Positions 1 through 64,000 of a DNA stretch of 64,000 nucleotides are shown here, piece after piece. The notes under the pieces are model-generated. The model worked only from the letters and a program-made list of their open reading frames with translations, was not told where the DNA came from and did not search any database. The number at the start of each line of letters is the position of its first letter. Positions within the stretch are counted from its first letter, which is position 1. The position numbers were made by a program, and so were the translations under genes. The stretch comes from an uncultured Fibrobacteraceae bacterium (GTDB taxonomy: Bacteria > Krumholzibacteriota > Krumholzibacteriia > LZORAL124-64-63): NCBI GenBank assembly GCA_964524645.1, contig CAZGEC010000002.1, forward strand, positions 5,005 through 69,004. The letters are read 5' to 3'.

Positions 1-304
1 GCAGGGTGTCGCCGTCGTGGTTGCCGGAGACCGCATGGACCTGGATACCGTGGTCCAGCAGGCGCTGGACCCCGCGCTGCAGGGGCCCGAACGCCTCGAA
101 GCGCCGGTTCGCGGAGTCGACCACGTCGCCCGCGAGCACCACCGCATCCACACCCAGCGCACAGGCCTGATCCACCGTCGACCGCCAGGCTGCCGCCGGC
201 CCCAGCTCGCGGGGGTCGAGTCTCGCCTCGACCAGGGAGGCCGGCAGACGCGCCGGCAGGCGCCCCAGGTGCATGTCACCAACGCAGAGGATGCGCAAGG
301 GCAT
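1..304 (-). CDS. metallophosphoesterase (SbcD/Mre11-like calcineurin-fold), N-terminal part; gene runs off the window start
   Basis: Minus-strand translation from ATG 304..302 reads MPLRILCVGDMHLG...VLAGDVVD...VSGNHDGD, which matches the GDxHG / GDxxD / GNHD metallophosphatase motifs. The plus-strand track ORF 17..634 is the shadow of this gene. Confidence 0.65.
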   Translation of the reverse strand, partial: MPLRILCVGDMHLGRLPARLPASLVEARLDPRELGPAAAWRSTVDQACALGVDAVVLAGDVVDSANRRFEAFGPLQRGVQRLLDHGIQVHAVSGNHDGDTL

Positions 305-426
305 GGCTTACCTCTCTCGATGAGCCGGTGCAGCCGTGCGCCGGCCCGTGGTCCGGGCAGAGAGTATGCGACGCGGTCACCTTCCCGTCCAGGGGCAGGC
401 GGCCGCGCAGCCTCTGGAGTTCTCGC

Positions 427-1308
427 TCAGCCGGTGAGCTGGAGGATCTCGAGGGCGCGCTCGATCTCCTCGCGGAAGGTGGCCTCGAAGGAGAGGGCCT
501 GGTCCAGATCCAGACCGAGGATCTGCAGGCAGCCGTCGCTGCAGTCGGCCGGCGGCTGGCCGAGCGGCGATCCCATGTTCAGCCGGTGGGAGAGGATGTT
601 GCCCAGATGCACGAGGGCCGTCAGCTGTGGATAGGCACCGCCCTCGCCCGGGACGTGGTGGAGCTGGATCGACTCGACCACCGGATCGGGGAAGTCCCAG
701 GCGCGGAAGACGGCGCGCCCGATGCTGGCATGGTTGACGGGGAACATCTCCCGCTCGGCCTCGATCCAGGTCGAGCGTTCTTCCAGGAGACGGTTCACGA
801 TGGCGTCGAAGTCCTGCGGGAAGTAGCGCTTCTCGACCAGCTTGCCCACGTCGTGGAGCAGCCCGGCGATGAAGGCCTCTTCCTGATGCTGCGGCAGGGT
901 CTTCTCCGCCAGCACCTTGCAGATGCTGGCCGAGGCCACGCTGTGCTGCCAGAACTGCCCGAGGCTGTAGCCGGCCGTGGACTCCTCGTCCTTGAACTGG
1001 TCGAAGATGCTCAGGGCCAGGGCGGCGTTGCGTACGGCCCGGAAGCCGAGCACGATCAAGGCGCGGCTGATGGTGCTGATCTGGCGCTGCTGCTTGTAGA
1101 AGGCGGAGTTGACCAGGTGCAGGATCTTGCTGGTCAGGGCCTGGTCGTGGGAGATCAGCTCCCCGACGGCGGCGATGGTGACGTCGGGATCCTGCATCAA
1201 CTGGAAGAGCTGCTGGTAGATGACGGGCAACGTCGGGATCTCCCGCACCACACTCTTCAGCTCGCGGGGATGCACGTCGCGCAGGGACGGCGCCACTCTC
1301 GGGGCCAT
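427..1308 (-). CDS. HDOD (HD-related output domain) signalling protein
   Basis: Lies inside track ORF 427..1476. Conserved HDOD blocks are present: ISHDQALTSKILHLVNSAFY, ALIVLGFRAVRNAALALSIF and AGLLHDVGKLV. The start was moved to the internal Met (MAPRV...); the upstream extension is Arg/Gly/Pro-rich. Confidence 0.65.
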   Translation of the reverse strand: MAPRVAPSLRDVHPRELKSVVREIPTLPVIYQQLFQLMQDPDVTIAAVGELISHDQALTSKILHLVNSAFYKQQRQISTISRALIVLGFRAVRNAALALSIFDQFKDEESTAGYSLGQFWQHSVASASICKVLAEKTLPQHQEEAFIAGLLHDVGKLVEKRYFPQDFDAIVNRLLEERSTWIEAEREMFPVNHASIGRAVFRAWDFPDPVVESIQLHHVPGEGGAYPQLTALVHLGNILSHRLNMGSPLGQPPADCSDGCLQILGLDLDQALSFEATFREEIERALEILQLTG

Positions 1309-1426
1309 GGCCGACTCCAGAGGCGAAGCGGGATCATGGTCTTCGGAGCCCCGCCGCGGGACTCCACCTCTGCTCCCACCTATCGGCCCGGCCTGGAGCC
1401 GCTTGAGCGACAATGCGCGTAGAGAC

Positions 1427-2485
1427 TTAGGAAAAAACGAGATAGGGCCCGCCGGCGTCGCGCGGCCGGACCTCACCCACCACCGGAGCGCAGAGGGCGC
1501 CGGCGGCCAGCACCCCCGCCGCCAGCCGGTCGCAGGCGGCGGGCGGCACGGCCACGAGCAGGCCGCCGGAGGTCTGGGGATCGTGCAGCAGGCCGATCAG
1601 GCCCTCGTCCAGACCGGCGGGGAAGCGCAGGTGCTCGCCGGTGAAGGCCGCGTTGGAGCGCGTGCCGCCGCAGGTGAAGCCGCGCCCGCAGAGCGCGGCG
1701 GCCTCGGGCAGCTGCGGCAGGGCGGCGGTGTCGATCACCAAGGTCACGCCCGCCGCTCGCGCCATCTCGTAGCCGTGACCCGTCAGGCCGAATCCGGTCA
1801 CGTCGGTGGCGGCCGTGGCGCCCAGCTCGAATAGGATCTCACCCGGCCGGTTGAGGGACGTCATGACCTCGACGAGGGCCGCATAGCCTTCGCTGCCAGG
1901 AGGCAGCTGGCCCGCCCGGTGGGCCGCGACCAGGGCGCCGGTGCCCAGGGGCTTGGTCAGGATCAGCCGGTCCCCGGGTCGGGCCGTGCTGTTGCGCAGG
2001 ATACGGTCCGGATGCACGAGGCCGGTGACCGCCAGACCGAACTTGATCTCGGTGTCCCGCACCGTGTGGCCGCCGGCCACCGCGCAGCCGGCCTCGGCGC
2101 ACTTGCCCGCCGCCCCGGCCAGGATGTCCCGGATGATGGCCGCCGGGACCTCCTTCTCGGGGTACCCGCAGAGGTTCAGGGCCATCAGCGGCCGGCCCCC
2201 CATGGCGTAGATGTCGCTCAGCGAGTTGGCCGCCGCCACGGCCCCGAAGGTGAAGGGATCGTCGACGACGGGGGTGATGAAGTCCGCGGACGCGACGATC
2301 GCCCGCTCGGCGTCCAGACGGTAGACGGCGGCGTCGTCCGCCGTCTCGATGCCGACCAGCAGGTCGGCCGGACGTGCGGCCAGCAGATGATCCATCAAGT
2401 GCTCCAGGTCCACCGGACCCAGCTTGGCTGCTCAGCCGGCGCTCCTGGCGAACTTGGTGAGCGCGATCCGCTCCAGCTCGGACAT
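1427..2485 (-). CDS. selD: selenide, water dikinase (selenophosphate synthetase), selenocysteine-containing form
   Basis: Track ORF 1427..2413 (GTG start) aligns with E. coli SelD from residue ~30 onward (LLVGIETADDAAVYRL, SDIYAMGGRPL, DVTGFGLTGH). Reading upstream in frame through TGA at 2434..2432 gives MSELERIALTKFARSAG-U-AAKLGPVDLEHLM, which aligns with E. coli [30 protein letters not shown]. ATG is at 2485..2483 with AAGGCAAGGGGAG just upstream. Confidence 0.85.
2407..2419 (-). promoter_or_regulatory. candidate bacterial SECIS hairpin for selD (GGUCC-GGU-GGACC), 12 nt 3' of the UGA
   Basis: mRNA reads UGA GCAGCCAAGCUG GGUCCGGUGGACC. It is a perfect 5-bp stem with a GGU apical loop at the canonical ~11-nt spacing. 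Confidence 0.4.
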
Positions 2486-2634
2486 CTCCCCTTGCCTTCT
2501 CCCGGACTTTTGGACCCGAGGTCGCCGCCGCGTGCGGCGCCGGGCCTGGCTTCAAGATAAGCTACGGCTGCATCCCGCCGCCAACGAGCCGATCCGCCCA
2601 GACTGCCCGATCCGGCGCGGCCTGTCAACGCTCT

Positions 2635-2674
2635 GCCCCTCGGCCACGGCCCCTCGGCCATGGCCCCCGGCCGG
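2635..2674. repeat. tandem direct repeat (unit GCCCCTCGGCCA, ~2.5 copies) in the divergent selD / ABC intergenic region
   Basis: The sequence reads tGCCCCTCGGCCAcgGCCCCTCGGCCAtgGCCCCCGGCCGG. Confidence 0.4.
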
Positions 2675-2709
2675 TCCCGGATCATCCCGCTGGCCGGACT
2701 CGCGGGCGG

Positions 2710-2738
2710 TTGCCAGCCGGCGTCCCGGGCCCTATGAT
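2710..2738 (+). promoter_or_regulatory. sigma-70-like promoter TTGCCA-N17-TATGAT for the ABC exporter operon
   Basis: The hexamers and the 17-nt spacer were read directly. It lies ~50 nt upstream of the GGAGG SD of the ABC ATPase. Confidence 0.35.
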
Positions 2739-2786
2739 GGATCACCCCCCGCAGTGACCGGAACCCAGCATCAGTGGAGGATCGCT

Positions 2787-3716
2787 GTGATCGAAGTCGA
2801 GGGCCTACGTAAGCAGTTCGGCGACCTGGCGGCTGTCGACGACGTCAGCTTTATGGCCCGCCCCGGCCGCATCTTCGGCCTGCTCGGCCCCAACGGCGCC
2901 GGCAAGTCCACCACCATCAACTGCATCGCGGGGCTGCTGAAGCCCAGCCGCGGGCGCGTGCGCGTGCTGGGACACGACGTGGTGACCGACGGTCCGGCCT
3001 CGCGACGGCAGCTGGGTGTGGTGCCCCAGGAGCTGGCCCTCTACGAGGATCTCTCGGCCCGCGAGAACCTGGCCTTCTGGGGCGGCGCCTACGGCCTGGG
3101 TGGAGTTCTCCTGAGGAGCCGGGTGGATGCTGTGCTGGAGCTGATCGGCCTCGCCGATCGCGCCCGGGAGCCGGTCAAGAACTACAGCGGGGGCATGAAG
3201 CGGCGGCTCAACTTCGGCTGCGGCCTCGTGCACGAGCCGCAGGTGCTGCTGCTGGACGAGCCCACCGTCGGCGTGGATCCCCAGAGCCGCGTGCGGCTGC
3301 TCGACCTGGTCCGCGAGCAGGCCGGCGCCGGCGTCTGCGTTCTCTACACGACCCACTACATGGAGGAAGCGGAGCATCTCTGCGAGGAGCTGGCCATCAT
3401 CGATCACGGCTGCATCATCGCCCACGGTACGATGCTCGAGCTGCGGGCCATGATGGGCGAGCGGGACCTGGTGCGGCTGACGGGCGAGTTCGATCCCGCC
3501 GCCGCCGGAGCGGCCCTGGGCGAGCTGCCCGGCGTCGAGCTGGTGCAGGTCGAGACCGCGGGCCTGACCCTGGCGGTTCCGGAGGCCTCGGCGCGGCTCT
3601 CGGAGATCTTCCAGGCCCTGGCCGGCGCGGGGGCCCAGATTCGCGGCACCACCCTCACCGAGCCCAACCTGGAGAGCCTGTTCATCAAGCTGACCGGCAA
3701 GGAGCTGCGGGAGTAA
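2787..3716 (+). CDS. ABC transporter ATP-binding protein
   Basis: Walker [10 protein letters not shown], signature YSGGMKRR and Walker B LLLDEPT are present. The start was set to GTG 2787, which follows GGAGG by 6 nt; the track ORF starts at 2424 with a non-homologous extension. Confidence 0.9.
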
Positions 3717-3738
3717 TCCCGCGGCGAGGCGGAGCCCC

Positions 3739-4983
3739 ATGCGCTTCCTCTGGAGCACCACGCTCAAGGACCTGCGCCGGCACCGGCGCAGCCCGGCCGA
3801 ATTCCTGGTCTGGCTCGGCGTCCCCCTGCTCATCGGCAGCCTCATCATCCTGGCCTCCGGAGGACGCAGCGGCCCCGCGCCTCAGGCCCTGGTCTGGGTG
3901 GCTGACCACGACGACAGCTTCGTCAGCAACTTCCTGCTCACGGCTCTGGGCCAGGGAGGGCACGGCAATCCGGTGCGCTCCGAGCTGGTGAGCGAGGAGG
4001 AAGGCCGCTCCAGGCTCGGTCACGGAAAGGGCTCCGCCCTGCTGATCATCCCCGCCGGCTTCGGCGAGGCGGTCCTCCGGGAGCGGCCGGCCACCCTGCA
4101 GCTGCTGACCAATCCCGCCCAGCGCATCCTGCCGGGCATCGTGGAGGAGGAGCTGAGTGTCCTGGTGGATGCCGGCTTCTACCTGCACCGGCTGTTCGGG
4201 GACGAGCTGCGGGCGATGGCCGCAGGTCCGCCAGCCGGCCGCCACGTCTTCGACGACGCCTTCGTCGCCGCCCTGAGCGTGCGGATCAACCGTCTGGTGG
4301 ACCGGCTGGCCGGCAGTCTCTCGCCGCCCCTGATCCAGCTCCGGGTCGAGGCGGTGGAGCAGGAGTCCGAGTTCGACTTCGCGAGCTTCGCTCTCGGCTT
4401 CCTGCCGGGCATACTCTTCATGGGACTGCTGTTCATGGCCCAGGGGCTCGGCGACGAGCTGTGGCACGAACGCCAGCAGCAGACCCTGCGGCGGGTGGTG
4501 GCCTCTCCCCGCAGCGTGCACGTGTTTCTGGCCGGCAAGCTGCTGGCGGGCGTGCTGATGATGGCCTGCATGAGCCTCGTGGGGCTCTGTGCCGGCTACT
4601 GGTACTTCGGCTTGCCCGCATGGACCTTGCCCCTGGCCGGGGCCTGGACGATCTGCACGGGCATCCTGTTCATGACCGGCATGACGGCACTGCAGGTCCA
4701 TGCGGCCAGCCAGCGGGCGGGCAATATCCTGACCATGGTACTGATCTTCCCCCTCATGATGATCGGGGGCAGCTTCTTCCCGTTCGAGGCCATGCCCGCC
4801 TGGATGGCGACGGTGGGGAAGCTCACGCCCAACGGCTGGGCGCTGCGGCGGCTGCGGTCCATCCTGGAGGGAAACGTCGACCTGCCGGTGGTGGCGCTCG
4901 GCTTCATGCTGCTGCTGGGTCTGAGCCTGGTGCTGTTCCTGGTCAGCGCGCGCCGCGTGCGCCGCGCCTTCGTGCAGGGTTGA
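3739..4983 (+). CDS. ABC-2 family transporter permease
   Basis: Polytopic membrane protein with ABC-2 permease topology, immediately downstream of the ATPase. Confidence 0.8.
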   Translation: MRFLWSTTLKDLRRHRRSPAEFLVWLGVPLLIGSLIILASGGRSGPAPQALVWVADHDDSFVSNFLLTALGQGGHGNPVRSELVSEEEGRSRLGHGKGSALLIIPAGFGEAVLRERPATLQLLTNPAQRILPGIVEEELSVLVDAGFYLHRLFGDELRAMAAGPPAGRHVFDDAFVAALSVRINRLVDRLAGSLSPPLIQLRVEAVEQESEFDFASFALGFLPGILFMGLLFMAQGLGDELWHERQQQTLRRVVASPRSVHVFLAGKLLAGVLMMACMSLVGLCAGYWYFGLPAWTLPLAGAWTICTGILFMTGMTALQVHAASQRAGNILTMVLIFPLMMIGGSFFPFEAMPAWMATVGKLTPNGWALRRLRSILEGNVDLPVVALGFMLLLGLSLVLFLVSARRVRRAFVQG

Positions 4984-4997
4984 GGGGAGAGGCGACG

Positions 4998-6143
4998 ATG
5001 CTCCGGGAGATCCTCTTCGTCGGTCGCAAGGACCTGCAGTACATGCTGCGGGCCCGCGAGACCATGCTCTGGGTCTTCTTCATGCCGATCGTCTTCTTTT
5101 TCTTCATCGGCAACATCACCGGCGGGATGGCCCGGAGCGGCGGTGGGGGGCAAGCCGATCCGCTGCTGCTCGAGGTCGGGGAGAGCCCGGGCTTTCTGCT
5201 GGACCGGCTCGAGCAGAGGCTCGCGGAGCGCAACTACGCGATCGTGCGCGCCGACACGGTGAGCGATCCGGCCGCCTACACCCTGCGCCTGCAGGTGCCG
5301 GCCGCCTTCACGGATTCGGTCCTGGCCGGCAGGCCGGTGAAGCTGCAGCTGAGCCACAGCCGGCGGGGGCTGGGCGCCGATTACGACGTCATCCGCTCCG
5401 GCCGGGCCGTCTACACCCTGCTTGCGGACGTCCTGGTGTCCGGCGAACCGGGCCGGCCGCTGGCTGCGGCCGACCTGGCCGCTCTCGATTCCCTGCCGCG
5501 GACGCTCGGCCTGAACGTGGCGCAGGCCGGCGCGCGGAAGCATATCCCCAGCGGCTTCGAGCAGGCCATCCCCGGCATCATGGTCATGTTCATCCTGATG
5601 GTCATGTGCACCAGCGGCGCCGTGCTGCTGGTGATCGAGCGCCGGCAGGGGCTGCTGCGGCGCCTGGCCTGCACCCCCCTGCGGCGCCTGGCCGTGGTGC
5701 TGGGCAAGTGGGGCGGCAAGCTGGGCCTGGGTGTGATCCAGATCGCGTTCGCCATGCTGGCCGGGACGGTGCTGTTCCGCATGAACTGGGGGCCGGACCC
5801 GGGCTGGGTGATCCTGGTGCTGGTGGTCTACGGCGCCATGCTGGCGGCCCTCGGGCTCCTGCTCGGCAGCCTGGCCCGCACCGAGGGGATGGCCGTGGCC
5901 ATCGGCGTCATCGCGGCCAACGTGCTGGCGGCCCTGGGCGGCTGCTGGTGGCCCATCGAGATCACGCCGCCCTGGATGCAGACCTTCGCCCTCTTCCTGC
6001 CCACGGGCTGGGCGATGGACGCCATGCACAAGCTGATCAGCTTCGGGGCCGGCCCGGTCAGCGTGGCTCCGCACCTGATCGGCATGTCCCTTGTCTTGCT
6101 GATCCTGCTGGGGGTCTCCGCAAGAGCATTCCGCTATGAGTGA
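4998..6143 (+). CDS. ABC-2 family transporter permease (second subunit)
   Basis: Begins MLREILFVGRKDLQYMLRARETMLWVFFMPIVFFFFIGN. ATG 4998 is preceded by GAGGGGAGAGG. The track ORF 4461..6143 carries an Arg/Ala-rich artefactual N-extension. Confidence 0.8.
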   Translation: MLREILFVGRKDLQYMLRARETMLWVFFMPIVFFFFIGNITGGMARSGGGGQADPLLLEVGESPGFLLDRLEQRLAERNYAIVRADTVSDPAAYTLRLQVPAAFTDSVLAGRPVKLQLSHSRRGLGADYDVIRSGRAVYTLLADVLVSGEPGRPLAAADLAALDSLPRTLGLNVAQAGARKHIPSGFEQAIPGIMVMFILMVMCTSGAVLLVIERRQGLLRRLACTPLRRLAVVLGKWGGKLGLGVIQIAFAMLAGTVLFRMNWGPDPGWVILVLVVYGAMLAALGLLLGSLARTEGMAVAIGVIAANVLAALGGCWWPIEITPPWMQTFALFLPTGWAMDAMHKLISFGAGPVSVAPHLIGMSLVLLILLGVSARAFRYE

Positions 6144-6167
6144 GTCGACACAACCCGGAGGCTGTTC

Positions 6168-6857
6168 ATGTCGCAGTTCATCACGGATCTTCTGGGAGAC
6201 AGCGAGTTCCTCGCCCGGATCCTCCTCGCCCTGGTTCTGGGCGGTCTGATCGGGGTCGAACGGCAGGCGCACGGCCGCGCAGCCGGGCTGCGCACCATGA
6301 TCCTCGTCTGCCTGGGTTCGGCCTCGATCATCGTGGCCTTCCAGAAGCTCCACCTGACCATGCAACCCGACGCCGCCGAGGTCATCCGCATGGACCCGGC
6401 CCGGGCCGCCGCCGGCATCATCACCGGCATCGGATTCCTGGGGGCGGGCACGATCCTCAAGAGCCAGGAGTTCATCCTCGGCCTGACCACCGCCGCCTCC
6501 ATCTGGGTGGTGGCCGCCATCGGCATCGCCCTGGGTCTGGGCGAGTACGACATAGCCCTGCTGCTGACCGCCCTGGTGCTGCTGACCCTGGTCGGCCTGC
6601 ACCAGATACGGATCCCGAGTCATCGCTACGCGGTGGTCCGCGTGGAGGGGGAGGACGACGGAGGGCTCTTCACGCGCGTCGAGGTCTTCCTGGCTCGCCA
6701 GAAGCTGACCATCACGGATCAGGGACTGGAAAGCGAACCCGCGCGCCGGAATCTCGTCATGCGCTTCGTGATCCGCTTCCGCGACCCCAGTCTCATGCGG
6801 GTCGTGGTCGCGGACCTCGGTGCCCTGCCCGGAGTGCGTTCGGTGCGCTGGCGGTAG
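6168..6857 (+). CDS. MgtC/SapB family membrane protein
   Basis: Contains LALVLGGLIGVERQAHGRAAGLRTMILVCLGS, the MgtC family signature. Confidence 0.8.
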   Translation: MSQFITDLLGDSEFLARILLALVLGGLIGVERQAHGRAAGLRTMILVCLGSASIIVAFQKLHLTMQPDAAEVIRMDPARAAAGIITGIGFLGAGTILKSQEFILGLTTAASIWVVAAIGIALGLGEYDIALLLTALVLLTLVGLHQIRIPSHRYAVVRVEGEDDGGLFTRVEVFLARQKLTITDQGLESEPARRNLVMRFVIRFRDPSLMRVVVADLGALPGVRSVRWR

Positions 6858-6886
6858 GGCGCGCGTCGCGATCGGCGCCGCCGCCG

Positions 6887-8299
6887 TCAGAGCTTCAGGT
6901 ACCAGCGCCGCCGGTGCAGCCCGCCGACGATCGCCAGCCAGATCAGCACCACCGACAGGGCGAACAGGAGCGAGGCCGGCCGCAGCGGGAGCCAGCCGGT
7001 GTAGAGGTGCTGGAAGAGCCAGGTCTTGAGCGCCGGCGCCCGGATCGCTCCGGACTCCGCAGCGGCCGGCACGCGGACCTCCACCAGCAGCCGTGCCACC
7101 ATGCCCGAGCCCACGAAGGCCAGGATGGCGTTGCGCCCGTACCAGCCGAACGGCTCGGCCCAGCGGCGATGCCCCCGGGTCTCGATCAGCAGGTGCAGGC
7201 CGAGCAGGGTGGCCAGCGCCAGGCCGCCGGTCAGCAGCACGTAGCTCGCGGTCCAGAGCTGCTTGTTCAGCGGCAGCACGGGATGCAGGGCCAGGCCCGC
7301 GAGCGCCAGGCCTCCCGCGGCGATCCAGGCGCCCCGCACGCCGCTGCCCGCGCGGATCCGCCGGCGCAGCCAGCGTCCCGCCAGCAGGCCCAGCAGCACC
7401 GTGGCCAGGGCGGTCGGCGTGCCGATCAGCCCCTCCGGATCGAAGGCCCAGGTCACGCCGCGGGTGCCGGGATCGTAGGTCAGCTGCAGGCTGTGCAGGC
7501 CGAAGACACGAGTATCCAGCCAGATGCCCCAGTTGCTGGCGACGCCGGCCGCTTTCGCCGCCGCGAGGTCCAGATCCGGATCCGGCCTCCCGAAGCCCGG
7601 CACCGGCACCCACAGCACCAGGAGCGTCTGCAGCACCAGCAAGCCGCCGATCCACAGCAGCAGCGTCCGTTGCCGCACGAGCCACAGCTGCAGGGCCGCC
7701 GCCAGGAGGTAGCAGACGGCGATGCGCTGCAGGACGCCGGGCAAGCGGCTGGCCACGAGATGCTGGGCGAGCCGGGAAGCCTCGCCGGGCACGGCCACGC
7801 ACCAGCCCAGCAGGCCGAGGGCCGCGCCGCCGGCCAGCGCCAGCCACCAGCGGCGTGGCCGCCGCACGCCGGCCAGCAAGACCACCGCGGCCGTCAGGAC
7901 GAGCAGCAGTCCGGCTCGCAGCATGACTCCTCCGGCACCCATCGGCAGCAGGGGGGCCGCTGGGCCCGGACCATGGAACAGGGCGGGGAAGCGCGCCAGG
8001 AAGAGCCCCAGCAGCAACAGGGCGAGCGCCCGGCGCAGCGCGTGACCGAGCAGCGAACGGCGGCTCTGGCCGGCTTCCAGCCGCCGCGCGAAGGCGAGGG
8101 CGATCGCGACGCCGACGGCGAACAGGAAGAAGGGGAAGATCAGATCCGTGGGGGTGCAGCCGTTCCAGACCGCGTGGCGCAGGGGCGGATAGATGGCCGC
8201 CGCGCTCCAGCGGCCCGGGTTGTTCACCAGCAGCATGGCGGCGATGGTCAGGCCGCGAAAAGCGTCCAGGGAAAGCAAGCGCCGGCTGGGGTCGGTCAT
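6887..8299 (-). CDS. DUF1624/DUF5009 acyltransferase-3-like membrane protein (HGSNAT-like)
   Basis: N-terminus reads RLLSLDAFRGLTIAAMLLVNNPG. It is a multi-pass membrane protein. Confidence 0.5.
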   Translation of the reverse strand: MTDPSRRLLSLDAFRGLTIAAMLLVNNPGRWSAAAIYPPLRHAVWNGCTPTDLIFPFFLFAVGVAIALAFARRLEAGQSRRSLLGHALRRALALLLLGLFLARFPALFHGPGPAAPLLPMGAGGVMLRAGLLLVLTAAVVLLAGVRRPRRWWLALAGGAALGLLGWCVAVPGEASRLAQHLVASRLPGVLQRIAVCYLLAAALQLWLVRQRTLLLWIGGLLVLQTLLVLWVPVPGFGRPDPDLDLAAAKAAGVASNWGIWLDTRVFGLHSLQLTYDPGTRGVTWAFDPEGLIGTPTALATVLLGLLAGRWLRRRIRAGSGVRGAWIAAGGLALAGLALHPVLPLNKQLWTASYVLLTGGLALATLLGLHLLIETRGHRRWAEPFGWYGRNAILAFVGSGMVARLLVEVRVPAAAESGAIRAPALKTWLFQHLYTGWLPLRPASLLFALSVVLIWLAIVGGLHRRRWYLKL

Positions 8300-8353
8300 G
8301 ATCGATTCCGCCCGCTCTGAGCTGCAAGGTGCGCTCGCGGCGCGGCCCCGGGG

Positions 8354-9700
8354 CTAGAAGTTGAAGTGGTCGGCGAACTGGAAGGCGCCCCGGCCATCCC
8401 GCGTGCGCGCGTATTCGAAGCGGAACTGTAGGTTCCAGACGTTCAGGTGCACGCCGCCGCCCCAGCCCAGCCTCGCCAGTCCCGGATCGTTGCCCACGTA
8501 CCAGGCGTCGCCCAGGTCGCTGAAGACATGCAGTCCGATGCCGATGACGTCCCCCTTGGCGGAGATCGGCATGAGGAAGAGGGGCCAGCGGTACTCCACG
8601 CTGAGCAGGTAACCCCTCTCTCCCTCGATCCGCGCGTAGGGGTAGCCGCGGATGGTCTCGGGGCCTCCCCAGTAGAGCCGGTCCTCGAAGGGCACGTGGC
8701 GGTTCACGTACCGGCTGTAGGCGTGCAGCGCCAGCACGTGCTCCCAAGGCAGGGGCACGTACTCCCGCAGGTCGATCAGGACCTCGTCGAAGGAGAGGAA
8801 GCTGCCGCTCTCCCGCTCGTGCCGCCGGTAGATCACGCGATGCCAGGCGCCGCGCGTGGGGTAGTAGGGCATGTCGCGGGTGTCCCAGCCCAGCTCCGTG
8901 CCCAGGATCAGTCGATCGCGCCACTGGGCGGGCCAGAGGGTGGGCGCGAGCGGGGCACCGCCCGGCCCGGTGGCCCAGGTGGTCGGTTCGGTGAAGGCAT
9001 CGCCCTGATGGAAGCCGGCGTAGGTCAGCGCTCCCATCACGTAGAACCTGCCGCGGGCGTTCCAGCGCAGAGTCGCGCCGGCGTCCCACAGGTCGTACTC
9101 GGTTGGGCGGAAGACGAAGCCGGCTCGCTCCCAGCCGCCGTCCACGGTCAGGATCAGGCTGCGCCGGTTCAGGAACCACGGCCGCTGCCACATGAGGCGG
9201 GCGCGCCGGATGTAGAGGGCGCTCGCCCGGATGTCCAGCCGCTCGCCCTTGCCCCGCAGGTTGTTGTCCGTCAGCATGGCGCCCAGCAGGTACTTGTGCC
9301 GCTGGTCGTACTTGATCCAGGGCTGCAGATGCGTGGTCCGCTCCTCCACGACGGTGACGACGACGTCCACCGTCCCCTCCGCATTCTCCGTGTACTCGAT
9401 GTCCACGAAGGCGAAGTAGCCCACGTCCTCCAGGTGGTCCCAGATGGTGTCCAGGTCCTCCTCGGGGAACGGCTCGCCCACGTGCAGGCCCAGCTCGCGG
9501 CGGACCACGCTCTCGTCGGTCTTGGTGTTTCCGAGGATGGTGATGCTGCCGATGAGGGGCTCCGCAGGCGGGGGCGAGGCCGGGGCCGCCGTGACGGCCA
9601 CCGCCAGCAGCATGAGCAGCCACGGAGCCACCCGGCGGATCCCGTGCGGCGGGCACCGCGGTGGAAGCGGGTCATGTGGCGACGAGCTGTGGCGTGTCAT
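8354..9700 (-). CDS. Omp85/BamA-family outer-membrane protein (single POTRA plus beta-barrel)
   Basis: A signal peptide is followed by the POTRA-like ITILGNTKTDESVVRRELGLHVGEPF. The C-terminus is the aromatic ...FADHFNF. Confidence 0.65.
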   Translation of the reverse strand: MTRHSSSPHDPLPPRCPPHGIRRVAPWLLMLLAVAVTAAPASPPPAEPLIGSITILGNTKTDESVVRRELGLHVGEPFPEEDLDTIWDHLEDVGYFAFVDIEYTENAEGTVDVVVTVVEERTTHLQPWIKYDQRHKYLLGAMLTDNNLRGKGERLDIRASALYIRRARLMWQRPWFLNRRSLILTVDGGWERAGFVFRPTEYDLWDAGATLRWNARGRFYVMGALTYAGFHQGDAFTEPTTWATGPGGAPLAPTLWPAQWRDRLILGTELGWDTRDMPYYPTRGAWHRVIYRRHERESGSFLSFDEVLIDLREYVPLPWEHVLALHAYSRYVNRHVPFEDRLYWGGPETIRGYPYARIEGERGYLLSVEYRWPLFLMPISAKGDVIGIGLHVFSDLGDAWYVGNDPGLARLGWGGGVHLNVWNLQFRFEYARTRDGRGAFQFADHFNF

Positions 9701-9739
9701 CCGTATCCGCGGTTTCCGTCAAATGGAGATTCGCAGCCC

Positions 9740-10474
9740 CTAGTGCGTCTTATTTACATGGCTATCCGCGGATTGTCCAGAGATCTCCCCGGGGGCCGGG
9801 CGGGCGCCGCCCGCCGGCCGCACCGACAGGCTCCGGCAGCTCAGGCCGAGCGCTGCGAGACCCTCCGACACGTCCGCGGGGGTCAGCCGGGGCAGCTCCT
9901 CCGCCGAGGCCTCGGGAACGAGGCCCCGCTCGCGGGCCAGATCGCCGAGGTGCTTCTCCAGACGGGCGCGGATCAGGGCGTCCACCACCCGGAAGGTCAG
10001 CTCCTCGCCCTCGCGCTCGGCATGGCGCAGGAAGGCGTTGTAGAAGGCCTCGGGGCCCGTGATCTGACAGACGCACTCGCCGGCCAGGCGCAGCTCGCTC
10101 GGCTCGCCGTCCGCTTCCGGCACCCAGATGGCGGCCTGGCCCTTCCAGGCGAAGGCCAGCGGGCGGACGAGCGAGAGGAACAGAATCTCGCTCTCGGGGG
10201 GCAGCTCGCCGTCACGGCGGCCGACGCGCAGGGTGTGGGATCCCTCCAGGAAGACCGCGCGCACCTCTCCGGCCTGGACGTGCAGCGCCACCTGCCCCGC
10301 ATTCAGCACGAGCTGCAGGACCTTGCCCATCAGGAAGCCCAGATCCAGCGGGCCCTGCACGACGTCGCCCGACTCGTCCACGGACCAGGTGATCACGTCC
10401 TGGCTGGACGGCTGGTACTCCAGCGTCCGCTGCAGGTGCAGGATGTTCTCGGGGATCGGCCTGTGCTGCGTCAT
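9740..10474 (-). CDS. hypothetical protein
   Basis: ORF is co-directional with its neighbours. No confident family assignment. Confidence 0.4.
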   Translation of the reverse strand: MTQHRPIPENILHLQRTLEYQPSSQDVITWSVDESGDVVQGPLDLGFLMGKVLQLVLNAGQVALHVQAGEVRAVFLEGSHTLRVGRRDGELPPESEILFLSLVRPLAFAWKGQAAIWVPEADGEPSELRLAGECVCQITGPEAFYNAFLRHAEREGEELTFRVVDALIRARLEKHLGDLARERGLVPEASAEELPRLTPADVSEGLAALGLSCRSLSVRPAGGARPAPGEISGQSADSHVNKTH

Positions 10475-10480
10475 GACGTG

Positions 10481-11011
10481 TCACCCCCGGGGGGCCCACC
10501 GGAACTCGGACTCCCAGCCCAGGCCCAGCAGGTAGTTGCGCTCCTCGGTGACCTCGTTGAGGGCCGCCAGGTCGCGGGACAGGAGGCAGGCGTCGCGCTT
10601 GAACCAGCCGGAGGAGGGCACGCCGCCCTTCAGCCGCTGGATCAGGTTCATCGCCTCCTCCACGAGCAGGATCAGTCGCGTGTCGATCTCTTCCAGCTCG
10701 GCGATGGTGTCCTCGCAGTCGCCGATCAGGCAGATGACGCCTTCCCGGTTCAGGCGCCGAAAGATGGAGGTGATGCTGTCCACCAGCATACCGATGGTGT
10801 GGCGCTGCTCCGAGGACAGGAGCTGGCTCTTGTTCTCGAGAACGGTCAGGAGATGATCGCCGCACTCCTTGAGCATGTTTCCGAGGGCCTGGCGGAAGAT
10901 CCGCTCGGCCACCTCCGCGTCCTCGCAGGTCCGGTAGGTCTCGTAGCTGGGCATCTGCCGCATCAAGGAGGTCATCTCGGCGCAACTGATGCTCGCGGCC
11001 CGGGTCATGGT
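10481..11011 (-). CDS. hypothetical protein (Cys-containing, helical)
   Basis: Start trimmed to the internal Met (MTRAASISCAEM...). It lies 6 bp upstream of the previous gene on the same strand. Confidence 0.35.
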   Translation of the reverse strand, partial: TMTRAASISCAEMTSLMRQMPSYETYRTCEDAEVAERIFRQALGNMLKECGDHLLTVLENKSQLLSSEQRHTIGMLVDSITSIFRRLNREGVICLIGDCEDTIAELEEIDTRLILLVEEAMNLIQRLKGGVPSSGWFKRDACLLSRDLAALNEVTEERNYLLGLGWESEFRWAPRG

Positions 11012-11299
11012 TGCCACTCCAGGGTTGCGGGTCCAGGGGAGCGCGGGTCCGCATGCCTTGCGAAGCGCACGCGCGGGATCCGTCGCCCCGGGGAATCGCA
11101 AGGAACGTTCCACCGCGAGGAGGACCGAACGGGCATTGCGGGAAGGCACGCGCTCGATGCTGCAAGCGCCATTCCCATGGCCTGTTGGCGCGACGTGGGG
11201 GCGCGGGTGCGGCCGGCCGGCGCCCCGTCCGGCGCGCGGCCGGACGCGCGCGGGAGGCGTCCCGCGCGGCCTCCGGGGTGCAAAATGCAGGGTCCCCGC

Positions 11300-12187
11300 T
11301 CAGCCGGCGATCACGGGATTGGCCAGCCGGCCGATTCCCTCGATCTCGACCTCCACGATGTCTCCGGGCCTCAGGAACACCGGGGGATCGCGGAAGACCC
11401 CCACGCCGCCGGGCGTTCCGGTGGAGATGATGTCGCCGGCCAGCAGGGTCATGTGCCGGCTGGCATGGCTGATCAGCACGTCCACGGGAAAGATGAGCTG
11501 ATCGGTCCGACTGCTCTGCATCAGGACGCCGTTCCAGCGGGCGGTGATGGCCAGGCCCGCCGCGAGATCGGGCAGCTCCTCGGGCGTGACGATCCAGGGG
11601 CCGCAGGGTCCCCCGGTGTCGATGCTCTTGCCCCGGAACCACTGCCGGTCGCTGAACTGCGCGGCCCGATCGGAGACGTCGTTGAAGCAGGTGTAGCCCG
11701 CCACGTGCTCGCGCGCCCGCTCGACCGGGATGGCGCGGCCGGCGCGCCCGATGACCACGGCCAGCTCCGCCTCGGCGTCGACCTGGTCCAGGTCGGCGTC
11801 CAGGATGATGGGGCCGTACGGGCCCTGCAGGCAGGAGGGCGCCTTGCCGAAGAGGAGGGGCGCCTGCGGCCACGGCTTGTGCTGCTCCTGCGCGTGGTCC
11901 CGGTAGTTGAGCCCGACGGCGATGATCTTCGAAGGTTCGGGCAGCGGGGGCAGCAGCAGGGCAGAGGCGAGGGGGAACAACGGGGTTTCCGGAGTGGTTC
12001 CAGCGCCGGCGACCGCCGCGTCCGCGTGGACCTCCGCAAGCTCCCGCACGCGATCCATCCGGCCGAACAGCTCGTTCCAGCGGCGCGGCAGGTCGGGATC
12101 GGCGGCCAGCAGGTCCAGGCCGACCTGCGGGTCGAGGGCCAGCCCCGGACGGGGCCCCGTCCCGTGACGGAAGGTCAGGAGCTTCAT
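11300..12187 (-). CDS. fumarylacetoacetate hydrolase (FAH) family protein
   Basis: Contains KIIAVGLNYRDHA, AGYTCFNDVSDR, GKSIDTGGPCGPWIVT and GTPGGVG. Confidence 0.85.
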   Translation of the reverse strand: MKLLTFRHGTGPRPGLALDPQVGLDLLAADPDLPRRWNELFGRMDRVRELAEVHADAAVAGAGTTPETPLFPLASALLLPPLPEPSKIIAVGLNYRDHAQEQHKPWPQAPLLFGKAPSCLQGPYGPIILDADLDQVDAEAELAVVIGRAGRAIPVERAREHVAGYTCFNDVSDRAAQFSDRQWFRGKSIDTGGPCGPWIVTPEELPDLAAGLAITARWNGVLMQSSRTDQLIFPVDVLISHASRHMTLLAGDIISTGTPGGVGVFRDPPVFLRPGDIVEVEIEGIGRLANPVIAG

Positions 12188-12216
12188 GCCCCCAAGATAG
12201 GCGCCGGCCGGGAATT

Positions 12217-12247
12217 GGAAAGGCCGGGAGTGAACCCGGCCTTTTCC
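12217..12247 (-). terminator. GC-rich hairpin between hsp20 and the FAH gene (GGAAAGGCCGGG-agtgaa-CCCGGCCTTTTCC)
   Basis: An 11-12 bp inverted repeat was read directly. It has no clear U-tract. Confidence 0.35.
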
Positions 12248-12271
12248 CGAACCTCGCCGTGCGGATCCGGC

Positions 12272-12688
12272 TCACCGGACCTCGATGCGGCGCGGCATCA
12301 TCTGCTCCGCCTTGGGCAGGGTGATCGTCAGCACTCCGTCCTCCAAGCGGGCGCTGATCTTGTCGAAGTCGATGGTCTCGTCCAGGCTGAAGGCGCGCCG
12401 GAAAGCAACCTTGCTCGCCAGCTCCTTGCGGCGGGAGCTGTAGCCCTCGGGCGAGGGCAGCTCGCGTTCGGCCGCGACGGTCAGGATCTGGTTCTCGATC
12501 TCGATGTTCAGGTCCTTCTGCGCAACGCCCGGCAGGTCGAGGCGGATCAGGTAGTCCTTCTCGCCCTCGAGGATGTCGGCCGCCGGGAGGCGGTGGGCAC
12601 CGCCGTTCTGCGGAGCGCAGGCGCCGGTCGCTAGGAAACCGTCCAGCATCTGGTCGAGGTAGTTGAAGGGAAGCAGCGCGTTCATCAT
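12272..12688 (-). CDS. Hsp20/alpha-crystallin family small heat-shock protein
   Basis: Contains DILEGEKDYLIRLDLPGVAQKDLNIEIENQILTV and GVLTITLPK. AGGAGG lies 7 nt upstream of the ATG. Confidence 0.9.
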   Translation of the reverse strand: MMNALLPFNYLDQMLDGFLATGACAPQNGGAHRLPAADILEGEKDYLIRLDLPGVAQKDLNIEIENQILTVAAERELPSPEGYSSRRKELASKVAFRRAFSLDETIDFDKISARLEDGVLTITLPKAEQMMPRRIEVR

Positions 12689-12742
12689 TGTGAGTCCTCC
12701 TGCTCTATGCTACAACTCTTGCGGTGGCATCCAGGGTTTACC

Positions 12743-12775
12743 CCTTGAACTTGCTCGCTCCTCCCCTTACAACCG
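12743..12775 (+). promoter_or_regulatory. sigma-32-like promoter motif CCCTTGAA-N13-CCCCTTAC, plus strand
   Basis: Matches E. coli RpoH consensus CTTGAA-N13-15-CCCCATnT. It points toward the Omp85-like gene at 12958, not toward hsp20. Confidence 0.25.
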
Positions 12776-12957
12776 GCGTGCCGGGCTGGGACCACGGTGA
12801 GAAAGCCATTCAAGTTGTTTATCACCAATGAATTGCCCTTGCCAACCCCGGCGAGGATTGCCGTGGAGAGCCGGAAAGAGGTCCTGAGCTGACAGGCCGA
12901 ATCTGTCATAATGTCATCATAGCTGTAGCTGCTGTCAGCATCGGACTGACAGGCCCG

Positions 12958-14631
12958 GTGCTCGCCGGTGGGCTCGCCGCCGAACCGCTGACGAATCCCC
13001 CGCCGGCCCCGCTGCGAATCGGCCACGTCCGCTTTAGCATCCGGGACATCTACACGCCTGCGGAGATCGCCCAGGCGCACGGCCTGCTCCGCTTCGTGCG
13101 CCGGAGCATGAACGCGGTCCACACCAGCACCCGCCACTACGTCCTGCGCCAGGAGCTGCTCTTTCAGCCCGGCGATCCCTTCGATCCGGCGCTGCTCGCC
13201 GAGACGGAGCGCAACATGCGGGAGCTGGGCTTCCTGCACAACGTGCGCATCGTGCCCGTGGACACTTTGGCCGACGGCCGGATCGACCTGGAGGTGCGGG
13301 CCCAGGAGGTCTGGTCCCTCCAGACGCAGTTCGCACTCTCCCGGGCCTCGGAGGGGTCGCTACGCTGGAGCGTCTTTCTGTCGGACGACAATTTCCTGGG
13401 GTACGGCCTGCAGGCCGGCGTCGGGCTGGGCGAGACCGAGGACTACAGCTACCACCAGCTGAGCTTCCAGCAGCGCCGCTTTCTGGGCAGCCGCTGGCGG
13501 CTTCGCTGCGACGGCGCGGATCTGGGTGACGGCTTCTCGGAGTCGATCAGCCTGGCCCGGCCCTTCTACGCCCAGGACGATCCCTTCCAGCTGAAATGCG
13601 AGGCCTGGCGCGGGAACGTCGAGAAGCGTTTCTACCTGAGCAACGCCGGGCCGGCGGGCCGCAATCCCGCGCAGGCGGCCAGCCTGCACGCGCTGCTCGA
13701 GACCGCAGAGGACGGCGCCCAGCTGAGCACGCTGCTGAGGATCAGCCCGCCGGGCCGCGGCCGCATCTGGCGGGTGGGCGCGGGCCTGGAGGTCCACGAT
13801 CTGGAGTTTCACTTCGACGGTCCGGACCTGGAGCTGTCGGACGATCGGCACGTTCCTTACGACGTCCTGACCGCGCCCGGCAGCCCGCTGCTGCGGGAGG
13901 AAGGGCTGGCGATGTTTCCCTACCTGCAGCTCGAGACCCTGGGACGGCAGTGGACCACGACCCGGTACCTCCTGCAGTACGGATCGGTGGAGGACGTCCT
14001 CCTGGATCCGGCGCTGACCCTCAAGATCGGACCGACCTTCTTCCCGGAGGACTCGCACACCCGGCCGCGGTTGGGTCTGGAATACGAGGCGGCGGACTGG
14101 AGCCGCGCCGGTCCGGGCTTCCTCCTGCTGCAGGCCGGCGGCTCCGCGGCTCTCGACGGCCGGAGCGGCGAGGGCACCGCGGCCCTCTGGCATGTCGTCG
14201 GCTGGGTGGGGCGGTACGGCGCCGAGGCGCATCCACGGCAGACCCGCCTCTTCGCCGAGGTGGACTGGGGGCAGCGGCTGCTGGGAACGGATGCCTTCGT
14301 CCTCGGCCTGAACCGGGGCCTGCGGACCCTGGCCTTCGACGGCATGGCCGGAGACCGGCTGGTGCGCTGGAACGCGGAACAGGGCTGGGTGCTGCCGCTC
14401 GACGTGCTGGGCTTCTATCGCGCGGGTCTGGCCGCCTTCTACGCGGGAGGAATGGCCTGGTGGCACGACGAGAAGCGGGGGCCGGAGGACGTCCGCCACG
14501 AGGTGGGCATCGGCCTGCGCTTCGGCTCCACCCGCTCGGCGCGCATGGACATGGCCCGCCTGGACCTGACCTGGGCCCCGGGAGAGGATGGCGGCCCCGT
14601 GCTTACGGCCGTGACCCGCGGACTCTTCTGA
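12958..14631 (+). CDS. Omp85/BamA-TamA family outer-membrane protein; start is probably upstream and non-canonical
   Basis: POTRA-like N-region and C-terminal ...VTRGLF. The in-frame upstream sequence RICHNVIIAVAAVSIGLTGPVLAGGLAAEP is signal-peptide-like but contains no ATG/GTG/TTG. Confidence 0.5.
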   Translation: MLAGGLAAEPLTNPPPAPLRIGHVRFSIRDIYTPAEIAQAHGLLRFVRRSMNAVHTSTRHYVLRQELLFQPGDPFDPALLAETERNMRELGFLHNVRIVPVDTLADGRIDLEVRAQEVWSLQTQFALSRASEGSLRWSVFLSDDNFLGYGLQAGVGLGETEDYSYHQLSFQQRRFLGSRWRLRCDGADLGDGFSESISLARPFYAQDDPFQLKCEAWRGNVEKRFYLSNAGPAGRNPAQAASLHALLETAEDGAQLSTLLRISPPGRGRIWRVGAGLEVHDLEFHFDGPDLELSDDRHVPYDVLTAPGSPLLREEGLAMFPYLQLETLGRQWTTTRYLLQYGSVEDVLLDPALTLKIGPTFFPEDSHTRPRLGLEYEAADWSRAGPGFLLLQAGGSAALDGRSGEGTAALWHVVGWVGRYGAEAHPRQTRLFAEVDWGQRLLGTDAFVLGLNRGLRTLAFDGMAGDRLVRWNAEQGWVLPLDVLGFYRAGLAAFYAGGMAWWHDEKRGPEDVRHEVGIGLRFGSTRSARMDMARLDLTWAPGEDGGPVLTAVTRGLF

Positions 14632-14683
14632 GCTAGCATCCCCAGCGGCAGAAGCGGACCAGAGCCCTTCGCCAGGAGCCGCC

Positions 14684-16198
14684 GTGGGCAGCACTCGTAT
14701 CATCGCCAAGAACACGCTCCTGCTCTCGCTGGGCCTGCTGGTGGGGCGCGTCCTGGCCTTCCTGGTCCTCAAGAAGATGACGCCGATCCTCGGACCGGAC
14801 GGCCTGGGGATCTGGGGCGTCGCCACCGACCTGACCACCATCCTGCTGGTCGTCGCCAACTACGGTCTCGGGACGCTGATCACGCGCGAGGTGGCGCGCT
14901 CCCGCGGCATGACCCTGCCCATTCTCTGGTCCGCCCTGCGCGTGCGCTGGGCGATGGGCGCGCTTTGCTACCTCTTCCTGATCGGCTACGTGGACGCCAT
15001 GGGCTTCGGAGCCCTGGCGCGCGCCGCCGTGCTGCTCACGGGGGTCGGTGTCTTCCTGGAGGCCACCTCCATGGCCTGCGACGCCGTCCTGCAGGCGCAC
15101 GACCGCGTGGAATACCAGACCTACGGGCAGCTCATCTCGGCGGCGATCTACTTCGGGTTGGCCGTCTGGCTGCTCGCCGCCGGTCAGGGCCTCATGGGCG
15201 TGATCTGGGCCAACGTGATCAGCCGTCTGGCACGCCTGGTGGTCATGGTGCCGCTGATGCTGCTGCGCTCGGGCCCGTGGCGCTGGCGGGACGAGAACGG
15301 CACCGACGGTCGCGCGCTCTTCGGCTGGCGCTGGATGCTGAGACTCGGGCTGCCGCTCTTCCTGTCGACCACCTTCGGCATCCTCTACTACAAGGTCGAC
15401 ACCGTCATGCTCATGGGTTTCGTCGGCGAGGCGGCGACGGGCATCTACGTGCTGGGGCACCGCGCCCTGGACGTGCTGCTGATGGCGCCCAACATCTTCG
15501 CCACCGCCCTCTTCCCCGCCCTGGCGCGCTACGGGGCGGTCTCCCAGGAGGACGCCGCCCGCATGGGCGAACGTGCCCTGCGCTACATGGTGGCGACCAC
15601 GCTGCCCCTGACCCTGTTCTTCATGCTGGCGGCCGGGCCGATCATCCAGTGGCTCGACCGGGCGCACGAGTTCCCCGACTCGATCCCGGTCTTGCAGGTG
15701 GTCATCTGGGGTCTGCCCTTCCAGGCGATCAACACCATCCTCAACCGCCTGCTGATCACCGTCGGCCGGGAGAGGGTCTTCGTGCGCATCGCTCTGGCCT
15801 GCATGCTCGTGAACGTGGGCCTGAACCTGCTGCTGATCCCGCGCTACGTCTACTACGGTGCCGCGGCGGCCACCATCGTCAGCCTGGGGACCAGCACCGT
15901 CCTCCACTGGTACTTCCTCCGGCGCACGGCCTTGCAGGTGCCGCTGCGGCGCTCGGTGGCCGGCGCCACGCTGGCGCTCCTGCTGGCCTGGGCGGTGGCC
16001 GGCGCCCTGGCGAGGCTGGTCTTTCCGGGCTGGGGAACGGACTGGCGCGTGCTGCCCCTGCACGCCGGCTGGGGGCCGTTCGCCGCCATGGCGGCCGTCT
16101 CGCTGCTGCTCTATGCCGGAGCCGTGCTCTCCCTGCGCGTGCTGCGAGCCGACGATCTGCGCCTGCTCGTTTCCCTGTTCCACCGCGAGGATACCTAG
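14684..16198 (+). CDS. oligosaccharide flippase (Wzx/MOP family) polysaccharide biosynthesis protein
   Basis: 12-14 TM protein. Its N-terminus, IIAKNTLLLSLGLLVGRVLAF, is typical of the Wzx/RfbX family. Confidence 0.7.
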   Translation: MGSTRIIAKNTLLLSLGLLVGRVLAFLVLKKMTPILGPDGLGIWGVATDLTTILLVVANYGLGTLITREVARSRGMTLPILWSALRVRWAMGALCYLFLIGYVDAMGFGALARAAVLLTGVGVFLEATSMACDAVLQAHDRVEYQTYGQLISAAIYFGLAVWLLAAGQGLMGVIWANVISRLARLVVMVPLMLLRSGPWRWRDENGTDGRALFGWRWMLRLGLPLFLSTTFGILYYKVDTVMLMGFVGEAATGIYVLGHRALDVLLMAPNIFATALFPALARYGAVSQEDAARMGERALRYMVATTLPLTLFFMLAAGPIIQWLDRAHEFPDSIPVLQVVIWGLPFQAINTILNRLLITVGRERVFVRIALACMLVNVGLNLLLIPRYVYYGAAAATIVSLGTSTVLHWYFLRRTALQVPLRRSVAGATLALLLAWAVAGALARLVFPGWGTDWRVLPLHAGWGPFAAMAAVSLLLYAGAVLSLRVLRADDLRLLVSLFHREDT

Positions 16199-16254
16199 CC
16201 CGATCGGGTTCGTGCTGCGGCTTGCGGATTCGATTCGGGCCGGCCGACCGGGCG

Positions 16255-16283
16255 TTGACTTGGCCGTATGCCTGCTGAATAAT
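16255..16283 (+). promoter_or_regulatory. sigma-70-like promoter TTGACT-N17-AATAAT upstream of agcS
   Basis: Read directly. It lies ~70 nt upstream of the ATG. Confidence 0.35.
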
Positions 16284-16354
16284 CACGCGTCCTTGACGGT
16301 CAACCGGCGGCCGCGCCAGCGCGCGGCTCTGCATCTTCATCTCGAGGAGCCGCG

Positions 16355-17803
16355 ATGCGCGAGTGGATCCACGACGCGGGCACCTTCCTGAGCCACATCG
16401 CCGACAGCTACGTGTGGGGCTGGGGTCCGTCCTTCCTGGGCGGGGTGCCGCTGATGGTCATCCTGCTGCTGGGCACGGGCATCGTGCTGACCTGCTGCAC
16501 GTTCGGGGTACAGGTGCGCTGGCTGGGTCGGGCCATCCGGCTCACCCTGACCGGCGCCGGCGGCAAGCGGATCAAGAGCCAGGTCGAGGGGGACATCACG
16601 CCTTTCCAGGCCCTGATGACCGCCCTCGCCGCGACGGTGGGCAACGGCAACATCGCGGGGGTCGCCACGGCGGTGGCCTCGGGCGGACCGGGCGCGGCCT
16701 TCTGGATGGTGATCACGGCCGTGTTCGGCATGGCCACCAAGTACTCCGAGTGCCTGCTGGGGGTGAAGTACCGCGTCAAGATGCCGGACGGGACCATGAA
16801 CGGCGGTCCCATGGACTACTGCAAGCACGGGATCGGCGGTCCGGTGGGCAAGGGCCTGGCCATGACCTTCGCCGCCTTCGGCACCATCTGCACGCTGGTC
16901 GGCACCGGGAATCCCTTTCAGACCAACTCCATGGCCCTGGCCTTGCGCACGCAGGCGGGCGTGCCCCAGTGGGTGACCGGGGCGATCGTGACCTTGCTGG
17001 TGGGCATGGTGATCATCGGCGGCATCAAGCGCATCGGCAACGTGGCGGGCAAGTTCGTCCCGTTCATGATCTTCTTCTACTTCGGCGGCTGCCTGATCAT
17101 CATCCTGGCCCGGATCACCGCCGTGCCGGGGGCGATTGCGACCATCGTGCGCTCGGCCTGGAGCCCGCAGGCCGTCTTCGGGGGTGCGCTCGGCTTCGGG
17201 ATCCAGCAGGCCATACGGTACGGCGTGGCCCGCGGCATCCTCTCGAACGAAAGCGGCCTCGGCACGGCCGGCATCGCCCAGGCGGCGGGCAAGAGCGACA
17301 GCCCGGCGGAGTCCGGTCTGGTGGGGATGATGGGCACCTTCATCGACACCATCATCGTCTGCAGCCTGACCGCCACGGTCCTGACGGTCACCGGCGTCTA
17401 TCGCTCCGGCCCGGCCTTCGGGGGCACCCTCAACTCCAGCGCCATGACCGCCGAGGCCTTCAACACGGTGATCCCCTTCGGCGGCTACATCGTGGCCGTG
17501 GCGTCCCTGCTGTTCGGGATCTCGACGCTCTTCGGGTGGTGCTACTACGGGGAGCAGTGCGTCCGCTACCTGTTCGGGCTGCGCGTAACGGCGGTCTACC
17601 GCGTGCTCTTCATCGTCATCATGTTCCTGGGCTCCCTTCCCGACGGGGAGAACTTCGACATCACCGCGGTGGTGGCCATCGGGGACATCGGCAACGGAAT
17701 GATGGCGATCCCCAACCTGATCGGGCTGCTGTTCCTGGCCCGGGTGGTCGCGCGCGAGACGCGGGACTACGCGATGGGTCATGGCGGCCCGCCTGGCGGA
17801 TGA
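16355..17803 (+). CDS. agcS: alanine/glycine:cation symporter (AGCS family)
   Basis: Contains TPFQALMTALAATVGNGNIAGVATAV, GGPGAAFWM and YSECLLGVKYR. Confidence 0.85.
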   Translation: MREWIHDAGTFLSHIADSYVWGWGPSFLGGVPLMVILLLGTGIVLTCCTFGVQVRWLGRAIRLTLTGAGGKRIKSQVEGDITPFQALMTALAATVGNGNIAGVATAVASGGPGAAFWMVITAVFGMATKYSECLLGVKYRVKMPDGTMNGGPMDYCKHGIGGPVGKGLAMTFAAFGTICTLVGTGNPFQTNSMALALRTQAGVPQWVTGAIVTLLVGMVIIGGIKRIGNVAGKFVPFMIFFYFGGCLIIILARITAVPGAIATIVRSAWSPQAVFGGALGFGIQQAIRYGVARGILSNESGLGTAGIAQAAGKSDSPAESGLVGMMGTFIDTIIVCSLTATVLTVTGVYRSGPAFGGTLNSSAMTAEAFNTVIPFGGYIVAVASLLFGISTLFGWCYYGEQCVRYLFGLRVTAVYRVLFIVIMFLGSLPDGENFDITAVVAIGDIGNGMMAIPNLIGLLFLARVVARETRDYAMGHGGPPGG

Positions 17804-18654
17804 GACCCGATCCGCCGGTGTTCTCCCTGATTTCTCGGTTCCAGCAAGGTGGTGGCTTCTTGAAGCGTTTGACGGCAAAGACCGCGGACAGGCACTGGCT
17901 CTATGAGCGCTCCGTCCAGAACCCCGATCAGGAGATCCCGTTCATCCGCCGCGTCTTCAAGCGGGAGTACGGTCGCCACCCCAGATTTCTGCGCGAGGAT
18001 TTCTGCGGCACGGCTCTGCTGAGCTGCCGCTGGGTCGCCGCCCACGGCGGCCACACCGCCCTGGGAGTGGACATTCACGGGCCGACCCTGGACTGGGGGC
18101 GCCGGCACAACCTGAAGCCGCTGGGCACCGCGGCGCAACGAGTCACGCTGGTGCAGGACGACGTGCGTCACGTGAGCCGGCCGCGGGCCGACGTCATCTC
18201 CGCGCAGAACTTCTCCTGGTGGACCTTCAAGACGCGCCGGGAGCTGTCCGGCTACCTGCACAACTGCCGGCGCTCGCTGCGGGACGAGGGCATGCTGCTG
18301 CTGGACATCTACGGCGGCCCCGAAGCACAGGTCCCCCAGCTGGAGGAGCGGGAGCAGGACGGCTGGACCTACGTCTGGGATCAGGACACGTTCAATCCCA
18401 TTACGCACGAGATCCGCTGCCTGATCCACTTCAAGTTCCCGGATCGCTCCCAGCTGAAGCGGGCCTTCCGCTACGACTGGCGCCTCTGGACTCTCCCGGA
18501 GACGCGGGATCTGCTGGAGGAGGTGGGATTCCGCAAGGTGGTCGCCTACTGGGAGATCGCGGACGGCGACGGCGAGCCCAGCGGCATCTTCCGTCCCGGA
18601 ACCCGGGGGGATCTGGCCCCGGCCTGGGTGGCCTACCTGCTGGCCTACAGGTGA
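17800..18654 (+). CDS. class I SAM-dependent methyltransferase
   Basis: Lies in the C-terminal part of track ORF 16363..18654, a frame-fusion artefact. ATG 17800 overlaps the agcS stop (ATGA). The SAM-binding region is DFCGTALLS...LGVDI. Confidence 0.65.
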   Translation: MRPDPPVFSLISRFQQGGGFLKRLTAKTADRHWLYERSVQNPDQEIPFIRRVFKREYGRHPRFLREDFCGTALLSCRWVAAHGGHTALGVDIHGPTLDWGRRHNLKPLGTAAQRVTLVQDDVRHVSRPRADVISAQNFSWWTFKTRRELSGYLHNCRRSLRDEGMLLLDIYGGPEAQVPQLEEREQDGWTYVWDQDTFNPITHEIRCLIHFKFPDRSQLKRAFRYDWRLWTLPETRDLLEEVGFRKVVAYWEIADGDGEPSGIFRPGTRGDLAPAWVAYLLAYR

Positions 18655-18807
18655 GGCAACGAGCGGGCCGAATCCCCGCGAAATGGACGGGTATTTTTTG
18701 GCAGTCCCCCCTTGCCAACCGGACTTTTCCGTGTATTGATTCCCCGCATGAGCGGCACGGGGGAGCCTGGGAATCCAACTTGTTTGGTTGTGGGAGGAGG
18801 CTTCAGC

Positions 18808-19077
18808 ATGAGCGGCGGCGAGTGCGCCTGGTGTGGCGAGGAGATCACCGGTGAGGGCGTACGTTCCAAGAAACTGGTCTTCTGTTCCGCTGAATGCCGC
18901 GAGGAGTACGAGGATGACCTCGCCGGTACCTTGAAGTCGGAGGCCGACGATCTGGACGAGGACCTCGATGGCGGGGATCTCGAGGAGTTCGACTTCGATG
19001 ACGAGGACGAGCTGATCGAGGACGAGCTGCTCGAAGACGAGGACAGCTATTCCACGGACGGGGACGACGACTACTGA
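18808..19077 (+). CDS. zinc-ribbon protein with a long poly-acidic C-terminal tail
   Basis: MSGGECAWCGEEI...VFCSAECREEYEDD is followed by DLDEDLDGGDLEEFDFDDEDELIEDELLEDEDSYSTDGDDDY. GGAGG lies 9 nt upstream of ATG 18808. Confidence 0.5.
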   Translation: MSGGECAWCGEEITGEGVRSKKLVFCSAECREEYEDDLAGTLKSEADDLDEDLDGGDLEEFDFDDEDELIEDELLEDEDSYSTDGDDDY

Positions 19078-19137
19078 GCCGAGCCTGCCGGTCCCGGACG
19101 ACCTCTCGGGCCCCGGCGGCGGCCCGCCCCGGATCTG

Positions 19138-19175
19138 AAAAGAAGAGGAGCTCGATGCCGAGCTCCTCTTCTTGC
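19138..19175. terminator. perfect 15-bp hairpin (AAGAAGAGGAGCTCG-atgc-CGAGCTCCTCTTCTT), a bidirectional terminator between convergent genes
   Basis: Read directly. On the minus strand it is followed by a TTTTCAG run. Confidence 0.6.
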
Positions 19176-19208
19176 CTCCCGGACTCGAGCTGCAGAGAAG
19201 GCGGCAGA

Positions 19209-19547
19209 TCAGCAGGAGCAATCGCTCCCGCAACCGCCACCGGCCTTGCCCAGCCTGACCAGGTAGCCCTGCCTCTGCTCCTCGTCCACGTAATCGATCT
19301 CCAGGCCACCGTTTTCCCGGAGCAGCCCGATCGTCTGGGTGTCCAGCAGGAACCGGTATCCTTCCCGCTGGACGATCGTGTCATCCTGTCGCGGCTCGTC
19401 CAGAGCCAGGCCGATGGCCGGCCCACCTCATCCGAAACCCTGCACGAAGATCCGGATGGCATCGCGCGGTGCCTGCGCGGCGAAGTCGAAGTCGCCGAAG
19501 GCCTTCTCGGCGCCGGGCGAAACCTGGATCAGACCCGAGTCTGGCAT
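19209..19547 (-). CDS. HesB/IscA-like A-type Fe-S carrier, selenocysteine-containing (UGA at 19430..19428)
   Basis: Not in the ORF track. Hand translation gives MPDSGLIQVSPGAEKAFGDFDFAAQAPRDAIRIFVQGFG-U-GGPAIGLALDEP...GYRFLLDTQTIGLLRENGGLEIDYVDEE...GKAGGGCGSDCSC. It aligns with E. coli IscA, where the first ligand Cys35 is replaced by the UGA codon, and it ends with the Cys-x-Cys-type C-terminal motif. A 112-codon frame is intact and AGGAAGGTG lies upstream of the ATG. Confidence 0.8.
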
Positions 19548-19611
19548 GAGTCACCTTCCTGTTGCTGCTGCCTCGCCTGCCGGGGCGGGCAGGTCCGAAG
19601 ATCCGGGAACA

Positions 19612-19640
19612 AGTATAGAATATTAAGAACTCTGCGGCAA
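19612..19640 (-). promoter_or_regulatory. sigma-70-like promoter TTGCCG-N17-TATACT for the HesB-like selenoprotein gene
   Basis: Read on the minus strand. It lies ~60 nt upstream of the ATG. Confidence 0.45.
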
Positions 19641-19794
19641 GCCGCTGGTTGTGCCGCGGAGACTGTGTTTCGGGATGACTGGCGGCCATTCTTTGATCTT
19701 GAATCATGTATGCAACATCTTTCGTGAGAACTTCCTGGCCCTGTAGGCATCAGACACATTTTCGACGGCACAAGCTTTGGGTTAAGCTGGCATC

Positions 19795-20262
19795 ATGATC
19801 CTGAGCTCACGCTTGCGGACCTGGCGCGACCGCCTCGTCATCAACCTCTACCCGCCCTTCTTCTTCACCGGCACCCGGTGTGTGCACGTCTCGCCCGACT
19901 ACCGGCACGCCCGCATGGAGCTGCCCCTGACTCTCCTGACGCGCAACCTGAACGGCAGCCAGTTCGGCGGGGCCATCTTCGCCATGACCGATCCCGTCTT
20001 CGCCCTGCTGCTGTTCCGGCTCCTGGGACCGGGTCACGTGATCTGGGCCAAGCGCGCCACCATCGAGTTCCGGCGGCCGGGGCGCAGCCGGCTGCGGGCC
20101 GACTTCCACGTCACCGAGCAGGATCTGACCGCGATCGCCGCCGACCTGACGGCCGCAGGCCGCCACGTGCACGAGTTCCACGTCGAGGTGATGGATCGGG
20201 CCGGCGAGGTGGTGGCGACGGTGGATCAGCAGGTTTACGTGCGGAGGGAGGAGAGGTGCTGA
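19795..20262 (+). CDS. DUF4442 hotdog-fold (YiiD C-terminal-like) thioesterase-family protein
   Basis: Contains NLNGSQFGGAIFAMTDPVFALLLF. Confidence 0.65.
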   Translation: MILSSRLRTWRDRLVINLYPPFFFTGTRCVHVSPDYRHARMELPLTLLTRNLNGSQFGGAIFAMTDPVFALLLFRLLGPGHVIWAKRATIEFRRPGRSRLRADFHVTEQDLTAIAADLTAAGRHVHEFHVEVMDRAGEVVATVDQQVYVRREERC

Positions 20263-20294
20263 TCGACTTCCGCTGAAATGTCTTCCCCGAAGCC

Positions 20295-20329
20295 ATGGCC
20301 CCGGGCGCGGGCCCGGGGCCAGAGGAAGG
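20295..20329. repeat. GC hairpin element ATGGCCCCGGGC-gcgg-GCCCGGGGCCAGAGGAAGG (copy 1), 3' of the C25 peptidase gene
   Basis: 10-bp perfect stem. It is near-identical to the copy at 24373..24407. Confidence 0.5.
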
Positions 20330-20361
20330 CTCGTCCAGCCGTTCCCTGTCGCAGAGACGGC

Positions 20362-23300
20362 CTACTTCACGAGCGTCAACTTGCGGACCCGGCGCTCACC
20401 ACTGGATCTGAGCACTGAGAAGTAGACGCCGGAGGCCACCCGCCGGCCGTGGCTGTCCACTCCGAGCCAGGTGACCTCATGGTGGCCCGGGCCGAGCCGA
20501 TCGCTGACCAGGGTGGCGACCTTCCGTCCCGAGATGTCGTACACCGCCAGCTCGACCTGCCCGGCCTGGGGCAGGTCGAACCCGATGACGGTCCTGGGAT
20601 TGAAGGGATTCGGGGAGTTGCCGCCGAGGGTCAGCTCCGACGGCAGGCTGACGAGGTCCTCGGTCACGCCCGAGAGAATCCCCCGGTCCGCCGTGAGCAG
20701 GAAGTCGTCGACCCCGGCCTCGACCAGCGATCCCGACGCGTCGTCCGAGGCCACGAATCGCACCTGCACCTGATCAGTCAGGGTGATGAAGTCGGTCAGC
20801 TCGAAGGTAAACTGGGTCCACTCGGCCAGGGTCTGCTGGGTGTGTTCCAGGCTGACCCAGTTGACGCCGTCGCTGGTCACGTCGACGGCCCACCAGTCCT
20901 GGTCCGGCGCGCTCCCCCAGGAGTTGGTGTACCAGCGATAGTAACTGATGGTGGCTGAGAGTGCGTCGCTCAGGTCGAACACCGGGGTCAGCAGCGTTGT
21001 CTTGCCGTTGTCCACGTCGTTCTCTCCGGCGGCGCCGCCCAGCGAGCCGTTGCCGGTAACGAAGCACAGCGCGCCCGCGTCCGGCGAGGAGTCGTCCTCC
21101 ATCTGGATCACATGACCGTCGTACTCGGTGCCGATGGGGTCGACCCGCACCCAGATGCCGCTCGTCGCATCATCGCCCGGAGCGCCCACTGTCCAGCCGC
21201 GGTCGGTCTCGAACGCATCGAACCAGCCGCCGACGGGCAGCTCGACGTCCAGATCGGCCAGGAAGCCGTTGGCCGCCGTGATGTTCAGGTCGAGGGTGAG
21301 AGTGGAGGGCGAGGGGCAGTCGGGCAGGATCTCCACATTGAACGACCCGATCCAGCCCTCTCCGGATACCGGCACGGCGGTGCAGCTACCGCTGCTCTGG
21401 TGCACGATCACGTTGGGGTCGGCGCAGGACAGCGTTCCGGTCAACACGTCAGCGGCCGAATGCCCGGTATTGCCGAGGCGCACTTGCAGGTTGACGGTCT
21501 CGCCGCTGTCCGCGCCGCCGTTGCCGTCGCCGATCAGATCGGTGACGAGGATACCCTGCGGTTCCAGGACCGGGGCCTGGGCCACGAGGGTGAAGCTGCC
21601 CTCCCAGCCCTCCTCGCTCCCGTTGATCGACAGGTTGAACATGATGGGGTGGCCATCGGGAACGTCTCCTGCGACCCGGACGGGATAAGGTGAGAGCGAG
21701 GTGCCGGAGCCGCCGGACGGGATGTCCGGGAAGGAGCTGGGCCGGAGATCCACCTGGACGTTTGGATCGCCGGAGCCGAGAACCGCGCTGACGCCCGTGG
21801 CGGTCTCGGTGCCCACGTTCTCCAAGGTGATCTCGATCTGGGCCCTCTCACCTTCGTCCAGTACGCCGTCCATGTCCCCTTCGGCATCGTGCACGACCTG
21901 ATCTGCCACGACCAGGTAGGGTCCGGCAGGGGACACCACGGGCACCGCCCGGCGGTAGCGGTAGTGGTTCTGCTTGGTCACCGTCACCACGAATTCGTCC
22001 CCGGGCGGCAGCGGCGGGATCGTGAAGCCGATCGGAGCACCATGGCTGGTGGCCGCGCCGATCAGTTCGCCGGCGACCGACAGGCCGATCAGGGCATCCT
22101 CATCCGCGGTGACGGTGAAGGAGTTCATCCCGCTCACCAGAACCGGAGCGTGATCGACCGCCAGATCCTCGGGCAATTCCGAGAACACGGTCATGAAGGC
22201 GCCGCCGTGGTGGTGGAAAAGATGGTACGTGTCCGCCTTGTAGCTCGAGTTGTAGGGCCAGCTGGAGGCCTGCAGGTAGTACTTGCCGTAGGCGCTGCCG
22301 AAGGCCGGTTTCACGTCGACCGGACCCGGCACGCCGTAGCCGGGATCAAAATCGGGCCACATGAAGTCGTACATGCCCCAGACGTAGGCGTCGTTCACGA
22401 AGGAGAAGGAGGTCTCCGTGGCGGCGATCAGGCCGAGCGCTCCCTGGGCGTGGCGATGGAACACCTCGGCGAAGCACTCGCCGGCCATGTTGTACATCCC
22501 CGTCAGGCAGTTGACGGAGAAGACGAAGGTCAGCTCGTCGTTGTGCAGGCCCGTCAGGTTGCCGATCTGGTAGGAGGGTTCGCCCCAGCCGGACGTCGCG
22601 CCGTGATCGCGGTGCTGCAGGATGAAGGCGCCCGCGTTCACGTCGTTGTTTATGCGGCTGGCGCTGCCCCCCCAGTCGGTCAGGTACGAGGGAGTGGCGG
22701 GTATGTACCCGAGCCCGCTGGGCCCGAAGTAGTTGACCACGGTGGCGGTGTTCGACGCGGTCGACCACGACGAGCCGGGCGAGCCTTCGTAGATGGCGTA
22801 TTCGCGCACCGGCGTCTTGCCTTGTACGTTGTTGAAGTAGCCGAACAGGACTTCGCTGCAAAGGATGAACCAGCGTTCGGTCTGCCAGCCGCCGGCGATG
22901 ATCGGATGGGCGTAGAAGCCGGGATCGGTGGGCGGTTGCCGCTCGTAGTTCAGCATCTTGCCGATCATTCCCGCCAGCTCCGCCTCGTTGCGGGCGGTGA
23001 TGCGGGCGGGGACCATGTCGGGAAGGCCGTCGCCGTCCACGTCGGCGTACATGTTGTCCGATGCGATGCTGGCCAGGTGGCCCGAGTAGAAGGGCGTGAT
23101 GAGCCCGCTGGAGCCGGTCCCGTAGTCGCCCAGCAGCAGGAACGCCGCCGGCGGGATGTCCCAGGTCTGATAGGCGTTGTTCAGGTAGCCCTCGATGGCG
23201 CTGGTCGTGTTGCCGCCGATCTCGCCGACCGTGGCGATGTCGGTGAGGATTCCCTGCTCGCTACGCCAGAGCTTGAGGGTGTCGGCCCAGGCCACGAACT

Positions 23301-24087
23301 CGGGGGAATCCTGGCAGATGATCAGGTACTCGCAGCCGGTATCCCGCGCACCGGACTGGACCTGGTCGTCGATCTCTGGCAGGGAGGCGTAATTGACCAG
23401 CAGATCCTTCATGATCGGGTCCCACCAGCGGCTGCGCAGGCGGGGCTGGCCGAACTCGCCGCTGCCGCCCTGGAAGCTCACCTCGATCTGCAGGTCGCGA
23501 TAGACGAGCAGCTCCTTGCTGACCGGGTTGTACTGGAACGGCGTGATGCCCAGCAGCACGGTGGCAACACCGCGGATCTGCTGCAGGCCAGACAGGAGGG
23601 CTGGAGCCTCCGGGTAGAAGGCGTCGCGCTGGTAGATCGCATCGTTGATGGGGTAGTCCAGGGGACCGTCCTCGGTTTCCAGGGGCAGGCGGGGCGCCGG
23701 CGCCAGATCGATGTCGCTCAGAGTCTCGGTCCGCATGGCCACGATCCGCAACGAGACCTGGGCCCCGTTGGGTACCGCGATGTACCAGCCCTGGCCGGGC
23801 AGGTTGGGCGCGCCGGCATCGTTGGGCAGCAGCATGCCCGGTACGTTCACCGTCTGCCTGGTCTGGCCGTCGATGTCGATCGTGCCGAGCTGCCAACTGT
23901 CCAGGGAGAAGGCGAGCTCGACCCTGTCGGAGGCTTGCTGCAGCAGGGTCAATCCCGGATCGCCGAAGCCGTCGGTGTAACGGAAGTCGGTCGCCAGCAG
24001 CGGGGTTGCGACCAGCAGGATCAGAAAGCAGGTGATGAAGTTCGTCGCCGGCCTTCGCAAACGAGGAGAATCATGTCGTAGGGCCAT
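20362..24087 (-). CDS. peptidase C25 (gingipain-like cysteine protease) with a T9SS C-terminal sorting domain
   Basis: The gingipain catalytic region has His (RDHGATSGWG) and Cys (VNCLTGMY). The signal peptide is MALRHDSPRLRRPATNFITCFLILLVATPLLA. The C-terminus NPFNPRTVIGFDL...VYDISGRKVATL...SGVYFSV is a T9SS/FlgD-Ig-like CTD. The start is at Met 24087; the track starts at GTG 24120. Confidence 0.8.
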   Translation of the reverse strand: MALRHDSPRLRRPATNFITCFLILLVATPLLATDFRYTDGFGDPGLTLLQQASDRVELAFSLDSWQLGTIDIDGQTRQTVNVPGMLLPNDAGAPNLPGQGWYIAVPNGAQVSLRIVAMRTETLSDIDLAPAPRLPLETEDGPLDYPINDAIYQRDAFYPEAPALLSGLQQIRGVATVLLGITPFQYNPVSKELLVYRDLQIEVSFQGGSGEFGQPRLRSRWWDPIMKDLLVNYASLPEIDDQVQSGARDTGCEYLIICQDSPEFVAWADTLKLWRSEQGILTDIATVGEIGGNTTSAIEGYLNNAYQTWDIPPAAFLLLGDYGTGSSGLITPFYSGHLASIASDNMYADVDGDGLPDMVPARITARNEAELAGMIGKMLNYERQPPTDPGFYAHPIIAGGWQTERWFILCSEVLFGYFNNVQGKTPVREYAIYEGSPGSSWSTASNTATVVNYFGPSGLGYIPATPSYLTDWGGSASRINNDVNAGAFILQHRDHGATSGWGEPSYQIGNLTGLHNDELTFVFSVNCLTGMYNMAGECFAEVFHRHAQGALGLIAATETSFSFVNDAYVWGMYDFMWPDFDPGYGVPGPVDVKPAFGSAYGKYYLQASSWPYNSSYKADTYHLFHHHGGAFMTVFSELPEDLAVDHAPVLVSGMNSFTVTADEDALIGLSVAGELIGAATSHGAPIGFTIPPLPPGDEFVVTVTKQNHYRYRRAVPVVSPAGPYLVVADQVVHDAEGDMDGVLDEGERAQIEITLENVGTETATGVSAVLGSGDPNVQVDLRPSSFPDIPSGGSGTSLSPYPVRVAGDVPDGHPIMFNLSINGSEEGWEGSFTLVAQAPVLEPQGILVTDLIGDGNGGADSGETVNLQVRLGNTGHSAADVLTGTLSCADPNVIVHQSSGSCTAVPVSGEGWIGSFNVEILPDCPSPSTLTLDLNITAANGFLADLDVELPVGGWFDAFETDRGWTVGAPGDDATSGIWVRVDPIGTEYDGHVIQMEDDSSPDAGALCFVTGNGSLGGAAGENDVDNGKTTLLTPVFDLSDALSATISYYRWYTNSWGSAPDQDWWAVDVTSDGVNWVSLEHTQQTLAEWTQFTFELTDFITLTDQVQVRFVASDDASGSLVEAGVDDFLLTADRGILSGVTEDLVSLPSELTLGGNSPNPFNPRTVIGFDLPQAGQVELAVYDISGRKVATLVSDRLGPGHHEVTWLGVDSHGRRVASGVYFSVLRSSGERRVRKLTLVK

Positions 24088-24236
24088 GGAGATCTCCTGG
24101 ATCGGGGGGTGAAGGTGCACCTGGGGTCCAGAAAGCGCTCCCCGATGATGTCCGGCTGCGATGCAGAATCAATGGCCGCACCGTTTGCGGGGATAGTACC
24201 ACGAGGGCCGGGGGTCAGGCAATTCACAAGGCCCTG

Positions 24237-24258
24237 GCCCGGATCATTCATGATCCGG
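24237..24258. promoter_or_regulatory. perfect palindrome CCCGGATCAT-tc-ATGATCCGGG upstream of the C25 peptidase gene
   Basis: It lies ~150 nt upstream of the start, just above a TTGCCT-N18-TACTAT promoter-like match on the minus strand. Confidence 0.3.
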
Positions 24259-24372
24259 GATAAAGGAGAACAACACGCTTGTATCCTGTTGCCAGGAAGC
24301 AGCACCTCGGACCTCAGCGTGCCCGGCCTGGTCCTGCCGATCGTCCGTCGCCGAGGTCGCATCTCCGAAGGA

Positions 24373-24407
24373 ATGGCCCCGGGCCGGAGCCCGGGGCCAG
24401 AGGAAGG
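24373..24407. repeat. GC hairpin element ATGGCCCCGGGC-cgga-GCCCGGGGCCAGAGGAAGG (copy 2), 3' of the second T9SS substrate gene
   Basis: Its stem and 3' flank (CAGAGGAAGG) are the same as copy 1. Confidence 0.5.
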
Positions 24408-24426
24408 TCCGACTAGACGTTCCGTA

Positions 24427-26415
24427 TCACTTCAGGATGGTCACCTTCTGCACCTGCATGACCTCGGTGCCGATGCGCAGCCGGGCGAAGTAGGTGCCGC
24501 TGGAGACACGCTGTCCACTCGTGTCGCTGCCGTCCCAGGTGATGCGGTACTCCTGCGGCGCCAGCCGGCCGTTGACCAGCGTCGAGACGAGCTGGCCGCG
24601 TATGTCGTAGATGTTCAGCTGGGTCAGCTCGTTCCGGTTCACCCGGAAGCGGATCTCCGTCTTCGGGTTGAACGGGTTCGGGTAGACCTGCAAGCCGCCG
24701 CCCGCCGGCTCCACCGGCAGCTGATCCCCGACGCCGGTGAATCCGGTCAGGGTGATGTACTCGTCCGCCAGCGGGATGATGTTGCGGCTGTAGTAGAAGT
24801 CCATGAAACCCTCGACCAGCACCACGTCACCGATGGTCGGATCGTAGGACAGGGTCACGTAGGGATCGACGTGGCAGGAGTCGGCCCGCGCGCCCGTATC
24901 CGAGATCAACCAGGCCAGCAGCACGGTGCCGCCGGTGTCCATGATCCGATCCACGACCTGGGCATAGTACGTCTTGATCCAGACGCTCTCGTAGGCCTCG
25001 CCCAGGTTGCCGTTGCCGTCGTCCAGCGTGTTGTCCGACAGGTCGCGGGTATGCGCCCTGGTCGGCGGGGGCAGGTCGTTCCCGTAGGAGACGAGGTACA
25101 CGGCCGACGGCTTGTGGGGATTCAATTCCGTCAGACCGTAGTACTCGTCGACGACGCCGCCGACCCGGACCCGGTCGCCCCGCAGGACGAAGTTGGCGGC
25201 CGTGCCCTCGTAGACCAGCACGCCGCCCCACTTGTAGGTGCCGGGATCACCCACCCCTGCGCCGTGGATGACGGGATCGTAAGGCAGAGGCTCCTGCAGG
25301 ATGAACTTGCTGTCCGCCTGCACCTGCCCCGTGCCAGCCGTGACGATGGCCTCGATGTTGATGGGCTTGCCAACAAAGGGGCTGCCCTGGTAGACGCTGT
25401 CCGGATGCGCCCACTGCATGGCGTAGATGGACGTGGTGCCGATGGCGAACGACAGGAACACGCCCGGGGCCGCGCCCGGGTTCTTGGTGGTCAGACCGTC
25501 GCCATCCAGCGTCTGGAGGTAGAAGTCCACCTGGCTGTTGGTGTGGGGCGCCGGGATCGTCCCCTCGTAGGTGTCCCCCGAGGTGTTGGTCATGGGTACC
25601 GAGGACCAGGTGCCCGTGCCGCTGCCGTCGCTGTTTCGATAGTACAGCGTGGCGCTGGAGATCGTCATCGAGCCCACCGGATCGAAGATGCTCGCCGAGA
25701 CCGTGACGGGCTCGCTCGCCAGAGGCGCCCAGTTGTCGCAGTCGATGCTCTCGATCACGGGGTAGTTGGTGACGATGTCGCTCTGCTTGCGGGGCTTCAG
25801 CTCGATCAGCCCGTTGTAGACCGTCACGGGCGAGATCACGCGGATCTCGTCGCCGTTGCCCAGGCCGCTCAGGTCGATCCCGGTGTCGCTGTCGACGTAC
25901 ACGATGATCGTGTCACCGGCCCCGTTGTGGAGGTTGAACGGATTGCTGCCGGCCCCGTCCACGAAGCCGGGGACCGACGCGAAGTTGCCGACCTGCTCGT
26001 AGTTGAACGGGTGCACCAGGTCGGCGATCGGCGTGTCGGTGGGGACCGGAACGGTGCCGCCGGGGAGAATGGTGATGGTCGGGGTGGCGAGTTGGATCTC
26101 GCCCTGGAACGTGCTGACCGTTCCCGTGACCTCGACTCGGTCACCGTAGGTCAGCGGCGGCGCGGCCGCCGCGAAGAACTGGATGCCGCCGGTGGCGCCC
26201 AGGATGTAGTGCGTGCCCGTGTTGTAGGTCCCCTTGACCACGTAGATGTCTCCCGTGACCGTCACCACCTGGCCGTTACAGGGGCTGGCCGGGGCGCCGG
26301 TTACGGGATCGTACTGCTGGATCTCGTCGATGGTAGAGCACGGCTGGGCCCAGGCCATACTGGCCAGCAGGGCACCTGCGAGCAACACGAGTGCGCCAAA
26401 AAGATGCTTCCTCAT
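24427..26415 (-). CDS. secreted hypothetical protein with a T9SS C-terminal sorting domain
   Basis: The signal peptide is MRKHLFGALVLLAGALLASMAWAQP, and AAGGAGG lies upstream of the ATG. The CTD is NPFNPKTEIRF...IYDIRGQLVSTL...SGTYFARL. The start was set at 26415; the track ORF extends to 26505. Confidence 0.7.
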   Translation of the reverse strand: MRKHLFGALVLLAGALLASMAWAQPCSTIDEIQQYDPVTGAPASPCNGQVVTVTGDIYVVKGTYNTGTHYILGATGGIQFFAAAAPPLTYGDRVEVTGTVSTFQGEIQLATPTITILPGGTVPVPTDTPIADLVHPFNYEQVGNFASVPGFVDGAGSNPFNLHNGAGDTIIVYVDSDTGIDLSGLGNGDEIRVISPVTVYNGLIELKPRKQSDIVTNYPVIESIDCDNWAPLASEPVTVSASIFDPVGSMTISSATLYYRNSDGSGTGTWSSVPMTNTSGDTYEGTIPAPHTNSQVDFYLQTLDGDGLTTKNPGAAPGVFLSFAIGTTSIYAMQWAHPDSVYQGSPFVGKPINIEAIVTAGTGQVQADSKFILQEPLPYDPVIHGAGVGDPGTYKWGGVLVYEGTAANFVLRGDRVRVGGVVDEYYGLTELNPHKPSAVYLVSYGNDLPPPTRAHTRDLSDNTLDDGNGNLGEAYESVWIKTYYAQVVDRIMDTGGTVLLAWLISDTGARADSCHVDPYVTLSYDPTIGDVVLVEGFMDFYYSRNIIPLADEYITLTGFTGVGDQLPVEPAGGGLQVYPNPFNPKTEIRFRVNRNELTQLNIYDIRGQLVSTLVNGRLAPQEYRITWDGSDTSGQRVSSGTYFARLRIGTEVMQVQKVTILK

Positions 26416-26694
26416 CCTTTCGGCCTCCTTATTGTTGTGGAGAAAGAACTGCGCTTCCGCGAACAGTGTCGTTGTCAAGTGTCGGACAGCGAGTGGAAAG
26501 GACACGTGTTCCGAGACGACAGTCTCCTGGAGAAAGCTCGCGAGCGCCGTGCTCGCGAGACGCTCACCTCCTCCCTTCCGCTAGGACGGTTGAGGACGGA
26601 CGGTTGCTTTCTGGAAGGCATTGTATCACACGAAATCGGTGATTTCCATGAACTTCAGGTAAAAAAGAGGTGATGAACGCTCGCTTATCGCCGG

Positions 26695-28251
26695 TCAGAG
26701 GAGGGAGCGACCCGTCATCTCGGACGGCTGCGGTATCCCCAGCAGCTTCAGGACGGTCGGGGCAATGTCCTGCAGGGCGTGGACGTCGCCGGTGATGGCG
26801 TCCGTCCGGCCCTGCAGGGCCCGGGAGACCGCCACGAAGGGCACGGGATTGAGGGAGTGGGCGGTCAGAGGCTCGCCCTGCGGCCCGATCATCTCGTCGC
26901 AGTTGCCGTGATCGGCGGTCACGAGGAAGGTGCCGCCCCTCTCCACGACGGGGGGGATGATCCCGGCCAGAATCCGGTCGACCGCCTGCACGGCCTGGAT
27001 CGCGGCCTCCAGCTTGCCGGTGTGCCCGACCATGTCGCCGTTGGCGAAGTTGACCACGATGACCGCGTGCTTCCCCTGCTCGGTGGCCTCCCGCACGGTC
27101 CGGGCCACGCCCGGAGCGCTCATCTCCGGCTGCAGGTCGTAGGTGGCGACCTTGGGCGAGGGGATCAGGATGCGTTCCTCGCCGGGGTAGGGCTCCTCCT
27201 GGCCGCCGTTGAAGAAGTACGTCACGTGGGCGTACTTCTCGGTCTCGGCGGTGCGGAGGTTGCGGATGCCGTGTTCGGCGAAGATCTCCGCCAGGCCCTG
27301 GCGGGGCTGCAGGGGATGATAGAGCACCGGTACGTCCAGCTTCTCGTCGTAGGGGGTCATGCAGAGGTAGGCCACGCGGGGCCGCAGGGGACGGGCGAAG
27401 CCGTCGAAATCGTCCACGTTGAAGGCCCAGGTCAGCTCGCGGGCCCGATCGGCCCGGAAGTTCCAGAAGAACACGCCGTCGTCGTCCCGGATCGTCGCCA
27501 CGGGAGCGCCATCCGCGGTCAGCACCGTCGGCAGGACGAACTCGTCGGTGACGTCCCGGGTGTACGAGGCGCGGACGGCCGCCACCGCCTCCTCGGCGGT
27601 CGGCCCCTCGCCTTGCACCAGCGCCCGCCACGCCTTCTCGACGCGGTCCCAGCGCTTGTCCCGGTCCATGGCGTAGTAGCGTCCCGCCACGCTGGCGATC
27701 CGGCCGGCCCCGAGCTCCGCGAGCCTGTCCTGTAGTTCCTGCAGGTAGCCGGCGCCGGCGTGGGGATCGGTGTCCCGGCCGTCCAGGAAGGCGTGCACGA
27801 AGATCTCCGCGATCCCGCCGTCCCGGGCGGCCGCCACGATCCCGTACAGATGGTCGGTGTGGGAATGAACCCCTCCGGGAGAGACGAGGCCGAGCAGGTG
27901 CAGCCGGCCTCCCTCCGCGCGGATGCGCTCCAGGAACCGTCGCCAGGCCGGCAGCCGGGGGAGCTCCCCCTCCGCGAGGCTCCGCGAGATGCGCACCAGC
28001 TCCTGGTCCACGACCCGACCGGCGCCGATGGTCAGGTGCCCGACCTCGCTGTTGCCCATCTGGCCCTCCGGCAGACCCACGTCCAGCCCGGAGCAGCGCA
28101 GGGTCGTGTGCGGGTAGCTCGCGAAGAGCGACTGGTAGTACCGCGGCCGGGCGAGGGCGATGGCGTTGCCGCGCTCGGAACCTGGTCCGGCGCGCCAGCC
28201 GAACCCGTCGAGAATGCAGAGGACGATCTGGGGGTCGGGATTGGCGATCAT
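26695..28251 (-). CDS. gpmI: 2,3-bisphosphoglycerate-independent phosphoglycerate mutase
   Basis: Contains ILDGFGWR, NSEVGHLTIGAGRVV, SPGGVHSH and ADHGNCDEM. Confidence 0.9.
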   Translation of the reverse strand: MIANPDPQIVLCILDGFGWRAGPGSERGNAIALARPRYYQSLFASYPHTTLRCSGLDVGLPEGQMGNSEVGHLTIGAGRVVDQELVRISRSLAEGELPRLPAWRRFLERIRAEGGRLHLLGLVSPGGVHSHTDHLYGIVAAARDGGIAEIFVHAFLDGRDTDPHAGAGYLQELQDRLAELGAGRIASVAGRYYAMDRDKRWDRVEKAWRALVQGEGPTAEEAVAAVRASYTRDVTDEFVLPTVLTADGAPVATIRDDDGVFFWNFRADRARELTWAFNVDDFDGFARPLRPRVAYLCMTPYDEKLDVPVLYHPLQPRQGLAEIFAEHGIRNLRTAETEKYAHVTYFFNGGQEEPYPGEERILIPSPKVATYDLQPEMSAPGVARTVREATEQGKHAVIVVNFANGDMVGHTGKLEAAIQAVQAVDRILAGIIPPVVERGGTFLVTADHGNCDEMIGPQGEPLTAHSLNPVPFVAVSRALQGRTDAITGDVHALQDIAPTVLKLLGIPQPSEMTGRSLL

Positions 28252-28266
28252 GATCGACGCGGCTCC

Positions 28267-28722
28267 TCAGGTTCTGCGCTGGCGCGGCTGCTTCAGGCTT
28301 CCGGGCGGCAAGATCCAGAGTTCGGTATCTCCCAGCGCGGTGAGCACAGTATCCGCGAGATTGGAGCGGTTCGCCGCCTCCGCTCCTCCGCCGCCCTCAC
28401 CGGACGCGGTGAAACCGACAGGACGGGTGCGGAAGACGGCCCCGTTCTGCAGCACGGCCCGGGTGACCTCCCGCCCGTCGGCGAGGAACTCGCTCACCCG
28501 CAGCTTGCCGCGTCGCACCACCGCGTCGATCGCCGCCGGCGGGTGGAAGAGCTGGGTGGGCACGAGCGATACGATCCGGCGTTCCCGCTCCAGCTCCCGC
28601 AGAAGGTTCCGTTCGGCGGCAAAGAGGCGGGCGTCCCGCACGAAGCTGAACCAGACCTCCGGCGGCGGCAGGGGCCTGTCCAGGTCGTCCAGCTCCGTGC
28701 CACCTCGCTGCTGCTCGCTCAT
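28267..28722 (-). CDS. hypothetical protein, possibly a cNMP-binding-domain fragment
   Basis: RRGKLRVSEFLADGREVTRAVLQNGAVF resembles a cNMP-binding beta-barrel. Start trimmed to the internal Met. Confidence 0.35.
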   Translation of the reverse strand: MSEQQRGGTELDDLDRPLPPPEVWFSFVRDARLFAAERNLLRELERERRIVSLVPTQLFHPPAAIDAVVRRGKLRVSEFLADGREVTRAVLQNGAVFRTRPVGFTASGEGGGGAEAANRSNLADTVLTALGDTELWILPPGSLKQPRQRRT

Positions 28723-28811
28723 GCGCTCCTCGCGCCTCCGGGGTCCGGCGATTCTCGTCCGTCCACGCTGCCGCAGGCACGATACCACAGGCGTCGCGGC
28801 CCTGCCACGCC

Positions 28812-28840
28812 TTGACATTCCGCGCCGGGCCGCCTATGCT
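28812..28840 (+). promoter_or_regulatory. sigma-70 promoter TTGACA-N17-TATGCT driving the TPP riboswitch
   Basis: Read directly. The TSS is ~7 nt before the riboswitch P1. Confidence 0.5.
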
Positions 28841-28848
28841 GGGCCCGT

Positions 28849-28929
28849 CGTTCCGTTAGGGGTGGCTACGGCCTGAGAGAGACCCTCCGAACCTGAACCG
28901 GATCATACCGGCGTAGGGAAACGGGAACG
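28849..28929 (+). ncRNA. TPP (THI-box) riboswitch
   Basis: GGGGUGGC...CUGAGAgagACCCuccGAACCUGAaccGGAUcAUaCCGGCGUAGGGAA matches the THI-box consensus. The P1 stem is CGUUCCGU / ACGGGAACG. Confidence 0.85.
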
Positions 28930-28945
28930 CGAGACTCTCCCTCTG

Positions 28946-28980
28946 CAACCGGCCCCCTCGGAGCCGGTTTTTTCGGCTCC
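28946..28980 (+). terminator. riboswitch expression platform: terminator hairpin AACCGGCC...GGCCGGUU plus U6, with an alternative GGAGCCG...CGGCUCC pairing
   Basis: Read directly. The U-tract is at 28969..28974, and the GGGAGG SD and ATG 29015 follow. Confidence 0.55.
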
Positions 28981-29014
28981 GCCATCGACGACTTCCTTTC
29001 CGGGAGGTCCCGCC

Positions 29015-31519
29015 ATGTCCGCTCCGCAGCGTGCGTCCGGACTGCGCGCGAGTGCGGCGCTCCTGCTCGCCGCGTGTCTGCTGGCCGGCGGCCCGGCGGC
29101 CGCCGGCGAGGTCCTCGGCGGACGCGTCACGGACGCCGAGACCGGTCTGCCGCTCGTCGCGGCCAACGTGTACGTGCAGGGCCGTACGACGGGCACCGTC
29201 AGCACCGCCGGAGGCTACTTCAGCCTCCGCAACCCGCCGTCGCAGCCCTTCACCCTGGTCGTCACCTACGTGGGCTACGCGCCTGCGCTCCTGAAGATCG
29301 ATCCCGCGACCCTCGCTCCGGGGCGGGAGCTGTCAATCGCTCTGCAGCCGGTCGTCTACACCCACGAGGAGATCGTGATCTCGGCCTCGCGCTACGGCTC
29401 GGACCTGCAGCTGACCCACACCAACATTCCCGGCGACGAGATCGAGCGGGAGCGGTCCCTGGTCGACATTCCCGTCCTGCTGGAGAACGTGCCCGGCGTG
29501 TACGCCACCAGCGACGCCGGCAACGGCGTGGGTTACACCTACCTGCAGATCCGCGGCTTCGATCAGCGCCGGATCGGCGTGCTGGTCAACGGCGTGCCCC
29601 TCAACGATCCCGAGGACCAGCAGGTCTACTGGGTCGACCTGCCCGATCTGGCCTCCTCGCTGGAGGACATCCAGGTCCAGCGCGGGGTGACGAACTCCCT
29701 GGGCGGCATGCCGGCGCTGGGCGGGACGGTCAACCTGCAGACCGACGTGCTCCCCGTGGAGCCGGGTGGCCGGATCTCGCTGCAGTACGGCAGCTACAAC
29801 ACCTCGAAGCAGACCCTGCTCTACGACACGGGGCTGCTGGGCGGGAGCTTCGCCTCCGGCCTGCGCGTCACCCATCTGGAGAGCGACGGCTACCGGGACC
29901 GGGCGGGCTCGTCCCAGTGGGCGGTGTTCTGGAGCGGGCGCTACGTGACCCCGCACAGCGCCACCGATCTGTACGTCTGGACCGGCCGCGAGCTGACCCA
30001 GCAGGCCTGGTACGGCATCGACGAGGCGACCCTCGCCCGCGACCGCACGGCCAATCCCGAAACCTACCACAACGCGGTGGACGACTTCCGGCAGCCCCAG
30101 GTCCAGCTGCATCACACCCGGGATCTCTCCGACCGGATCTCGCTGCGCAACACCTTCTTCTGGGTCCACGGCGAGGGCTACTACGAGAACTTCAAGGCGG
30201 ACGCGACGGCCCGGGACTTCAGCCTCGACTATTACCTGGGTCTGGCCCCCGACGCCGAGGTGAACCTGGTGCGGCGCAAGTGGGTGCGCAAGGACCAGGC
30301 GGGCTGGTCGCCCCAGCTTAGGGTGGAGCACGCCGGCGGGCGCCTGCTCGTCGGCGGCGACGCCTACACCTTCCACAGCAACCACTGGGGCGAGGTCCTG
30401 TCGGTCGACGGCTTCACCAGCGACCAGCTGGTGGGTGGCCTGAAGTACCACGATTACACCGGCGACAAGCAGGCCTGGTCGGTCTACCTCAACGATCACT
30501 GCGACGTCGTCGGTGGGCTGACCGCGCTGCTGGATCTGCAGTATCAGTACAGGACCTACGACTTCGCCCAGGACGAGCTGGCCAACTTCCGCGGCCTGGA
30601 GCGGAACGCCTACCGCGTGGAGTACGAGTTCTTCAATCCCAAGGGGGGGCTGCACTGGCGGCTGCCCGGCACGGTGGCCGGCGGCCGGATGGCCCTCTAC
30701 GCCCATGTGGGCATCGGCCGGCGCGAGCCCGCGGACAGCGATCTCTTCGACACCTGGCAGGGTCCGGACGACCTGGGCGCGGCCCCGCTGTTCCGCAACA
30801 GCCGTGTGGTCTACCGGGACGACGGCGTGACCGTCGACCACGTGGAGTGGTCGGATCCCATCGTGCAGGAGGAGAAGGTGGTCGACTGGGAGGCGGGGGC
30901 CACCTACCGCAGCGGATGGCTGTCGGCCACCCTGAACGGCTACTGGATGGACTTCACCGACGAGATCGTCCCCTACGGCACCGTGGACGCGGACGGCTTC
31001 GGCATCCGGGGCAACGCCGGCAAGACCCTGCACCGGGGCGTCGAGCTGGGCCTGAGCTGCCAGCCGGCCGCGGGACACCTGATCAGCCTGGCCGCCTCGC
31101 GCAGCTGGGACGAGTTCGAGCACTTCATCTTCCACGACTGGGACGGGACCGCCCTGGACTACTCGGGCAATCCCCTCCCCCTGTTTCCGCGGCACATGAT
31201 CACGCTCCGCTGGCGTGCGACCTGGGGCGCCCTGCAGACGGAGCTGCGGCTGCGGCGGATCGGCAAGCAGTATCTGGACGACACCGGCAACGAGGAGCGC
31301 ACCATCGCTCCCTACGAGACCGTCGACCTGGCCGGCTGGCTCGACCTGGCGCGGCTGGGCCTCGGCGGCTGGGAGGGAGCGCGCGTGGAGCTGCGCCTGC
31401 GGAATCTGCTGGACGCGGAGTACGAAACCAGCGGATACTTCGATGGCTGGGGGGCCGGTAACTACAAGATTCCTGCTGCCAAGCGCAACTTCCTGCTGGG
31501 CGTGCACTACGATTTCTAG
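29015..31519 (+). CDS. TonB-dependent outer-membrane receptor (carboxypeptidase-regulatory-like N-domain, plug, barrel)
   Basis: Signal peptide is followed by the CarbopepD-like VLGGRVTDAETGLPLVAANVYVQG. The TonB box / plug region is EIVISASRYGSD...IQVQRG, and the C-terminus is ...FLLGVHYDF. Confidence 0.9.
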   Translation: MSAPQRASGLRASAALLLAACLLAGGPAAAGEVLGGRVTDAETGLPLVAANVYVQGRTTGTVSTAGGYFSLRNPPSQPFTLVVTYVGYAPALLKIDPATLAPGRELSIALQPVVYTHEEIVISASRYGSDLQLTHTNIPGDEIERERSLVDIPVLLENVPGVYATSDAGNGVGYTYLQIRGFDQRRIGVLVNGVPLNDPEDQQVYWVDLPDLASSLEDIQVQRGVTNSLGGMPALGGTVNLQTDVLPVEPGGRISLQYGSYNTSKQTLLYDTGLLGGSFASGLRVTHLESDGYRDRAGSSQWAVFWSGRYVTPHSATDLYVWTGRELTQQAWYGIDEATLARDRTANPETYHNAVDDFRQPQVQLHHTRDLSDRISLRNTFFWVHGEGYYENFKADATARDFSLDYYLGLAPDAEVNLVRRKWVRKDQAGWSPQLRVEHAGGRLLVGGDAYTFHSNHWGEVLSVDGFTSDQLVGGLKYHDYTGDKQAWSVYLNDHCDVVGGLTALLDLQYQYRTYDFAQDELANFRGLERNAYRVEYEFFNPKGGLHWRLPGTVAGGRMALYAHVGIGRREPADSDLFDTWQGPDDLGAAPLFRNSRVVYRDDGVTVDHVEWSDPIVQEEKVVDWEAGATYRSGWLSATLNGYWMDFTDEIVPYGTVDADGFGIRGNAGKTLHRGVELGLSCQPAAGHLISLAASRSWDEFEHFIFHDWDGTALDYSGNPLPLFPRHMITLRWRATWGALQTELRLRRIGKQYLDDTGNEERTIAPYETVDLAGWLDLARLGLGGWEGARVELRLRNLLDAEYETSGYFDGWGAGNYKIPAAKRNFLLGVHYDF

Positions 31520-31553
31520 CGCGGGTGCCGGCCGGCACGACCACCGGAGCTGC

Positions 31554-32276
31554 ATGTCCACGCTGGAATCGCGGAGCGGGGGCGGCGAGTTCTGCCCCAT
31601 CTTTCTGAAGGAAGGCCCCCGGGCCGTCGTCCTCTGCGACGGTCCGCCGCCGCCGCCGCCGCTGCTCGACTACTGGCTGCAGGGAGTGGACCTTTTCGTC
31701 TGCACCGATGCCGCCGGTCATCCCTACGACCACCTGCCCCGCCTGCCGGACATCGTCATCGGGGACTTCGACTCGCTGACCGGGCGCATCCTGACCGGGA
31801 AGAACGGCCCGCGCTACCTGCTGGTGAAGGAGCAGGAAACCACCGATTCGGAAAAGGCGCTCCTCTACGTGGTCGAGCAGGGTCTGACCGAGGCGGTCCT
31901 GCTCGGCGCCGCCGGCTGGCGCCTGGACCACACCCTCTTCAACTGCTTCCTGCTGGAACGCTTCGCCGACCGGCTGCGCGTCTGCCTGGCCGGTCACCAG
32001 TCCGACGCCGTGCGCGTCGCCCCGGACCAGCCGGTGGTCTGGCGTCTGGATCCCGGGACCGGCTTCTCCCTCCTGCCCCTGGCTGGAGCGGCCTCCGGCG
32101 TGACGGTGGAGGGGGCACGCTACCCGCTGCGCAACGCCATGATCCGGGCCGGCGGCCCGGCCACCATCTCTAATCGCGTGCTGACCTCCCCCCTGCGGAT
32201 CACCCTGGGCGAAGGTTCGCTCCTGGTGACCGTGGATCGCGGAGGACGACCCGATCTGCTGGGCGATCTCGACTGA
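31554..32276 (+). CDS. thiamine pyrophosphokinase
   Basis: Contains AVVLCDGPPP, VDLFVCTDAAGH and DIVIGDFDSL. It lies in track ORF 31215..32276, with the start at ATG 31554. Confidence 0.75.
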   Translation: MSTLESRSGGGEFCPIFLKEGPRAVVLCDGPPPPPPLLDYWLQGVDLFVCTDAAGHPYDHLPRLPDIVIGDFDSLTGRILTGKNGPRYLLVKEQETTDSEKALLYVVEQGLTEAVLLGAAGWRLDHTLFNCFLLERFADRLRVCLAGHQSDAVRVAPDQPVVWRLDPGTGFSLLPLAGAASGVTVEGARYPLRNAMIRAGGPATISNRVLTSPLRITLGEGSLLVTVDRGGRPDLLGDLD

Positions 32277-32278
32277 TC

Positions 32279-33664
32279 ATGCTCCTGGCCGCGGTCTACA
32301 TCCTCTTCCTCGTCTACGTGGTGCTGCGTCTCTTCCGCCGGCCTACGGGGAATGCCGCGGACTACCTCGTGGTCGGCCGGCGCCTGACCCTGCCCGCCTT
32401 CGTGGCGACGCTCGTTGCCACCTGGTACGGGGGCATCCTCGGCGTGGGGGAATACGCCTGGCGCTACGGCGTGAGCAACTGGCTGGTCTTCGGGGTGCCT
32501 TATTACATCGCGGCGGGCATCTTCGGCCTGTTCCTGGCCGGCCGCATCCGGCGCAGCCAGGTCCTGACCATTCCCGACCAGCTGGAGCGCCGGTACGGGC
32601 GGGGCACCGCGCTGCTGGGCGCTGGGGTGCTCTTCGTCATGACCGCCCCGTCGGCCTACGTGCTGATGCTCGGGGTGCTGGTCCGCCTGGCCACGGGCTG
32701 GCCGCTCTGGGTGGGAGTGGCCCTCGGGACCGCGCTCTCGGTGGGCTACGTCTTCCGCGGCGGGCTGCGGGCCATCATCACCACCGACATGGTGCAGTTC
32801 GGCCTGATGTTCCTGGCCTTCCTGGTGCTGGTGCCGACCTGCATCGCGCGCTACGGAGGCTGGGAGTTCCTGAAGGGAGCGGTGCCACCGAGCCACCTGA
32901 CCTGGGATGGGGGCCGGGGCTTCCAGGCGGTGGCGGTCTGGTACGTCATCGCTTTGGCGACGCTGGTGGAGCCGGCCTTCTACCAGCGGTGCTACGCCGC
33001 CTCCAGCGAGCGGACGGCGCGGGCCGGCGTCGGGATCTCCATCCTCTTCTGGATCTTCTTCGACTTCCTGACCACGACGGCCGGCCTCTACGCCCGCGCG
33101 GTGCTGCCGGACCTGGCCGATCCCGTGGCGGCCTTTCCGGCCCTGGCCGAACGGACGCTGGCCCCCGTCTGGCAGGGTCTGTTCACCGTGGGGTTGCTGG
33201 CCGCCATCATGTCCACCGTGGACAGCTACGCCTTCATCTGCGGCATCACCGTGGGCCGGGACATCGTGCAACGCTGGCGGGCTCCGCGCGGAGCGAGCCC
33301 CGGCACCGGCCTGCTGGCGGAGGACGCCATCTCGCTGCGACCGATCCGCTGGGGATTGCTGGCCACGGCGGTCCTGGCGGTCGTGTTGGCCCTCTGGGCC
33401 GGCTCGGTGGTGCGGCTGTGGCACGATCTGGGCAGCATCGGGACGCCGGTCCTCCTGCTGCCCCTGGCGCTGGGCCACGGCCGGGCCGCACCGCGCGGCC
33501 GCTGGGTCCCGGCCGCCATGGCCCTCTCCGGGGGCACCGCCCTCGCCTGGCTGCTGCTGGGCGCGGGCCGGCCCTTCCTGGGGGTGGAGTCCATCTTCCC
33601 GGGCCTGGCCGTCTCCCTGCTGGTGCTGCTGCCGGGATGGTTCCGGGGGCGGACGGCCGCCTGA
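32279..33664 (+). CDS. sodium:solute symporter (SSF) family transporter
   Basis: 13-TM protein with SSF N-terminal blocks (YLVVGRRLTLPAFVATLVATWYGGILGVGEYAW). It starts 3 bp after the TPK stop. Confidence 0.8.
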   Translation: MLLAAVYILFLVYVVLRLFRRPTGNAADYLVVGRRLTLPAFVATLVATWYGGILGVGEYAWRYGVSNWLVFGVPYYIAAGIFGLFLAGRIRRSQVLTIPDQLERRYGRGTALLGAGVLFVMTAPSAYVLMLGVLVRLATGWPLWVGVALGTALSVGYVFRGGLRAIITTDMVQFGLMFLAFLVLVPTCIARYGGWEFLKGAVPPSHLTWDGGRGFQAVAVWYVIALATLVEPAFYQRCYAASSERTARAGVGISILFWIFFDFLTTTAGLYARAVLPDLADPVAAFPALAERTLAPVWQGLFTVGLLAAIMSTVDSYAFICGITVGRDIVQRWRAPRGASPGTGLLAEDAISLRPIRWGLLATAVLAVVLALWAGSVVRLWHDLGSIGTPVLLLPLALGHGRAAPRGRWVPAAMALSGGTALAWLLLGAGRPFLGVESIFPGLAVSLLVLLPGWFRGRTAA

Positions 33665-33690
33665 GAGGGGCTGGTCCGCCGACGAACGAA

Positions 33691-33716
33691 GGCCCCGATC
33701 CCGGGGGATCGGGGCC
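33691..33716. terminator. GC hairpin GGCCCCGATCCC-gg-GGGATCGGGGCC between the convergent SSF and htrA genes
   Basis: The perfect inverted repeat was read directly. Confidence 0.5.
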
Positions 33717-33743
33717 GGTCGTCCGTCGCGTCAGGGGCGGCGG

Positions 33744-35261
33744 TCAAGGAACCTGGATCGCCGTGAAGAAGGTGACCTGTCCGCGGCGCACCAGCAGGGC
33801 CGCGGATTCCCCGCTCTTGAGCCGGGACACGACCTTGTTGAACTCGTCCACCGACGTGATCTCGGTGCGATTCACTTCCTGGATGAGATCGCCACGCTGC
33901 AGGCCCGCATCCTCACCCGCCGATCCCGCCGCCACGTCCGCCACCAGCGCGCCCTGCTGATTCTCGTAGCCCAGCTGCTGGGCCAGAGCGGGCGTCAGGC
34001 TCTGGATGGTCAGGCCGAGCTTCTCCTGCATCTGGGGTTGCTGCTGCGGGGACTGCTGCTCGCCGGCCTTGGCGTTCTCCGGACGCTCGCCCAGCTTCAC
34101 GTCGATCGTCAGCTCCTTGCCGTTGCGCAGCACGGTCAGCTTGACCGTCGAGCCGGGCTGCATCATGGCGACCTTCTCCCGCAGCTCGACGCTGTCCTTG
34201 ATCTTCTCCCCGTTCAGCTCGGTGAGGACGTCGCCGCGCTGCACGCCGGCCTTGCCGGCCGGTCCGTCCGGCACGACGTCGCCCACCAGGCAGCCCGAGG
34301 TCGTCTTCAGGTTCAGGGCCGCCGCCAGGCTCTCGTTGATGTCCTGCGGAACGAGCCCGAGGTAGCCGCGCGTGACCTTGCCGTGGGAGATCAGGTCTTC
34401 CATGACGGTCTTGGCCATGTTGATGGGAATCGCGAAGCCGATGCCGACGTTCCCGCCCGACGGGGTGGAGATGGCGGTGTTGATGCCGATGACGTTGCCG
34501 TCCAGATCGGCGAGGGCCCCGCCGCTGTTGCCGGGATTGATGGAGGCATCGGTCTGGATGAAGTCCTCGTAGTCGGCCAGGCCCACCGAGGAGCGACCCT
34601 CGGCGCTGATGATGCCCGCGGTGACGGTGTGCAACAGCTGGAACGGGTTGCCCACGGCGATGACCCACTCGCCGATCTTCAGCTCGTCCGAGTTGCCCAG
34701 CGTGGCGGCGGGAAGATCGTCGCCCTCGATCTTGATGACGGCCAGATCCGTCTGCGGATCCGTGCCGACGATCTTGGCGGAGTACTTCTCGTTCTTCTGC
34801 AGGAGAACCGTCAGCTTGTCGGCCCCATGCACCACGTGGTTGTTGGTCAGGATGTATCCGTCCTTGCTCACGATCACGCCGCTGCCGAGGCTGTGCACGG
34901 TCTCCTTTTGATCCTGCTGGGGAACCGTGCCGAAGAAGCGCTTGAAGAAGTCGTCGCCGAAGAACTGACGGAAGGGGCTGTCCGGCGAGCCGAAGGGGCT
35001 GGCCACCTCCACCACCTGCTCGGCGTAGATGGGGATGACCGAGGGGCTGACCTTGCTCGCCGCGGCCTCGAAGACGGCGCTGAGCTGGTTGGCCAGGGTA
35101 CGGCCCTCGCTCGTGGCGGCCAGCGAGGATTGAGCTTTGGCACTGTCCTGCCGCGTGCAGGCGGGCACGAGAGCCAGTCCCGTGACCGCGGCCACCGCCA
35201 GCGCCAACCCCATGGTCGTGATGCGGCGATGATGACGAAGGCTACTCTTCACTCGAAGCAT
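33744..35261 (-). CDS. htrA: DegP/HtrA (Do-family) serine protease with two PDZ domains
   Basis: Contains GSGVIVSKDGYILTNNHVV, DLAVIKI and INPGNSGGAL, plus two PDZ regions. The start is at Met (MLRVKSS...) 35261, with AGGAGG upstream. Confidence 0.9.
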   Translation of the reverse strand: MLRVKSSLRHHRRITTMGLALAVAAVTGLALVPACTRQDSAKAQSSLAATSEGRTLANQLSAVFEAAASKVSPSVIPIYAEQVVEVASPFGSPDSPFRQFFGDDFFKRFFGTVPQQDQKETVHSLGSGVIVSKDGYILTNNHVVHGADKLTVLLQKNEKYSAKIVGTDPQTDLAVIKIEGDDLPAATLGNSDELKIGEWVIAVGNPFQLLHTVTAGIISAEGRSSVGLADYEDFIQTDASINPGNSGGALADLDGNVIGINTAISTPSGGNVGIGFAIPINMAKTVMEDLISHGKVTRGYLGLVPQDINESLAAALNLKTTSGCLVGDVVPDGPAGKAGVQRGDVLTELNGEKIKDSVELREKVAMMQPGSTVKLTVLRNGKELTIDVKLGERPENAKAGEQQSPQQQPQMQEKLGLTIQSLTPALAQQLGYENQQGALVADVAAGSAGEDAGLQRGDLIQEVNRTEITSVDEFNKVVSRLKSGESAALLVRRGQVTFFTAIQVP

Positions 35262-35329
35262 GGCTGGATACCTCCTGCCGTGATGATTTCGGACCCGAGA
35301 GTCTCCCGGATGCCCCATGTATAGAACGA

Positions 35330-37312
<1,983 letters not shown>

Positions 37313-37504
37313 GAGCTTGGCAACTTTCCAGGACTTCGTTTCAGGGCCCTCTGCGAGACCGGCCGGTCTGCTTCCTGTGCCGGACGAGCGCACAGGGGCC
37401 GGCTCGATATGACGAGGCACAATCAAAACGCTTTCCGGCTTCCCGCCAGGAATCACTGCGATCCGGGGCGCTGGCCGGGTGGCGAGATGGAACGGGTGGG
37501 GACG

Positions 37505-38470
37505 TCAGGTTCCGCAGAAGAGAGTGCGGCCCAGGCGGATCATCCTGTCCTCGAGGTCCCGGGAGGGAACGTCGTAGCTCCAGAAGAGACGGCTGCGGTC
37601 CGTCTGGCGGCCGGTCCAGTCGGGCGGCATCCGCTCCTCGAGGCCGGCGCCTTCCTGCGTGACGAGGAAGGCGAAATCGGCGTCCGGATGACCCGTCAGA
37701 GCCGCCTCCGCATGGACCAGGGGTACGTCGCCCAGGCTGAAGAGGCTGAGCTGATCGCCGCGGATCGCCGCGAGCCAGCTCCGCGGGGTACTGGCCGCGC
37801 GCGAGCCGGCGCCCGGTTCCTCCTGCCTCGCTCCCAGGATCATCAGCTCCAGCGGTTTGCAGTGCAAATCCTGGACGGAGCCCGGCGCCTCCCCGGTCCG
37901 GCCCGGCCGCCCCTCGAGGTCGACCAGCTCGAGCCGGCCCTCCGGGCACGGCCCGCCGACGGTGAAGGGATGCGTATCCAGGCGGCGAATCCGTACGTCA
38001 GCGAACCCGCGGGCCACGTGGTCGAAGCTTCCGCTCAGCAGGTCGGGCAGAGACGGCTCGCCAGCGGTGCCGGAGCCGTCCAGCCACCGGTTTACGGCGG
38101 CCAGCAGGCGGAACTCGGGCGTCCGCTGGAAATCCTCGGCCTCCTGCAGGTCGGTGGCGACGTCCTCCCGCCCTGCGGGAGTCGACAGCAGCGCCTGGGC
38201 CAGCCAGCGGCAATCGTCGTAGGCGGCGTAGAGCGCGTCGCTGCCCTCCGGCGCCAGCACGTGCGCGTTGAAGACCAGCTGACCGGCCTGATCCACCGCC
38301 TCCTCCACCAGCGCCACGACATACTGGCGGTCGAAGATGTAGTCGCCGCCGGACTTCTCGGCGCCGTCCCGGGCCAGGTCCATGAGCCTGCGCGCATTCT
38401 CGAGCAGCCTGCGGAAGCGGACGATCCACAGGCGCAGGTCCTCGACGGCTTGCTGTCTTTTCGAGAACAT
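37505..38470 (-). CDS. hypothetical protein, first gene downstream of a sigma-54 promoter
   Basis: Begins MFSKRQQAVEDLRLWIVRFRRLLENARRLMDL..., starting 18-25 nt downstream of the sigma-54 motif. No family assigned. Confidence 0.45.
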   Translation of the reverse strand: MFSKRQQAVEDLRLWIVRFRRLLENARRLMDLARDGAEKSGGDYIFDRQYVVALVEEAVDQAGQLVFNAHVLAPEGSDALYAAYDDCRWLAQALLSTPAGREDVATDLQEAEDFQRTPEFRLLAAVNRWLDGSGTAGEPSLPDLLSGSFDHVARGFADVRIRRLDTHPFTVGGPCPEGRLELVDLEGRPGRTGEAPGSVQDLHCKPLELMILGARQEEPGAGSRAASTPRSWLAAIRGDQLSLFSLGDVPLVHAEAALTGHPDADFAFLVTQEGAGLEERMPPDWTGRQTDRSRLFWSYDVPSRDLEDRMIRLGRTLFCGT

Positions 38471-38498
38471 CTCGGCCCCCTGGCGATGTCGCGTTCGT

Positions 38499-38514
38499 TG
38501 CAAGTTTCCCGCCA
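38499..38514 (-). promoter_or_regulatory. sigma-54 promoter TGGCGGG-N4-TTGCA (-24/-12)
   Basis: Minus-strand read gives ...ACTGGCGGGAAACTTGCAACGAACGCGACATCGCCAGGGGGCCGAGATG, with exact GG-N10-GC spacing. It is divergent from the NtrC-family activator gene. Confidence 0.6.
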
Positions 38515-38721
38515 GTCCCCGCCGCCCGCTCCGGAAGGTCGCCGGCCCGCGCAAGCGAGGCCCAATCCACGAGCTGGCCTCCTTCTCCATCCCGGGAGCC
38601 GCCCGCAGCCCGGCGGTCCGCCGGCGCCCGGCGGAGCGGTTCGCTGTTGCATATCGCATCAGTACCTGTAGATTTGTGCGGGAGGGACGGGAAGGCCGCT
38701 GGAACCCGGGAGAACGCCCGC

Positions 38722-40065
38722 ATGAATCGAATTCTGGTCGTCGAGGACGATCGGATCACCCTGAAGAACCTGCGCAATATCCTGCGCAAGGAGGGACACG
38801 AGGTCGAGACGGCCGGCGGCGGCGAGGAGGCCTTCCGGTTGCTGGAGGCGAAGCCCTGCGATCTCGTGCTCACGGATCTCGTGATGGAGCCGGTCGACGG
38901 CCTGGCGGTGCTGACGCGGGCCAGGGAGCGGGATCCGGAGACGCAGGTGATCGTCATGACCGGCCACGCCTCGGTCTCCACCGCCATCGAAGCGATGAAG
39001 CGCGGCGCCTTCCACTACCTGCAGAAGCCCTTCCAGCCGGAAGAGGTCCGGCACCTCGTCGCCCTGGCGCTGGAGAAGCGGCGGCTCAGGACGGAGGTCG
39101 CCGACCTCAAGCAGCAGGTCGAGGCCGGGCCGCAGCGCATCCTGGGTCACAGCCCGAAGATCGTCGCCATCCGGCGCCTGATCCGGCAGGTGGCCGAGAC
39201 GGATTCGAACGTGATGATCACCGGCGGGTCGGGCACGGGCAAGGAGCTGGTGGCCTCGGCCATTCACCGGCTGAGCCGGCGTTCCGCCAGGAAGTTCCTG
39301 CCCATCAACTGCGCCTCCTTCACCGAGGACCTGCTGGCCAACGAGCTGTTCGGCCACGAGAAGGACGCCTTCACGGGAGCCACGACCACCCGGACGGGGC
39401 TGCTGGAGGCGGCGGACGGGGGGACGATCTTCTTCGACGAGGTCGGCGACATGCCCCCAGTCATGCAGGCGAAGCTGCTGCGGGTGGTCCAGGAGCGGGA
39501 GCTGATCCGCGTGGGCGGCTCCCGGCCCATTCGGATCGACGTGCGGATCATCTCGGCCACGAACAAGAACCTGCGGCTCGCCCTGCAGCACGGGAACTTC
39601 CGCGAGGATCTCTACTACCGCCTCAACGTCGTGCCCATCGACATGCCGACCCTGGCCGAGCGCAAGGAAGACATCCCCTTGCTGGTCAAGCACTTCCTGA
39701 ATCGATTCAATCGCCGGGCCCAGGCGCGGATCCTCGGCTTCACCGGCGAGGCGCTCCAGCTGCTGGGCTCGTACGATTATCCCGGCAACGTCCGCGAGCT
39801 GGAGAACATCGTCGAGCGGGCGGCTTCCCTGAGCCGCTCCGAGGTGATCGGCGTGGAGGCCCTGCCCGAGGATCTCCAGGAGCTGGAGGTCTACGCGCTG
39901 CGCCGGGGTCAGTCCCGCATCAAGACGCTGGAGGAGATGGAGCAGGAGTACATCCGGGACGTGCTGGCCCGCTGCAACCACAACAAGAGCCGGGCCGCCG
40001 AGGCGCTCGGCATCAACCGCGTCTCCCTGTACCGCAAGCTGAAGCGGACGCAGATCACCGAGTGA
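38722..40065 (+). CDS. sigma-54-dependent response regulator (REC, AAA+ and HTH domains; NtrC/Fis family)
   Basis: The receiver domain has the phospho-acceptor Asp [14 protein letters not shown]+ motifs are [14 protein letters not shown] and ESELFGHEK-like ([13 protein letters not shown]). The C-terminal HTH is [21 protein letters not shown]. Confidence 0.9.
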
Positions 40066-40395
40066 AGCCCGCTCGCCGGTCCTCCCGCGTTGCAGAATGT
40101 TACGTCGGCGTTGAACCACCGAACTGAAAGAAACCCTTCACTGCCTGGCGATTCCCGCCCCGTGCCCCGTTCCGCCGCGGGATGTGTTACGGATTGCAAC
40201 AATGGGAATCAGCCGCCGCGCGACGGCGAGACGGGACGACGCCTCCAGCCCCGGCCGGTCTCCGAGCATGCAAGCAAGCTCCAGGCAAGTCGTTACATGA
40301 ATCGAGCCCCGGAGATCCGGCGCCGTGCGGCGGCCGACCCGGCCGGGCCCGAGACTTGCCCCTGTCCCCGGCGGATGTCGGCATGGACGTGGATC

Positions 40396-40818
40396 ATGAA
40401 GCAGTACAAGAGGATCCTGGTGTTGCTGGAGGGCCTCGCGGTCAGGCGGGAGGTGATCCAGTACGCCGCGGCCCTGGCCCAGCGGATCAACGCGCGCATC
40501 ACGCTGTTGATGCTGCTGCCCAACGAGGCGGGCAGCGGCAGCGACGGCGTCGATCCTGTCGCGCAGGGGGAGATCATCCTGGAGCAGGAGACGAAGCGCC
40601 TCGCGGGCAGCGGCGTTCCGGTCCAGTACGAGGTGATCAGGGGCGATCCCCGCTCCGAGCTGATCAAGTTCATGGCGATCAATCTCTCGTTCGACACGGC
40701 CGTGTGGGGCGGGGACCCGATCGCCCTGCGCCCCGGTTCGGGCCACCTGGCGGATCACTGGATCTCCACCATCGGGAAGCAGCTCGCCTGTCCCCTGGTC
40801 GCGCCGACCAGGAGATGA
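40396..40818 (+). CDS. universal stress protein (UspA family)
   Basis: Begins MKQYKRILVLLEG...VIQYAAALAQ. The ATP-binding glycine motif region is present. Confidence 0.75.
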   Translation: MKQYKRILVLLEGLAVRREVIQYAAALAQRINARITLLMLLPNEAGSGSDGVDPVAQGEIILEQETKRLAGSGVPVQYEVIRGDPRSELIKFMAINLSFDTAVWGGDPIALRPGSGHLADHWISTIGKQLACPLVAPTRR

Positions 40819-40858
40819 CAGGCGGCGGACAGCGGCACAACGGAGGGACGGAAGGCGC

Positions 40859-42370
40859 ATGCGGAACATTTGCATCTCGCGGGGAAGCTACTCCCAGGGC
40901 AAGGAGCTGGCCGAGGTGCTGGCCCGGAAGCTCGGCTGCGAATGCCTCAGCCGAGAGGACCTCGTGGAGGAGGCGACGAAGGCGGGCATCGCCGTCGGCA
41001 AGCTGGAGACGGCCATGCTCAAGCCCGGCAGCTTCAACGAGCGCCTGCTGCTCGAGAAGGAGCACTATCATGCCTTCGTGACCGCCCGGCTCTGCGAGAG
41101 GATGCTCGGATCGGACCTGGTCTATCACGGCCGCACCGGACACCTGTTGCTGCCCGGCGTCTCCCACGTCCTGCGCATCCGGGTGGTGGAAAGCCTCGAC
41201 GGCCGCATCAACTCGGCGATGGCGAAGCTCAGGATCCCCAGGGAGAAGGCGCGCAGGTACCTGGAGAGTGTCGACGACGACATGCGGCGCTGGGTGCGGA
41301 CCTTCTACGACGTGGACTGGGAGACCGCCGGCCACTACGACCTGGTCGTGAACCTGGAACAGATGAGCACGGGCAACGCATCCGCGGCGCTGTGCTCGGT
41401 GGCCGCGCTGCCCGACTTCGAGACCACGCCCGCCTCCCGCCAGGCCATGGAAAACCTCCTGCTGGCCGCCCAGGTCCGCCTCGAGCTCGCGAGGGAGGAG
41501 CGGACCCGCGACAGCTCGTTCCGCGTGCTGGCGGAGCGCGGCGTGGTCCTGGTCACCTATCAGCCCCGCGACGCCAGGGTGGCCGAGTTCGTGCCCGCTG
41601 TCGTGCACCGCGTGCCCGGCATCAGCGAGCTGCGCTGCACGATGGCCTCCACCAGCATCCTGTGGATCCAGGAGGAGTTCGACGCGGCCGCTGAGTCGTA
41701 CCGCCAGGTCGTCCAGCTGGCCAGGCGCTGGAACGCGGCCGTGGAGCTGCTGCGCTTCGTGCCCGGAGGGACCGAGGAGGTCGGGCCCGCGACCGCGCCG
41801 CCCGGCGCCGCGGCGACGGCCCCCCGGAGCCGGGAGTACAACGGCGGCATCGAGGACGACGTCGAGCATCCGGCCGAGGGCGAGGACGGCGGCCTGCGCC
41901 GCACCCAGGACAGCCTGGCCGGGGACGGCGTGGCGGGTGGAGCCCACGTCGCCTGCTGCCGGCCGGACCGGCTGCTGGACAAGCTCGACAGCCGGGTGAA
42001 GTACACCCTCGTGGTGGTGGGCAACGTGTTCCTGCAGAGCGGCGAGGCGGCGCGGGTCCGCAAGACCCGGGAGCTCACGAGCACGCTGAGCGACATCCTG
42101 AAGGCGCCGGTGGTCGGGGCCGACGAGCTGAAGAAGACCTACATGTTCAGCCCCGGACAGGCCGTGAAGCAGATCCTCTACCTCGCGCTGGTGGCCGCGG
42201 TCTTCGTCCTGGTCTTCACGCATCAGGAGACGGTCGTGAAGCTCCTGCACAGCGAGGGGACGCGCGCGAAGCTGCTGGCGGCCATCGGGGTCGGCGTGCT
42301 CGTACCGTGCTTCGCGTACCTGTACGGCACGGTCACCAAGTTCCTGCTGAAGCTGATCAGGATCGAGTAG
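40859..42370 (+). CDS. cytidylate-kinase-like family (PF13189-type) protein fused to a C-terminal membrane-anchored region
   Basis: N-terminus MRNICISRGSYSQGKELAEVLARKLGCECLSRE... is typical of the Cytidylate_kin2 family. The C-terminus has a hydrophobic helix, ILYLALVAAVFVLVF. Confidence 0.5.
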   Translation: MRNICISRGSYSQGKELAEVLARKLGCECLSREDLVEEATKAGIAVGKLETAMLKPGSFNERLLLEKEHYHAFVTARLCERMLGSDLVYHGRTGHLLLPGVSHVLRIRVVESLDGRINSAMAKLRIPREKARRYLESVDDDMRRWVRTFYDVDWETAGHYDLVVNLEQMSTGNASAALCSVAALPDFETTPASRQAMENLLLAAQVRLELAREERTRDSSFRVLAERGVVLVTYQPRDARVAEFVPAVVHRVPGISELRCTMASTSILWIQEEFDAAAESYRQVVQLARRWNAAVELLRFVPGGTEEVGPATAPPGAAATAPRSREYNGGIEDDVEHPAEGEDGGLRRTQDSLAGDGVAGGAHVACCRPDRLLDKLDSRVKYTLVVVGNVFLQSGEAARVRKTRELTSTLSDILKAPVVGADELKKTYMFSPGQAVKQILYLALVAAVFVLVFTHQETVVKLLHSEGTRAKLLAAIGVGVLVPCFAYLYGTVTKFLLKLIRIE

Positions 42371-42380
42371 GAGGCCAGCG

Positions 42381-43478
42381 ATGATTCCTCACATTCTCTC
42401 GGACATGTTCATCGAGCTGAACCTGAGCACGGCCATCCAGGTCGTCGTCCTCGGGTTCATCGGCGGAATCCTGAGCGGCTTCATCGGGAGCGGAGGCGCC
42501 TTCTTCATGACCCCGGGCATGATGAACCTCGGGGTGCCGGGCGTCGTCGCGGTGGGGAGCAACATCACCCACAAGTTCGGCAAGGCGATGATGGGCTCCC
42601 GGATGCACGGCGAGCTGGGCAACGTGGACCGCAAGCTGGGCATCTTCCTGATCCTGACCTCCTTCGTGGGGATCCGGTTCGCGGTCTGGCTGAACACCAT
42701 GCTCTTCGAGGGCGGCACGGGCGGCCACGGCGAGGGGGGCAGCGCCGCCGCGGACCTCTACATCTCGCTGATCTTCGTCTGCATCCTGTCCCTGGTGGCC
42801 ATCTCCATGCTGCGGGACGCGCTCAGGGCCACCAAGGAGGACAGCGGCCCCTCCCAGCGGATCGCCGAGTATCTCTCCCGCCTCAAGCTGTTTCCGATGA
42901 TCCACTTCCCGGTGGCCGACGTGCGGGTCTCCCTCTGGGTGATCAGCGCGGTGGGCTTGGCCACGGGCTATCTCGCCGGCACGATCGGCGTCGGCGGCTT
43001 CATCGGGGTGCCGGCCATGATCTACGTCTTCGGCGTGCCCACCGCCGTGGCCGCGGGCACCGAGCTTTTCCTGGCCATGTTCATGGGAGCGTTCGGCGCC
43101 CTGAACTACGCCTTCCAGGGCTTCGTGGACCTCCGTCTCACCCTGCTCCTGTACCTGGGCTCCCTGGTCGGCATCTACATCGGGGCGTACGGGACGAAGG
43201 TCGTCAAGGAGATCATCATCCGCATCGTCACGGGAGTGATCATCATCCTCTGCGTCATCAGCCGCGCCATCGCCATACCCATGTACCTGAGGCAGCTCGG
43301 CTACGTGGAGATGAATCCCGAGTGGGACCGGTACTTCAACCAGGCCAGCAAGATCATGCTGTTCGCCGCTGGCATCTCGGGCTGCGCCATCATCCTGTGG
43401 AACGTGTACCGGGGCTACCAGCGGAGGAAGCAGGTGGCCTCGACGCTGAAGATCGCACGGGCCGAAACCGTCGCATGA
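42381..43478 (+). CDS. TauE/SafE (TSUP family) sulfite/anion exporter
   Basis: Two halves share the Gly-rich FIGSGGAFFMTPGM / IGVGGFIGVPAMIY motifs. Confidence 0.8.
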   Translation: MIPHILSDMFIELNLSTAIQVVVLGFIGGILSGFIGSGGAFFMTPGMMNLGVPGVVAVGSNITHKFGKAMMGSRMHGELGNVDRKLGIFLILTSFVGIRFAVWLNTMLFEGGTGGHGEGGSAAADLYISLIFVCILSLVAISMLRDALRATKEDSGPSQRIAEYLSRLKLFPMIHFPVADVRVSLWVISAVGLATGYLAGTIGVGGFIGVPAMIYVFGVPTAVAAGTELFLAMFMGAFGALNYAFQGFVDLRLTLLLYLGSLVGIYIGAYGTKVVKEIIIRIVTGVIIILCVISRAIAIPMYLRQLGYVEMNPEWDRYFNQASKIMLFAAGISGCAIILWNVYRGYQRRKQVASTLKIARAETVA

Positions 43479-43499
43479 CGTGATCAGGAGGCTCCTTCC

Positions 43500-43898
43500 A
43501 TGGACAAGGCGCTGAGAATCATGGTCGTGGACGACGAGTCGATCGTCGGCCGGCGTCTCAAGCCGGCGCTGGAGAAGTCGGGGTACCAGGTCGAGGTGTT
43601 CGAGGACGGCAAGAGCGCCATCGATCGGATCGCCCTGGAACCGTTCGACATCGTCGTCACGGACGTTCGCATGGACGAGATCGACGGCATGCAGGTGCTG
43701 CAGCAGGTCCTCACCAGCTCGCCCCGCACCAAGGTCATCATCATCACCGGCTATGCCACGGTGGAACTCGCGCGCGAGGCGCTGATCAAGGGGGCCTTCG
43801 ACTTCATCGCCAAGCCGTTCAAGCCGGACGATCTGCGCAACGTCATCGAGAAGGCCGCCCGCAAGCTCCGCGAGGAGCAGGAGTCCGGCGAGCGGTGA
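43500..43898 (+). CDS. single-domain response regulator (CheY-like receiver)
   Basis: Begins IMVVDDESIV and contains DIVVTDVRMDEIDG and KVIIITGYA. Confidence 0.85.
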   Translation: MDKALRIMVVDDESIVGRRLKPALEKSGYQVEVFEDGKSAIDRIALEPFDIVVTDVRMDEIDGMQVLQQVLTSSPRTKVIIITGYATVELAREALIKGAFDFIAKPFKPDDLRNVIEKAARKLREEQESGER

Positions 43899-43923
43899 AG
43901 CGGGCCGGGCCCGGGGAGGGCAG

Positions 43924-46410
43924 GTGATGAACACGGAGCGTCCAGCGGCCGCCGCCGGCAAGCTGACGGACCTGAGCTTCCGTCTCCAGTACGAGACCCT
44001 GCGCTCGCTGCTCTTCAAGAACGGCGTCGCCCTGCAGCTGATGGCCGATCTGGAGGCGGATCTGAATCATCTGGACCACTCCGATGCGCACATCCAGCGC
44101 CCGGTGCAGCGGCTGCTGGACGAGACCCTCCTGATGGCCCAGGAGCTGAACATCCTCACCGGCAACCGCCACCGGTCGCTCTACGGCGTGATCGAGAGCA
44201 TCCACGGACAGCTCCGGGCGGTGTTCGCGGCGGAGCCGGAGAGCGGGCGCTGGCCGCTGGCCGTCCCGCTGAGCGCGGACGAGGCCTTCACTTCGCGCAT
44301 CGTGGGGGGCAAGGCCGCCGGCCTGGCGACCCTGCGGCAGCACTTCCCCGACCGCATCCCGGAGGGGTTCGTCATCACCACGGCCGCCTATCGCGCCTTC
44401 ATCGAGGCGAACGGGCTGACCGACCGCATCCGGCTCCTGCTCGGGGATCTCGACGTGATGACGGACCATCCGCGATTCCGGGAACGGACCGGGGCGATCC
44501 GGGAGCTGATCCTCGCCGCCCCCGTGCCGGAGCCCATCCGCGAGGCGATCCAGCGCCAGGCCGACCGCGTAGCCGGCGCCGCGGCGGGGACCTGGGCCGT
44601 CCGCTCGAGCGCCTGGAAGGAGGACGAGGCATTCTCCTTCGCGGGCCAGTTCGACAGCAAGCTGAACGTCCGGACCGCCGACCTCACCGACGCCTACCGG
44701 GCCGTGCTGGCCAGCCGGTTCTCCAACCGCGCTGTCGCCTACCGCCTGCACTGCGGGCTGCGCGAGGTGGACACGCCCATGGCGGTCCTCTTCATGCCCA
44801 TGATCGACGCCCGGGCGGCCGGGGTGATCTACACCGCCGATCCGCAGCACCCGGACTCCGGCTGCATGGTGCTCTGCGCGGTCCGCGGCTTGGCCGACCG
44901 CATGATCCGGGGGGAGGAGGAGGGCGAGATCCAGTACCTCGCCCGGTCCCCGCAAGCGGAGCAGGTGCCGGCCAGGCAGGCGCCGCGGCACGGCGCCGCG
45001 GGCGGAGCCGGGGAGGCGTCCGTCGTCGCCGAGAGCATCGCCGCCGAGATCGGTCGCCTCGCCGACAGTGCGGCCCGGGCGCTCGGGCACGAGATGGATC
45101 TGGAGTGGGTGCTGGATCGGCAGGATCGACTCTGGCTGCTGCAGGGACGCCGGCTGCGCGTGTCCGGGCCGGAGCGCGCCCGAGCCGGCGGGGCCGGACG
45201 GGAACCGCCCCTGCTCGAGAGCGGCTTCACGCTGGCCCCCGGGCGGGCCGAGGGGCCGGTGGAGTGCCTGCGGGCGCAGCAGGCGCCGGAGATCCGGCGC
45301 CAGGCCCCGGTCCTGGTGATCGACCAGGGCACGCCCGCCTTCGCCCCCCTGCTCCCGCGCATCGCGGCGCTGCTGATCGAGCACGGCAATCCGGTGGGAC
45401 ACCTGGCGGCGCTGGTCCGCGAGTTCAGGGTGCCCGCCATCTACGGCCTGGAGGACGGCGCCCGACTGCTCCGGCCCGACGACGTGATCAGCGTGGACGC
45501 CACCCGGCGCCGGATCTACCGGGGCTCCCGCTGGCCGGAGGTCCGGGACCGGGTGCTGGCCCGCGTCGCCTCGCCGTCCTCGCGCACGCCCGCGGGTCCC
45601 CTCCACGAGCTGGTGCTCGCCCTGAACCTCACCGATCCCTATGCCTCCTCCTTCAAGGCCCGCAACTGCCGCTCCATCCACGACGTGATCCGCTTCATCC
45701 ACGAGATGTCGGTGCGCTCGATGTTCCGCCTGGGCGATCGTCAGAACCGCTTCTGGAAGAGCTCCCTCAAGCGGCTCGACTCGCGGCTGCCGATCAAGCT
45801 GCGGCTGGTCGACCTGGACGGCTGCACGCCGGCGGGGAAGTCCCGGCTCGGGCCGGAGGAGGTCGAAAGCCGGCCCTTCCAGGCTCTCTGGCGCGGGGTG
45901 GCGGATCCCCGCGTCGCCTGGGACCGGAAGCAGGTCCACCACCTCGAGAACATGCCGCGCGACTTCGTCGAGCAGGTCCTGGGGGGCTCGCGGGGCCCGC
46001 GACGCTCCGGGGACGCCAACTACGCCATCGTCGCCGCGGACTACCTGAACTTCAACGCCCGCTTCGCCTTCCACTACGCCATGCTCGATGCGATCGTGAG
46101 CCCGAGCAAGGAGAGCAACCACGTGCACTTCCGCTTCCGGGGCGGAGGCGGCGACGAGGCCCAGCGCATCCGCCGGGCCACCTTCCTGGAAACGGTCCTG
46201 CGCCATCACCACTTCGGGGTGGATCGGCGGGGCGATCTCGTGACCGCCTGGCTGCGCAGCTATCCCCGGGCCGACTCGGAGCGCGCCCTGGAGATGCTGG
46301 GACGCCTGATGGCCTGTTCCCGGCAGCTTGACATGTTCCTCGTGAGCGATGATATGATCGAGGCGTTCATCCAGCGGTTCCTGAGCGAGGACTACTCGGC
46401 ATTCCGATGA
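43924..46410 (+). CDS. PEP-utilising enzyme (PEP synthase / pyruvate, water dikinase family) with an extra ~350-aa C-terminal domain
   Basis: PPDK_N/ATP-grasp blocks include GGKAAGLATLRQ. The swivel phospho-His motif is GNPVGHLAALVREFRVPAIYG. A long C-terminal extension follows. Confidence 0.7.
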   Translation: MMNTERPAAAAGKLTDLSFRLQYETLRSLLFKNGVALQLMADLEADLNHLDHSDAHIQRPVQRLLDETLLMAQELNILTGNRHRSLYGVIESIHGQLRAVFAAEPESGRWPLAVPLSADEAFTSRIVGGKAAGLATLRQHFPDRIPEGFVITTAAYRAFIEANGLTDRIRLLLGDLDVMTDHPRFRERTGAIRELILAAPVPEPIREAIQRQADRVAGAAAGTWAVRSSAWKEDEAFSFAGQFDSKLNVRTADLTDAYRAVLASRFSNRAVAYRLHCGLREVDTPMAVLFMPMIDARAAGVIYTADPQHPDSGCMVLCAVRGLADRMIRGEEEGEIQYLARSPQAEQVPARQAPRHGAAGGAGEASVVAESIAAEIGRLADSAARALGHEMDLEWVLDRQDRLWLLQGRRLRVSGPERARAGGAGREPPLLESGFTLAPGRAEGPVECLRAQQAPEIRRQAPVLVIDQGTPAFAPLLPRIAALLIEHGNPVGHLAALVREFRVPAIYGLEDGARLLRPDDVISVDATRRRIYRGSRWPEVRDRVLARVASPSSRTPAGPLHELVLALNLTDPYASSFKARNCRSIHDVIRFIHEMSVRSMFRLGDRQNRFWKSSLKRLDSRLPIKLRLVDLDGCTPAGKSRLGPEEVESRPFQALWRGVADPRVAWDRKQVHHLENMPRDFVEQVLGGSRGPRRSGDANYAIVAADYLNFNARFAFHYAMLDAIVSPSKESNHVHFRFRGGGGDEAQRIRRATFLETVLRHHHFGVDRRGDLVTAWLRSYPRADSERALEMLGRLMACSRQLDMFLVSDDMIEAFIQRFLSEDYSAFR

Positions 46411-48035
46411 AGCGGCCAGACCACCAAGCCCCGGACGGCGGCCAGGACGTCGCGAACGCCCAGGGCGGCGGAAGCACCCTGGACGGGACCTTTCTGCCGG
46501 ATCAGGAAGACGCGCTGAAGTCGGAGCTGGAGCTGGAGAAGGAGCGTCTCACCCACCGGCCGACCCTCCGCATCCGCACTCGCATCACGCTCTCCTTCCT
46601 CTTCGTGTTCGCCTTCTGCGTCGTCATCACGCTCTGGATCATGTACACCCTCTCGCGGATCCAGGAGAAGACCCGTTTTCTCGAGCTGGCGGACAGCTAC
46701 ATGAGTGAGATCCAGCAGGCCCGCCGCTTCGAGAAGAACTTCCTCCTGTACGGCACGAATCTCGAGGATGCCCAGGAGCACCTGCACAACGCTCAGGATC
46801 TGCTGAACGTCAACCGCAACATGGTGCGCAAGATCCTCGGTCCCCGGAACCTCGGCACCCTGTCGCAGCACGTGTCCGATTACGACCGGCTGCTGACGAA
46901 GCTGGGGGAGGCGCCAGAGGGTCCCCGGCGGGAGGCGATGGAGGCGGAGCTGCGCCTGCACGGTTCGGAGATGATCTCCTTCGCCATGGACTTCTCGGGT
47001 CAGGAACGGAGGGCCGTCGATCACACCTTCATGCTGGCCCGCCGGGTCCCGTTCGTCTTCCTGGGCGTCCTGCTGCTGACCATGCTGATCATCGCGCGGT
47101 TCTTGACCCGGCAGTTCCTCGGCACGCTGTCCCGCTTCATGGAGTACACCCGCCGCATCGGCGAGGGCAACTTCTCGCCCATCACGCCGGTGCGCAAGTA
47201 CAGCGACGAGTTCAGCCAGCTGGCCCTGGCCTTCAACCAGATGATCTACGAGCTGGATCATCGCCAGCGGATCCTCGTGGAATCGCACAAGGTGCGGGCG
47301 ATCGGCACGCTGGTGGCGGGCGTGGCCCACGAGCTGAACAATCCCTTGAACAACATCATGCTGACCGCGGCCCTGCTGCTGGAGGATCACAAGAACCTGA
47401 GCGAGGAGGAGCTGCGCGAGATGATCGGAGACGTGATCGGCGAGACCGAGCGCTCCCAGAAGATCGTGCGCAACCTGCTCGACTTCGCCCGCGAGAGCGA
47501 GATCAAGGTCAAGCCGCTGCACCTGGGCGAGATCGTGGAGAACGCCGTCCGCCTGGTGGGCAATCAGGTCAAGATGCACAAGATCCGGCTCGAGGTGGAG
47601 ATCGGCAAGGACCTGCCGACGATCCACGGCGACAGCCAGATGCTCTGCCAGGTCTTCGTGAACCTGATCCTGAACGCCGTCGACGTGCTGCCGGAAAGGG
47701 GCCGCATCCAGGTGCGCGCGTTCCGGAGCGACGAGAAAGGCTACCTGGCGGTGGAGATCGCGGACAACGGGCCGGGCATCCCGGAGCACATCCTGCCGCG
47801 GATCTTCGAGCCCTTCTTCACGACGAAGACCAAGGGGAAGGGCACGGGCCTCGGTCTGTCCGTGTCCCGGGGCATCATCGGCAAGCTCGGCGGTTACATT
47901 CGCGTCAGGAGCAAGGTCGGCGAGGGCACCGTCTTCACCGTTCTGCTGCCGACGACCAACATCCCCTTCGAGGCGACCGGACCCGCCCGGGACGAGACGG
48001 CTCCCCTCGTCTCCTCGCCGCCGTCGGCGCCGTGA
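46407..48035 (+). CDS. sensor histidine kinase (TM-HAMP-HisKA-HATPase)
   Basis: The H-box is HELNNPLNNI. N, G1 and G2 boxes are NLILNAVD, DNGPGI and GTGLGLS. ATGA overlaps the stop of the previous gene. Confidence 0.85.
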   Translation: MKRPDHQAPDGGQDVANAQGGGSTLDGTFLPDQEDALKSELELEKERLTHRPTLRIRTRITLSFLFVFAFCVVITLWIMYTLSRIQEKTRFLELADSYMSEIQQARRFEKNFLLYGTNLEDAQEHLHNAQDLLNVNRNMVRKILGPRNLGTLSQHVSDYDRLLTKLGEAPEGPRREAMEAELRLHGSEMISFAMDFSGQERRAVDHTFMLARRVPFVFLGVLLLTMLIIARFLTRQFLGTLSRFMEYTRRIGEGNFSPITPVRKYSDEFSQLALAFNQMIYELDHRQRILVESHKVRAIGTLVAGVAHELNNPLNNIMLTAALLLEDHKNLSEEELREMIGDVIGETERSQKIVRNLLDFARESEIKVKPLHLGEIVENAVRLVGNQVKMHKIRLEVEIGKDLPTIHGDSQMLCQVFVNLILNAVDVLPERGRIQVRAFRSDEKGYLAVEIADNGPGIPEHILPRIFEPFFTTKTKGKGTGLGLSVSRGIIGKLGGYIRVRSKVGEGTVFTVLLPTTNIPFEATGPARDETAPLVSSPPSAP

Positions 48036-48108
48036 CCCCGGGCGCCGGAGTGTGCTATCCTGGCGCCCGTTCCCCAGGCAGATCCCTCAACACTGCGGCC
48101 GGGCGCCC

Positions 48109-51100
48109 ATGAAGCTCCACGAGCACACCGTCGGCTACGAGACGCCGCTGTTGCCGGCGCTGGCCCGCTGGCTCCTGGAGAACTCGCCCCGCGCGGCCGC
48201 GGGCGATCTGACCGGCACGCTCGTCCTGCTGCCGGCCCGGCGTCCCTGCGAGGGCCTGAAGCACGTCCTGCTGGAGGAGAGCGGTCGCGACGCTCTTCTA
48301 CTGCCGGAGATCACGACCCCGGCCTGGCTGGCCGACGCGGTGGCGGCCCGGCTGGGGCTGCTGGACGCTCCCGTGCCGCCGGAACACCTGCGAGCCCCGC
48401 TGCTGGCGACCCTGCTGGCGCAGCGGGCGGCCCCGCTGTCCTGGCTGGTGTCGACGCCCGAGAGCGCGCCGGGTCTGGCGCGCGAGCTGGTGTCCACCTT
48501 CGACGAGATCCGCCTGTACGGCCTGGTTCCGGACCTGCTGGAGGAGAGCGGCCCGGCCTCCCTCACGCCGGCCGGCAACGGGCCCGCGCTGGAGATCGAC
48601 CAGCGCGACGTGGCGCGCCTGCGCGCCGCCTGGCAGCTGTACCGCGAGCTGATCCCCCGCGATGCTGTCGACCGGCTCCTGGAGGTGCTCGCAGCGCTGC
48701 GGGAACGGAGGAACTGGCCGGCGCCGCCCTGCGAGCGCCTGGCCGCGGCCGGTTTCGTGGCGCTGGATCCGGCCACCGCCGAGCTGATCCGCCGGCTGGC
48801 GGGCGGGCGTGACCTGCACCTCTTCCAGCCGTCCACTCCCGGACCGCTCTGCCGCCTGTTCCTGGCCTCCTACGGGGCGGACCCGGGCCCGCAGCATCCG
48901 CTGGCCCCCGCCAGCGAAGTGGCCGCGCTCCTGGCCGGCGAAGCGGCTTCCGACTCACCGGCCGCCGGCACTGGACCGCCCGATCTCACACCCTACCGCG
49001 AGCAGCTGGAGCGGCTGCGCCCCAAGCTGCGTCGCTGGCCGGACGCTCACACGCTCGACCTGCTGGCCTGCGGCGATCCGGAGGACGAGAGCCGGACCGT
49101 GGCGGCGCTGGTGGCCGCCGAGCTCGCGGCCTGGCAGGCGCGTGGCGATCCGCATCCCCCGCGCATCGGCGTCGCGACGGCCGACACCGTGCTGGCCCGC
49201 CGCATCGCCGCCCAGCTGCGGGACGCGGGCCTGGACTTCGACGACACCGGCGGCATCCCCTTGGCCGAGCTGCCGGCCGGCCGTCTCGCCCGGCAGCTCC
49301 TGCAGGCTGCCCTGACCGGCCTGCGCCATGGGCCCCTGCTGGAGCTGCTGACCCATCCCTTCGTGCGGCTGCGCGAGGACGCGGCCGCCCATCGCAAGTG
49401 GACCCTCCACTTCGAGAAGATGCTCCGCGGCGAGCAGCAGCGGATGGGGCTGCCGAGCTACCTGGAACGGGCGATCGCCTGGGACGAGGCGGTCGCGGAC
49501 CTCTATCGCCAGCGCGACGGCCGGATGCAGGACTTCGTGACGGCCCTGGGCGAGGCCCTGGCGCCGCTGCTGCACAGGGCCGGCGGGGGGGAGGCGGCCT
49601 GGACGGAGCACCTGACCGCGCTGGTCGAGAGCTGGGAGCGCATGGCGCCGGACCGGCCGCTCGGCGGTGCCGAGCTGCCGCCGGATCAGACGGCTCTGGG
49701 CCGCCTGCTGGACGATCTGGGACGCGTTGCCCGCGGCGAGGGGCTGGCCGGAACGCCCCCCCGCCTCGGGTTCGCGGACTTCGCGAACCTCCTGGACCGC
49801 CTGTTGAGCGAGGGACCGCGGTCGCACGTCCGCCCCAACCGGCGCGAGTTCCTGCCGGTGCAGCTGACCGGTCTGCTCGAGGCGCGGCTGGAGGAGTACG
49901 ACCTGCTGATCCTGGCCGGCACAGGGGAGGAGGTCTTTCCCGGCCGCCTGCGCCGGCCGCTGCTGCTCGGCGAGGGGTTCCGCATGGTCATGGACCTACC
50001 CCGCTGGCCGCAGGAGCTGGGGCGGCAGGCCGATCTCTTCCTGCGCCTGCTGCATGCGGGCCGCAGCGTGGTCGTCACCTGGCCCGCCGAGCGGCTGGGT
50101 CAGCCCTGCCTGCCCTCGTCCTTTGTCCTGCGGCTGGCCCTCAGCGGGCTGGTCCCGTGCCAGCGCACGCTGCCCGCTCCCCTGTTTCGCAACGCGAGGG
50201 ATCTGGCCCCCGCCGCCCGGATCGCCGCCGCGCAGGAGCGGTTTCGCAGCGAGCCGGCGGAGATTCCCCTGAGCGCCGCCGGGCGGCCGCTCCGGCGGCT
50301 GAGCCACACGGCCCTGCGGACCTACCTGGACTGCCCCTACCGCTTCCTGCTGGAGCGGGGCTTCGGCCTGCGCGAGGAGGAGGAGGTCCTCGAGGAGTTC
50401 CGCCGCCTCGACTACGGCAGCCGGGTGCACGAGTGCCTGCGGCGTCTCCTCGCCCCCCGGAGTCCCGCCCACGCGGCCCTGGAACGCGGCGAGCGGGAGC
50501 CGGCCCTGACCGAGCTGCAGCGACTGGCGGCCGAGGTCTTCGCGGCGGATGCCGAGGCGCTGCCCCAGAGCCGGCTCTGGGCGGCGACCTTCCGTTCCTG
50601 CGCCCCCGGTCTGGTTGATTACGAGCTGCAGCGCTTCGCCGCCGGCTGGCGACCCTGGTGCCTGGAGCAGTCCTTCGACCTGCCGCTGCGCAAGCTGCGC
50701 GACTGGCTGCTGCGGCAGCCGGCCGCCGCGGAATCCGCTGACGCGCCCGCCGCACCGCCGGAGCTGCCCGCCGACGTGGCGGATCTGCGGCTGGTCGGCA
50801 CCATCGACCGCATCGACCGCCGCGGCGAGGGGGCGGACGCGGCCTGGTCGATTCTGGACTACAAGACCGGGCAAACGCCCACCCTCGCCAGCGTGCGGGA
50901 CGGCCGCGAGCTGCAGATCGTGCTCTACGCCCTGATCGCCGAGGCGGGCGGTCTGTCGGGCGTGCGCGAAGCGCCGCGGCCGGTGGTCGAGGGGGCCTAC
51001 TATCGCGTCCATCCCACGCAGATCGGTTTCGATCCGGAACGTCCGGCGCTGCCTGGCAGCACGCCGGAAGGGCGCCGCATCCTGCAGGAGGGCGCCCGCA

Positions 51101-51303
51101 CCATCCTGGCGGCCGCCGCGGCGGCCCAGGATCGCACGCATCCCTATCCCCTGGTGCCGGCTTTCTGGACCGCCGGGACGGGCGGCCCCCTGCCCTGCCG
51201 GACCTGTGCTTTTGCGGCGGTCTGCCGGCTCGAGGAGCGCGCGCTGCCGGCTCACCTGGACATCAAGCTGCGCGGGGAGCTGAACGCTTCGCGCTCGTCC
51301 TGA
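48109..51303 (+). CDS. addB: AddB-like helicase-nuclease subunit (inactive helicase-like N-region, PD-(D/E)XK nuclease, C-terminal Cys cluster)
   Basis: The nuclease motif is GTIDRIDR...ILDYKTG. Cysteines are at CPYRF and at C-terminal ...CRTCAFAAVCRLEE, suggesting a 4-Cys Fe-S staple. There is no Walker A. The start is at ATG 48109. Confidence 0.65.
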   Translation: MKLHEHTVGYETPLLPALARWLLENSPRAAAGDLTGTLVLLPARRPCEGLKHVLLEESGRDALLLPEITTPAWLADAVAARLGLLDAPVPPEHLRAPLLATLLAQRAAPLSWLVSTPESAPGLARELVSTFDEIRLYGLVPDLLEESGPASLTPAGNGPALEIDQRDVARLRAAWQLYRELIPRDAVDRLLEVLAALRERRNWPAPPCERLAAAGFVALDPATAELIRRLAGGRDLHLFQPSTPGPLCRLFLASYGADPGPQHPLAPASEVAALLAGEAASDSPAAGTGPPDLTPYREQLERLRPKLRRWPDAHTLDLLACGDPEDESRTVAALVAAELAAWQARGDPHPPRIGVATADTVLARRIAAQLRDAGLDFDDTGGIPLAELPAGRLARQLLQAALTGLRHGPLLELLTHPFVRLREDAAAHRKWTLHFEKMLRGEQQRMGLPSYLERAIAWDEAVADLYRQRDGRMQDFVTALGEALAPLLHRAGGGEAAWTEHLTALVESWERMAPDRPLGGAELPPDQTALGRLLDDLGRVARGEGLAGTPPRLGFADFANLLDRLLSEGPRSHVRPNRREFLPVQLTGLLEARLEEYDLLILAGTGEEVFPGRLRRPLLLGEGFRMVMDLPRWPQELGRQADLFLRLLHAGRSVVVTWPAERLGQPCLPSSFVLRLALSGLVPCQRTLPAPLFRNARDLAPAARIAAAQERFRSEPAEIPLSAAGRPLRRLSHTALRTYLDCPYRFLLERGFGLREEEEVLEEFRRLDYGSRVHECLRRLLAPRSPAHAALERGEREPALTELQRLAAEVFAADAEALPQSRLWAATFRSCAPGLVDYELQRFAAGWRPWCLEQSFDLPLRKLRDWLLRQPAAAESADAPAAPPELPADVADLRLVGTIDRIDRRGEGADAAWSILDYKTGQTPTLASVRDGRELQIVLYALIAEAGGLSGVREAPRPVVEGAYYRVHPTQIGFDPERPALPGSTPEGRRILQEGARTILAAAAAAQDRTHPYPLVPAFWTAGTGGPLPCRTCAFAAVCRLEERALPAHLDIKLRGELNASRSS

Positions 51304-51398
51304 CGCTCGGGAGGTGTCATGTCCATGGACCAGCTGCAGGTCGAGAGGACCGCCGGCATGGAGCCGGGTTCCTCAGCCGCCGAGGAGTTCGACTGATC

Positions 51399-54300
51399 GT
51401 GAGCGAACCGCGCTCGAGAAGGCCTTCCGCATCCGAGCCCGCCGCGGATCCCGTGGCGCAGGCCACGGCGGTCCAGCGCGAGGCCGCCTCCCCTGCGGCC
51501 TCCGTCGTGCTGCGCGCCGCCGCCGGCGCGGGCAAGACGAAGGTCCTGGTGGACCGCTTCGTGCGCCTCTGCCTGGCCGGCAGCCGGCCCAAGTCGATCC
51601 TGGCCGTGACCTTCACCAGGAAGGCGGCCGTGGAGATCAAGGACCGGCTGCTGCAGCAGACCCGGCTCTTCGCCTGCCTGACGGCAGCCGAGCTGGCGGA
51701 CGGGCTCCGGGAGCTGCTCGGCCGGGAGCCCACGCCGGCGGAGCGGCAGCGGGCGGCCCGGCTGCACGCCGAGGTGCTGGAGGATCTGGCGGGCCTGCAG
51801 ATCGGCACCATCCACGCCTTCTGCCAGCGGATCCTCGGCCGCATGGCCGCCGAGCTGGGCCTGGATCCGCACTTCCGCGTCCTGGAGGAGGAGGAGGCGC
51901 TGTGGGCCGAGGCCCTCGACCGACTGGAGAGGGAGGCGGCGGCCGACCCGCGGGAGCGCGACGCGCTGGCGGGCCTGGCCACGGCGCCCGATGCGGCCCG
52001 GCGGGAGCTGACGCGCCTGCGCCGCGACCGCGTGCATCTGGAGCGCTGGCTGGATCGTGTGCGCCGCGAGCGCGGAGCTGAACCGGCAGGGCCGGCCGAT
52101 CTGCTCACCGCCCGGCGGGCCCCGCTTCACGGGGAGCTGACGGCCGAGCTGCGGCAGCTGCTTTTCGTGGGGACGCCGCTGGACGGCGCCGCCGAGCCGG
52201 CGTTGCCGGATCTGCTGCCGCGGCTCCGGGAGGCCATCGAAGGGCTGGCCGGGGCCGGCCTCGAGAGCGTGCTGGCCGCCGAGTCCGCTGTCACCGCCGG
52301 CCTGCAGAAGCAGGCGGCGGAACTGCGCGAGGGGCTGACCGGGGTCCGGGCCGGGCTGCAGGATCTTCAGGATCTGGCTCCGGCCGCCGCGGCGGATCCC
52401 GCCGCCGCCGCGGAGCTGGAGACCGTGCTGGAGGATCTGCGGGGGGTCCTGCTGACCGGGCAGGGACAGCTCCGCAAGCTGCACGGCAAGAAGGAGACGG
52501 CGGCCGGCCGGCAGGCGACTTGGGCCGCCGCGGCGGCGCCGGTGCTGGGCCTGCTGCATCTGGCCGATCGCGTGACCATCTACCGCTTCGACAGCAAGCT
52601 GCTGCGCTTCGGCCTGCGGGCCCTGGACATCTACGCGGAGCTGAAGCGGCGCGATCGCTGCGTGGACTTCCAGGACCTGGAGCAGCTGGCCTGGGCGCTG
52701 CTGCGCAGTCCGGCGGGCCTGGCGGTCCAGTACCGCTTCGACGAGGCGGTGGACCACCTGCTGGTGGACGAGTTCCAGGACACCAACCGCAACCAGTGGG
52801 AGATCCTGCGCCCCTTCGCCGAGGAGTTCCTCGCCGGGGAGTCGGCCCGCGGGGTGCGGCGCACGGTCTTCCTGGTGGGAGACGTCAAGCAGTCCATCTA
52901 CGGCTTCCGCGGGGCCGAGCCCGCGCTGTTCGGCGAGGTGGCGCTCTGGCTGGAGCGGCAGGCCGGCGCGCCGCTCCTGAGCCTGCCCACCAACTTCCGC
53001 AGCCTGCCGGCCGTGGTGCAGTCCGTGGGCCGGCTGATGTCCTCCCCGCCCCTGGCTGACCTGCTGCCGCCCGGCGAGGCGGCGGCGGCGCGCCAGGTGG
53101 CGGCCCGCGGAGAGGCCGCGGGCGAGGTGGCGATCCTGCCGGTGCGGCGGGCGGACGAGGGCGGCGCCGCCGACCACCTGGCCGCCGCGGCCGCGGTGCG
53201 CATCGTCCGCCACCTGCTGCGCTGCGGCCGCGTGTGGGCGGACGGAGCCCCCCTGAGCTGCGGCGACATCCTGGTGCTGTGCCGCAGCCGCAACCGCATC
53301 ACCATCTACGAGCAGGCATTCCGCCAAGCGGGCATCCCGATTGCGCCGGCCGGACGCGGCCTGCTGGCCCGCGGCCGGGAGGTGAAGGATCTGCTGCTCC
53401 TGCTGCGCTGGCTGAGCTTCCCGGGCGACGATGCTGCGCTGGCCGGCGTGCTGCGCGCCCCGATCCTCCGCGTGGACGAGGCCACCCTGCAGCGCGCTCT
53501 CGCCCGGCTCGACGGGGACCGGGAGCGAAGCCTCTGGCACGTCCTCCAGCAACATGCTGGAGACCTGGGCCTTGCGGCCGAGGTCGAGCTGCTGGGGAGC
53601 TGGCTGGGCAGAAGCCCGTTTCTGAGCTGCCACGATCTGCTCCGCTGGATCTTCCGCACCGGCCATCTGCCGGAACGCTACGGCGCGGCCCTGGGCGAGC
53701 AGGCTCGTTACAACCTGCTGCGCCTGCACGATCTCGCGCTTGCTCCCGAACAGGGCGAGGCTCCCACCCTGCGCGAGTTCGCCGAGCTGATCCGGCGGGC
53801 CGGCGAGACGGCGGCGGAGGAGGAGGCCACGCCTCCGGAGCGCGGTTCGGGCCGCGTGCGCCTGATGACGGTGCACGGCGCTAAGGGGCTCGAGGCTCCC
53901 GTGGTCCTGCTGGTGGATGCGGCCGCCCCCCTGCGGGAGGACGTCGATCGCCTCGTCCTGGCCCCGCCGCAGGCGGACGGTCCTCTGCTCTATGGGGTGC
54001 GCCGACGCCACCTGCAAGGGTCGGAGGAGGTGGCCGGAGCCGCCGCGCCGCCGGCCACCGACCCGCTGCGGGCGGCGGGCGAGCACGAGCTGCGGCAGCA
54101 GCGCCGCGAGGAGGCCGACATCCTCTACGTGGCCATGACCCGGGCCAGGGACGCCCTCTACGTGGTGGGGGCGGAGCCGGCCCGCAAGGGGGGGAGGGAG
54201 AGCTACCAGGACTGGCTCGAGGCGGCTGCGGCCGCTGACCTGGCGGGCGGCGGGTCAGCCGCCGCGGCGCCCTATGCCCTGGCGGATCCCGCCTGGCTGG

Positions 54301-55082
54301 CCGGGGAGGCGGCGGAGGAGGCGACCGGGGCGGCCCTGCCCGTCCCGGCAGCGGCGGAGGGGAGCTGCCGCGCCTGGGAAGCCCCGTCCCTGCCGCCGCG
54401 CATCCAGCTCGTGCAGCCCTCGGCGCACGACGAGACCCTGCGGGCGGCCGCCGAGACCGGCGAGGAGGATGACGAGGACGGCGGCGGCGAGGACGCGGAG
54501 GCCGTGGCCGCCGGCGTGGCCGCCGCGGGCCGGGCCCGCAGCCAGGCCCTCGCCCATGGCGAGGCCGTGCACCTTTGGCTGCAGGTGGCGGCCGAGCAGG
54601 GCGAGCTGTCCGTGGAGAATCGGCCGCGGGATCCACACGCGCGTGCAGCCTGGGAAGAGGCCCGCAGGGTCTACGCGGAGTGCACGTCCGGCAAGCTGGC
54701 CTGGATCTTCCAGCCCGAGTGCGAGGGCGGCATGGGCTACGCCGAGGTCCCGATCCTGCACCACCTCCCGCCTCCGGAGGGCGCGACGGGTGCGGCGGAG
54801 CGGCGGGTCGTCGGCGTGATCGACCGGTTGGTCGTCTTCCCCGGGCGGGCAGAGATCGTGGACTACAAGTCCGACCGGGACGCGGCCACAGCCGCCGGTC
54901 GCGACCGCCTGCGGGAACGCTACGGCCCGCAGCTGGCGGCCTACCGGGCGGCCGTCGCCGCCCTCCTACCCGGGCACGAGGTGCGCGCCCACCTGCTCCT
55001 GACCGCACCCGCGGTCCCGCAGGCGGCGGGTCGGCTGCTCACGCTGCCCGCGGACGCGGGTTCGAGGCCGCTGGACGATTAG
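51399..55082 (+). CDS. addA: AddA-like UvrD/REP superfamily-1 helicase with a C-terminal PD-(D/E)XK nuclease
   Basis: Walker A is AAGAGKTKVL. UvrD motifs are VTFTRKAA, LLVDEFQDTN and VGDVKQSIYGFRGA. The C-terminal nuclease motif is GVIDRLVVFPGRAEIVDYKSD. Confidence 0.8.
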   Translation: MSEPRSRRPSASEPAADPVAQATAVQREAASPAASVVLRAAAGAGKTKVLVDRFVRLCLAGSRPKSILAVTFTRKAAVEIKDRLLQQTRLFACLTAAELADGLRELLGREPTPAERQRAARLHAEVLEDLAGLQIGTIHAFCQRILGRMAAELGLDPHFRVLEEEEALWAEALDRLEREAAADPRERDALAGLATAPDAARRELTRLRRDRVHLERWLDRVRRERGAEPAGPADLLTARRAPLHGELTAELRQLLFVGTPLDGAAEPALPDLLPRLREAIEGLAGAGLESVLAAESAVTAGLQKQAAELREGLTGVRAGLQDLQDLAPAAAADPAAAAELETVLEDLRGVLLTGQGQLRKLHGKKETAAGRQATWAAAAAPVLGLLHLADRVTIYRFDSKLLRFGLRALDIYAELKRRDRCVDFQDLEQLAWALLRSPAGLAVQYRFDEAVDHLLVDEFQDTNRNQWEILRPFAEEFLAGESARGVRRTVFLVGDVKQSIYGFRGAEPALFGEVALWLERQAGAPLLSLPTNFRSLPAVVQSVGRLMSSPPLADLLPPGEAAAARQVAARGEAAGEVAILPVRRADEGGAADHLAAAAAVRIVRHLLRCGRVWADGAPLSCGDILVLCRSRNRITIYEQAFRQAGIPIAPAGRGLLARGREVKDLLLLLRWLSFPGDDAALAGVLRAPILRVDEATLQRALARLDGDRERSLWHVLQQHAGDLGLAAEVELLGSWLGRSPFLSCHDLLRWIFRTGHLPERYGAALGEQARYNLLRLHDLALAPEQGEAPTLREFAELIRRAGETAAEEEATPPERGSGRVRLMTVHGAKGLEAPVVLLVDAAAPLREDVDRLVLAPPQADGPLLYGVRRRHLQGSEEVAGAAAPPATDPLRAAGEHELRQQRREEADILYVAMTRARDALYVVGAEPARKGGRESYQDWLEAAAAADLAGGGSAAAAPYALADPAWLAGEAAEEATGAALPVPAAAEGSCRAWEAPSLPPRIQLVQPSAHDETLRAAAETGEEDDEDGGGEDAEAVAAGVAAAGRARSQALAHGEAVHLWLQVAAEQGELSVENRPRDPHARAAWEEARRVYAECTSGKLAWIFQPECEGGMGYAEVPILHHLPPPEGATGAAERRVVGVIDRLVVFPGRAEIVDYKSDRDAATAAGRDRLRERYGPQLAAYRAAVAALLPGHEVRAHLLLTAPAVPQAAGRLLTLPADAGSRPLDD

Positions 55083-55087
55083 CAGGA

Positions 55088-56779
55088 CTAGCGGATCAGA
55101 CCGAGCTTGCAGGCCGGGCCGACCGCCCGCCCGTCCAGCAGGAGGCGGCCGCAGTAGACGCCGCTCGGCAGCTCGCGGCCCGCGGCGTCCCGGCCCTCCC
55201 AGGTGATTCCCTGCTCGCCCGCCGGCCGCTCTCCGCCTTCCAGGCGTGCGACGAGCCGCCCGCGCGCGTCGTACAGCCGCAGGCTCACCTCTCCCGGACG
55301 GGCCAGGACGAAGCGGATCTCCGTGCGCGGGTTGAAGGGATTGGGCCGCCCGCCCAGCAGGGTCGCGGTCCAGGCGCTGCGATCGGTCTGTGCGGGAGTC
55401 CGGGCGTTCGCCACGTTCGAGAGGGCCGAGACGTGGCCCGGCTCGCCGTAGGCGCCCCACTCGTCGAGCACCCGGAGGGCGAAGTAGTAGCGCATACCAG
55501 GCTCCAAGCCGCTCGCCCGTGCCTTCTGCCAGCTCCCGGGTGCGCCAGGCGGCGGTACATCGCTCACCGGCGTGGCCGTGGCGAAGCTGGACGCATCGAG
55601 TGGCTCGGTGGCCCGGCGGAGATCGTAGGCCGCTGCCCTGCCCTCGGTGCCGTCGTCGCCCGTGGCCGTCCAGCGGAGCAGCAGCGTGGTGCTGTCGGCA
55701 TCGTAGACCGCGAGATCGAGCACGGGTGCGGGTGGAATGCTGTCCGGTTCCGCGAGGGCCCGGAAGGCGTCGAGCCGGCCGCCCGTGATCACCAGGCCCG
55801 CCAGCTCGGGCGTCGCAACGGTGCCGGCAAGGATGCGGGCCTTGACCGCTCCGGCGTCGAGCGCCGGGAAGCGCCCCCGCACCAGAGCGGCCACGCCGGC
55901 CACCATGGGCGTGGCAAACGAGGTGCCCAAGACGTAGTCGAAGCCGCCGCTGCCCGCCGGCACCAGGATGCGCACCCCCGGTGCGGCCAGATGCACGCTC
56001 TCGTCGCCGTAGTTGAAGATCTGCTGGCCGTCGGGTTTCAGACCGGTCACGCAGATGATGTTGGGCAGGTCGTAGCAGCACGGGTACTCCGGCGCGGCGT
56101 CCACGTCCCGGCCGTCGTTTCCCGCGGAGCAAACGATCAAGAGATCGTGCTCCAGGGCGTAGAGGCAGGCCGCGTAAAGGTCGTCGAGATAGTGCTGGGG
56201 GGCGGAGTACGGGATGTCCCAGCTGACGTTGATGACCTCGGCGCCCGCGTCGGCCGCCGCGTAGATGGTCAGGATCCGCGAATCGATGAGTGACGAGCTG
56301 CGCACCGGCAGCAGCGAGACCTCCCAGTTGATGCCGGTCATGCCAAGCCCGTTGTGGCCGACGGCGCCGATGATGCCCGCGATGGCCGTGCCGTGATGGA
56401 CGCTCTTGGGGGTGGGCTCGTTCGCCAGCTCGTAGCCCTTCCCGCCGCGGAGGGGAGGAATGACGATCGCCGGCAGCAGGTTGGCGGCCAGGTCCGGGTG
56501 CCCGGCGAGATCGAAGTCGCTGTCGCTGATCGCCACGATGACGGAGCGCGAGCCCGTCGAGACGTTCCAGGCGGCCGGGGCCGCGATGTCGATGCCGGCG
56601 ATCGCCGGCAAAGGGCCGGCGTTGTCCCCGGTGTTCTGCAGCGACCACTGGTCGGGAAAGCGGGGATCGTCCGGCAGGATGGCCGGAGCCAGCGCGGCGA
56701 TGGCGAGCAGGACGGCCGCAGGGATCGCCAGGAGCCGCCGCCGGGCGGTCGAAACGGATACGCGTCGAGAAGCCATCAC
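55088..56779 (-). CDS. S8 (subtilisin-like) serine peptidase with a T9SS C-terminal sorting domain
   Basis: The His motif is HGTAIAGIIGA and the Ser motif is GTSFATPMVAGVAAL. A signal peptide is present. The CTD is NPFNPRTEIRF...LYDARGRLVARL...SGVYCGRL. Confidence 0.85.
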   Translation of the reverse strand: MMASRRVSVSTARRRLLAIPAAVLLAIAALAPAILPDDPRFPDQWSLQNTGDNAGPLPAIAGIDIAAPAAWNVSTGSRSVIVAISDSDFDLAGHPDLAANLLPAIVIPPLRGGKGYELANEPTPKSVHHGTAIAGIIGAVGHNGLGMTGINWEVSLLPVRSSSLIDSRILTIYAAADAGAEVINVSWDIPYSAPQHYLDDLYAACLYALEHDLLIVCSAGNDGRDVDAAPEYPCCYDLPNIICVTGLKPDGQQIFNYGDESVHLAAPGVRILVPAGSGGFDYVLGTSFATPMVAGVAALVRGRFPALDAGAVKARILAGTVATPELAGLVITGGRLDAFRALAEPDSIPPAPVLDLAVYDADSTTLLLRWTATGDDGTEGRAAAYDLRRATEPLDASSFATATPVSDVPPPGAPGSWQKARASGLEPGMRYYFALRVLDEWGAYGEPGHVSALSNVANARTPAQTDRSAWTATLLGGRPNPFNPRTEIRFVLARPGEVSLRLYDARGRLVARLEGGERPAGEQGITWEGRDAAGRELPSGVYCGRLLLDGRAVGPACKLGLIR

Positions 56780-56944
56780 TGCCCTCCTTGTGGTTGTGCC
56801 CCACGATTCTAACGGCCGCGTGGTGCCGATACAAGCTGCTCGCGGTGCCGCTCACGGACCACCGTGGCGCCGGCGGTTCAGGTGTGCGATCCTTGGTGGG
56901 GGAATCCGGCGGTGCGCAAGGCGCCGGATCGCCGGGAGGAGCCC

Positions 56945-57685
56945 GTGAACGGGATCATCTTCAACCTGCAGCGCTTCTGCATTCACGACGGGCCCGGCAT
57001 CCGCACGACCGTCTTCCTGAAGGGCTGCCCCCTGAAATGCCCGTGGTGCCACAATCCCGAGGGCCGCCTCGCGGACTTCCCCGAGGATCGCGAGGTGAGT
57101 GTCGGCGACCTGCTGCAGGAGGTCGAGTGCGACCGCCCCTTCTACGAGGAGACCGGCGGCGGCATCACCTTCTCCGGCGGCGAGCCCTTGGTCCAGGGCG
57201 ACTTCCTGCTCGAGTGCCTGGACGCCTGCCGAAAGCGCGGCCTGCGGACGGCCGTGGACACCTGCGGCTACGCTCCGCCGGAGCTGATGCAGCAAGTGGC
57301 TGCGCGCACCGACCTGGTGCTCTTCGACCTGAAGCTGACGGACGAGGTGCGGCACCGCGAGCTGACCGGGGCGCCCCTGGCGCCGATCCTGGCGAATCTG
57401 CGCGAGCTTGACGTCCGTGGCCGGCGGATCTGGATCCGGCTGCCGCTGGTCCCCGGGATCAACGACCGGCCCGCGGATCTGGAGGCGGTCGGAGCCCTGG
57501 TCGCCTCGTTGGAGGCAACCCGCCAGGTGCACCTGCTCCCCTTCCACAAGCTGGCCGCCGCCAAGTATCATCGTCTGGGCCGGGACTGGCCGCCGGCGGG
57601 TCTCGACAGCCGGGTGCCGGCCGACCTGCAGGAGGCGGCAGCGCGCCTGCGGCGATACGGGCTGAAGGTCGTCATCGGCGGCTGA
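56945..57685 (+). CDS. glycyl-radical enzyme activating protein (radical SAM, PflA family)
   Basis: Begins VNGIIFNLQRFCIHDGPGIRTTVFLKGCPLKCPWCHNPE, which carries the CX3CX2C motif. GTG 56945 follows GGGAGGAG. The track ORF starts earlier, at 56864. Confidence 0.85.
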   Translation: MNGIIFNLQRFCIHDGPGIRTTVFLKGCPLKCPWCHNPEGRLADFPEDREVSVGDLLQEVECDRPFYEETGGGITFSGGEPLVQGDFLLECLDACRKRGLRTAVDTCGYAPPELMQQVAARTDLVLFDLKLTDEVRHRELTGAPLAPILANLRELDVRGRRIWIRLPLVPGINDRPADLEAVGALVASLEATRQVHLLPFHKLAAAKYHRLGRDWPPAGLDSRVPADLQEAAARLRRYGLKVVIGG

Positions 57686-57760
57686 GCCGCCGCGGGAATC
57701 GTTGCCCGGGCGGCGGCCGGGCCGCGATCGAGAACACGATCCGAACCGGAGGCAGGGCGC

Positions 57761-60136
57761 TTGAACGAGCGGGTCCGCAAGCTGAGAGAGCGCAGCCTGG
57801 CCGGGCGGCCCCGCCTGTCCGTGGAGCGGGCCCGCTTGCTGACCGCGTTCTACCGCGAGAACCTGGGCCGCCACGGCGCGCCGGTCCTGCGCGCGCTGGC
57901 CTTCCGGCATCTCTGCGAGCACAAGACCATCACCATCGAGCCGGGCGAGCTGATCGTGGGCCAGCGGGGTCCGGCGCCCCTGGCCGTGCCCACGTATCCC
58001 GAGCTGACCTGCCACGGCCGCGAGGACCTGGAGCAGCTCGACCGCCGCGAGAAGACGAGCTACGCCGTCAGCGCCGAGGACCTCCGCCTCTACGAGGCGG
58101 AGATCATCCCCTACTGGCGGGGACGCAGCCTGCGCGACCGCATCTTCGCCGTTCTGCCGCCGGAGTGGCACGCCGCCTACGAGGCCGGCGTCTTCACCGA
58201 GTTCATGGAGCAGCGAGCGCCCGGCCACACCGTCGCCGACGGCAAGATCTACCGCCGCGGTCTGCGCGATCTGCAGGCCGACCTCGCCGCCGTCCGCGCG
58301 CGGATCGACCTGCTCGCCGACCCGCTGGCCGGTGCGCGGCTGGAGCAGCTGCAGGCCATGGAGATCGCCGCCGACGCGGCCATCCTCTTCGCGGAGCGGC
58401 ATGCCGCGCTCGCCGAGACGCTGGCCGAGCGCGAGCAGGATCCGCAGCGCCGGCAAGAGCTGGCCAGGATCGCCGCGATCTGCCGGCGGGTGCCGGCCGC
58501 CGCGCCGCGCGACTTTCACGAGGCGCTGCAGATGTACTGGTTCTGCCACCTCGGGGTCATCACGGAGCTGAACGGCTGGGATGCCTACAGCCCCGGGCAC
58601 CTGGACCAGCATCTCGAGCCGTTCTACCGGCGGGGCCTGGCCGACGGCAGCCTCAGCTTTGAAGCGGCGCGCGAGCTGCTGCAGTGCTTCTGCCTGAAGT
58701 TCAACGACCATCCCGCCCCGCCCAAGGTGGGCGTCACCGCGGCGGAGAGCGGCACCTACACCGACTTCGCCAACATCAACCTGGGCGGCCTGCATCGCGA
58801 CGGCAGCGACGGCACGAACGAGGTCTCGTACCTGCTGCTGGAGGTGATCGACGAGCTGCACGTCCTGCAGCCCAGCAGCAACGTGCAGATCTCGCGCCGC
58901 ACGCCGGACCGCTTCCTGCGGGCGGCGCTGGAGGTGATCCGCAAGGGCTACGGCTACCCGTCGGTCTTCAACGCCGACGGGGTGGTCGAGCTGCTCGTGC
59001 GCCAGGGCAAGAGCGTGGAGGACGCCCGCGAGGGGGGGACCAGCGGCTGCGTCGAGGCCGGGGCCTTCGGCAAGGAGGCGTACATCCTGACCGGCTACTT
59101 CAACCTGCCCAAGGTGCTCGAGCTGGCCCTGCACAACGGTCGCGATCCGCGCACGGGCCGCCAGCTCGGCCCCCGCACCGGCGCTCCCGCCTCCTTCGAG
59201 AACTTCGCGGCGCTCTGGAGCGCGTTCACCGGGCAGCTCCGTCACTTCGTCGATCTGAAGGTCCGGGGCAACCACCTCGTCGAGCGGCTCTACGCCGAGC
59301 AGATGCCGGCTCCCTTCCTCTCCCTGCTCACCGACGACTGCATCGCCAGCGGCCGGGACTACAACGCCGGCGGCGCGCGCTACGACACCTCCTACATCCA
59401 GGGGGTGGGGATCGGCACGATCACCGACAGCCTGGCCGCTCTCCGGCACCTCGTCGACGAGGAGCGGGCGCTCGATCTGCCCGGCTTCGTCGCGGCCCTC
59501 GATGCCGACTTCGCCGGCCAGGAAGAGCTGCGCCACCGCCTGCGCAACGGCGACGGCGGACCGCTCCTGCCCAAGTGGGGCAACGACGACGACCGGGCCG
59601 ACGAGCTGATGCGCCGCGTGTTTGCGGCCTTCTACGAGGCGGTGGAGGGGCGGCCCACGGCGCGCGGCGGCGTCTACCACATCGACATGCTGCCGACGAC
59701 CTGCCACATCCACTTCGGCCAGGTCACCGGGGCCACGCCCGACGGCCGCCAGGCGGGCGCGCCGCTCTCGGAGGGCATCTCGCCCGTGCAGGGCATGGAT
59801 CGCCGCGGGCCCACGGCGGTGCTGCTCTCGGCAGCCAAGATGGATCACGTCAAGACCGGCGGCACGCTGCTCAACATGAAGTTCACGCCGCAGGTGCTGC
59901 AGGACGAGCGCAGCCTGGAGGGGGTCGCCGGCCTGGTGCGCACCTACTTCCGGCTGGGTGGGCACCACGTCCAGTTCAACGTGGTGAGCGCCGAGACGCT
60001 GCGGGCCGCCCAGCGCGATCCCGAGTCCCATCGCGACCTCATCGTGCGCGTGGCCGGCTACAGCGACTACTTCTGCAACCTGTCCCGGGCGCTGCAGGAC
60101 GAGATCATCACCCGCACGGAGCAGGAGCTGCACTGA
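57761..60136 (+). CDS. glycyl radical enzyme, PFL2/glycerol-dehydratase-like family (substrate unknown)
   Basis: The C-terminal glycyl-radical loop is RVAGYSDYF. The catalytic Cys-Glu is GTSGCVEAG. The protein is ~790 aa, typical of PFL2 enzymes, and has a TTG start. Confidence 0.85.
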   Translation: MNERVRKLRERSLAGRPRLSVERARLLTAFYRENLGRHGAPVLRALAFRHLCEHKTITIEPGELIVGQRGPAPLAVPTYPELTCHGREDLEQLDRREKTSYAVSAEDLRLYEAEIIPYWRGRSLRDRIFAVLPPEWHAAYEAGVFTEFMEQRAPGHTVADGKIYRRGLRDLQADLAAVRARIDLLADPLAGARLEQLQAMEIAADAAILFAERHAALAETLAEREQDPQRRQELARIAAICRRVPAAAPRDFHEALQMYWFCHLGVITELNGWDAYSPGHLDQHLEPFYRRGLADGSLSFEAARELLQCFCLKFNDHPAPPKVGVTAAESGTYTDFANINLGGLHRDGSDGTNEVSYLLLEVIDELHVLQPSSNVQISRRTPDRFLRAALEVIRKGYGYPSVFNADGVVELLVRQGKSVEDAREGGTSGCVEAGAFGKEAYILTGYFNLPKVLELALHNGRDPRTGRQLGPRTGAPASFENFAALWSAFTGQLRHFVDLKVRGNHLVERLYAEQMPAPFLSLLTDDCIASGRDYNAGGARYDTSYIQGVGIGTITDSLAALRHLVDEERALDLPGFVAALDADFAGQEELRHRLRNGDGGPLLPKWGNDDDRADELMRRVFAAFYEAVEGRPTARGGVYHIDMLPTTCHIHFGQVTGATPDGRQAGAPLSEGISPVQGMDRRGPTAVLLSAAKMDHVKTGGTLLNMKFTPQVLQDERSLEGVAGLVRTYFRLGGHHVQFNVVSAETLRAAQRDPESHRDLIVRVAGYSDYFCNLSRALQDEIITRTEQELH

Positions 60137-60140
60137 GCCC

Positions 60141-60998
60141 ATGTCCGCGCTGATCGTCATCCTCGCCGTCCTGGCAGTCGTCTACCTGTTGATCTGCCTG
60201 CTGATGGTGATTCTCCAGGGGCGCTTCGTGTTCTTCCCGACGCGCGAGCTGGCGGCGACGCCCGCCGAGCGCGGACTGTCCTACCGGGACGTCGAGCTGC
60301 GGGCGAGCGACCACGTGCGGCTGCACGCCTGGTTCGTGCCGCGCGAGGGCGCCCGGGGCGTCCTGCTCTTCTGCCACGGCAACGCGGGCAACATCGGCGA
60401 CCGGCTGGACTCGCTGCAGCTCTTCCACGAGCTGGGTCTCGCGGTGCTGATCTTCGACTACCGCGGCTACGGGCGCAGCGCGGGCCGGCCGAGCGAGGCG
60501 GGGCTCTACCGCGACGCCCGTGCGGCCTGGGACCACCTGGTGGATCAGGAGGGATTCCCCGCGGAGCGCATCGTCGTCTTCGGCCGCTCCCTGGGTGGAG
60601 CCGTCGCGGTGCAGCTGGCCTCGCAGGCGGATCCCGGCGGCCTGATCGTCGAGTCGAGCTTCACCTCGGCGGCGGAGCTGGGCGCGCGGCTCTATCCGTG
60701 GCTGCCGGTGCGCCAGCTGGCGCGCATCCGCTTCGACGCCGCCGCACGCCTGCAGGACGTCAGCTGCCGCCAGCTGTTCGTGCACAGCCTGGACGACGAG
60801 GTCGTCCCCTACGGACTGGGCCTGCGGCTCTACCGCCAGGCCCACCTGCCGAAGCAGTTCCTGCGGATCCGGGGCGGACACGGCGACGGCTTCCTGGTCT
60901 CCGGGCAGCGCTACCGGTCGGGCCTGGCGGCCTTCCTGGCCTCGCTGGGCCTGGCCGCCGACCAGGCCTTGCCGCCGGCCTCCGAGCCGGAGACCTAG
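60141..60998 (+). CDS. alpha/beta hydrolase (N-terminal membrane anchor)
   Basis: The oxyanion region is LLFCHGNAGN. The nucleophile elbow is GRSLGG. It starts 5 bp after the GRE stop. Confidence 0.75.
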   Translation: MSALIVILAVLAVVYLLICLLMVILQGRFVFFPTRELAATPAERGLSYRDVELRASDHVRLHAWFVPREGARGVLLFCHGNAGNIGDRLDSLQLFHELGLAVLIFDYRGYGRSAGRPSEAGLYRDARAAWDHLVDQEGFPAERIVVFGRSLGGAVAVQLASQADPGGLIVESSFTSAAELGARLYPWLPVRQLARIRFDAAARLQDVSCRQLFVHSLDDEVVPYGLGLRLYRQAHLPKQFLRIRGGHGDGFLVSGQRYRSGLAAFLASLGLAADQALPPASEPET

Positions 60999-61077
60999 AA
61001 ACGAGGAAGCCGCGCGCTGCGCGGCTTCCCCGGCGTGGGATCGATTCCGAACGCTTCCCTCGCTGCCTTTCCGGACT

Positions 61078-62163
61078 CTAGCTGCCGCCGCCGCCCATGC
61101 CGCCGCCGTGCTGGCCGCCGGAGCCGCCCTGGTGATCGCCCGGGCCGCCGCCGGCGTCGTCGATGGGATTGTGGCCGCCGGGCTCGTGATCCTCGCCCGG
61201 GCCCATCCAGCCGGCCTGGTACATGCGCTGCGCCATCTCCTGCCAGGCCAGGCCCTCACCGAGACACCGTTCCAGGTCGCCGGCGATCTCGTCCACGGGG
61301 CCGCCGTTCTGGTGGTTGGCCAGGACCATGAAGCGCAGCTGGCGCATCTCCTGGGCCGTGTAACCCTGCTGCAGGGCCTCGCCGGCCAGGCGGACGGCGC
61401 GCGCACGCTGCAGGCCCTCGGCGTTCAGCTGGACGGCGGTCTCGGTGGCCGCGGCCAGCTCCTCCACGCTGCAGCTCCCATCGCGCAGGCGCAGGCGGGC
61501 CTGTTGGCGGAGCTGCTCCAGGTCGCCCTCGTTCAGGCCGGACCACATGTTCTGGGCCATCTGCCGGACCAGCTGGCGCGTGCGGACCGGGTCGCCGGTC
61601 GGCTCTACGCCGTCCTGGACGGCCTGATTCATGACGCGGCTGGCGGTGCGCACGTGGGCTTCCATGCGCAGGGCCGCCTGCTCCAGGGCCTGCTCCGGAG
61701 CGCCCTTCATCAGTCCTTCCTGGATCTTCGCGAGCACCGGCTCGGTGGGCAGGCCCTCGCGGGCCGCCGCGAGCACGCGGTGCTGCAGGCGGAGCCGGGT
61801 GCGCGCCTGCAGGGGATCGCCCGTCTCGCCGGCGGCGAACAGGGTCCTCAGCTCGCGCTCGCCCAGGCCCAGCTGCAGGCAGGCGTCCAGGTTCTCGACC
61901 ATCTGGCCGCGCTCCTCCGCGGAGAGCCCGGGTGCCGTGTCGATACGATCACGGAGCTGCTGGCGCAGCTGCAGGCGATCGGGATCGCCCTGCTGATCGC
62001 CGCTGCCGTCGTGCAGCCGCAGCTGATCCTGCACCTGGTCCCGCGTCCGGTCCTGGTCCTGAGCCAGCGCGGTCGCCGTGGCGAAGATCAGCAGCAGGGC
62101 CAGGGTCGTCAGGACGACCGCGCCCCTGCCTCGGCTCGGGAAGATTCGCCTTGTGGTCCGCAT
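61078..62163 (-). CDS. secreted helical hypothetical protein with a His/Gly-rich C-terminal tail
   Basis: The signal peptide is MRTTRRIFPSRGRGAVVLTTLALLLIFATATALA. The tail is GGHNPIDDAGGGPGDHQGGSGGQHGGGMGGGGS. The start was set at Met 62163. Confidence 0.45.
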   Translation of the reverse strand: MRTTRRIFPSRGRGAVVLTTLALLLIFATATALAQDQDRTRDQVQDQLRLHDGSGDQQGDPDRLQLRQQLRDRIDTAPGLSAEERGQMVENLDACLQLGLGERELRTLFAAGETGDPLQARTRLRLQHRVLAAAREGLPTEPVLAKIQEGLMKGAPEQALEQAALRMEAHVRTASRVMNQAVQDGVEPTGDPVRTRQLVRQMAQNMWSGLNEGDLEQLRQQARLRLRDGSCSVEELAAATETAVQLNAEGLQRARAVRLAGEALQQGYTAQEMRQLRFMVLANHQNGGPVDEIAGDLERCLGEGLAWQEMAQRMYQAGWMGPGEDHEPGGHNPIDDAGGGPGDHQGGSGGQHGGGMGGGGS

Positions 62164-62254
62164 GTCCTTGTCTCCTGTCTCGTGACCGGGACGGTGCGTG
62201 GGCTCTACGCTCCGTCCGGATTCCACCACCTGAGACGCCGCGGCCGCTCCGAGG

Positions 62255-63511
62255 TTACCGGCCGGCGGGCAAGACCCGCAGCAGGCCGTTGCGGCCGCCG
62301 AAACCGTCGTCTACCGTGACGGTCGCCTCGCTCGGCGTCACCGTCCGGCCGTCGATCCAGTAGGCATACTGGTGGGATCCCGCCGGGAGGGGCAATTCCA
62401 GCTCCCACCAGCCGTCGCCGGCTGGCCGGAGCCCGTTGGCAGCGGGATCCCAGCCATTGAAATCTCCCACCAGGGCCACCCGCGTGGCCCCGGGTGCGTG
62501 GACACGGAAGCGGATCGGCACGCCCGCGCGCGGCCCGTCCGGAGCGGCCGGCAGGGAGCGGGGCGCCGGGGGGTCCAGGGCGACGCCGCGGCCGCCCGGA
62601 CCGGGCCGCCAGGTGAGGGCGAGGGCGACGCGGTGGATGTCCTGGTTGTCCGCGTCGGGCCAGACGTAGCGGGCGAAGCCGTAGCGCAGCGCCAGGGAGA
62701 GGCTCGGCCCCAGCTCCTGCTCCAGGCCCACGCCCAGCTGCCCGTAGTGATCGTGGTCCTCCGCCGCCGGGCGGCCCGCGAAGTCGCGCTCCTGCCAGAC
62801 GCCGCCCAGGCTCAGCCAGAGGGCGGGCGCCGCCCGCAGCCAGGCTGTTCCCTGCACCAACCAGCCGCGGCTGTCGTACCAGGGATCGCGGGCCGCGGTG
62901 CCGAGGCGGCTGGCCTCCGCCTGCAGGACGAGCCCCGAGGCGGGGGCGAGCGTTCCCCGCCCGCCCAGCCGCCAGGCCGCCTCGCTGTAGATGCCGACGA
63001 GCCCCAGGTCGTCCGGGGCCAGCAGGTCGGGGTAGCGCCGTCCCTGCAGGCCGCCGAGCAGCTCGAGCCGCCAGCGGGGGTGCGCGTACCCGAGAGCCGC
63101 CTCGCCGCCGCCGGTGTAGCGCCGCACGCTGGCGCGCTCGGAGTCGTCGAAGATCGCGCCGCCGCCCCGCAGGCGCAGCTGCCAGGGACCGCTGCCGCGC
63201 AGCAGCAGGTCGGCCGAGACCTGCCCCGAGAGCAGGCGCCGCTCCAGCGTGTTGAAGAACTGCTCGAGGGTCGTGTACGCCGACAGCCGCAGGATCGAGC
63301 GTGCGCCCAGCCGCCGGCCGAGGCTCAGGCCCGGGCTGAAGTCGAGGAAGGCGCCGCCAGATACGGTCTCGCGCGCCAGGTCCGGGTCCAGGACCAGATC
63401 GCTCTCGTGGCCCGTGGCCACGGTCAGCCAGGGCTCCCACACCCAGGCGTGCGCGGGGGAGGCCGCGGCGCCCCCGACCACAACCAGGATGCAGAACGAG
63501 CCCACGAGCAT
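62255..63511 (-). CDS. secreted/outer-membrane protein with a C-terminal CBM48/E-set (glycogen-binding-like) domain
   Basis: The signal peptide is MLVGSFCILVVVGGAAASPAHA. The C-terminal domain is VPIRFRVHAPGATRVALVGDFNGWD...YAYWIDG. The start was set at Met 63511. Confidence 0.5.
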   Translation of the reverse strand: MLVGSFCILVVVGGAAASPAHAWVWEPWLTVATGHESDLVLDPDLARETVSGGAFLDFSPGLSLGRRLGARSILRLSAYTTLEQFFNTLERRLLSGQVSADLLLRGSGPWQLRLRGGGAIFDDSERASVRRYTGGGEAALGYAHPRWRLELLGGLQGRRYPDLLAPDDLGLVGIYSEAAWRLGGRGTLAPASGLVLQAEASRLGTAARDPWYDSRGWLVQGTAWLRAAPALWLSLGGVWQERDFAGRPAAEDHDHYGQLGVGLEQELGPSLSLALRYGFARYVWPDADNQDIHRVALALTWRPGPGGRGVALDPPAPRSLPAAPDGPRAGVPIRFRVHAPGATRVALVGDFNGWDPAANGLRPAGDGWWELELPLPAGSHQYAYWIDGRTVTPSEATVTVDDGFGGRNGLLRVLPAGR

Positions 63512-63539
63512 CCTGACCGCGGCGCGGGGGCGTCCGCGA

Positions 63540-64000
63540 CTACAGCGTGAGGTCGAGGACCGCATTCTGCCGGCCAAAACCATCATCCCTTGTCTGCAGG
63601 GCGAGGGGATCGGTCCGCCAGGTGCGGCCGTCCTCCACGAACATGTACTCGTAGGTGTCGGCGGGCAGCAGCAGCAAGGCCGTCCAGGCTCCATCGTGCT
63701 TCTCCATGGGTGTCCGGCGTGGATCCCAGTCGTTGAAGGTTCCGGCCACGCTCACCTGCCCGACTTCTCCGGCCGGCGGGACGTAGACCAGGCGCACCAG
63801 GCGCAGGCCCGCGCTGCCGCCGGCGAACTGCGCGGCATCCGCGGGGACGAAGGCCACCGGCGCACCGCCCGGCCCCTGGCCGCCGGCGGCCAGGTCCCGG
63901 CCGCTTCCTGCGGTCCCTTGCAGGACACCGGGCCCCACGCGGGCGGCCAGCCAGCCCAGCCCGAAGACGACGGCCAGCGAGGCCGCCAGGGCCAGCGCCC
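63540..64000 (-). CDS. CBM48/E-set domain protein, C-terminal part; the 5' end lies beyond the window
   Basis: Contains VRLVYVPPAGEVGQVSVAGTFNDWD...YEYMFVEDG. The reading frame stays open to the window edge. Confidence 0.5.
   Translation of the reverse strand, partial: ALALAASLAVVFGLGWLAARVGPGVLQGTAGSGRDLAAGGQGPGGAPVAFVPADAAQFAGGSAGLRLVRLVYVPPAGEVGQVSVAGTFNDWDPRRTPMEKHDGAWTALLLLPADTYEYMFVEDGRTWRTDPLALQTRDDGFGRQNAVLDLTL

Follow-up and report, generated by a model that had tools for sequence, protein, structure and literature searches.

Does the in-frame TGA at 19430..19428 on the minus strand of this 64,000-nucleotide stretch of DNA (the window) end a short open reading frame, or is it a selenocysteine (Sec) codon inside a longer gene? 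The original prediction took the second view and quoted a minus-strand frame of 112 codons with one internal TGA. Translation of 19547..19209 (-) reproduces that sequence exactly, with the internal codon as Sec40 in the motif G-F-G-U-G-G-P and the terminal stop TGA at 19211..19209. The GC content per codon position is 0.69/0.46/0.82 upstream of the internal TGA and 0.72/0.44/0.83 downstream of it, which on both sides is the profile of real genes in this window of ~70% GC. As a matter of annotation, the frame with its in-frame TGA is confirmed as real. Further TGAs that lie in frame between stretches of coding signal were rejected as neighbouring genes sharing a frame by chance.

The gene had been described as hidden from the list of open reading frames, and its two halves account for this. 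The N-terminal half is an ATG-initiated ORF of 39 aa. In the C-terminal half, the first ATG, GTG or TTG comes only close to the end, and for lack of a start codon this half is missing from ORF lists. In two public assemblies, the locus is annotated as the 39-aa stub alone.

Candidate signals for expression lie around the frame. The Shine-Dalgarno-like sequence that had been reported is present on direct reading (GGAAGGTG, 19559..19552 (-)), with 4 nt between it and the ATG at 19547. The gene had also been credited with a strong promoter of its own; a scan located the site, TTGCCG-17-TATACT at 19640..19612 (-), as a predicted sigma-70-like consensus match at nine of 12 positions (one found, 0.1 expected). 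Downstream, between the gene and its convergent neighbour, folding gives a perfect 15-bp hairpin at 19173..19140 (-), and the 96-nt segment that holds it folds at -48 kcal/mol (z = -2.8). The hairpin is therefore as real as had been claimed, and it is a candidate terminator; the terminator scan did not flag it, because the stem takes up most of the U-run.

Relatives of the gene were not easily found. A word-indexed protein search with the window protein returned no relatives, because these are stored as truncated calls. When the 72-residue stretch that follows the TGA served as query, exhaustive searching with HMMER recovered 63 relatives. About half of them are entries of 58-74 aa that start at M(G)(L/M)ALDEP, just past the UGA position; the remaining ones are full-length and carry Cys at this position, except for three with Trp (P0019, P0022 and P0035). 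The DNA of seven truncated or "W" entries was fetched singly, and in all seven the same codon is TGA, preceded by a frame of the form ...LIQVS..A..AF..FD...R.F.QGFG-TGA-[GS]GP.... One of these seven orthologues (L004) is syntenic with the window locus. Degenerate peptide patterns, built on a 5-sequence alignment since the 27-sequence alignment A1 was too diverse, were used for a metagenome scan, which added 80 loci, with TGA at the position in 73 and TGT or TGC in seven; the TGA forms reached this count even with one of the two search patterns demanding Cys. An earlier metagenome scan with the window protein alone as query had yielded no loci, and a scan of a genome collection gave, among the matches listed, only an unrelated ErpA-type locus (L001).

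The peptide is conserved on both sides of the TGA in the seven fetched orthologues and in the metagenome relatives, and no downstream frameshifts or stops were seen in the 80 metagenome loci. The homologues thus do not all end at the TGA, and the predicted readthrough agrees with the conserved downstream frame. A chance origin of the frame is excluded, on sequence grounds, by the conserved TGA and both flanking peptides in relatives. One TGT form (L095) is nearly identical to two TGA forms (L092 and L096), and looks like a recent Sec-to-Cys swap.

If the UGA is decoded as Sec, the mRNA just past it should carry a bacterial SECIS element. In the published model (PMC13188914), the loop of such an element measures 3-9 nt and has a G within its first two positions, the stem measures 4-16 bp, the apical loop lies 16-37 nt from the UGA, and the MFE does not exceed -7.5 kcal/mol. 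Alignment A3 comprises 76 unique Sec-type sequences and spans the UGA with 6 nt on its 5' side and 59 nt on its 3' side; two small hairpins stand out in this region. The proximal one, helix 1 (GGGCCG-GCCAU-CGGCCU, 19424..19408 (-)), has a 6-bp stem, a 5-nt loop and a dG of -10.6 kcal/mol, and its loop begins 9 nt past the UGA. The distal one, helix 2 (GGCUC-UGGAC-GAGCC, 19407..19393 (-)), is the candidate SECIS core, with a 5-bp stem, a 5-nt loop and a dG of -8.4 kcal/mol. The combined MFE of the two helices is -19.0 kcal/mol.

Helix 2 agrees with the bacterial model in all respects: the loop has 5 nt and the stem 5 bp, the loop UGGAC has G at position 2 followed by another G, the loop starts 25 nt past the UGA, and the energy is -8.4 kcal/mol. 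Its stem is kept in all 76 Sec-type genes of alignment A3, as opposed to four of the 11 Cys-type genes with the same A-L-D-E-P peptide, L095 being one of the four. The synonymous sites within it are fixed. Counted over 73 unique Sec sequences, Ala is GCU in 72/72 (with one Thr ACU besides), Leu is CUG in 73/73 and Glu is GAG in 73/73, as against 14%, 34% and 47% for GCU, CUG and GAG elsewhere in the same genes. GCU makes up 4.7% of the Ala codons in the genome, and the single GCU among the nine Ala codons of the gene lies in the helix 2 stem. The G at position 2 of the loop is likewise a synonymous site, fixed in 76/76. The changes seen in helix 2 are one compensatory replacement of G:C by A:U (Ala to Thr together with Pro to Ser) and, elsewhere, one G.U. 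The possibility that helix 2 is a by-product of the A-L-D-E-P peptide is rejected on these fixed synonymous sites and on the other codons that Cys-type genes use for the same peptide.

Helix 1 contains the stem that the original prediction had put forward as SECIS (GGCCG-GCCAU-CGGCC). The stem is present, conserved and covarying. Two pairs that join wobble positions (third codon positions) covary, with 45 C:G and 19 G:C; their mutual information of 0.70 is the highest in the region, a value that the relatedness of the sequences may inflate, and 84% are paired where 53% are expected. The role as SECIS core did not stand up: at 9 nt, helix 1 falls short of the spacing of 16-37 nt, and it is unlikely to be the SelB-binding loop because it is too near the UGA. 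We infer that helix 2 is the better candidate for the SelB site, and helix 1 is probably an accessory or spacer helix.

Taken over both helices, 94.3% of the cells are paired, compared with 87.8% in shuffles (0/500 as high) and 49% or less with slid partners. In RNAalifold predictions, both hairpins form with the Sec set, and neither of them with the Cys set. Rfam returned no SECIS family for the element, whether gathering thresholds were applied or E was allowed to rise to 10. The whole segment after the UGA folds no better than shuffles (z = -1.0); therefore, the support for a SECIS is comparative and not thermodynamic. Set beside the bacterial SECIS consensus (the bSECISearch model; PMC13188914, Fig. 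2A), helix 2 agrees in loop, stem, G, spacing and dG, whereas the window element has a further small, covarying hairpin ahead of the core, on the side of the UGA. In addition, bacterial SECIS elements are generally dissimilar to one another (PMC13188914), whereas here the 15-nt core is invariant in sequence across all clades sampled. The SECIS of this family may be a two-hairpin element with a 15-nt core frozen across phyla.

A second Sec-type gene had been reported from the same window, and it is indeed there. It encodes selenide, water dikinase (selD, 1427..2485 (-)), and reaches 344.7 bits with TIGR00476 (cut-off 125); its in-frame UGA lies at 2434..2432 within S-A-G-U-A-A-K. A hairpin of 8 bp follows at 2422..2404 (CUGGGUCC-GGU-GGACCUGG), with the GGU loop 17 nt past the selD UGA. 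Within the 64 kb of the window, no tRNA genes were found, tRNA-Sec included, and neither selA nor selB is among the annotated genes. For the rest, the window is an unremarkable piece of chromosome, apparently from an anaerobe. It also encodes a glycyl-radical pyruvate formate-lyase, several secreted proteases with T9SS-type sorting domains, and an uptake operon under the control of a TPP riboswitch.

These data bear on two readings in which the codon is not Sec. The locus could be a pseudogene, an IscA/HesB gene in which a nonsense mutation leaves at most a 39-residue peptide. Gene callers do treat it in this way, and no curated model passes its cut-off; however, the same TGA occurs in 73/80 diverged relatives with both flanks conserved at the protein level, the coding signature is undiminished past the TGA, and the RNA after the codon is under a constraint specific to Sec forms. 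On the conservation of the TGA and its flanks in these relatives we reject the pseudogene, which seems to us extremely improbable. Alternatively, the UGA could specify another amino acid, whether a reassigned code makes it Trp or Gly or near-cognate read-through occurs, and the W at this position in P0019, P0022 and P0035 might seem to speak for Trp. Yet in P0019 (locus L012), the sole W entry for which DNA was fetched, the codon is TGA, and translation with table 11 does not give the database protein; the W there is TGA read under another code. Moreover, TGA ends 20 of the 34 confident genes of the window as an ordinary stop, and the genetic code is therefore standard, so that a reassigned code is rejected. 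The position alternates with Cys codons only, the codon is followed by a hairpin in keeping with the bacterial SECIS model, and selD carries Sec as well. Decoding as another amino acid is thus highly improbable, and 19547..19209 (-) is, as judged from comparative sequence evidence, very likely a Sec-decoded gene of the HesB-like selenoprotein type.

The next point is what kind of protein this gene would encode. It had been called a homologue of IscA/HesB, with PF01521 as the suggested check. The check came out negative, as the protein with U changed to C has no Pfam hit at E <= 1, but the homology itself is borne out. Among NCBIfam models, the best match is NF038090 (IscA_HesB_Se) with 54.7 bits against a cut-off of 85; TIGR00049 gives 41.6 bits (cut-off 58.8) and TIGR01911 (HesB_rel_seleno) 38.8 bits (cut-off 66.35). 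A 27-member family profile matches the solved structures of Aquifex AQ_1857 (1e-20), HI1723 (9e-18), E. coli IscA (9e-15), the [2Fe-2S] IscA of T. elongatus (4e-10) and SufA (4e-8). At this profile level the IscA/HesB homology is clear, despite the scores of the family models below their cut-offs.

In pairwise alignment, residues 28-107 of the window protein fall on residues 23-100 of E. coli IscA. U40 is set on Cys35, exactly where the UGA had been placed, and C106 on Cys99. The C-terminal Cys-Gly-Cys motif had been equated with GCGSDCSC in the window protein. This applies to the first ligand Cys, which is in register; the position of the second, Cys101, is taken by Ser108 and followed by C110 and C112 as C-S-C, giving a C-terminus of C-G-S-D-C-S-C (C-x3-C-x-C) with an extra conserved Cys. 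An AF2 model of P0001, the closest full-length Cys homologue from the window's clade, has a pLDDT of 88.8, and its top Foldseek matches are 1r94, 1s98, 2d2a and 1x0g at a TM of 0.6-0.76, IscA itself at 0.64-0.76, with IscA, SufA, HI1723 and DsrR as the top structural matches. By proxy of this same-clade homologue, the window protein is predicted to have the IscA fold.

The window protein thus resembles the A-type carriers IscA, SufA and ErpA (1r94, 1s98, 1x0g and 2d2a) in fold (by proxy), in the ligand positions Cys35 and Cys99, and in size. In contrast to these carriers, in which the first ligand is Cys followed by S-G and the C-terminus is C-G-C, it has Sec followed by G-P and ends in C-G-S-D-C-S-C. 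It also differs in having no Pfam hit (PF01521) and a sub-threshold TIGR00049 score, and in being encoded outside an isc, suf or nif operon.

A selenoprotein family of this kind is already known. The 2006 bacterial survey listed 11 HesB-like members, mostly from anaerobes, as the sixth most numerous bacterial selenoprotein family (PMC1794560), and a 2026 review gives the motif UxGP and the model TIGR01911 (PMC13188914). The original prediction was right that HesB-like selenoproteins had come from computational surveys (Kryukov, Zhang and Gladyshev; PMC1794560, PMC13188914); its description of them as rare is at odds with their rank in 2006 (PMC1794560) and with the 73/80 relatives found here as Sec forms. 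The HesB-like protein of M. maripaludis has been labelled with 75Se (PMC13188914, PMC11097638); the disruption mutant of its hesB-like gene still fixes nitrogen, and the function of the protein "is not clear" (PMC11097638).

In common with the HesB-like family (UxGP; TIGR01911, NF038090), the window protein has IscA/HesB homology with Sec in U-G-G-P, and past the Sec the motif G-[ML]-A-L-D-E-P. Two features by which the literature defines a HesB-like selenoprotein are found in it, namely UxGP in an IscA/HesB homologue and a UGA that alternates with Cys only. The loci that pass NF038090 (116-118 bits) carry the same nucleotide-invariant hairpin as the window gene. Sec-to-Cys conversions that leave remnant SECIS-like hairpins have been described in the HesB-like family, for example in D. 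hafniense (PMC1794560), and an occasional swap with a remnant hairpin is seen here too (L095 compared with L092 and L096). The window's clade differs from the curated models in its scores below the cut-offs and in its own conserved neighbours. On NF038090 it scores 50-64 bits, compared with 116-118 bits for loci L040, L042 and L089, and on TIGR01911 27-39 bits (cut-off 66.35); identity to the curated clade is about 30-35%. The motif pattern of the window's clade is Q-G-F-G-U-G-G-P ... G-G-L-x-I-D-Y-V-D-E ... K-G-Y, and 26 of its 27 loci are Sec forms. By these sequence comparisons, the window protein belongs to a sister clade outside NF038090 as delimited, though NF038090 scores best, and the window gene is a new member of the known HesB-like family in the sense of the literature, from a sister clade outside the curated boundaries.

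The neighbours of the gene are conserved within this clade. Convergent to it lies a gene for an 89-aa protein (18808..19077 (+)) with a Cys4 zinc-ribbon-like motif (C-x2-C-G...F-C-S-x2-C) and a long acidic tail. It occupies the same position in 19/27 loci of the window's clade, compared with 0/64 loci of other clades, and the Cys4 pattern C-x2-C-x15-17-C-x3-C is invariant in its homologues. Against the Pfam treble clefs of the TRASH, zf-FCS and L24e type, the protein stays below all gathering scores (E 0.0001-0.1); no single Pfam family matches more than four of the 15 members, and PDB profile matches have E >= 0.12. It may be a treble-clef zinc ribbon of the FCS/TRASH/L24e type, a weak, sub-threshold assignment. 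Upstream of this gene on the same strand is a gene of ~285 aa (17800..18654 (+)), present in 16/27 loci of the window's clade and 0/64 of the others. It has sub-threshold matches to Methyltransf_12/25/11 and a match to the SAM-dependent methyltransferase 1wzn in the PDB at 1e-6; NCBIfam gave no hit. Its assignment as a class I SAM-methyltransferase is likewise a weak one. Further upstream, both the window and L005-L007 encode a Na:alanine symporter. None of the conserved neighbours is a gene of Fe-S assembly, and no isc, suf or nif genes were found near the selenoprotein gene in the window. In the curated sister clade, the neighbours, as read by eye from their sequences, are unrelated and look like housekeeping genes. 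Because the genes are convergent, the link between the selenoprotein gene and its neighbours is one of synteny alone.

The overall best explanation, which we hold with good confidence, is a HesB-like selenoprotein whose UGA is read as Sec by means of the downstream element. The UGA at 19430..19428 would be read as Sec during translation, once an mRNA element immediately after it has brought in SelB with its Sec-tRNA(Sec). The recruiting element would be the invariant 5-bp hairpin with the loop UGGAC, 25 nt past the UGA and behind the covarying helix 1, overlapping the codons of G-P-x-x-G-[LM]-A-L-D-E-P, and selenophosphate for the synthesis of Sec would come from the window's own Sec-type SelD. 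The protein would then dimerise and bind iron or a short-lived Fe-S cluster between Sec40 and C106/C110/C112, where a selenolate at the first ligand position would alter ligand lability or redox behaviour. The frame, the conservation of the UGA, the constraint on the RNA, the homology to A-type carriers and the placement of Sec at the first ligand position were observed here; that the protein acts like an A-type carrier of Fe-S or iron with a selenolate ligand is proposed, and we give this part of the mechanism a little less than an even chance.

The same gene, decoded in the same way, could instead serve a purpose other than that of a carrier. Sec40 and the C-terminal cysteines would then form a selenenylsulfide or take part in the transfer of soft ligands (Se, S, a metal or a metalloid), and the protein might have the acidic zinc-ribbon protein and the methyltransferase-like gene product as partners. 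A redox role is assumed for most prokaryotic selenoproteins (PMC13188914), and the hesB-like mutant of M. maripaludis shows no defect in nitrogen fixation (PMC11097638). The clade-specific neighbours (19 and 16 of 27 loci, compared with 0/64), the absence of isc, suf and nif genes nearby, the additional conserved Cys at the C-terminus, and the presence among the structural matches of DsrR, an IscA-fold protein of sulfur metabolism, point in the same direction. However, Sec sits exactly at the first cluster ligand position of the A-type carriers, and the fold matches. The neighbours are convergent and hence not co-transcribed, their zinc-ribbon and methyltransferase assignments are sub-threshold, and the curated sister clade has the unrelated, housekeeping-looking neighbours noted above. 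We regard such a redox or soft-ligand role as a serious contender, though one we would sooner doubt than assume. A more specific proposal is that the window's clade is a distinct, uncurated HesB-like subfamily, genomically coupled to the Cys4 acidic mini-protein and the methyltransferase-like enzyme, and forms a module for a soft metal or metalloid (e.g. selenium) rather than for general Fe-S assembly; this seems to us unlikely, if worth stating.

The locus illustrates well how annotation can lose a real gene. In the public assemblies inspected for it and its relatives, the annotated product is a 39-aa stub or a fragment that begins at M-A-L-D-E-P, and many database proteins are truncated likewise. 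Such genes can be recovered by a simple signature, consisting of TGA, 20 nt and GGCUCUGGAYGAGCC. The clade lies below the curated cut-offs, so that Sec-aware pipelines relying on NF038090 or TIGR01911 could miss its genes. Knowledge of HesB-like selenoproteins dates back to the mid-2000s, and the present gene adds nothing biologically fundamental to it. The only possibly new element is the neighbourhood of zinc-ribbon and methyltransferase-like genes, which may offer a modest lead toward the function of the family.

The HesB-like selenoprotein gene of the window (19547..19209, minus strand) is convergent to a gene for a small zinc-ribbon protein (18808..19077, plus strand). This arrangement was found in 19 of the 27 loci of the window's clade (the window itself and relatives L004, L005, L010, L019-L025, L027, L029, L030, L034-L037 and L039) versus none of the 64 other loci. 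The neighbour carries an invariant zinc ribbon, C-x2-C-G...F-C-S-x2-C, and a very acidic tail; its matches to known families (TRASH, zf-FCS and L24e) are without exception below threshold. Another conserved neighbour, present in 16 loci, is a SAM-methyltransferase-like gene (17800..18654, plus strand), which matches Methyltransf_12/25/11 weakly and PDB 1wzn at 1e-6. Upstream of it lies a Na:alanine symporter gene (16355..17803, plus strand), an order common to the window and loci L005-L007. In contrast, the neighbourhood is different in the sister clade of the curated NF038090 (IscA_HesB_Se) model (a subset of L040-L098, e.g. L042, L047, L058 and L068). There, a gene of about 209 aa adjoins in 23 loci and a second neighbour occurs in 11; judged from a reading of their sequences, the former resembles an RdgB/HAM1-type NTP pyrophosphatase, the latter a YggS-type PLP protein.

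Three public protein entries (P0019, P0022 and P0035) have Trp at the Sec position. The check at the DNA level, made for P0019, found TGA at the Sec codon of the corresponding locus, L012, and the table 11 translation of this locus differs from the database entry; evidently, therefore, the L012 assembly was gene-called under a code in which TGA is Trp. As to Cys, L092 and L096 (TGA) and L095 (TGT) encode near-identical proteins with Sec or Cys, respectively, at the key codon. The hairpin downstream of that codon is still intact in L095, which suggests that Sec was converted to Cys there recently and that the hairpin is a remnant SECIS. Meanwhile, the exhaustive HMMER search with the 72 residues after the TGA returned P0020, a protein of 2087 aa in which 10 separate stretches match query residues 33-68; it may be a repeat protein made of part of the HesB-like domain, or else a compositional artefact.

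The window holds a second selenoprotein gene, selD (1427..2485, minus strand; TIGR00476, 344.7 bits), with its own UGA (2434..2432) in the motif S-A-G-U-A-A-K, where ORF lists break the gene; 17 nt on from this UGA begins a hairpin whose stem has 8 bp and whose loop is GGU. Elsewhere, a TPP riboswitch (28848..28936, plus strand; 71.3 bits) and the downstream genes for a TonB-dependent receptor, thiamin pyrophosphokinase and a sodium:solute symporter (29015..33664, plus strand) probably form a thiamine-salvage operon. C-terminal FlgD_ig or Por_Secre_tail sorting domains on three minus-strand products, namely a C25 peptidase (20362..24120), an unassigned protein (24427..26505) and an S8 subtilase (55088..56779), suggest that the lineage possesses a type IX secretion system. 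Finally, the gene for a glycyl-radical pyruvate formate-lyase (57761..60136, plus strand; 715 bits) indicates an anaerobic lifestyle of the source organism, which agrees with the reported bias of HesB-like selenoproteins to anaerobes.

Follow-up and report, generated by a model that had tools for sequence, protein, structure and literature searches.

GC-rich hairpins behind two T9SS cargo genes are very probably remnants of an IS1111-group insertion sequence

The two GC-rich hairpins that follow neighbouring T9SS cargo genes in the 64-kb stretch of DNA analysed here (the window) are very probably leftover right ends, the terminal ~90 nt in each case, of an insertion sequence (IS) of the IS110 family, IS1111 group. 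The association of these hairpins with T9SS genes appears, from the sequence comparisons, to stem from the target specificity of this element, whose right end contains the hairpin, and shared regulation does not appear to be its cause. The transposase of the full-length relative L010 gave no match in the window at E<=0.01 (tblastn), and a left-end profile had no match in the window either (nhmmer). Because the window holds neither a transposase nor a left end, both copies are dead relics derived from the IS1111 group rather than members of it.

Two related hairpins in the window

Both hairpins read in the sense of minus-strand genes. At site 1, the hairpin UGGCCCCGGGC-CCGC-GCCCGGGGCCA (20296..20321, minus strand; 11 bp, -29.9 kcal/mol) lies between the gene of a C25 peptidase with a T9SS C-terminal domain (20362..24087, minus strand; Peptidase_C25, Propeptide_C25 and FlgD_ig; ending in GTG AAG TAG) and a convergent DUF4442/4HBT thioesterase gene (19795..20262, plus strand). 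At site 2, the hairpin UGGCCCCGGGC-UCCG-GCCCGGGGCCA (24374..24399, minus strand; 11 bp, -29.5 kcal/mol, tail UUCCUUCGGA) follows, as its presumed terminator, an OB-fold T9SS cargo gene (24427..26415, minus strand; Por_Secre_tail/FlgD_ig) that ends in CTG AAG T^GA, the caret here and below marking the junction with the element. Each stem reaches 11 bp, at about -30 kcal/mol, once a flanking T-A pair is counted, and the loops differ in the gene sense (CCGC vs UCCG). A pattern search of the 64-kb window for GGCCCCGGGC-N4-GCCCGGGGCC returned exact matches at 20297-20320 and 24375-24398 and no third match with 3 mismatches allowed; the chance expectation for this pattern is 0.21, and at least two matches occurred in 4 of 100 shuffles.

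An earlier note on this DNA had pointed to two matching GC hairpins with identical flanks, 20-35 bp past the stops of minus-strand T9SS genes. Both are indeed present, and the distance from stop to hairpin element is 32 nt for the C25 peptidase gene and 19 nt for the OB-fold gene. The note was also right that such an element is absent behind the S8 peptidase gene (55088-56851, minus strand), which ends 5 nt from the stop of a convergent UvrD-like helicase gene. The hairpins themselves stand as described, but the similarity is not limited to them and their flanks, as the note had it: they sit within a direct repeat of 94 nt (20257-20350 vs 24335-24428, 74% identity).

The strongest evidence that this similarity goes beyond chance is that a right-end profile independent of the window matches just these two places. 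No sequence other than the full copies L010, L147, L152 and L153, all from other metagenome samples, went into the nhmmer profile. It matched site 2 at 24429-24339 (profile positions 1-90, E=3e-12) and site 1 at 20349-20259 (profile positions 3-92, E=5.7e-10), with no further window match at E<=10, and it also matched the orthologous site 2 of L145 (E=2.5e-28). In a blastn comparison, site 1 is 72% identical to the L010 right end over 88 nt. The site 2 relic (24339..24428, minus strand), an IS1111-group right end, begins at the GA of the OB-fold TGA stop, two letters contributed by the insertion sequence, and ends inside a putative former guide-RNA stem region; of its right subterminal inverted repeat, GGAACGTCTAGTC is left (24411..24423, minus strand; consensus GGAACGGCTAGTC). 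The site 1 relic (20259..20349, minus strand) is a second copy of this right end, with a repeat remnant GGAACGGCTGGAC (20333..20345, minus strand), and it begins at a non-canonical junction, 16 nt past the intact TAG of the C25 gene.

Since the two genes are adjacent and stay homologous from the part coding for the C-terminal domain past the stop and into the 3' UTR, one might think that a 'C-terminal domain + terminator' cassette was recently duplicated in tandem, or was copied from one gene to the other by gene conversion. The core CCTTCCTCTGGCCCCGGGC...GCCCGGGGCCAT is in fact identical in both copies and 2-3 positions off the relatives, and local gene conversion of this core is possible. 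For the cassette as a whole we regard such an origin as very unlikely: the DNA coding for the C-terminal domain is only ~60% identical, the junction between gene and relic differs (16 nt at site 1 vs 0 at site 2), and the element is missing at site 1 in L145. The relics are 70% identical to each other, while site 1 shares 71% with L145 site 2 and 70% with the L147 IS end. The proposal of a recently duplicated or co-regulated cassette in the earlier note is thus not supported, as outside the core the copies, at 70%, resemble each other no more than they resemble those of other organisms, and the terminator at L145 site 1 is a different one.

The full-length element and its target

Full-length relatives of the relics (L010, L147 and L152-L155), found in metagenomes, measure 1433-1465 bp. 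In unrelated flanks they share a common sequence from AGACAA(A/T)ATGGAACGG... to ...CTAGCCGTTCCATATC and diverge outside it. Their transposase carries PF01548 and PF02371 and scores 219-232 bits against NF033542, 'IS110 family RNA-guided transposase' (cutoff 140). The non-coding end downstream of the transposase gene, on the right, takes up 237-247 nt and the left one 87-106 nt. The 13-bp subterminal inverted repeats, ATGGAACGGCT(G/A)G, are followed outwards by 7 nt on the left (AGACAAA^ATGGAACGGCTGG, the caret here and in the next sequence marking the repeat boundary) and 3 nt on the right (CTAGCCGTTCCAT^ATC), and the flanks of the six copies part exactly at the limits of these extensions. 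In published IS1111 elements, the subterminal repeats measure 11-13 bp and the element extends past them by ~7 nt on the left and 3 nt on the right (PMC11187229); further features of the family that the full copies match are given in PMC11208160. The relatives thus show these features of the group: a DEDD/RuvC-like transposase, the repeat geometry, a right non-coding end longer than the left, and a specific, oriented target. Read in the sense of the neighbouring gene, the right end consists of GA, which completes a TGA stop, the 13-bp repeat ATGGAACGGCTAG, the GC hairpin (10-12 bp), a U-tract and the 3' strand of a putative guide-RNA stem.

The insertion points are equally regular. At all 5 distinct right junctions of full copies the element interrupts a stop codon, at NNNNT^AG, and turns its right end to the gene, and joining right and left flanks gives ...CGG TAG, ...AAG TAG, ...AAG TAG, ...GGC TAG and ...AAA TAG; some of these pairings may be assembly artefacts, as the L152, L153 and L154 contigs swap flanks and L010 looks chimeric. 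Three of the five right junctions lie at the end of a gene with a T9SS C-terminal domain, namely a trypsin-like (L010), a C10 (L152) and an S8 peptidase (L155). The full copy of L147 stands at the stop of a LamG-domain gene without an ending of this type, and its candidate guide mismatches the flank. Relics follow seven distinct genes, each of which has a T9SS C-terminal domain. Among these relics, L011, L012a, L012b and L015, which have the same junction, were found by a DNA pattern that carries no gene information. The relics adjoin the gene-end TAG junction everywhere except at window site 1, 16 nt beyond an intact TAG. The element integrates in a single orientation, usually in the stop that directly follows the final Lys codon of a gene with a T9SS C-terminal domain, and the tie to T9SS cargo genes noticed earlier is borne out by these counts, 7/7 for relics and 3/5 for full-copy right flanks.

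Repeated palindromic elements are a known insertion target of the IS110 family (PMC11208160). On the model of REP for ISPpu9/ISPpu10 and of attC for other IS1111 members, motif and hairpin could accordingly be a native REP-like or terminator unit of T9SS genes, the target of the insertion sequence rather than a part of it. Such a unit adjoins every full copy, and units without an IS exist (the window, L011 and L015). However, the published IS1111 end, 3 nt past the subterminal repeat (PMC11187229), is the exact divergence point of the five right flanks, a matching left repeat stands 7 nt from the other end of the element, the unit does not continue in the left flanks, and the joined flanks give a plain '...AAG TAG' gene end without it. 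The differing inner ends of the relics also fit decay and not a fixed insertion point. We thus consider a native target unit very unlikely, and take the hairpin as part of the insertion sequence.

A second possibility is that selection for co-regulation of the substrates keeps a shared regulatory RNA element in the 3' UTR of T9SS cargo mRNAs, for example one that binds a protein or an sRNA, or one that yields a 3'-UTR-derived sRNA. The motif is conserved far above the adjacent coding DNA and keeps a constant distance of 3 nt from the stop, and several copies can form a small hairpin, GGAA.GGC/GCC.UUCC, according to RNAfold. The alignment, however, shows this hairpin disrupted in L012b, L015 and window site 2 and without compensatory changes. 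The motif sequence is that of a transposon inverted repeat, present also at the left end away from T9SS genes; the geometry of the insertion sequence accounts for the constant stop distance; and the motif is missing in distant orthologues of the OB-fold gene and in the C25 orthologues L145 and L146. Nor do the hairpin elements match any Rfam family, the best hits being unrelated and below the gathering threshold (E=0.2-3). We regard such a regulatory element as extremely improbable. A TPP riboswitch elsewhere in the window is the only gathering-level Rfam hit of the whole window.

How the target is recognised is suggested by the structure predicted for the ~240-nt non-coding region, in which targeting may be guided by a seek/bridge-RNA-like RNA. 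A variable window of 5 nt (TGCGG/TAAAG/TGAAT/TGAAG) falls in a predicted internal loop of this RNA. In 4 of the 5 junctions it agrees at 4-5 of 5 positions with the 5 nt immediately preceding the junction; the covariation of guide and target amounts to essentially one independent change (L010). The closing stem of the consensus fold has 2 compensatory pairs among four sequences only, and internal CTAGACA and GATATCA correspond to the element ends. After hairpin and U-tract, the right end would supply the 3' strand of this closing stem.

Proposed decay of the two copies and probable present role of the hairpins

The two sites seem to have had different histories. Site 2 has orthologous relics in L145, L002 and L003; L145 retains 124 nt of the right end and an adjoining transposase fragment (residues 303-348, 59% identity), whereas ~90 nt are left in the window, L002 and L003, and with a further class of 55-60 nt the inner ends of the relics vary altogether. 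The copy at the OB-fold gene may thus have been inserted at the canonical junction in a history common to the window lineage and the three relatives, and would then have lost its body in steps. At site 1, the coding flanks of the window and L145 are ~94% identical, the spacer from stop to stop is non-homologous, and L145 has an unrelated terminator in place of the hairpin element. At the inner edge of the site 1 relic, CGATCAG (20259..20265, minus strand), within which the stop of the DUF4442 gene lies (20260-20262), is common to the IS right end (GGTCGATCAGACTG) and to the native end of the DUF4442 gene (in L145: GCCGATCAGCGCC). According to this reconstruction, a second copy would have entered the 3' UTR of the C25 gene, by off-target insertion or ectopic recombination, and CGATCAG is the probable junction of a deletion across this microhomology that removed the IS body together with the native terminator.

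The hairpins now most likely terminate transcription of the C25 and OB-fold genes, judging from their sequence. In the four orthologous site 2 relics, 2 of the 22 stem columns are variable vs 25 of 53 elsewhere (Fisher p=0.0015), and a present terminator role is suggested because the stem is far better conserved than the remaining relic. G.U pairs in four copies would be A.C mismatches on the opposite strand, where the tails have 0-1 U. In the gene sense, the U-tract has 5-7 U in 8 nt in L145, L015, L010 and L147 and 3-4 U in 8 nt after the window stems, neither of which was called by a simple terminator scan. Distant orthologues of the OB-fold gene have other GC hairpins in the equivalent position, 3 of 4 with T-tracts. 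Of the conserved terminator/REP-like family that the earlier note proposed, the repeated family and the likeness to a terminator in the sense of the upstream gene stand, and the generic REP does not; a REP found generically after unrelated genes is also at odds with the 64-kb window, where the units follow only T9SS genes.

These features also suggest how the element spares its host. Insertion at T^AG lets the GA of the right end rebuild a TGA stop and leaves the host protein unchanged, and hairpin and U-tract, in the sense of the host gene, would stop the host transcript before it enters the transposase gene in antisense. The element seems built to be harmless at gene ends, since stop codon and terminator both come with it. 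We find it somewhat more probable than otherwise that the IS1111-group element homes, through a seek/bridge RNA, to the 'Lys codon + stop codon' junction of the T9SS sorting domain, bringing its own stop and an inward-facing terminator that keep cargo expression intact, and that the host retains this terminator after the element has decayed. If so, T9SS gene ends would offer the element many copies of a safe harbour, marked out by a protein-sorting signal, and terminators of secreted-protease genes in this uncultured lineage would repeatedly have been swapped for transposon ends. For the window, a concrete and checkable origin takes the place of a speculative 'secretion-cargo regulatory element', and IS relics may pass more generally for conserved cis-regulatory motifs tied to a gene class. 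The element would also be a natural case of an RNA-guided IS110/IS1111 recombinase with its target at the extreme end of a coding sequence, and the variable 5-nt window with its defined natural targets offers a ready system for testing target programming in the IS1111 branch, which has been studied less.

Comparison with known systems

The element fits the IS1111 group, and its target is unusual. With IS4321/IS5075, the attC-targeting members, ISEc11 and ISKpn4, the full-length relatives share the DEDD transposase with a long downstream non-coding region, 13-bp subterminal repeats that are extended outwards by 7 nt and 3 nt, and an insertion specific in site and orientation that leaves no obvious target duplication; a candidate guide also lies in a predicted internal loop of their non-coding RNA. 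In contrast to those elements, the target here is the junction of last codon and stop codon, mostly of T9SS cargo genes, and not a REP, an attC or a transposon end; the stop codon is restored by the right end, which also brings a hairpin and U-tract that face inwards; and the window copies have no transposase, left end or guide RNA. An integron attC is ruled out, as neither element has an R''/L''-L'/R' palindrome with GTTRRRY cores, and a Pfam scan of 20 window ORFs, those next to the two sites included, turned up no integrase. Closer in form are the solitary modules of ISPpu9 in Pseudomonas putida KT2440, ssr9 copies without transposase that stand alone at the target sites of the element; reportedly, they move as circles of their own and encode an sRNA (doi 10.1101/2025.01.17.633520). 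Like these, the window relics are lone right non-coding pieces of an IS110-family element, but their variable, truncated inner ends fit decay better than modular transposition.

With REP/BIME and MITEs the relics share a short, repeated, extragenic sequence that contains a palindrome at gene ends. They differ in their low copy density (two in 64 kb, both after T9SS genes) and, from REP/BIME, in a parent that is an IS110-family element and not a RAYT-type transposase; over these 64 kb they do not fit that class. They do not fit MITEs either, since the window copies retain a single inverted repeat, the right one, and have no left-end match. In L012, a 73-nt unit has two inverted ends around one hairpin, and both are of the right-end type, not left and right. 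The likeness to rho-independent terminators lies in the GC-rich 10-12 bp stem with a 3-6 nt loop, placed right after the gene on the sense strand, and in the U-tract of most family members. The window copies differ from such terminators in their poorer U-tract, with 3-4 U in the first 8 nt past the stem, and the hairpin here would have been brought in ready-made by a mobile element rather than having evolved in place.

The hairpin elements and their parent insertion sequence

Both hairpins of the window are right-end relics of an insertion sequence (IS) of the IS1111 group (IS110 family), which targets the stop codon of genes for type IX secretion (T9SS) cargo. Across the window, the palindrome GGCCCCGGGC-N4-GCCCGGGGCC has exactly two matches, 20297-20320 and 24375-24398, and no third copy was found even at 3 mismatches. 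Both lie where an earlier note had placed them, past minus-strand genes of the kind it described: a C25 peptidase gene with a FlgD_ig-type T9SS C-terminal domain (CTD; 20362-24087; site 1) and an OB-fold protein gene with a Por_Secre_tail CTD (24427-26415; site 2). A plus-strand DUF4442 thioesterase gene (19795-20262) is convergent with the former. Each stem has 11 bp including a flanking T-A pair (about -30 kcal/mol), the loops differ between the sites, and the surrounding direct repeat (20257-20350 vs 24335-24428) spans 94 nt at 74% identity, longer than had been reported. The S8 peptidase gene (55088-56851) lacks the element, as also claimed; the stop of a convergent helicase gene lies 5 nt from its own stop, leaving no room for one. 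Overall, the window has a G+C content of ∼70%, and the names attached to homologues of its proteins include Candidatus Krumholzibacteriia and Candidatus Eisenbacteria; no record matched the OB-fold protein exactly. Elsewhere in the window, a perfect 15-bp inverted repeat, AAGAAGAGGAGCTCG-N4-CGAGCTCCTCTTCTT, occupies 19140-19173, where there is no clear gene call. A TPP riboswitch (RF00059; 28848-28936, plus strand; 71.3 bits, E=4.7e-12) precedes a TonB-dependent receptor gene (29015-31519), whose homologue in the closely related contig L145 adjoins thiamine pyrophosphokinase and SSF transporter genes.

The exact pattern CTCTGGCCCCGGGC-N3-8-GCCCGGGGCCA had a single match in genome contigs, from Planctomycetota and unrelated (8-nt loop, other flanks), and none in metagenome contigs. 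When relaxed to CCTTCC-N3-4-GGCCCCGGG-N4-8-CCCGGGGCC, it gave 13 matches in the metagenome scan. Nine of these, hairpins of an ordinary kind or arising by chance, lacked the motif found just past gene stops; the other four (L010, L011, L012, L015) also carry GGAACGGCTAGTC, for which the pattern did not ask and which begins 3 nt past the stop of genes ending in ...L(L/I/V)K. In viral contigs, GGAACGGCTARTCNAG had at least 120 matches, the number expected by chance according to our own rough estimate for 14 specified bases, and none was followed by CCTTCC or the hairpin. By the CTD profile, all genes preceding the motif belong to the T9SS CTD class (OB-fold, C25, M43/PKD peptidase, trypsin-like peptidase and both convergent genes of L012), and the motif is conserved far above the adjacent coding DNA.

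The parent element was found on L010, which encodes an IS110-family transposase with GGAACGGCTGG directly upstream of its start and CTAGCCGTTCC at the far end, adjoining the hairpin. Transposase homologues at 82-84% identity were retrieved together with their contigs. These IS copies, in unrelated flanks, have in common a sequence running from AGACAA(A/T)ATGGAACGGCTGG... through the hairpin to ...TTGACTAGCCGTTCCATATC, and diverge exactly outside it. The IS is 1433-1465 bp long, with non-coding ends of 87-106 nt (left) and 237-247 nt (right) and 13-bp subterminal inverted repeats, beyond which 7 nt remain on the left and 3 nt on the right. Subterminal repeats and such end geometry are published hallmarks of the IS1111 group (PMC11187229; PMC11208160). 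NCBIfam names the protein 'IS110 family RNA-guided transposase'. The non-coding region (L152:6117-6290 and equivalents) has an almost invariant core of ∼80 nt that holds internal copies of both IS ends (CTAGACA, GATATCA), and the closing stem of its predicted RNA, GGGGAAGNNNC/GNNNCTTCCCC, shows 2 compensatory pairs; this region is a candidate seek/bridge RNA. Rfam gave no match for this candidate and nothing relevant to the hairpin element or the IS. Some of the contigs are probable assembly chimeras: in L010:1-780 and L003:6134-6316 AT-rich is joined to GC-rich sequence around repeats, and L152, L153 and L154 carry one IS with left and right flanks swapped.

The right ends of four full-length IS, and nothing else, went into an nhmmer profile. 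Its sole matches in the window are 24429-24339 (E=3e-12, covering profile positions 1-90) and 20349-20259 (E=5.7e-10, covering positions 3-92). The profile also matched L145 (E=2.5e-28) and L002-L004, L011, L012 and L015, bearing out the earlier view of a repeated family. The "identical flanks" seen in that note are pieces of the IS. On the plus strand, hairpin and inverted repeat are separated by AGAGGAAGG, and the other flank, ...TTCGGGGAAG..CGACGGTCGATC, corresponds to the 3' strand of the stem that closes the IS non-coding RNA. Neither a transposase remnant nor an IS left end was found in the window. In L012 (391-463), two convergent T9SS genes have one common hairpin, each gene then having its own right-end-type inverted repeat; this 73-nt unit has a MITE-like appearance and more likely represents two opposed insertions recombined at the palindrome.

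Insertion at the stop codon

When the right and left flanks of full-length copies are joined, the end of the interrupted gene is restored as ...CTG GTA CGG TAG (L010), ...GTG AAG TAG (L152), ...CTG AAG TAG (L155), ...CCC GGC TAG (L147) or ...CTG AAA TAG (L153/L154). These junctions place the IS within a TAG stop, behind its T, with the terminal GA of the IS remaking TGA, which explains the constant distance from stop to motif. Of the five right flanks, three belong to the ends of CTD genes (a trypsin-like peptidase, ..GRMTLVR; C10, ..RRMMLVK; S8, ..VRMTLLK), the other two being a CTD-like pseudo-end (..VTKLK) and a LamG-domain gene. With relics included, T9SS cargo genes account for 7 or 8 of about 10 independent events. 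The link to T9SS genes that was proposed earlier is real, and so is the repeated family, whose members are probably terminators; the mechanism it proposed is replaced by IS targeting, from which the link comes.

A variable 5-nt stretch of the non-coding RNA (TGCGG, TAAAG, TGAAT, TGAAG), in a predicted internal loop, agrees with the 5 nt before the junction at 5/5, 4/5, 4/5, 4/5 and 0/5 positions, a match in four of the five junctions, and mirrors the change of AAG to CGG in L010. On these few sequences, the stretch fits guidance by a seek/bridge RNA. We rejected a second guide for the left flank, as its 6-mer match occurs in L010 only, at chance level.

History of the two sites

At site 2 the junction is canonical (...CTG AAG T/GA TAC GGAACG, the slash marking it) and common to L145, L002 and L003, which indicates a single old insertion. 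L145 retains 124 nt of the right end and, beside the hairpin element, a transposase fragment (residues 303-348, 59% identity); the relics in the window, L002 and L003 retain about 90 nt. OB-fold orthologues at 86-91% protein identity (L002, L003/L004, L145) have the hairpin at the same place, with substitutions at the stem base and top that keep the pairing (U-A, U.G plus G-C, A-U). Those at 51-61% (L005, L142, L143, L144) have other GC hairpins there, with T-tracts in three of four. A terminator-like hairpin at this place is therefore general, and the hairpin sequence of the window is young.

At site 1, identity between the window and L145 is ∼94% in each of the flanking coding regions, but their stop-to-stop spacers are unrelated. 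The TAG of the C25 gene is intact, the relic beginning 16 nt further on, and CGATCAG, present in the IS right end and the native DUF4442 gene end, lies at the inner end of the relic. We infer that the IS inserted in the 3' UTR and that a deletion at CGATCAG microhomology then removed the IS body and the old terminator. At this place L145 has a terminator, AGACCCGGGAGGC-GGCG-GCCTCCCGGGTCT followed by TTTG, resembling one after the OB-fold gene of L005. These two (L145:~13745-13800, L005:~11975-12030) make up a second terminator family, CTCAC(AC)GGAGAGCGTGA..ACCCGGGAGGC-loop-GCCTCCCGGGT plus a T-tract, which follows differing T9SS genes (C25 in L145, OB-fold in L005) and may be an ancestral terminator kept when the C25 gene inserted, or the end of another mobile element.

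Recent duplication of the cassette, as once suggested, is contradicted by the relics themselves: over their length sites 1 and 2 are 70% identical and no nearer each other than to copies elsewhere, so that they are not a recent duplicate pair. Their identical core could come from local conversion. The window, L145, L002 and L003 are alone in having the C25 gene between the OB-fold and DUF4442 genes. L142 has these two genes in direct convergence, and a 62%-identical C25 orthologue (L146) stands in another context; the C25 gene therefore inserted here in this clade, beside the IS relic.

A putative terminator and its setting

The conserved core of the IS non-coding RNA does not include the hairpin. 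Read in host-gene sense, L145, L015, L010 and L147 have 5-7 U among the 8 nt after the stem. The G.U pairs of four copies would become mismatches if the other strand were read, and the tails on that strand are rich in purines. Most simply, the hairpin is a terminator facing incoming host transcription, which would save the transposase gene from antisense read-through and provide the interrupted gene with a new end for its transcript. The stem stayed constrained after the death of the IS: among the four orthologous relics of site 2, variation affects 2 of its 22 columns vs 25 of 53 elsewhere (p=0.0015). The U-tracts of the window are weak (3-4 U in 8 nt), and a simple terminator scan called neither site; on the sequence evidence, present-day termination at these hairpins is reasonably likely. 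A conserved TTGCCT-N18-TACTAT (24193-24222, minus), ∼100 nt upstream of the C25 start in the window and conserved in the four relatives, is a candidate C25 promoter, and would fit separate transcription of the OB-fold and C25 genes. The spacer between the OB-fold and C25 genes contains a 22-nt palindrome, CCCGGATCA-TGAA-TGATCCGGG (24238-24259), which is unique to the window and missing from L145, L002 and L003.

Several other readings of the element were rejected. A small hairpin upstream of the main stem (GGAA.GGCU/AGCC.UUCC), predicted in some copies, lacks compensatory changes, and its pairing breaks down in L012b, L015 and win2 (site 2). The GGGGAAG with which CCUUCC might pair downstream is more readily explained as part of the guide-RNA closing stem, namely its 3' strand. 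As an ECF-sigma-type promoter, GGAAC-N15-16-TCTGG has a varying -10-like part and would face convergent genes at site 1 and in L012, and an antisense TTGACT is wrongly spaced from any -10 to be a -35 box. For an attC or Xer-type recombination site, core motifs are absent and no integrase was found among the 20 window ORFs scanned against Pfam, and an in-frame read-through peptide is excluded by site 1 being out of frame.

Literature searches turned up nothing relevant on a 3'-UTR motif of T9SS genes, nor on IS110 combined with T9SS. The kind of IS is already known; what is unusual is its target, at the coding end of a sorting signal, together with its provision of its own stop codon and terminator.

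What the first reader, a model, noticed from the sequence alone, without database searches (positions are those of the whole stretch)
28812..33664. TPP riboswitch controlling a TonB-dependent receptor, thiamine pyrophosphokinase and SSF transporter operon
A TTGACA-N17-TATGCT promoter is followed by a textbook THI-box aptamer (CUGAGA...ACCC...GAACCUGA..GGAU.AU.CCGGCGUAGGGAA, P1 CGUUCCGU/ACGGGAACG). Next comes a terminator/antiterminator platform with a U6 tract, then the SD and ATG of a TonB-dependent receptor. A thiamine pyrophosphokinase starts 34 bp after the receptor stop, and a sodium:solute symporter starts 3 bp after the kinase stop. The arrangement mirrors the Bacteroides thiamine-salvage locus (OMthi-PnuT-TPK under a TPP riboswitch). 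Here a sodium:solute symporter family (SSF) transporter replaces PnuT.
Basis: partly seen in the sequence, partly recalled or inferred. Interest (0 to 1): 0.65.

Follow-up and report, generated by a model that had tools for sequence, protein, structure and literature searches.

The report
Thiamine-sensing switch controlling a vitamin uptake operon
A real TPP (vitamin B1) riboswitch sits in front of a three-gene operon for an outer-membrane receptor, a thiamine kinase and a sodium-coupled inner-membrane transporter; the layout is shared by many related bacteria and was noted once before, so it is a solid but largely ordinary finding.

Summary
Rfam RF00059 matches window 28848-28936 (+) at 71.3 bits, against a gathering score of 54.3. 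It lies just after the only sigma-70-like promoter in the region. Behind it come a hairpin with a U6 tract, a Shine-Dalgarno (SD) site and three tightly packed genes. These are a TonB-dependent receptor (29015-31519), a thiamine pyrophosphokinase (TPK, 31554-32276; TIGR01378 above cutoff) and an SSF/SLC5-fold symporter (32279-33664).

The module is strongly conserved. I examined 80 loci anchored on symporter relatives, out of at least 590 species genomes across FCB-group phyla. Of these, 62 carry a TPP aptamer on the same strand, 14 are cut off upstream, and only 4 lack it. In 58 of the 62 the aptamer sits upstream of an adjacent receptor gene. In the other four the aptamer-proximal gene is the symporter, with the receptor downstream.

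The symporter does not belong to the known TPP-regulated ThiV/SSSP clade and is not a PanF equivalog. It occupies the slot that PnuT holds in Bacteroides OMthi-pnuT-tnr3 operons.

The same arrangement (riboswitch, receptor, symporter, kinase) was already noted in Caldithrix abyssi in 2017. I therefore class this as a new member of a known kind. The open point is that the symporter clade has never been tested experimentally.

The parts
28812..28840 (+). Sigma-70-like promoter, TTGACA (28812-17), 17-nt spacer, TATGCT (28835-40). The transcription start is inferred at about 28847, two bases before P1.
   Evidence: 10 of 12 consensus positions, and the only such site in 28500-34200 (shuffles give a mean of 0.3). 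The start-site position is an inference.
28848..28936 (+). TPP riboswitch aptamer (THI element). P1 pairs 28849-57 with 28920-29.
   Evidence: RF00059 at 71.3 bits against a gathering score of 54.3; across 63 homologous aptamers, 98.4% of cells are paired and 7 pairs show compensatory changes.
28850..28964 (+). Candidate antiterminator. The 5' half of the aptamer (28850-55, 28859-62, 28864-67) pairs with 28951-64, which is the terminator's 5' arm, its loop and the start of its 3' arm.
   Evidence: this is the ligand-free minimum-energy fold of 28847-28973 (-45.4 kcal/mol). The aptamer-plus-terminator fold is -44.0. This part is inferred.
28947..28973 (+). Intrinsic terminator T1. Stem AACCGGC(CC)/(GG)A GCCGGUU, followed by the U6 tract 28968-73.
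   Evidence: -13.6 kcal/mol. An equivalent hairpin with a T-run follows the aptamer in 27 of 62 related leaders (3.9 expected from shuffles). These cases are concentrated in the closest clade and use different stem sequences.
28959..28981 (+). Alternative hairpin T2. CGGAGCCGG pairs with UCGGCUCCG, and the U tract forms its loop.
   Evidence: -16.1 kcal/mol. It is conserved in all 12 leaders of the window's type, and L007 carries a compensatory change (GGAGUCGG/CCGACUCC).
28990..29009 (+). Local hairpin GACUUCCU/GGGAGGUC that encloses the SD site GGGAGG (29002-07).
   Evidence: minimum-energy folds. Its regulatory role is inferred.
29015..31519 (+). TonB-dependent outer-membrane receptor, 834 aa, the candidate thiamine receptor (OMthi-like).
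   Evidence: CarbopepD_reg_2, Plug and beta-barrel domains; syntenic full-length homologues at 28-62% identity lie next to the symporter in most loci.
31525..31538 (+). Palindromic hairpin GTGCCGGCCGGCAC in the 34-nt receptor-kinase spacer, with no U tract.
   Evidence: Read directly from the sequence. The terminator scan did not call it.
31554..32276 (+). Thiamine pyrophosphokinase (TPK), 240 aa.
   Evidence: TIGR01378 at 111 bits against 76.4. PF04263 and PF04265; the best solved-structure matches are TPK structures.
32279..33664 (+). SSF/SLC5-fold sodium:solute symporter, 461 aa, the candidate inner-membrane thiamine transporter.
   Evidence: PF00474. AlphaFold2 model with pLDDT 83.6, and TM-score about 0.8 to SGLT2 and CHT1; linked to the riboswitch and receptor across phyla.
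33691..33716 (.). Strong palindromic hairpin between the convergent symporter and HtrA-like protease genes. It probably marks the 3' end of the operon.
   Evidence: Read directly from the sequence. There is no T tract, so a terminator function is inferred only.

Best explanation
This is a thiamine salvage operon repressed by TPP.

When TPP is scarce, one transcript starting at about 28847 is read through. It encodes three proteins:
- a TonB-dependent outer-membrane receptor that captures thiamine;
- an SSF/SLC5-type, probably Na+-coupled, symporter that moves thiamine across the inner membrane;
- a thiamine pyrophosphokinase that converts thiamine directly to TPP.

When TPP is abundant it binds the leader aptamer and locks the 5' strands of P1, P2 and P3. 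That frees 28947-28969 to fold into a terminator hairpin ahead of the U6 tract, and transcription stops before the receptor gene. Without TPP, the aptamer's 5' half pairs with the terminator's 5' arm and loop, so the polymerase reads through.

Shown here: the aptamer, the gene identities, the operon layout and their conservation. Inferred: thiamine as the substrate of the receptor and symporter, and the terminator/antiterminator mechanism.
For: Aptamer: above Rfam threshold, and the structure is backed by covariation in 63 relatives.

Kinase: TPK equivalog above cutoff.

Operon layout:
- The spacers are 34 nt and 2 nt.
- There is no internal promoter.
- The flanking genes are unrelated housekeeping genes, divergent upstream and convergent downstream: iPGM, an HtrA-like protease and FtsH.

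Conservation:
- At least 590 species genomes carry symporter relatives.
- The receptor is adjacent to the symporter in most of the 80 loci examined, and receptor-kinase-symporter occurs in the roughly 24 closest.
- A TPP aptamer is found in 10 of 10 loci by Rfam and in 62 of 80 by a custom covariance model. Of the remaining 18, 14 are truncated upstream.

Mechanism:
- Terminator-like hairpins follow the aptamer in 27 of 62 leaders, against 3.9 expected.
- The ligand-free fold of the window's leader forms the antiterminator at -45.4 kcal/mol. The P1-forced fold forms the terminator at -44.0 kcal/mol.

Precedent:
- Deleting Bacteroides OMthi or pnuT together with the biosynthesis operon raises the thiamine requirement about tenfold (PMC5613172).
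- The same locus layout was noted in Caldithrix abyssi (PMC5317091).
Against: - No transport assay exists for any member of this symporter clade.
- Its nearest characterised relatives carry pantothenate, proline or choline.
- Four of the 80 relatives sit in unrelated contexts with no riboswitch.
- I could not compare the receptor directly with BT2390.
- In 14 of 19 related leaders the terminator forms in the minimum-energy fold with or without the P1 constraint. Thermodynamic folding therefore does not demonstrate switching there.
- The SD site lies in a local hairpin in every predicted state. B. thetaiotaomicron transport riboswitches act on translation (bioRxiv 10.1101/867226). Translational control could therefore contribute or dominate.
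Confidence: 0.78

Rival explanations
1. The riboswitch acts mainly on translation. TPP binding leaves the SD site (29002-07) sequestered, and the hairpin with the U tract is incidental or only a pause site. The conserved third element c (CGGCUCC, 28974-80) would act as an anti-SD strand. Element b (GGAGCCGG) mimics the SD site and would titrate c away when TPP is low.
For: - The SD site is enclosed in an 8-bp hairpin.
- The b-c helix is conserved in all 12 leaders of this type, with one compensatory change.
- In L001, L003, L007, L008 and L009, element c is complementary to the SD region over 6-7 bp (sequences).
- Most distant relatives (Zixibacteria, Ignavibacteria) have no terminator.
- B. 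thetaiotaomicron OMthi and pnuT riboswitches act translationally (bioRxiv 10.1101/867226).
Against: - In the window, c pairs with the SD site over only about 4 bp.
- A GC-rich hairpin followed directly by U6 is the canonical intrinsic terminator.
- That feature is conserved with different stem sequences in the close clade, about 7-fold above the shuffle expectation.
- b-c cannot form until after the U tract has been transcribed.
Confidence: 0.3
2. The receptor and symporter import a thiamine precursor or breakdown product (HMP, AmMP, FAMP or a thiazole) rather than intact thiamine. This is what is proposed for ThiV in SAR11.
For: - TPP riboswitches control precursor transporters such as ThiV, CytX and ThiXYZ (PMC11452348, PMC10881298).
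- In many distant loci no kinase gene lies beside the receptor-symporter pair.
- No thiamine genes other than the kinase are visible in the window.
Against: - The kinase between the two transport genes acts on intact thiamine and bypasses ThiD/ThiE/ThiL.
- No thiD, thiE or thiM was found beside the module, either among the window's predicted proteins or among the neighbours scanned in four exceptional loci. The genes flanking the module in the other related loci were not scanned.
- The symporter is not in the ThiV/SSSP clade.
- The Bacteroides counterpart supports growth on thiamine (PMC5613172).
Confidence: 0.12
3. The symporter has nothing to do with thiamine. It would be, for example, a PanF-like pantothenate or other solute carrier that merely shares the transcript.
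For: The best NCBIfam match is PanF (67 bits), and the family profile scores E. coli PanF highest among the references at 91 bits. Four relatives lie in unrelated contexts.
Against: - The PanF equivalog score is far below its cutoff (67 against 328).
- Linkage to the TPP aptamer and receptor holds in 62 of 66 informative loci spanning many phyla, including four where the riboswitch directly precedes the symporter.
Confidence: 0.05

Closest known systems
Bacteroides OMthi-pnuT-tnr3 thiamine transport operon under a TPP riboswitch (BT2390, BT2396-97; PMC5613172, bioRxiv 10.1101/867226)
   Same: A TPP riboswitch is followed by a TonB-dependent receptor, an inner-membrane transporter and a thiamine pyrophosphokinase, usually as one operon. 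The logic is feedback repression of salvage.
   Different: The inner-membrane component here is an SSF/SLC5-fold symporter, not a PnuC-family PnuT. The gene order is receptor-kinase-transporter. The leader carries an intrinsic terminator, whereas the B. thetaiotaomicron transport riboswitches act translationally.
Caldithrix abyssi locus Cabys_3975-3977 (PMC5317091)
   Same: [quoted passage not shown] A Calditrichota genome (L067) is among the relatives found here and has a riboswitch, receptor and symporter.
   Different: The phylum differs: the window's closest relatives are Krumholzibacteriota-like genomes. The paper mentions the symporter only in passing, assigns it no role and does not analyse the expression platform. 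I did not compare the sequences directly.
ThiV / SSSP (Methylobacillus flagellatus thiV, SAR11_0811, algal SSSP; PMC4260697, PMC11452348)
   Same: These are also PF00474 symporters preceded by TPP riboswitches and are thought to carry thiamine or HMP.
   Different: The clade differs. The window protein scores 27.5 bits against SAR11 ThiV, whereas ThiV scores 140 bits against a diatom SSSP. The window's family profile scores PanF at 91 bits and ThiV at 48. ThiV is not paired with a receptor or the kinase.
PanF and SLC5 transporters (CHT1, SGLT, SMVT)
   Same: They share the LeuT/SLC5 fold (TM-score about 0.8). The MST motif aligns with the Na2-site Ser/Thr of PutP and PanF. The closest solved sequence match is a CHT-type choline carrier.
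   Different: Identity is only about 17-25%, all equivalog models score far below their cutoffs, and the genomic context is specific to thiamine.

Membership tests
TPP riboswitch (Rfam RF00059) | Covariance-model score at or above the gathering threshold over the full model | tested here: met
   71.3 bits against 54.3, model positions 1-105.
TPP riboswitch (Rfam RF00059) | P1-P5 helices maintained by covariation among homologues | tested here: met
   In 63 aptamers, 98.4% of cells are paired, 7 pairs change on both sides, and 0 of 500 shuffles reach the observed value. The alignment was fitted to the model, so it leans towards the structure.
TPP riboswitch (Rfam RF00059) | Binds TPP and changes expression | not testable with these tools
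   Needs in-line probing or reporter assays.
Intrinsic (Rho-independent) terminator expression platform | GC-rich hairpin immediately followed by a U tract, with a competing antiterminator | tested here: met
   The hairpin is -13.6 kcal/mol and is followed by U6. The antiterminator is the ligand-free minimum-energy fold. The feature is conserved in 27 of 62 leaders against 3.9 expected. Function is not shown.
TonB-dependent receptor | Plug domain plus 22-strand barrel domain | tested here: met
   PF07715 at 55.1 bits and PF00593 at 98.3 bits, both above cutoff.
TonB-dependent receptor | TonB box and signal peptide | tested here: inconclusive
   Judged by eye only: a hydrophobic N-terminus ending AAAG/EV, an EEIVISA motif ahead of the plug, and a C-terminal Phe.
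OMthi (BT2390) thiamine receptor orthologue | Closer in sequence to BT2390 than to other receptors | not tested
   No BT2390 sequence was available. Only the shared context (riboswitch and kinase) supports orthology.
Thiamine pyrophosphokinase | Equivalog HMM above trusted cutoff, with catalytic and B1-binding domains | tested here: met
   TIGR01378 at 111 bits against 76.4, plus PF04263 and PF04265. The GDFDS motif is present.
Sodium:solute symporter family (PF00474 / SLC5 fold) | Pfam score above the gathering threshold, and the LeuT-type SLC5 fold | tested here: met
   90.2 bits against 22.8. The model has pLDDT 83.6 and TM-score 0.79-0.83 to SGLT2 and CHT1.
ThiV / SSSP clade | Specific sequence affinity to SAR11_0811 and algal SSSP | tested here: not met
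   27.5 bits to ThiV, against 140 bits between ThiV and SSSP. PanF and PutP score as high or higher.
PanF pantothenate symporter | TIGR02119 equivalog cutoff | tested here: not met
   67.3 bits against 328.
Bacteroides-type OMthi-PnuT-TPK system | PnuC-family PnuT as the inner-membrane component | tested here: not met
   None of the three operon proteins, nor the other roughly 40 window proteins scanned, has a PnuC/NMN-transporter domain.

The most novel reading that the evidence does not exclude
The symporter would define a distinct, never-characterised SSF clade. It would be the standard inner-membrane thiamine:Na+ carrier of many FCB-group phyla (Krumholzibacteriota, Latescibacterota, Eisenbacteria, Zixibacteria, Ignavibacteria, Calditrichota and some Bacteroidota). 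In these it would take the place of PnuT and always work with an OMthi-like receptor. In addition, its leader in this clade would use a conserved three-strand platform (a, b, c) that couples termination with SD-site release, giving dual transcriptional and translational control.
Probability: 0.5. Interest if true: 0.5.

Novelty: new member of a known kind. Interest (0 to 1): 0.35.

Why it matters
Databases annotate these symporters only as 'sodium:solute symporter family protein'. Surveys of environmental vitamin B1 use count ThiV, ThiBPQ, ThiT, PnuT and omr1 (PMC10881298). If this clade carries thiamine, such surveys miss the inner-membrane step in hundreds of FCB-group species.

The riboswitch linkage gives a cheap and reliable rule for annotation. 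It also offers a clear candidate for a first transport assay. Apart from that, the locus is a textbook feedback-controlled salvage operon.

Tried and rejected
- An exact-sequence lookup of the symporter's source contig found nothing on record. Cluster data show only that it comes from a 308-kb NCBI contig.
- The original ThiV paper (Rodionov 2002, PubMed 12376536) is not held. I took ThiV identity from later papers and from the SAR11 sequence in a supplement.
- I suspected the AIRS-family gene at 1427-2413 of being thiL. It is SelD: TIGR00476 scores 337 bits, and thiL scores 92 against a cutoff of 184.
- I tested the antiterminator model in relatives by free versus P1-forced minimum-energy folding. 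This was uninformative: in 14 of 19 leaders the terminator forms either way.
- The built-in terminator scan missed the leader hairpin, because its loop is 9 nt as that scan counts it. It flagged only a weak site inside the kinase coding region (31579-98), with 1.5 such sites expected by chance. I rejected that site as an internal terminator.
- Fold search cannot tell substrates apart. SGLT, CHT1, NIS and SiaT all match at a TM-score of about 0.7-0.8.
- I ran no further search on the receptor, because its top hits would be unnamed close relatives.
Full report
**Observation**

- The only sigma-70-like promoter in 28500-34200 is TTGACA-17-TATGCT at 28812-28840.
- Eight bases after it, Rfam RF00059 matches 28848-28936 on the + strand at 71.3 bits. 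The gathering score is 54.3 and the E-value 4.7e-12. The match covers the whole model and is the only Rfam family found in the 64-kb window.
- The SD site GGGAGG (29002-07) and an ATG at 29015 open an 834-aa ORF. That ORF has CarbopepD_reg_2, Plug and TonB-dependent-receptor barrel domains.
- After a 34-nt spacer, a 240-aa thiamine pyrophosphokinase starts at 31554. TIGR01378 scores 111 bits against a cutoff of 76.4, and both TPK Pfam domains are present.
- Two bases after the kinase stop, a 461-aa PF00474 symporter starts at 32279 and ends at 33664.

**Operon boundaries**

- Upstream lie a conserved small divergent ORF and an iPGM gene on the minus strand.
- Downstream lie convergent genes for an HtrA-like protease and FtsH.
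- A strong palindromic hairpin at 33691-33716 separates the convergent ends.
- Inside the unit there is no promoter-like site. The only terminator-like call is a weak one inside the kinase coding region, where 1.5 such sites are expected by chance.
- I scanned the other roughly 40 predicted proteins of the window and found no further thiamine gene. An AIRS-family gene that could have been thiL is SelD.

**Conservation**

The symporter has thousands of homologues. The best 120 are 64-83% identical and carry only generic names.

A scan of one genome per species found at least 590 genomes with a relative. These span Krumholzibacteriota, Latescibacterota, Eisenbacteria, Zixibacteria, Ignavibacteriales, KSB1, Calditrichota, Fermentibacteria, Gemmatimonadales and Bacteroidota.

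In the 80 best loci, tblastn with the three window proteins gave these results:
- A full-length receptor homologue lies immediately upstream of the symporter in most loci, and downstream of it in four.
- The order receptor-kinase-symporter occurs in the roughly 24 closest loci, often with abutting genes.

Rfam found a TPP aptamer in 10 of 10 loci tested. A covariance model built from those aptamers found one aptamer, on the same strand, in 62 of the 80 loci. It lies upstream of the receptor in 58 of them and directly upstream of the symporter in the four loci with the reversed gene order. Of the 18 loci without an aptamer:
- 14 are cut off upstream.
- 4 (45-50% identity) lie among unrelated genes, with no aptamer even when the search filters are switched off.

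The aptamer structure holds across the 63 sequences: 98.4% of cells are paired and seven pairs show compensatory changes.

**What the symporter is**

- It is not a ThiV/SSSP protein, the SSF clade already known to be TPP-regulated (PMC4260697, PMC11452348). It scores 27.5 bits against SAR11 ThiV, whereas ThiV scores 140 bits against a diatom SSSP.
- The window's family profile scores E. coli PanF at 91 bits, PutP at 53 and ThiV at 48.
- It is not a PanF equivalog (67 bits against a cutoff of 328).
- The closest solved sequence is a CHT-type choline carrier (profile E-value 3e-19).
- The AlphaFold2 model (pLDDT 83.6) superposes on SGLT2, CHT1, NIS and SiaT at TM-scores of about 0.7-0.8.
- The family's MST motif (S312, T313) aligns with the corresponding MST motifs of PanF and PutP. 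To my knowledge, these residues contribute to the Na2 site in PutP.

So the protein has an SLC5 fold and is plausibly Na+-coupled. Its substrate is inferred from context only. It occupies the position that PnuT holds in Bacteroides OMthi-pnuT-tnr3 operons, whose transport genes are needed at low thiamine (PMC5613172). It is also co-transcribed with an enzyme that acts on intact thiamine.

**Expression platform**

Directly after P1 the leader has three elements:
- a, CCGGCC, at 28949-54;
- b, GGAGCCGG, at 28960-67, followed by U6;
- c, CGGCUCC, at 28974-80.

Pairing of a with b gives a terminator hairpin (-13.6 kcal/mol) followed by the U tract. Pairing of b with c gives a stronger hairpin (-16.1 kcal/mol) with the U's in its loop.

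I folded the transcript from the inferred start at 28847, with these results:
- Up to 28940 it forms the native aptamer.
- Up to 28973 without ligand, it forms a 14-bp helix between the aptamer's 5' half (28850-67) and 28951-64. This blocks the terminator, at -45.4 kcal/mol.
- Forcing P1 restores the terminator, at -44.0 kcal/mol.

This near-balance is what a ligand-tipped OFF switch needs.

Comparative support is as follows:
- A terminator-like hairpin with a T-run follows the aptamer in 27 of 62 related leaders, against 3.9 expected from shuffles. These cases are concentrated in the closest clade and use different stems, such as GGCGCC and CGGCACC.
- The a/b/c arrangement is shared by 12 leaders. 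L007 carries a compensatory change in b and c.

There are caveats:
- Thermodynamic folding does not show switching in most relatives.
- The SD site lies in a local hairpin in all predicted states.
- Distant relatives mostly lack terminators.
- B. thetaiotaomicron transport riboswitches work on translation (bioRxiv 10.1101/867226).

I therefore rate transcription termination as the main mechanism at about 0.6. A translational contribution through c and the SD site remains a live alternative.

**Comparison with what is known**

- TPP-riboswitch control of a BtuB-like receptor and of a PanF-like symporter was predicted in 2002, as summarised in PMC2211319.
- The Bacteroides OMthi-pnuT-tnr3 system has genetic support (PMC5613172).

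**Verdict**

It is a new member of a known kind. What remains of interest is that this widespread symporter clade is distinct from ThiV and has never been tested experimentally.

Noticed in passing
window 28267-28818 (-): A small divergent ORF, probably about 151 aa starting from Met33, has no family hit above cutoff. Its only match is a weak cNMP_binding hit (E 0.0016). It is nevertheless 41-51% identical, and in the same divergent position just upstream of the riboswitch, in ten relatives. Those ten all belong to the group that shares the window's leader type.
   Followed up: partly
window 28959-28981 and L001, L002, L003, L005, L007, L008, L009, L014, L015, L033, L058 leaders: A strand after the U tract (c, CGGCUCC) that pairs with the terminator's 3' arm is conserved in 12 leaders. 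The loops vary from 5 to 18 nt, and there is one compensatory change. In five of these leaders, c is also complementary to the SD region over 6-7 bp. Its role is unexplained.
   Followed up: partly
window 31525-31538: A perfect palindrome, GTGCCGGCCGGCAC, sits in the 34-nt spacer between the receptor and kinase genes, with no U tract. It might affect mRNA processing or the relative expression of the two genes.
   Followed up: no
L048, L060, L074, L076: Four symporter relatives (45-50% identity) have no riboswitch, receptor or kinase nearby and sit among unrelated genes. The clade may therefore not be uniform in function or regulation.
   Followed up: partly
L055, L059, L066, L070: In these Eisenbacteria-type loci the order is reversed: riboswitch, symporter, then receptor. 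Here the symporter is the gene next to the riboswitch.
   Followed up: no
window 20362-26505 and 55088-56779: A 1252-aa gingipain-like C25 peptidase, a 692-aa protein and an S8 subtilase all end in FlgD_ig or Por_Secre_tail domains. This suggests type IX secretion cargo, which fits an FCB-group organism.
   Followed up: no
window 33691-33716: A 26-nt perfect palindrome, GGCCCCGATCCCGGGGGATCGGGGCC, lies between the convergent symporter and protease genes, with no T tract on either strand.
   Followed up: no

What the first reader, a model, noticed from the sequence alone, without database searches (positions are those of the whole stretch)
32279..33664. SSF-family symporter as a candidate non-canonical inner-membrane thiamine (or thiamine-precursor) transporter
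The SSF gene is translationally coupled (3-bp gap) to the thiamine pyrophosphokinase gene and lies downstream of a TPP-riboswitch-controlled TonB receptor. No PnuT, ThiT or ThiBPQ homologue is present in the operon. Guilt by association suggests this SSF member imports thiamine or HMP/thiazole for salvage by TPK. That substrate would be unusual for the SSF family.
Basis: inference. Interest (0 to 1): 0.55.

Follow-up and report, generated by a model that had tools for sequence, protein, structure and literature searches.

The report
Riboswitch-controlled sodium symporter for thiamine uptake
This membrane protein is very probably the inner-membrane vitamin B1 importer of a riboswitch-controlled thiamine-scavenging operon; the idea is sound, but the same kind of locus and the wider concept were already described, so it is a well-supported, untested prediction, not a surprise.

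Summary
On the + strand lie a TPP riboswitch (28848-28936), a TonB-dependent receptor (29015-31519), thiamine pyrophosphokinase (31554-32276) and an SSF symporter (32279-33664). The TPK stop and SSF start are 2 nt apart, not 3.

The guilt-by-association reading survives testing. Of 66 related loci from other genomes, 47 carry a TPP riboswitch upstream on the same strand; that is 47 of about 55 loci with enough upstream sequence. Three gene orders occur, and in one the riboswitch sits directly before the SSF gene. TPK abuts the SSF gene in 36 loci and lies about 1 kb upstream in two more; three of these 38 have no riboswitch.

The protein has a confident SSF/LeuT-type fold, conserved Na2 and Na3 sodium-site residues, and three of the six aromatic residues around choline in the choline transporter CHT1. 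This fits a cationic substrate such as intact thiamine.

It is not new as an idea. SSF-type "ThiV/SSSP" thiamine/HMP transporters have been predicted since 2002. A riboswitch-TonB receptor-symporter-TPK locus was reported in Caldithrix abyssi in 2017. This clade is not orthologous to ThiV, has no thiamine-related name among the ~280 homologues listed, and no member was found to have been tested.

Verdict: new member of a known kind. Interest is moderate to low.

The parts
28812..28840 (+). Sigma-70-like promoter (TTGACA, 17-nt spacer, TATGCT) ending 8 nt before the riboswitch aptamer
   Evidence: the only promoter-like site in 28600-33900, against 0.1 expected from shuffles. This is a consensus match only.
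28848..28936 (+). TPP riboswitch aptamer (THI element)
   Evidence: RF00059, 71.3 bits against a gathering score of 54.3, E = 4.7e-12, full-length model match.
28947..28975 (+). Candidate expression platform: hairpin AACCGGCCC-CCUC-GGAGCCGGUU whose stem runs into a six-U tract (terminator-like). The minimum-free-energy fold uses an overlapping alternative hairpin (28959-28981).
   Evidence: Sequence and fold. My own reading of the pairing. The tool's terminator scan did not list it and the fold z-score is not significant, so the mechanism is inferred.
28990..29009 (+). Hairpin GACUUCCU-UUCC-GGGAGGUC that pairs the Shine-Dalgarno GGGAGG of the receptor gene (ATG at 29015)
   Evidence: minimum-free-energy structure and sequence. 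Any regulatory role is inferred.
29015..31519 (+). TonB-dependent outer-membrane receptor (834 aa; CarboxypepD_reg + Plug + barrel), the thiamine-regulated Omr1/OMthi-type receptor
   Evidence: domains; below every substrate-specific NCBIfam cut-off; identical to a public gene call. Receptors matching it are linked to the SSF gene in at least 51 of 66 loci, and the three checked by Pfam have the same domains.
31554..32276 (+). Thiamine pyrophosphokinase (240 aa)
   Evidence: TIGR01378, 109 bits against a cut-off of 76. TPK_catalytic and TPK_B1_binding domains; exact public gene call of 240 aa.
32279..33664 (+). SSF-family (TC 2.A.21) secondary transporter, 461 aa; predicted Na+:thiamine symporter. 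Start codon lies 2 nt after the TPK stop.
   Evidence: for the protein; for the conserved linkage.
33691..33716 (.). Perfect 12-bp inverted repeat (GGCCCCGATCCC / GGGATCGGGGCC) between the convergent SSF and htrA genes; likely operon end and possibly a bidirectional terminator hairpin
   Evidence: There is no U-tract, so function is inferred.

Best explanation
The gene encodes the cytoplasmic-membrane step of a three-gene, TPP-riboswitch-repressed thiamine-scavenging operon.

1. When cellular TPP is low, the leader lets the operon be expressed.
2. The TonB-dependent receptor brings thiamine across the outer membrane.
3. The SSF protein carries thiamine across the inner membrane. It uses the sodium gradient and the thiazolium cation is the recognised form.
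4. The tightly coupled TPK converts thiamine to TPP, which traps it and feeds back on the riboswitch.

The SSF protein takes the place that PnuT holds in the Bacteroides OMthi-pnuT-tnr3 operon.

**Shown here:** the parts, their order, and the conserved linkage across phyla. Also shown: the SSF fold, conservation of the sodium-site residues, and non-orthology to ThiV, PanF and PutP.

**Inferred:** the substrate, the direction of transport, the Na+ stoichiometry and the riboswitch mechanism.
For: **1. Riboswitch linkage.**
- 47 of 66 homologous loci have a TPP riboswitch upstream on the same strand (regex; Rfam; summary).
- 11 further loci are cut by contig ends, and only 8 evaluable loci lack one.
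- Three architectures occur: riboswitch>receptor>TPK>SSF (28 loci), riboswitch>receptor>SSF (11 loci, counting L062), and riboswitch>SSF>receptor (7 loci). One further locus (L044) is cut just after riboswitch>SSF.
- In these last two groups (mostly Eisenbacteria) the riboswitch core starts 85-215 nt before the SSF match. The SSF gene stays in the regulon when the gene order changes.

**2. TPK linkage.**
- TPK abuts the SSF gene in 36 loci and lies about 1 kb upstream in two more.
- Three of these 38 have no riboswitch: L056 (adjacent), L059 and L060 (about 1 kb upstream). Their TPKs score 130, 102 and 110 bits against a cut-off of 76.
- The TPK stop to SSF start spacing is -4 to +3 nt in 27 of 34 loci.
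- TPK acts on free thiamine (established enzymology). No HMP or thiazole salvage gene turned up among the neighbours examined; only a subset was annotated.

**3. The protein is a functional-looking SSF transporter.**
- PF00474 scores 90 bits.
- The AlphaFold model has pLDDT 91.8 and pTM 0.90, with TM1 unwound at Y50-G52 and TM6 broken at E231/P232.
- Foldseek TM-scores are 0.82-0.85 to SGLT2 and CHT1.
- Na2 residues S312/T313 and Na3 residues D170, D315 and S316 align with CHT1 S346/S347, D188, D349 and S350. Alignment. Residue roles: PMC11589582.

**4. Hints for a cationic substrate.**
- CHT transporters are the closest solved relatives of the clade profile: sfCHT E = 4e-22, human CHT1 E = 1.5e-16.
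- Invariant W49, Y75 and W381 align with the choline-contacting aromatic residues W62, Y91 and W406 of CHT1. W62 and Y91 form the cation-pi cage; W406 lines the site (PMC11589582, PMC13220886).
- The clade also has its own invariant Y50, E58, Y76, Y127, W258, F261 and D262.

**5. Literature.**
- The same locus type in Caldithrix abyssi was read as candidate thiamine transport in a predicted thiamine auxotroph (PMC5317091).
- A Calditrichaeota homologue (51% identical to the window protein) shows riboswitch>receptor>SSF.
Against: - No experiment exists for any member that I could find.
- The rest of the genome is not visible, so thiamine auxotrophy and the absence of PnuT, ThiT or ThiBPQ elsewhere are unknown.
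- 11 loci have no adjacent TPK, and one of them (L039) has a riboswitch-controlled ThiL next door instead. That does not fit a simple thiamine-to-TPK route.
- Only 3 of the 6 CHT1 choline-site aromatic residues are conserved.
- Among characterised references, PanF (102 bits) and OpuE (97 bits) score higher with the clade profile than sfCHT (82 bits). The "cation" argument therefore rests on a few aligned residues.
- The known riboswitch-linked SSF protein ThiV is thought to carry the uncharged precursor HMP.
Confidence: 0.65

Rival explanations
1. It imports a thiamine precursor or breakdown product (HMP, AmMP/FAMP, or a thiazole moiety) and not intact thiamine, as proposed for SAR11 ThiV.
For: TPP-riboswitch control does not distinguish thiamine from precursors. 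ThiV/SSSP, the best-studied riboswitch-linked SSF, is assigned to HMP uptake (PMC11452348, PMC4260697). 11 loci lack an adjacent TPK.
Against: - The conserved partner is TPK, which needs intact thiamine.
- No thiD, thiE, thiM or tenA turned up among the neighbours examined. ThiV/SSSP, by contrast, clusters with such genes (PMC4260697, PMC10881298).
- The clade is not orthologous to ThiV: 18.6% identity, and 56 bits against 102 for PanF.
- Conserved cation-pi-type aromatics and acidic residues fit a cation better than neutral HMP.
Confidence: 0.15
2. It imports phosphorylated thiamine (TMP), which is then completed by ThiL or dephosphorylated.
For: In L039 a separate TPP riboswitch controls thiL (TIGR01379, 295 bits against a cut-off of 184) immediately upstream of riboswitch>receptor>SSF, and there is no TPK.
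Against: This is one locus only. In 38 loci the partner is TPK, which does not use TMP. ThiL is also needed after de novo or ThiE-based synthesis, so its presence is not specific to TMP import.
Confidence: 0.05
3. It carries an unrelated solute (for example proline, pantothenate, choline or another osmolyte) and sits in the operon for reasons unrelated to thiamine.
For: The nearest characterised sequences are PanF, OpuE, PutP and CHT. Eight evaluable family members have no riboswitch.
Against: - Linkage to a TPP riboswitch holds in about 85% of evaluable loci across several candidate phyla and three gene orders. That is hard to explain without a thiamine role.
- Three of the riboswitch-less loci still have TPK beside or near the SSF gene.
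- Scores are far below the PanF and PutP cut-offs.
- The CHT chloride-site loop VGGGY is shortened and W141 and W254 are not conserved.
Confidence: 0.07

Closest known systems
Caldithrix abyssi locus Cabys_3975-3977 (Kublanov et al. 2017, PMC5317091)
   Same: [quoted passage not shown] It was interpreted as candidate thiamine transport in a predicted thiamine auxotroph. A Calditrichaeota MAG homologue, 51% identical to the window protein, has riboswitch>receptor>SSF.
   Different: Different phylum; the window's closest relatives are labelled Krumholzibacteriota. The Caldithrix protein itself could not be retrieved, so orthology is inferred, not tested. The paper mentions the symporter in one sentence, with no family analysis and no experiment.
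ThiV / SSSP (Rodionov 2002; SAR11_0811; algal SSSP/SSSQ)
   Same: SSF-family protein under a TPP riboswitch, predicted to import thiamine or HMP (PMC4260697, PMC6593275, PMC11452348). It shares the Na2 Ser/Thr and the Na3 Asp in TM8 (ISTVDT in ThiV, MSTVDS here).
   Different: Not orthologous: 18.6% identity. The clade profile scores ThiV at 56 bits, below PanF (102), OpuE (97) and PutP (80), and finds no hit to SSSP, SSSQ or SSSF. ThiV clusters with biosynthesis and salvage genes (thiE, thiM, thiD, thiG, tenA) and is assigned to HMP. This clade clusters with a TonB receptor and TPK.
Bacteroides OMthi (Omr1)-PnuT-Tnr3(TPK) thiamine uptake operon
   Same: Same logic and same outer parts: TPP riboswitch, TonB-dependent outer-membrane receptor, inner-membrane carrier, and thiamine pyrophosphokinase for trapping (bioRxiv 10.1101/867226; PMC6593275 supplement).
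   Different: The inner-membrane carrier there is PnuT, a PnuC-family facilitator. Here it is an unrelated Na+-coupled SSF protein, a non-orthologous replacement that would allow active accumulation.
High-affinity choline transporters CHT1 (SLC5A7) and bacterial sfCHT
   Same: Closest solved relatives of the clade profile (E = 4e-22 and 1.5e-16). Shared residues: W49=W62, Y75=Y91, W381=W406, R34=R47, the Na2 site S312/T313, and the Na3 site D170/D315/S316.
   Different: About 18% identity. The VGGGY chloride-site loop is two residues shorter here. W141 and W254 are not conserved. Several clade-specific invariant residues are present. There is no link to choline metabolism.
PanF (Na+/pantothenate) and PutP/OpuE (Na+/proline)
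   Same: Highest-scoring characterised SSF sequences, at 24-26% identity. PanF is also a vitamin transporter.
   Different: Scores of 67 and 55 bits against equivalog cut-offs of 328 and 515. PutP has D55 at the position of W49 and has no residue aligned to Y75. The genomic context is different.

Membership tests
Sodium:solute symporter family (Pfam PF00474, TC 2.A.21) | Significant match to the family profile | tested here: met
   PF00474 scores 90.2 bits against a cut-off of 22.8. The TIGR00813 superfamily model scores 87 bits, below its 184 cut-off.
Sodium:solute symporter family (Pfam PF00474, TC 2.A.21) | LeuT-type fold with unwound TM1 and TM6 | tested here: met
   The AlphaFold model has pLDDT 91.8 and pTM 0.90, with helix breaks at 50-52 and 231. 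Foldseek TM-scores are 0.82-0.85 to SGLT2 and CHT1, with all top hits in SLC5/SSS.
Sodium:solute symporter family (Pfam PF00474, TC 2.A.21) | Na2-site Ser/Thr pair in TM8 (PutP S340/T341; CHT1 S346/S347) | tested here: met
   S312/T313 are invariant in 44 clade sequences and align to the Na2 residues. The Na3-type D170, D315 and S316 are also conserved.
Sodium:solute symporter family (Pfam PF00474, TC 2.A.21) | Na+-dependent solute transport | not testable with these tools
   Needs uptake assays.
ThiV / SSSP (riboswitch-linked SSF thiamine/HMP transporter) | Orthology to SAR11_0811 / M. flagellatus ThiV / algal SSSP | tested here: not met
   18.6% identity. The clade HMM gives ThiV 56 bits, below PanF, OpuE and PutP, and finds no hit to SSSP or SSSQ. 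The neighbour-joining grouping next to ThiV/SSSP sits on very long branches.
ThiV / SSSP (riboswitch-linked SSF thiamine/HMP transporter) | TPP riboswitch upstream | tested here: met
   Window. 47 of 66 related loci.
ThiV / SSSP (riboswitch-linked SSF thiamine/HMP transporter) | Clustering with thiamine biosynthesis or precursor-salvage genes (thiD/E/M/G, tenA) | tested here: not met
   The neighbours are a TonB receptor and TPK. One ThiL was found in L039. No thiD/E/M or tenA turned up among the neighbours examined, which were only a subset.
PanF (TIGR02119) / PutP (TIGR02121) | Score above the curated equivalog cut-off | tested here: not met
   PanF 67.3 bits against 328; PutP 55.3 bits against 515.5.
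CHT (SLC5A7) choline transporters | Six choline-surrounding aromatic residues W62, Y67, Y91, W141, W254, W406, plus the VGGGY chloride loop | tested here: not met
   Only W62, Y91 and W406 have equivalents (W49, Y75, W381). The loop is two residues shorter. W141 aligns to A123 and the W254 segment differs.
FCB-type TPP-riboswitch thiamine-scavenging operon (Omr1/OMthi + inner-membrane carrier + TPK) | TPP riboswitch, then TonB-dependent receptor, with TPK in one transcription unit | tested here: met
   The intergenic gaps are 34 and 2 nt, all genes are on the + strand, and a single promoter-like site lies before the aptamer.
FCB-type TPP-riboswitch thiamine-scavenging operon (Omr1/OMthi + inner-membrane carrier + TPK) | Inner-membrane carrier is PnuT (PnuC family) | tested here: not met
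   The carrier gene matches SSF only. No PnuC-family hit appeared among the 46 window ORFs scanned.
Caldithrix-type locus (riboswitch + TonB receptor + SSS + TPK) | All four components in one locus | tested here: met
   the locus description is in PMC5317091.
Caldithrix-type locus (riboswitch + TonB receptor + SSS + TPK) | Symporter orthologous to the Cabys_3975-3977 symporter | tested here: inconclusive
   The Caldithrix abyssi protein was not recovered by name. A Calditrichaeota MAG homologue (P0161, 51% identity) with riboswitch>receptor>SSF supports orthology indirectly.

The most novel reading that the evidence does not exclude
This is a second SSF lineage, separate from ThiV/SSSP, that was recruited to vitamin B1 uptake.

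- It would be a Na+-coupled symporter of intact thiamine that recognises the thiazolium cation, with a CHT-like aromatic pocket plus clade-specific acidic residues.
- It has replaced PnuT as the inner-membrane partner of the thiamine TonB receptor in Krumholzibacteriota, Eisenbacteria, Zixibacteria, KSB1, Calditrichota, Ignavibacteria and Marinimicrobia.
- It has thousands of members, none named or tested, all annotated only as generic "sodium:solute symporter".
Probability: 0.5. Interest if true: 0.5.

Novelty: new member of a known kind. Interest (0 to 1): 0.35.

Why it matters
Thiamine is a traded and often limiting vitamin in microbial communities. Genome-based auxotrophy and uptake predictions depend on recognising the transporters.

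This clade is large. More than 4,000 90%-identity clusters passed E <= 1e-20 in one search. It sits in poorly known, mostly uncultivated FCB-group phyla. None of the roughly 280 homologues listed carries a thiamine-related name.

If the clade were confirmed and named, vitamin B1 uptake could be called in these lineages. It would also give a Na+-driven, structurally tractable thiamine carrier to compare with PnuT, ThiT and ThiV.

It does not change a concept. Riboswitch-linked SSF transporters and riboswitch-controlled receptor/TPK operons are established predictions.

Tried and rejected
1. **ThiV orthology.** I extracted SAR11 ThiV, SSSP, SSSQ, SSSF, PanF, PutP, OpuE and SiaT from the supplement of PMC11452348. 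BLAST, phmmer, a neighbour-joining tree and a clade HMM all say the window protein is not ThiV-like. The tree places the clade beside ThiV/SSSP, but on very long branches and against the score ranking. I do not trust that placement.

2. **D315 as a substrate-binding acid.** I first took D315 in the MSTxDS motif for a residue shared with ThiV that binds substrate. The CHT1 structures show the equivalent D349 belongs to the Na3 sodium site, so I dropped the idea.

3. **A ThiL in the window.** The AIR-synthase-like gene at 1427-2431 looked like ThiL. NCBIfam says SelD: 345 bits, against 92 for ThiL, which is below the ThiL cut-off.

4. **Caldithrix abyssi symporter.** Two further homologue searches aimed to recover it by name. 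Only a Calditrichaeota MAG protein was found.

5. **Source contig.** An exact look-up of the window protein returned nothing. The cluster look-up gave only generic names.

6. **Leader fold.** The fold of the leader is no more stable than shuffled sequence (z = -0.07). The tool's terminator scan missed the bulged hairpin. The regulatory mechanism therefore remains open.

7. **Rodionov 2002.** The paper is not held in the library. What it says about ThiV is taken from later papers that cite it.

8. **Fold search.** Foldseek could not separate CHT1 from SGLT2 as the nearest fold.
Full report
**1. What is in the window**

The 64-kb window is 69.6% G+C. Its single Rfam hit is a full-length TPP riboswitch aptamer at 28848-28936 (+), at 71.3 bits against a gathering score of 54.3 and E = 4.7e-12.

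A sigma-70-like promoter (TTGACA, 17 nt, TATGCT) ends 8 nt upstream of it. It is the only such site in 28600-33900, against 0.1 expected.

Downstream of the aptamer the sequence can form two structures:
- a bulged hairpin whose stem runs into a six-U tract (28947-28975);
- a hairpin that pairs the Shine-Dalgarno GGGAGG of the first gene (28990-29009).

Which of these responds to TPP is not resolved. The fold is no more stable than shuffled sequence.

Three + strand genes follow:
- **TonB-dependent receptor**, 29015-31519, with CarboxypepD_reg, Plug and barrel domains.
- **Thiamine pyrophosphokinase**, 31554-32276. TIGR01378 scores 109 bits against a cut-off of 76. The 240-aa product equals a public gene call.
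- **SSF gene**, 32279-33664. PF00474 scores 90 bits. The 461-aa product is identical to public entries.

The TPK stop (TGA, 32274-32276) and the SSF ATG (32279) are separated by 2 nt, not 3.

A perfect 12-bp inverted repeat (33691-33716) lies between the SSF stop and a convergent HtrA-type protease gene. The transcription unit therefore holds exactly these three genes.

Pfam scans of 46 likely genes across the window found no PnuC/PnuT, ThiT, thiamine ABC component or thiamine biosynthesis gene. An AIR-synthase-like gene at 1427-2431 is SelD, not ThiL.

**2. Is the association more than a local accident?**

A scan of one genome per species returned 66 loci encoding relatives of the SSF protein, at 34-76% identity. 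They come from MAGs labelled Krumholzibacteriota, Eisenbacteria, Zixibacteria, KSB1, Zhuqueibacterota, Ignavibacteria, Kryptoniota, Marinimicrobia and Elusimicrobia, among others.

I located TPP riboswitches in three steps:
- A motif regex also recovers the window's own riboswitch and found 35 loci.
- Rfam was then run on the regex-negative loci that had enough upstream sequence. It added 12 loci, all at 64-74 bits.
- Receptors and TPKs were located with phmmer, using the window proteins as queries.

The result is summarised, with L062 resolved:

| Architecture | Loci |
|---|---|
| riboswitch > receptor > TPK > SSF (the window's type) | 28 |
| riboswitch > receptor > SSF | 11 |
| riboswitch > SSF > receptor | 7 |
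| riboswitch > SSF, then cut by a contig end | 1 |
| **Total with an upstream, same-strand TPP riboswitch** | **47** |

Of the other 19 loci, 11 end inside or just before the receptor or TPK gene and cannot be judged. Eight have enough upstream sequence and no riboswitch. That gives roughly 47 of 55 evaluable loci, or 85%.

In the riboswitch>SSF>receptor group and in the cut locus L044 (mostly Eisenbacteria) the riboswitch core starts 85-215 nt before the SSF match. The SSF gene is then the first regulated gene.

TPK abuts the SSF gene in 36 loci and lies about 1 kb upstream in two more (L059, L060). Three of these 38 have no riboswitch: L056, L059 and L060, with TPK scores of 130, 102 and 110 bits.

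In the 34 loci where both gene ends could be read, the TPK stop to SSF start spacing was as follows:
- a 4-nt overlap in 9 loci;
- 1 nt in 13 loci;
- 2-3 nt in 5 loci.

Several of the larger apparent gaps have an alternative ATG right after the stop. Tight coupling is thus a conserved trait, not a quirk of this window.

A Calditrichaeota homologue (P0161, 51% identical to the window protein) also shows riboswitch core, receptor and SSF in that order.

**3. What kind of SSF protein is it?**

*Position in the family.*
- The protein scores far below the NCBIfam equivalog cut-offs for PanF (67 against 328 bits) and PutP (55 against 515 bits).
- In an alignment with reference sequences taken from the supplement of PMC11452348, it is 24-26% identical to PutP, OpuE and PanF. 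It is 18.6% identical to SAR11 ThiV and 17-19% identical to SSSP, SSSQ and SiaT.
- The 60 full-length clade members form one group in a neighbour-joining tree.
- A clade HMM scores the references as follows: PanF 102 bits, OpuE 97, PutP 80 and 67, ThiV 56, SiaT 16. SSSP, SSSQ and SSSF give no hit.
- McRose et al. state that Rodionov's original ThiV of Methylobacillus flagellatus is an SSSP (PMC4260697).

This clade is therefore a different SSF lineage from ThiV.

*Structure.*
- Against solved structures, the clade profile hits choline transporters best: bacterial sfCHT 9rws at E = 4e-22 and human CHT1 at E = 1.5e-16. SGLT1, SMVT and vSGLT follow.
- An AlphaFold model built on 44 sequences is confident, with pLDDT 91.8 and pTM 0.90.
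- The model shows the LeuT-type hallmarks: TM1 unwound at Y50-G52 and TM6 broken at E231/P232.
- Foldseek gives TM-scores of 0.82-0.85 to SGLT2 and CHT1.

*Residue mapping.* I used the HMM alignment and the CHT papers.
- **Na2 site:** S312/T313 correspond to CHT1 S346/S347.
- **Na3 site:** D170, D315 and S316 correspond to D188, D349 and S350.
- **Exit-gate arginine:** R34 corresponds to R47.
- **Choline-site aromatics:** W49, Y75 and W381 correspond to W62, Y91 and W406. All three are invariant in the clade.
- **Not conserved:** Y67 (the VGGGY loop is two residues shorter here), W141 and W254.
- **Clade-specific invariant residues:** Y50, E58, Y76, Y127, W258, F261, D262, T266 and Y271.

I read this as a sodium-coupled carrier, probably with two Na+ sites, whose pocket suits an organic cation larger than choline. 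That fits thiamine's thiazolium ring. It is an inference from a few aligned positions. By overall score PanF and OpuE are at least as close as CHT.

**4. Most likely mechanism**

- Low TPP allows expression of the operon.
- The receptor takes thiamine across the outer membrane.
- The SSF protein takes it across the inner membrane on the sodium gradient.
- The translationally coupled TPK makes TPP, which traps the vitamin and shuts the riboswitch.

The layout mirrors the Bacteroides OMthi-pnuT-tnr3 operon (bioRxiv 10.1101/867226), with an SSF protein in PnuT's place.

I put about 0.65 on intact thiamine and about 0.85 on "thiamine or a closely related compound".

The main rival is precursor uptake, as proposed for ThiV. 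It is weakened by the constant partnership with TPK and by finding no thiD, thiE, thiM or tenA among the neighbours examined. One locus, L039, has a riboswitch-controlled ThiL beside the receptor-SSF pair instead of TPK. This keeps a small TMP-related possibility open.

**5. Comparison with what is known, and novelty**

- ThiV is described as "homologous to the Na+/pantothenate symporter gene panF" and regulated by THI elements (PMC2211319, citing Rodionov 2002).
- SAR11 cells, whose only candidate HMP transporter is ThiV, show measured high-affinity HMP uptake (PMC11452348).

More to the point, the Caldithrix abyssi genome paper reports a TPP riboswitch 163 nt upstream of a TonB-dependent receptor. 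[quoted passage not shown] The authors count thiamine among the transporters they could annotate from riboswitches (PMC5317091).

The window is therefore a new instance of a locus type that has already been noticed.

What the analysis here adds:
- The symporter belongs to a large, coherent clade.
- The clade is distinct from ThiV.
- Its riboswitch, receptor and TPK linkage holds across many candidate phyla and three gene orders.
- It keeps both sodium sites and part of a CHT-like aromatic pocket.

None of the roughly 280 homologues listed in three searches carries a thiamine-related name.

I could not retrieve the Caldithrix protein itself, so orthology to the published locus is inferred.

**6. 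Verdict**

- **Observation:** confirmed, with a 2-nt gap.
- **Interpretation:** functionally well supported. Its claim of unusualness is not.
- **Novelty:** new member of a known kind.
- **Interest:** 0.35. This is a solid annotation improvement and a good candidate for a simple transport experiment. It would not surprise a specialist in thiamine comparative genomics.

Noticed in passing
L052:4198-4442: Two TPP riboswitch aptamers in tandem (4198-4288 at 67.9 bits; 4348-4442 at 73.5 bits), directly upstream of the receptor-SSF pair in a MAG labelled Ignavibacteriales. Tandem arrangements can sharpen the dose response.
   Followed up: no
L039:3025-8326: A first TPP riboswitch (3025-3122) precedes thiL (3146-4159; TIGR01379 at 295 bits). 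A second riboswitch (4198-4294) precedes receptor-SSF. There is no TPK in this locus. This hints that some lineages finish TPP synthesis through TMP.
   Followed up: partly
L038, L041, L043, L050, L051, L054, L063: In MAGs mostly labelled Eisenbacteria the gene order is inverted (riboswitch>SSF>receptor) and no TPK is adjacent. The riboswitch core starts 85-215 nt before the SSF match.
   Followed up: partly
L056:6003-8064; L059:4919-8278; L060:2262-5133: These family members have no detectable riboswitch but still sit beside or near a bona fide TPK (adjacent in L056; about 1 kb away in L059 and L060). L059 (Elusimicrobia) has lost the MST...D sodium-site motif (STLAATAST), so coupling may differ there.
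   Followed up: partly
window:28947-29009: The leader has mutually exclusive hairpins around the U-tract (28947-28975 against 28959-28981), plus a hairpin that buries the receptor gene's Shine-Dalgarno sequence. Control could be transcriptional, translational or both.
   Followed up: partly
window:20362-26580 (-) and 55088-56851 (-): Three secreted proteins carry FlgD_ig and/or Por_Secre_tail (type IX secretion) C-terminal domains. They are a gingipain-like C25 peptidase (about 1268 aa), a 692-aa protein, and an S8 subtilase. This fits an FCB-group, protein-degrading organism.
   Followed up: no
window:1427-2431 (-): Selenide, water dikinase SelD (TIGR00476, 345 bits). This implies use of selenocysteine or selenouridine.
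   Followed up: no
window:56813-60136 (+): A radical-SAM activating enzyme followed by a pyruvate formate-lyase-like glycyl-radical enzyme (PFL-like at 714 bits). This indicates anaerobic metabolism.
   Followed up: no
window:47674-55082 (+): Two very large overlapping ORFs with PD-(D/E)XK nuclease and UvrD helicase domains, which look like an AddAB-type helicase-nuclease pair. Gene boundaries were not checked.
   Followed up: no
window:12832-14631 (+), 37505-38755 (-), 61078-62310 (-): Long, high-GC3 ORFs (about 599, 384-416 and 410 aa) with no Pfam match at E <= 1e-5.
   Followed up: no
window:31579-31598 (+): The only site found by the terminator scan lies inside the 5' end of the TPK coding region (GGGGCGGCGAGTTCTGCCCC followed by ATCTTTCTGA). 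It is within the chance expectation of 1.2 per region.
   Followed up: no
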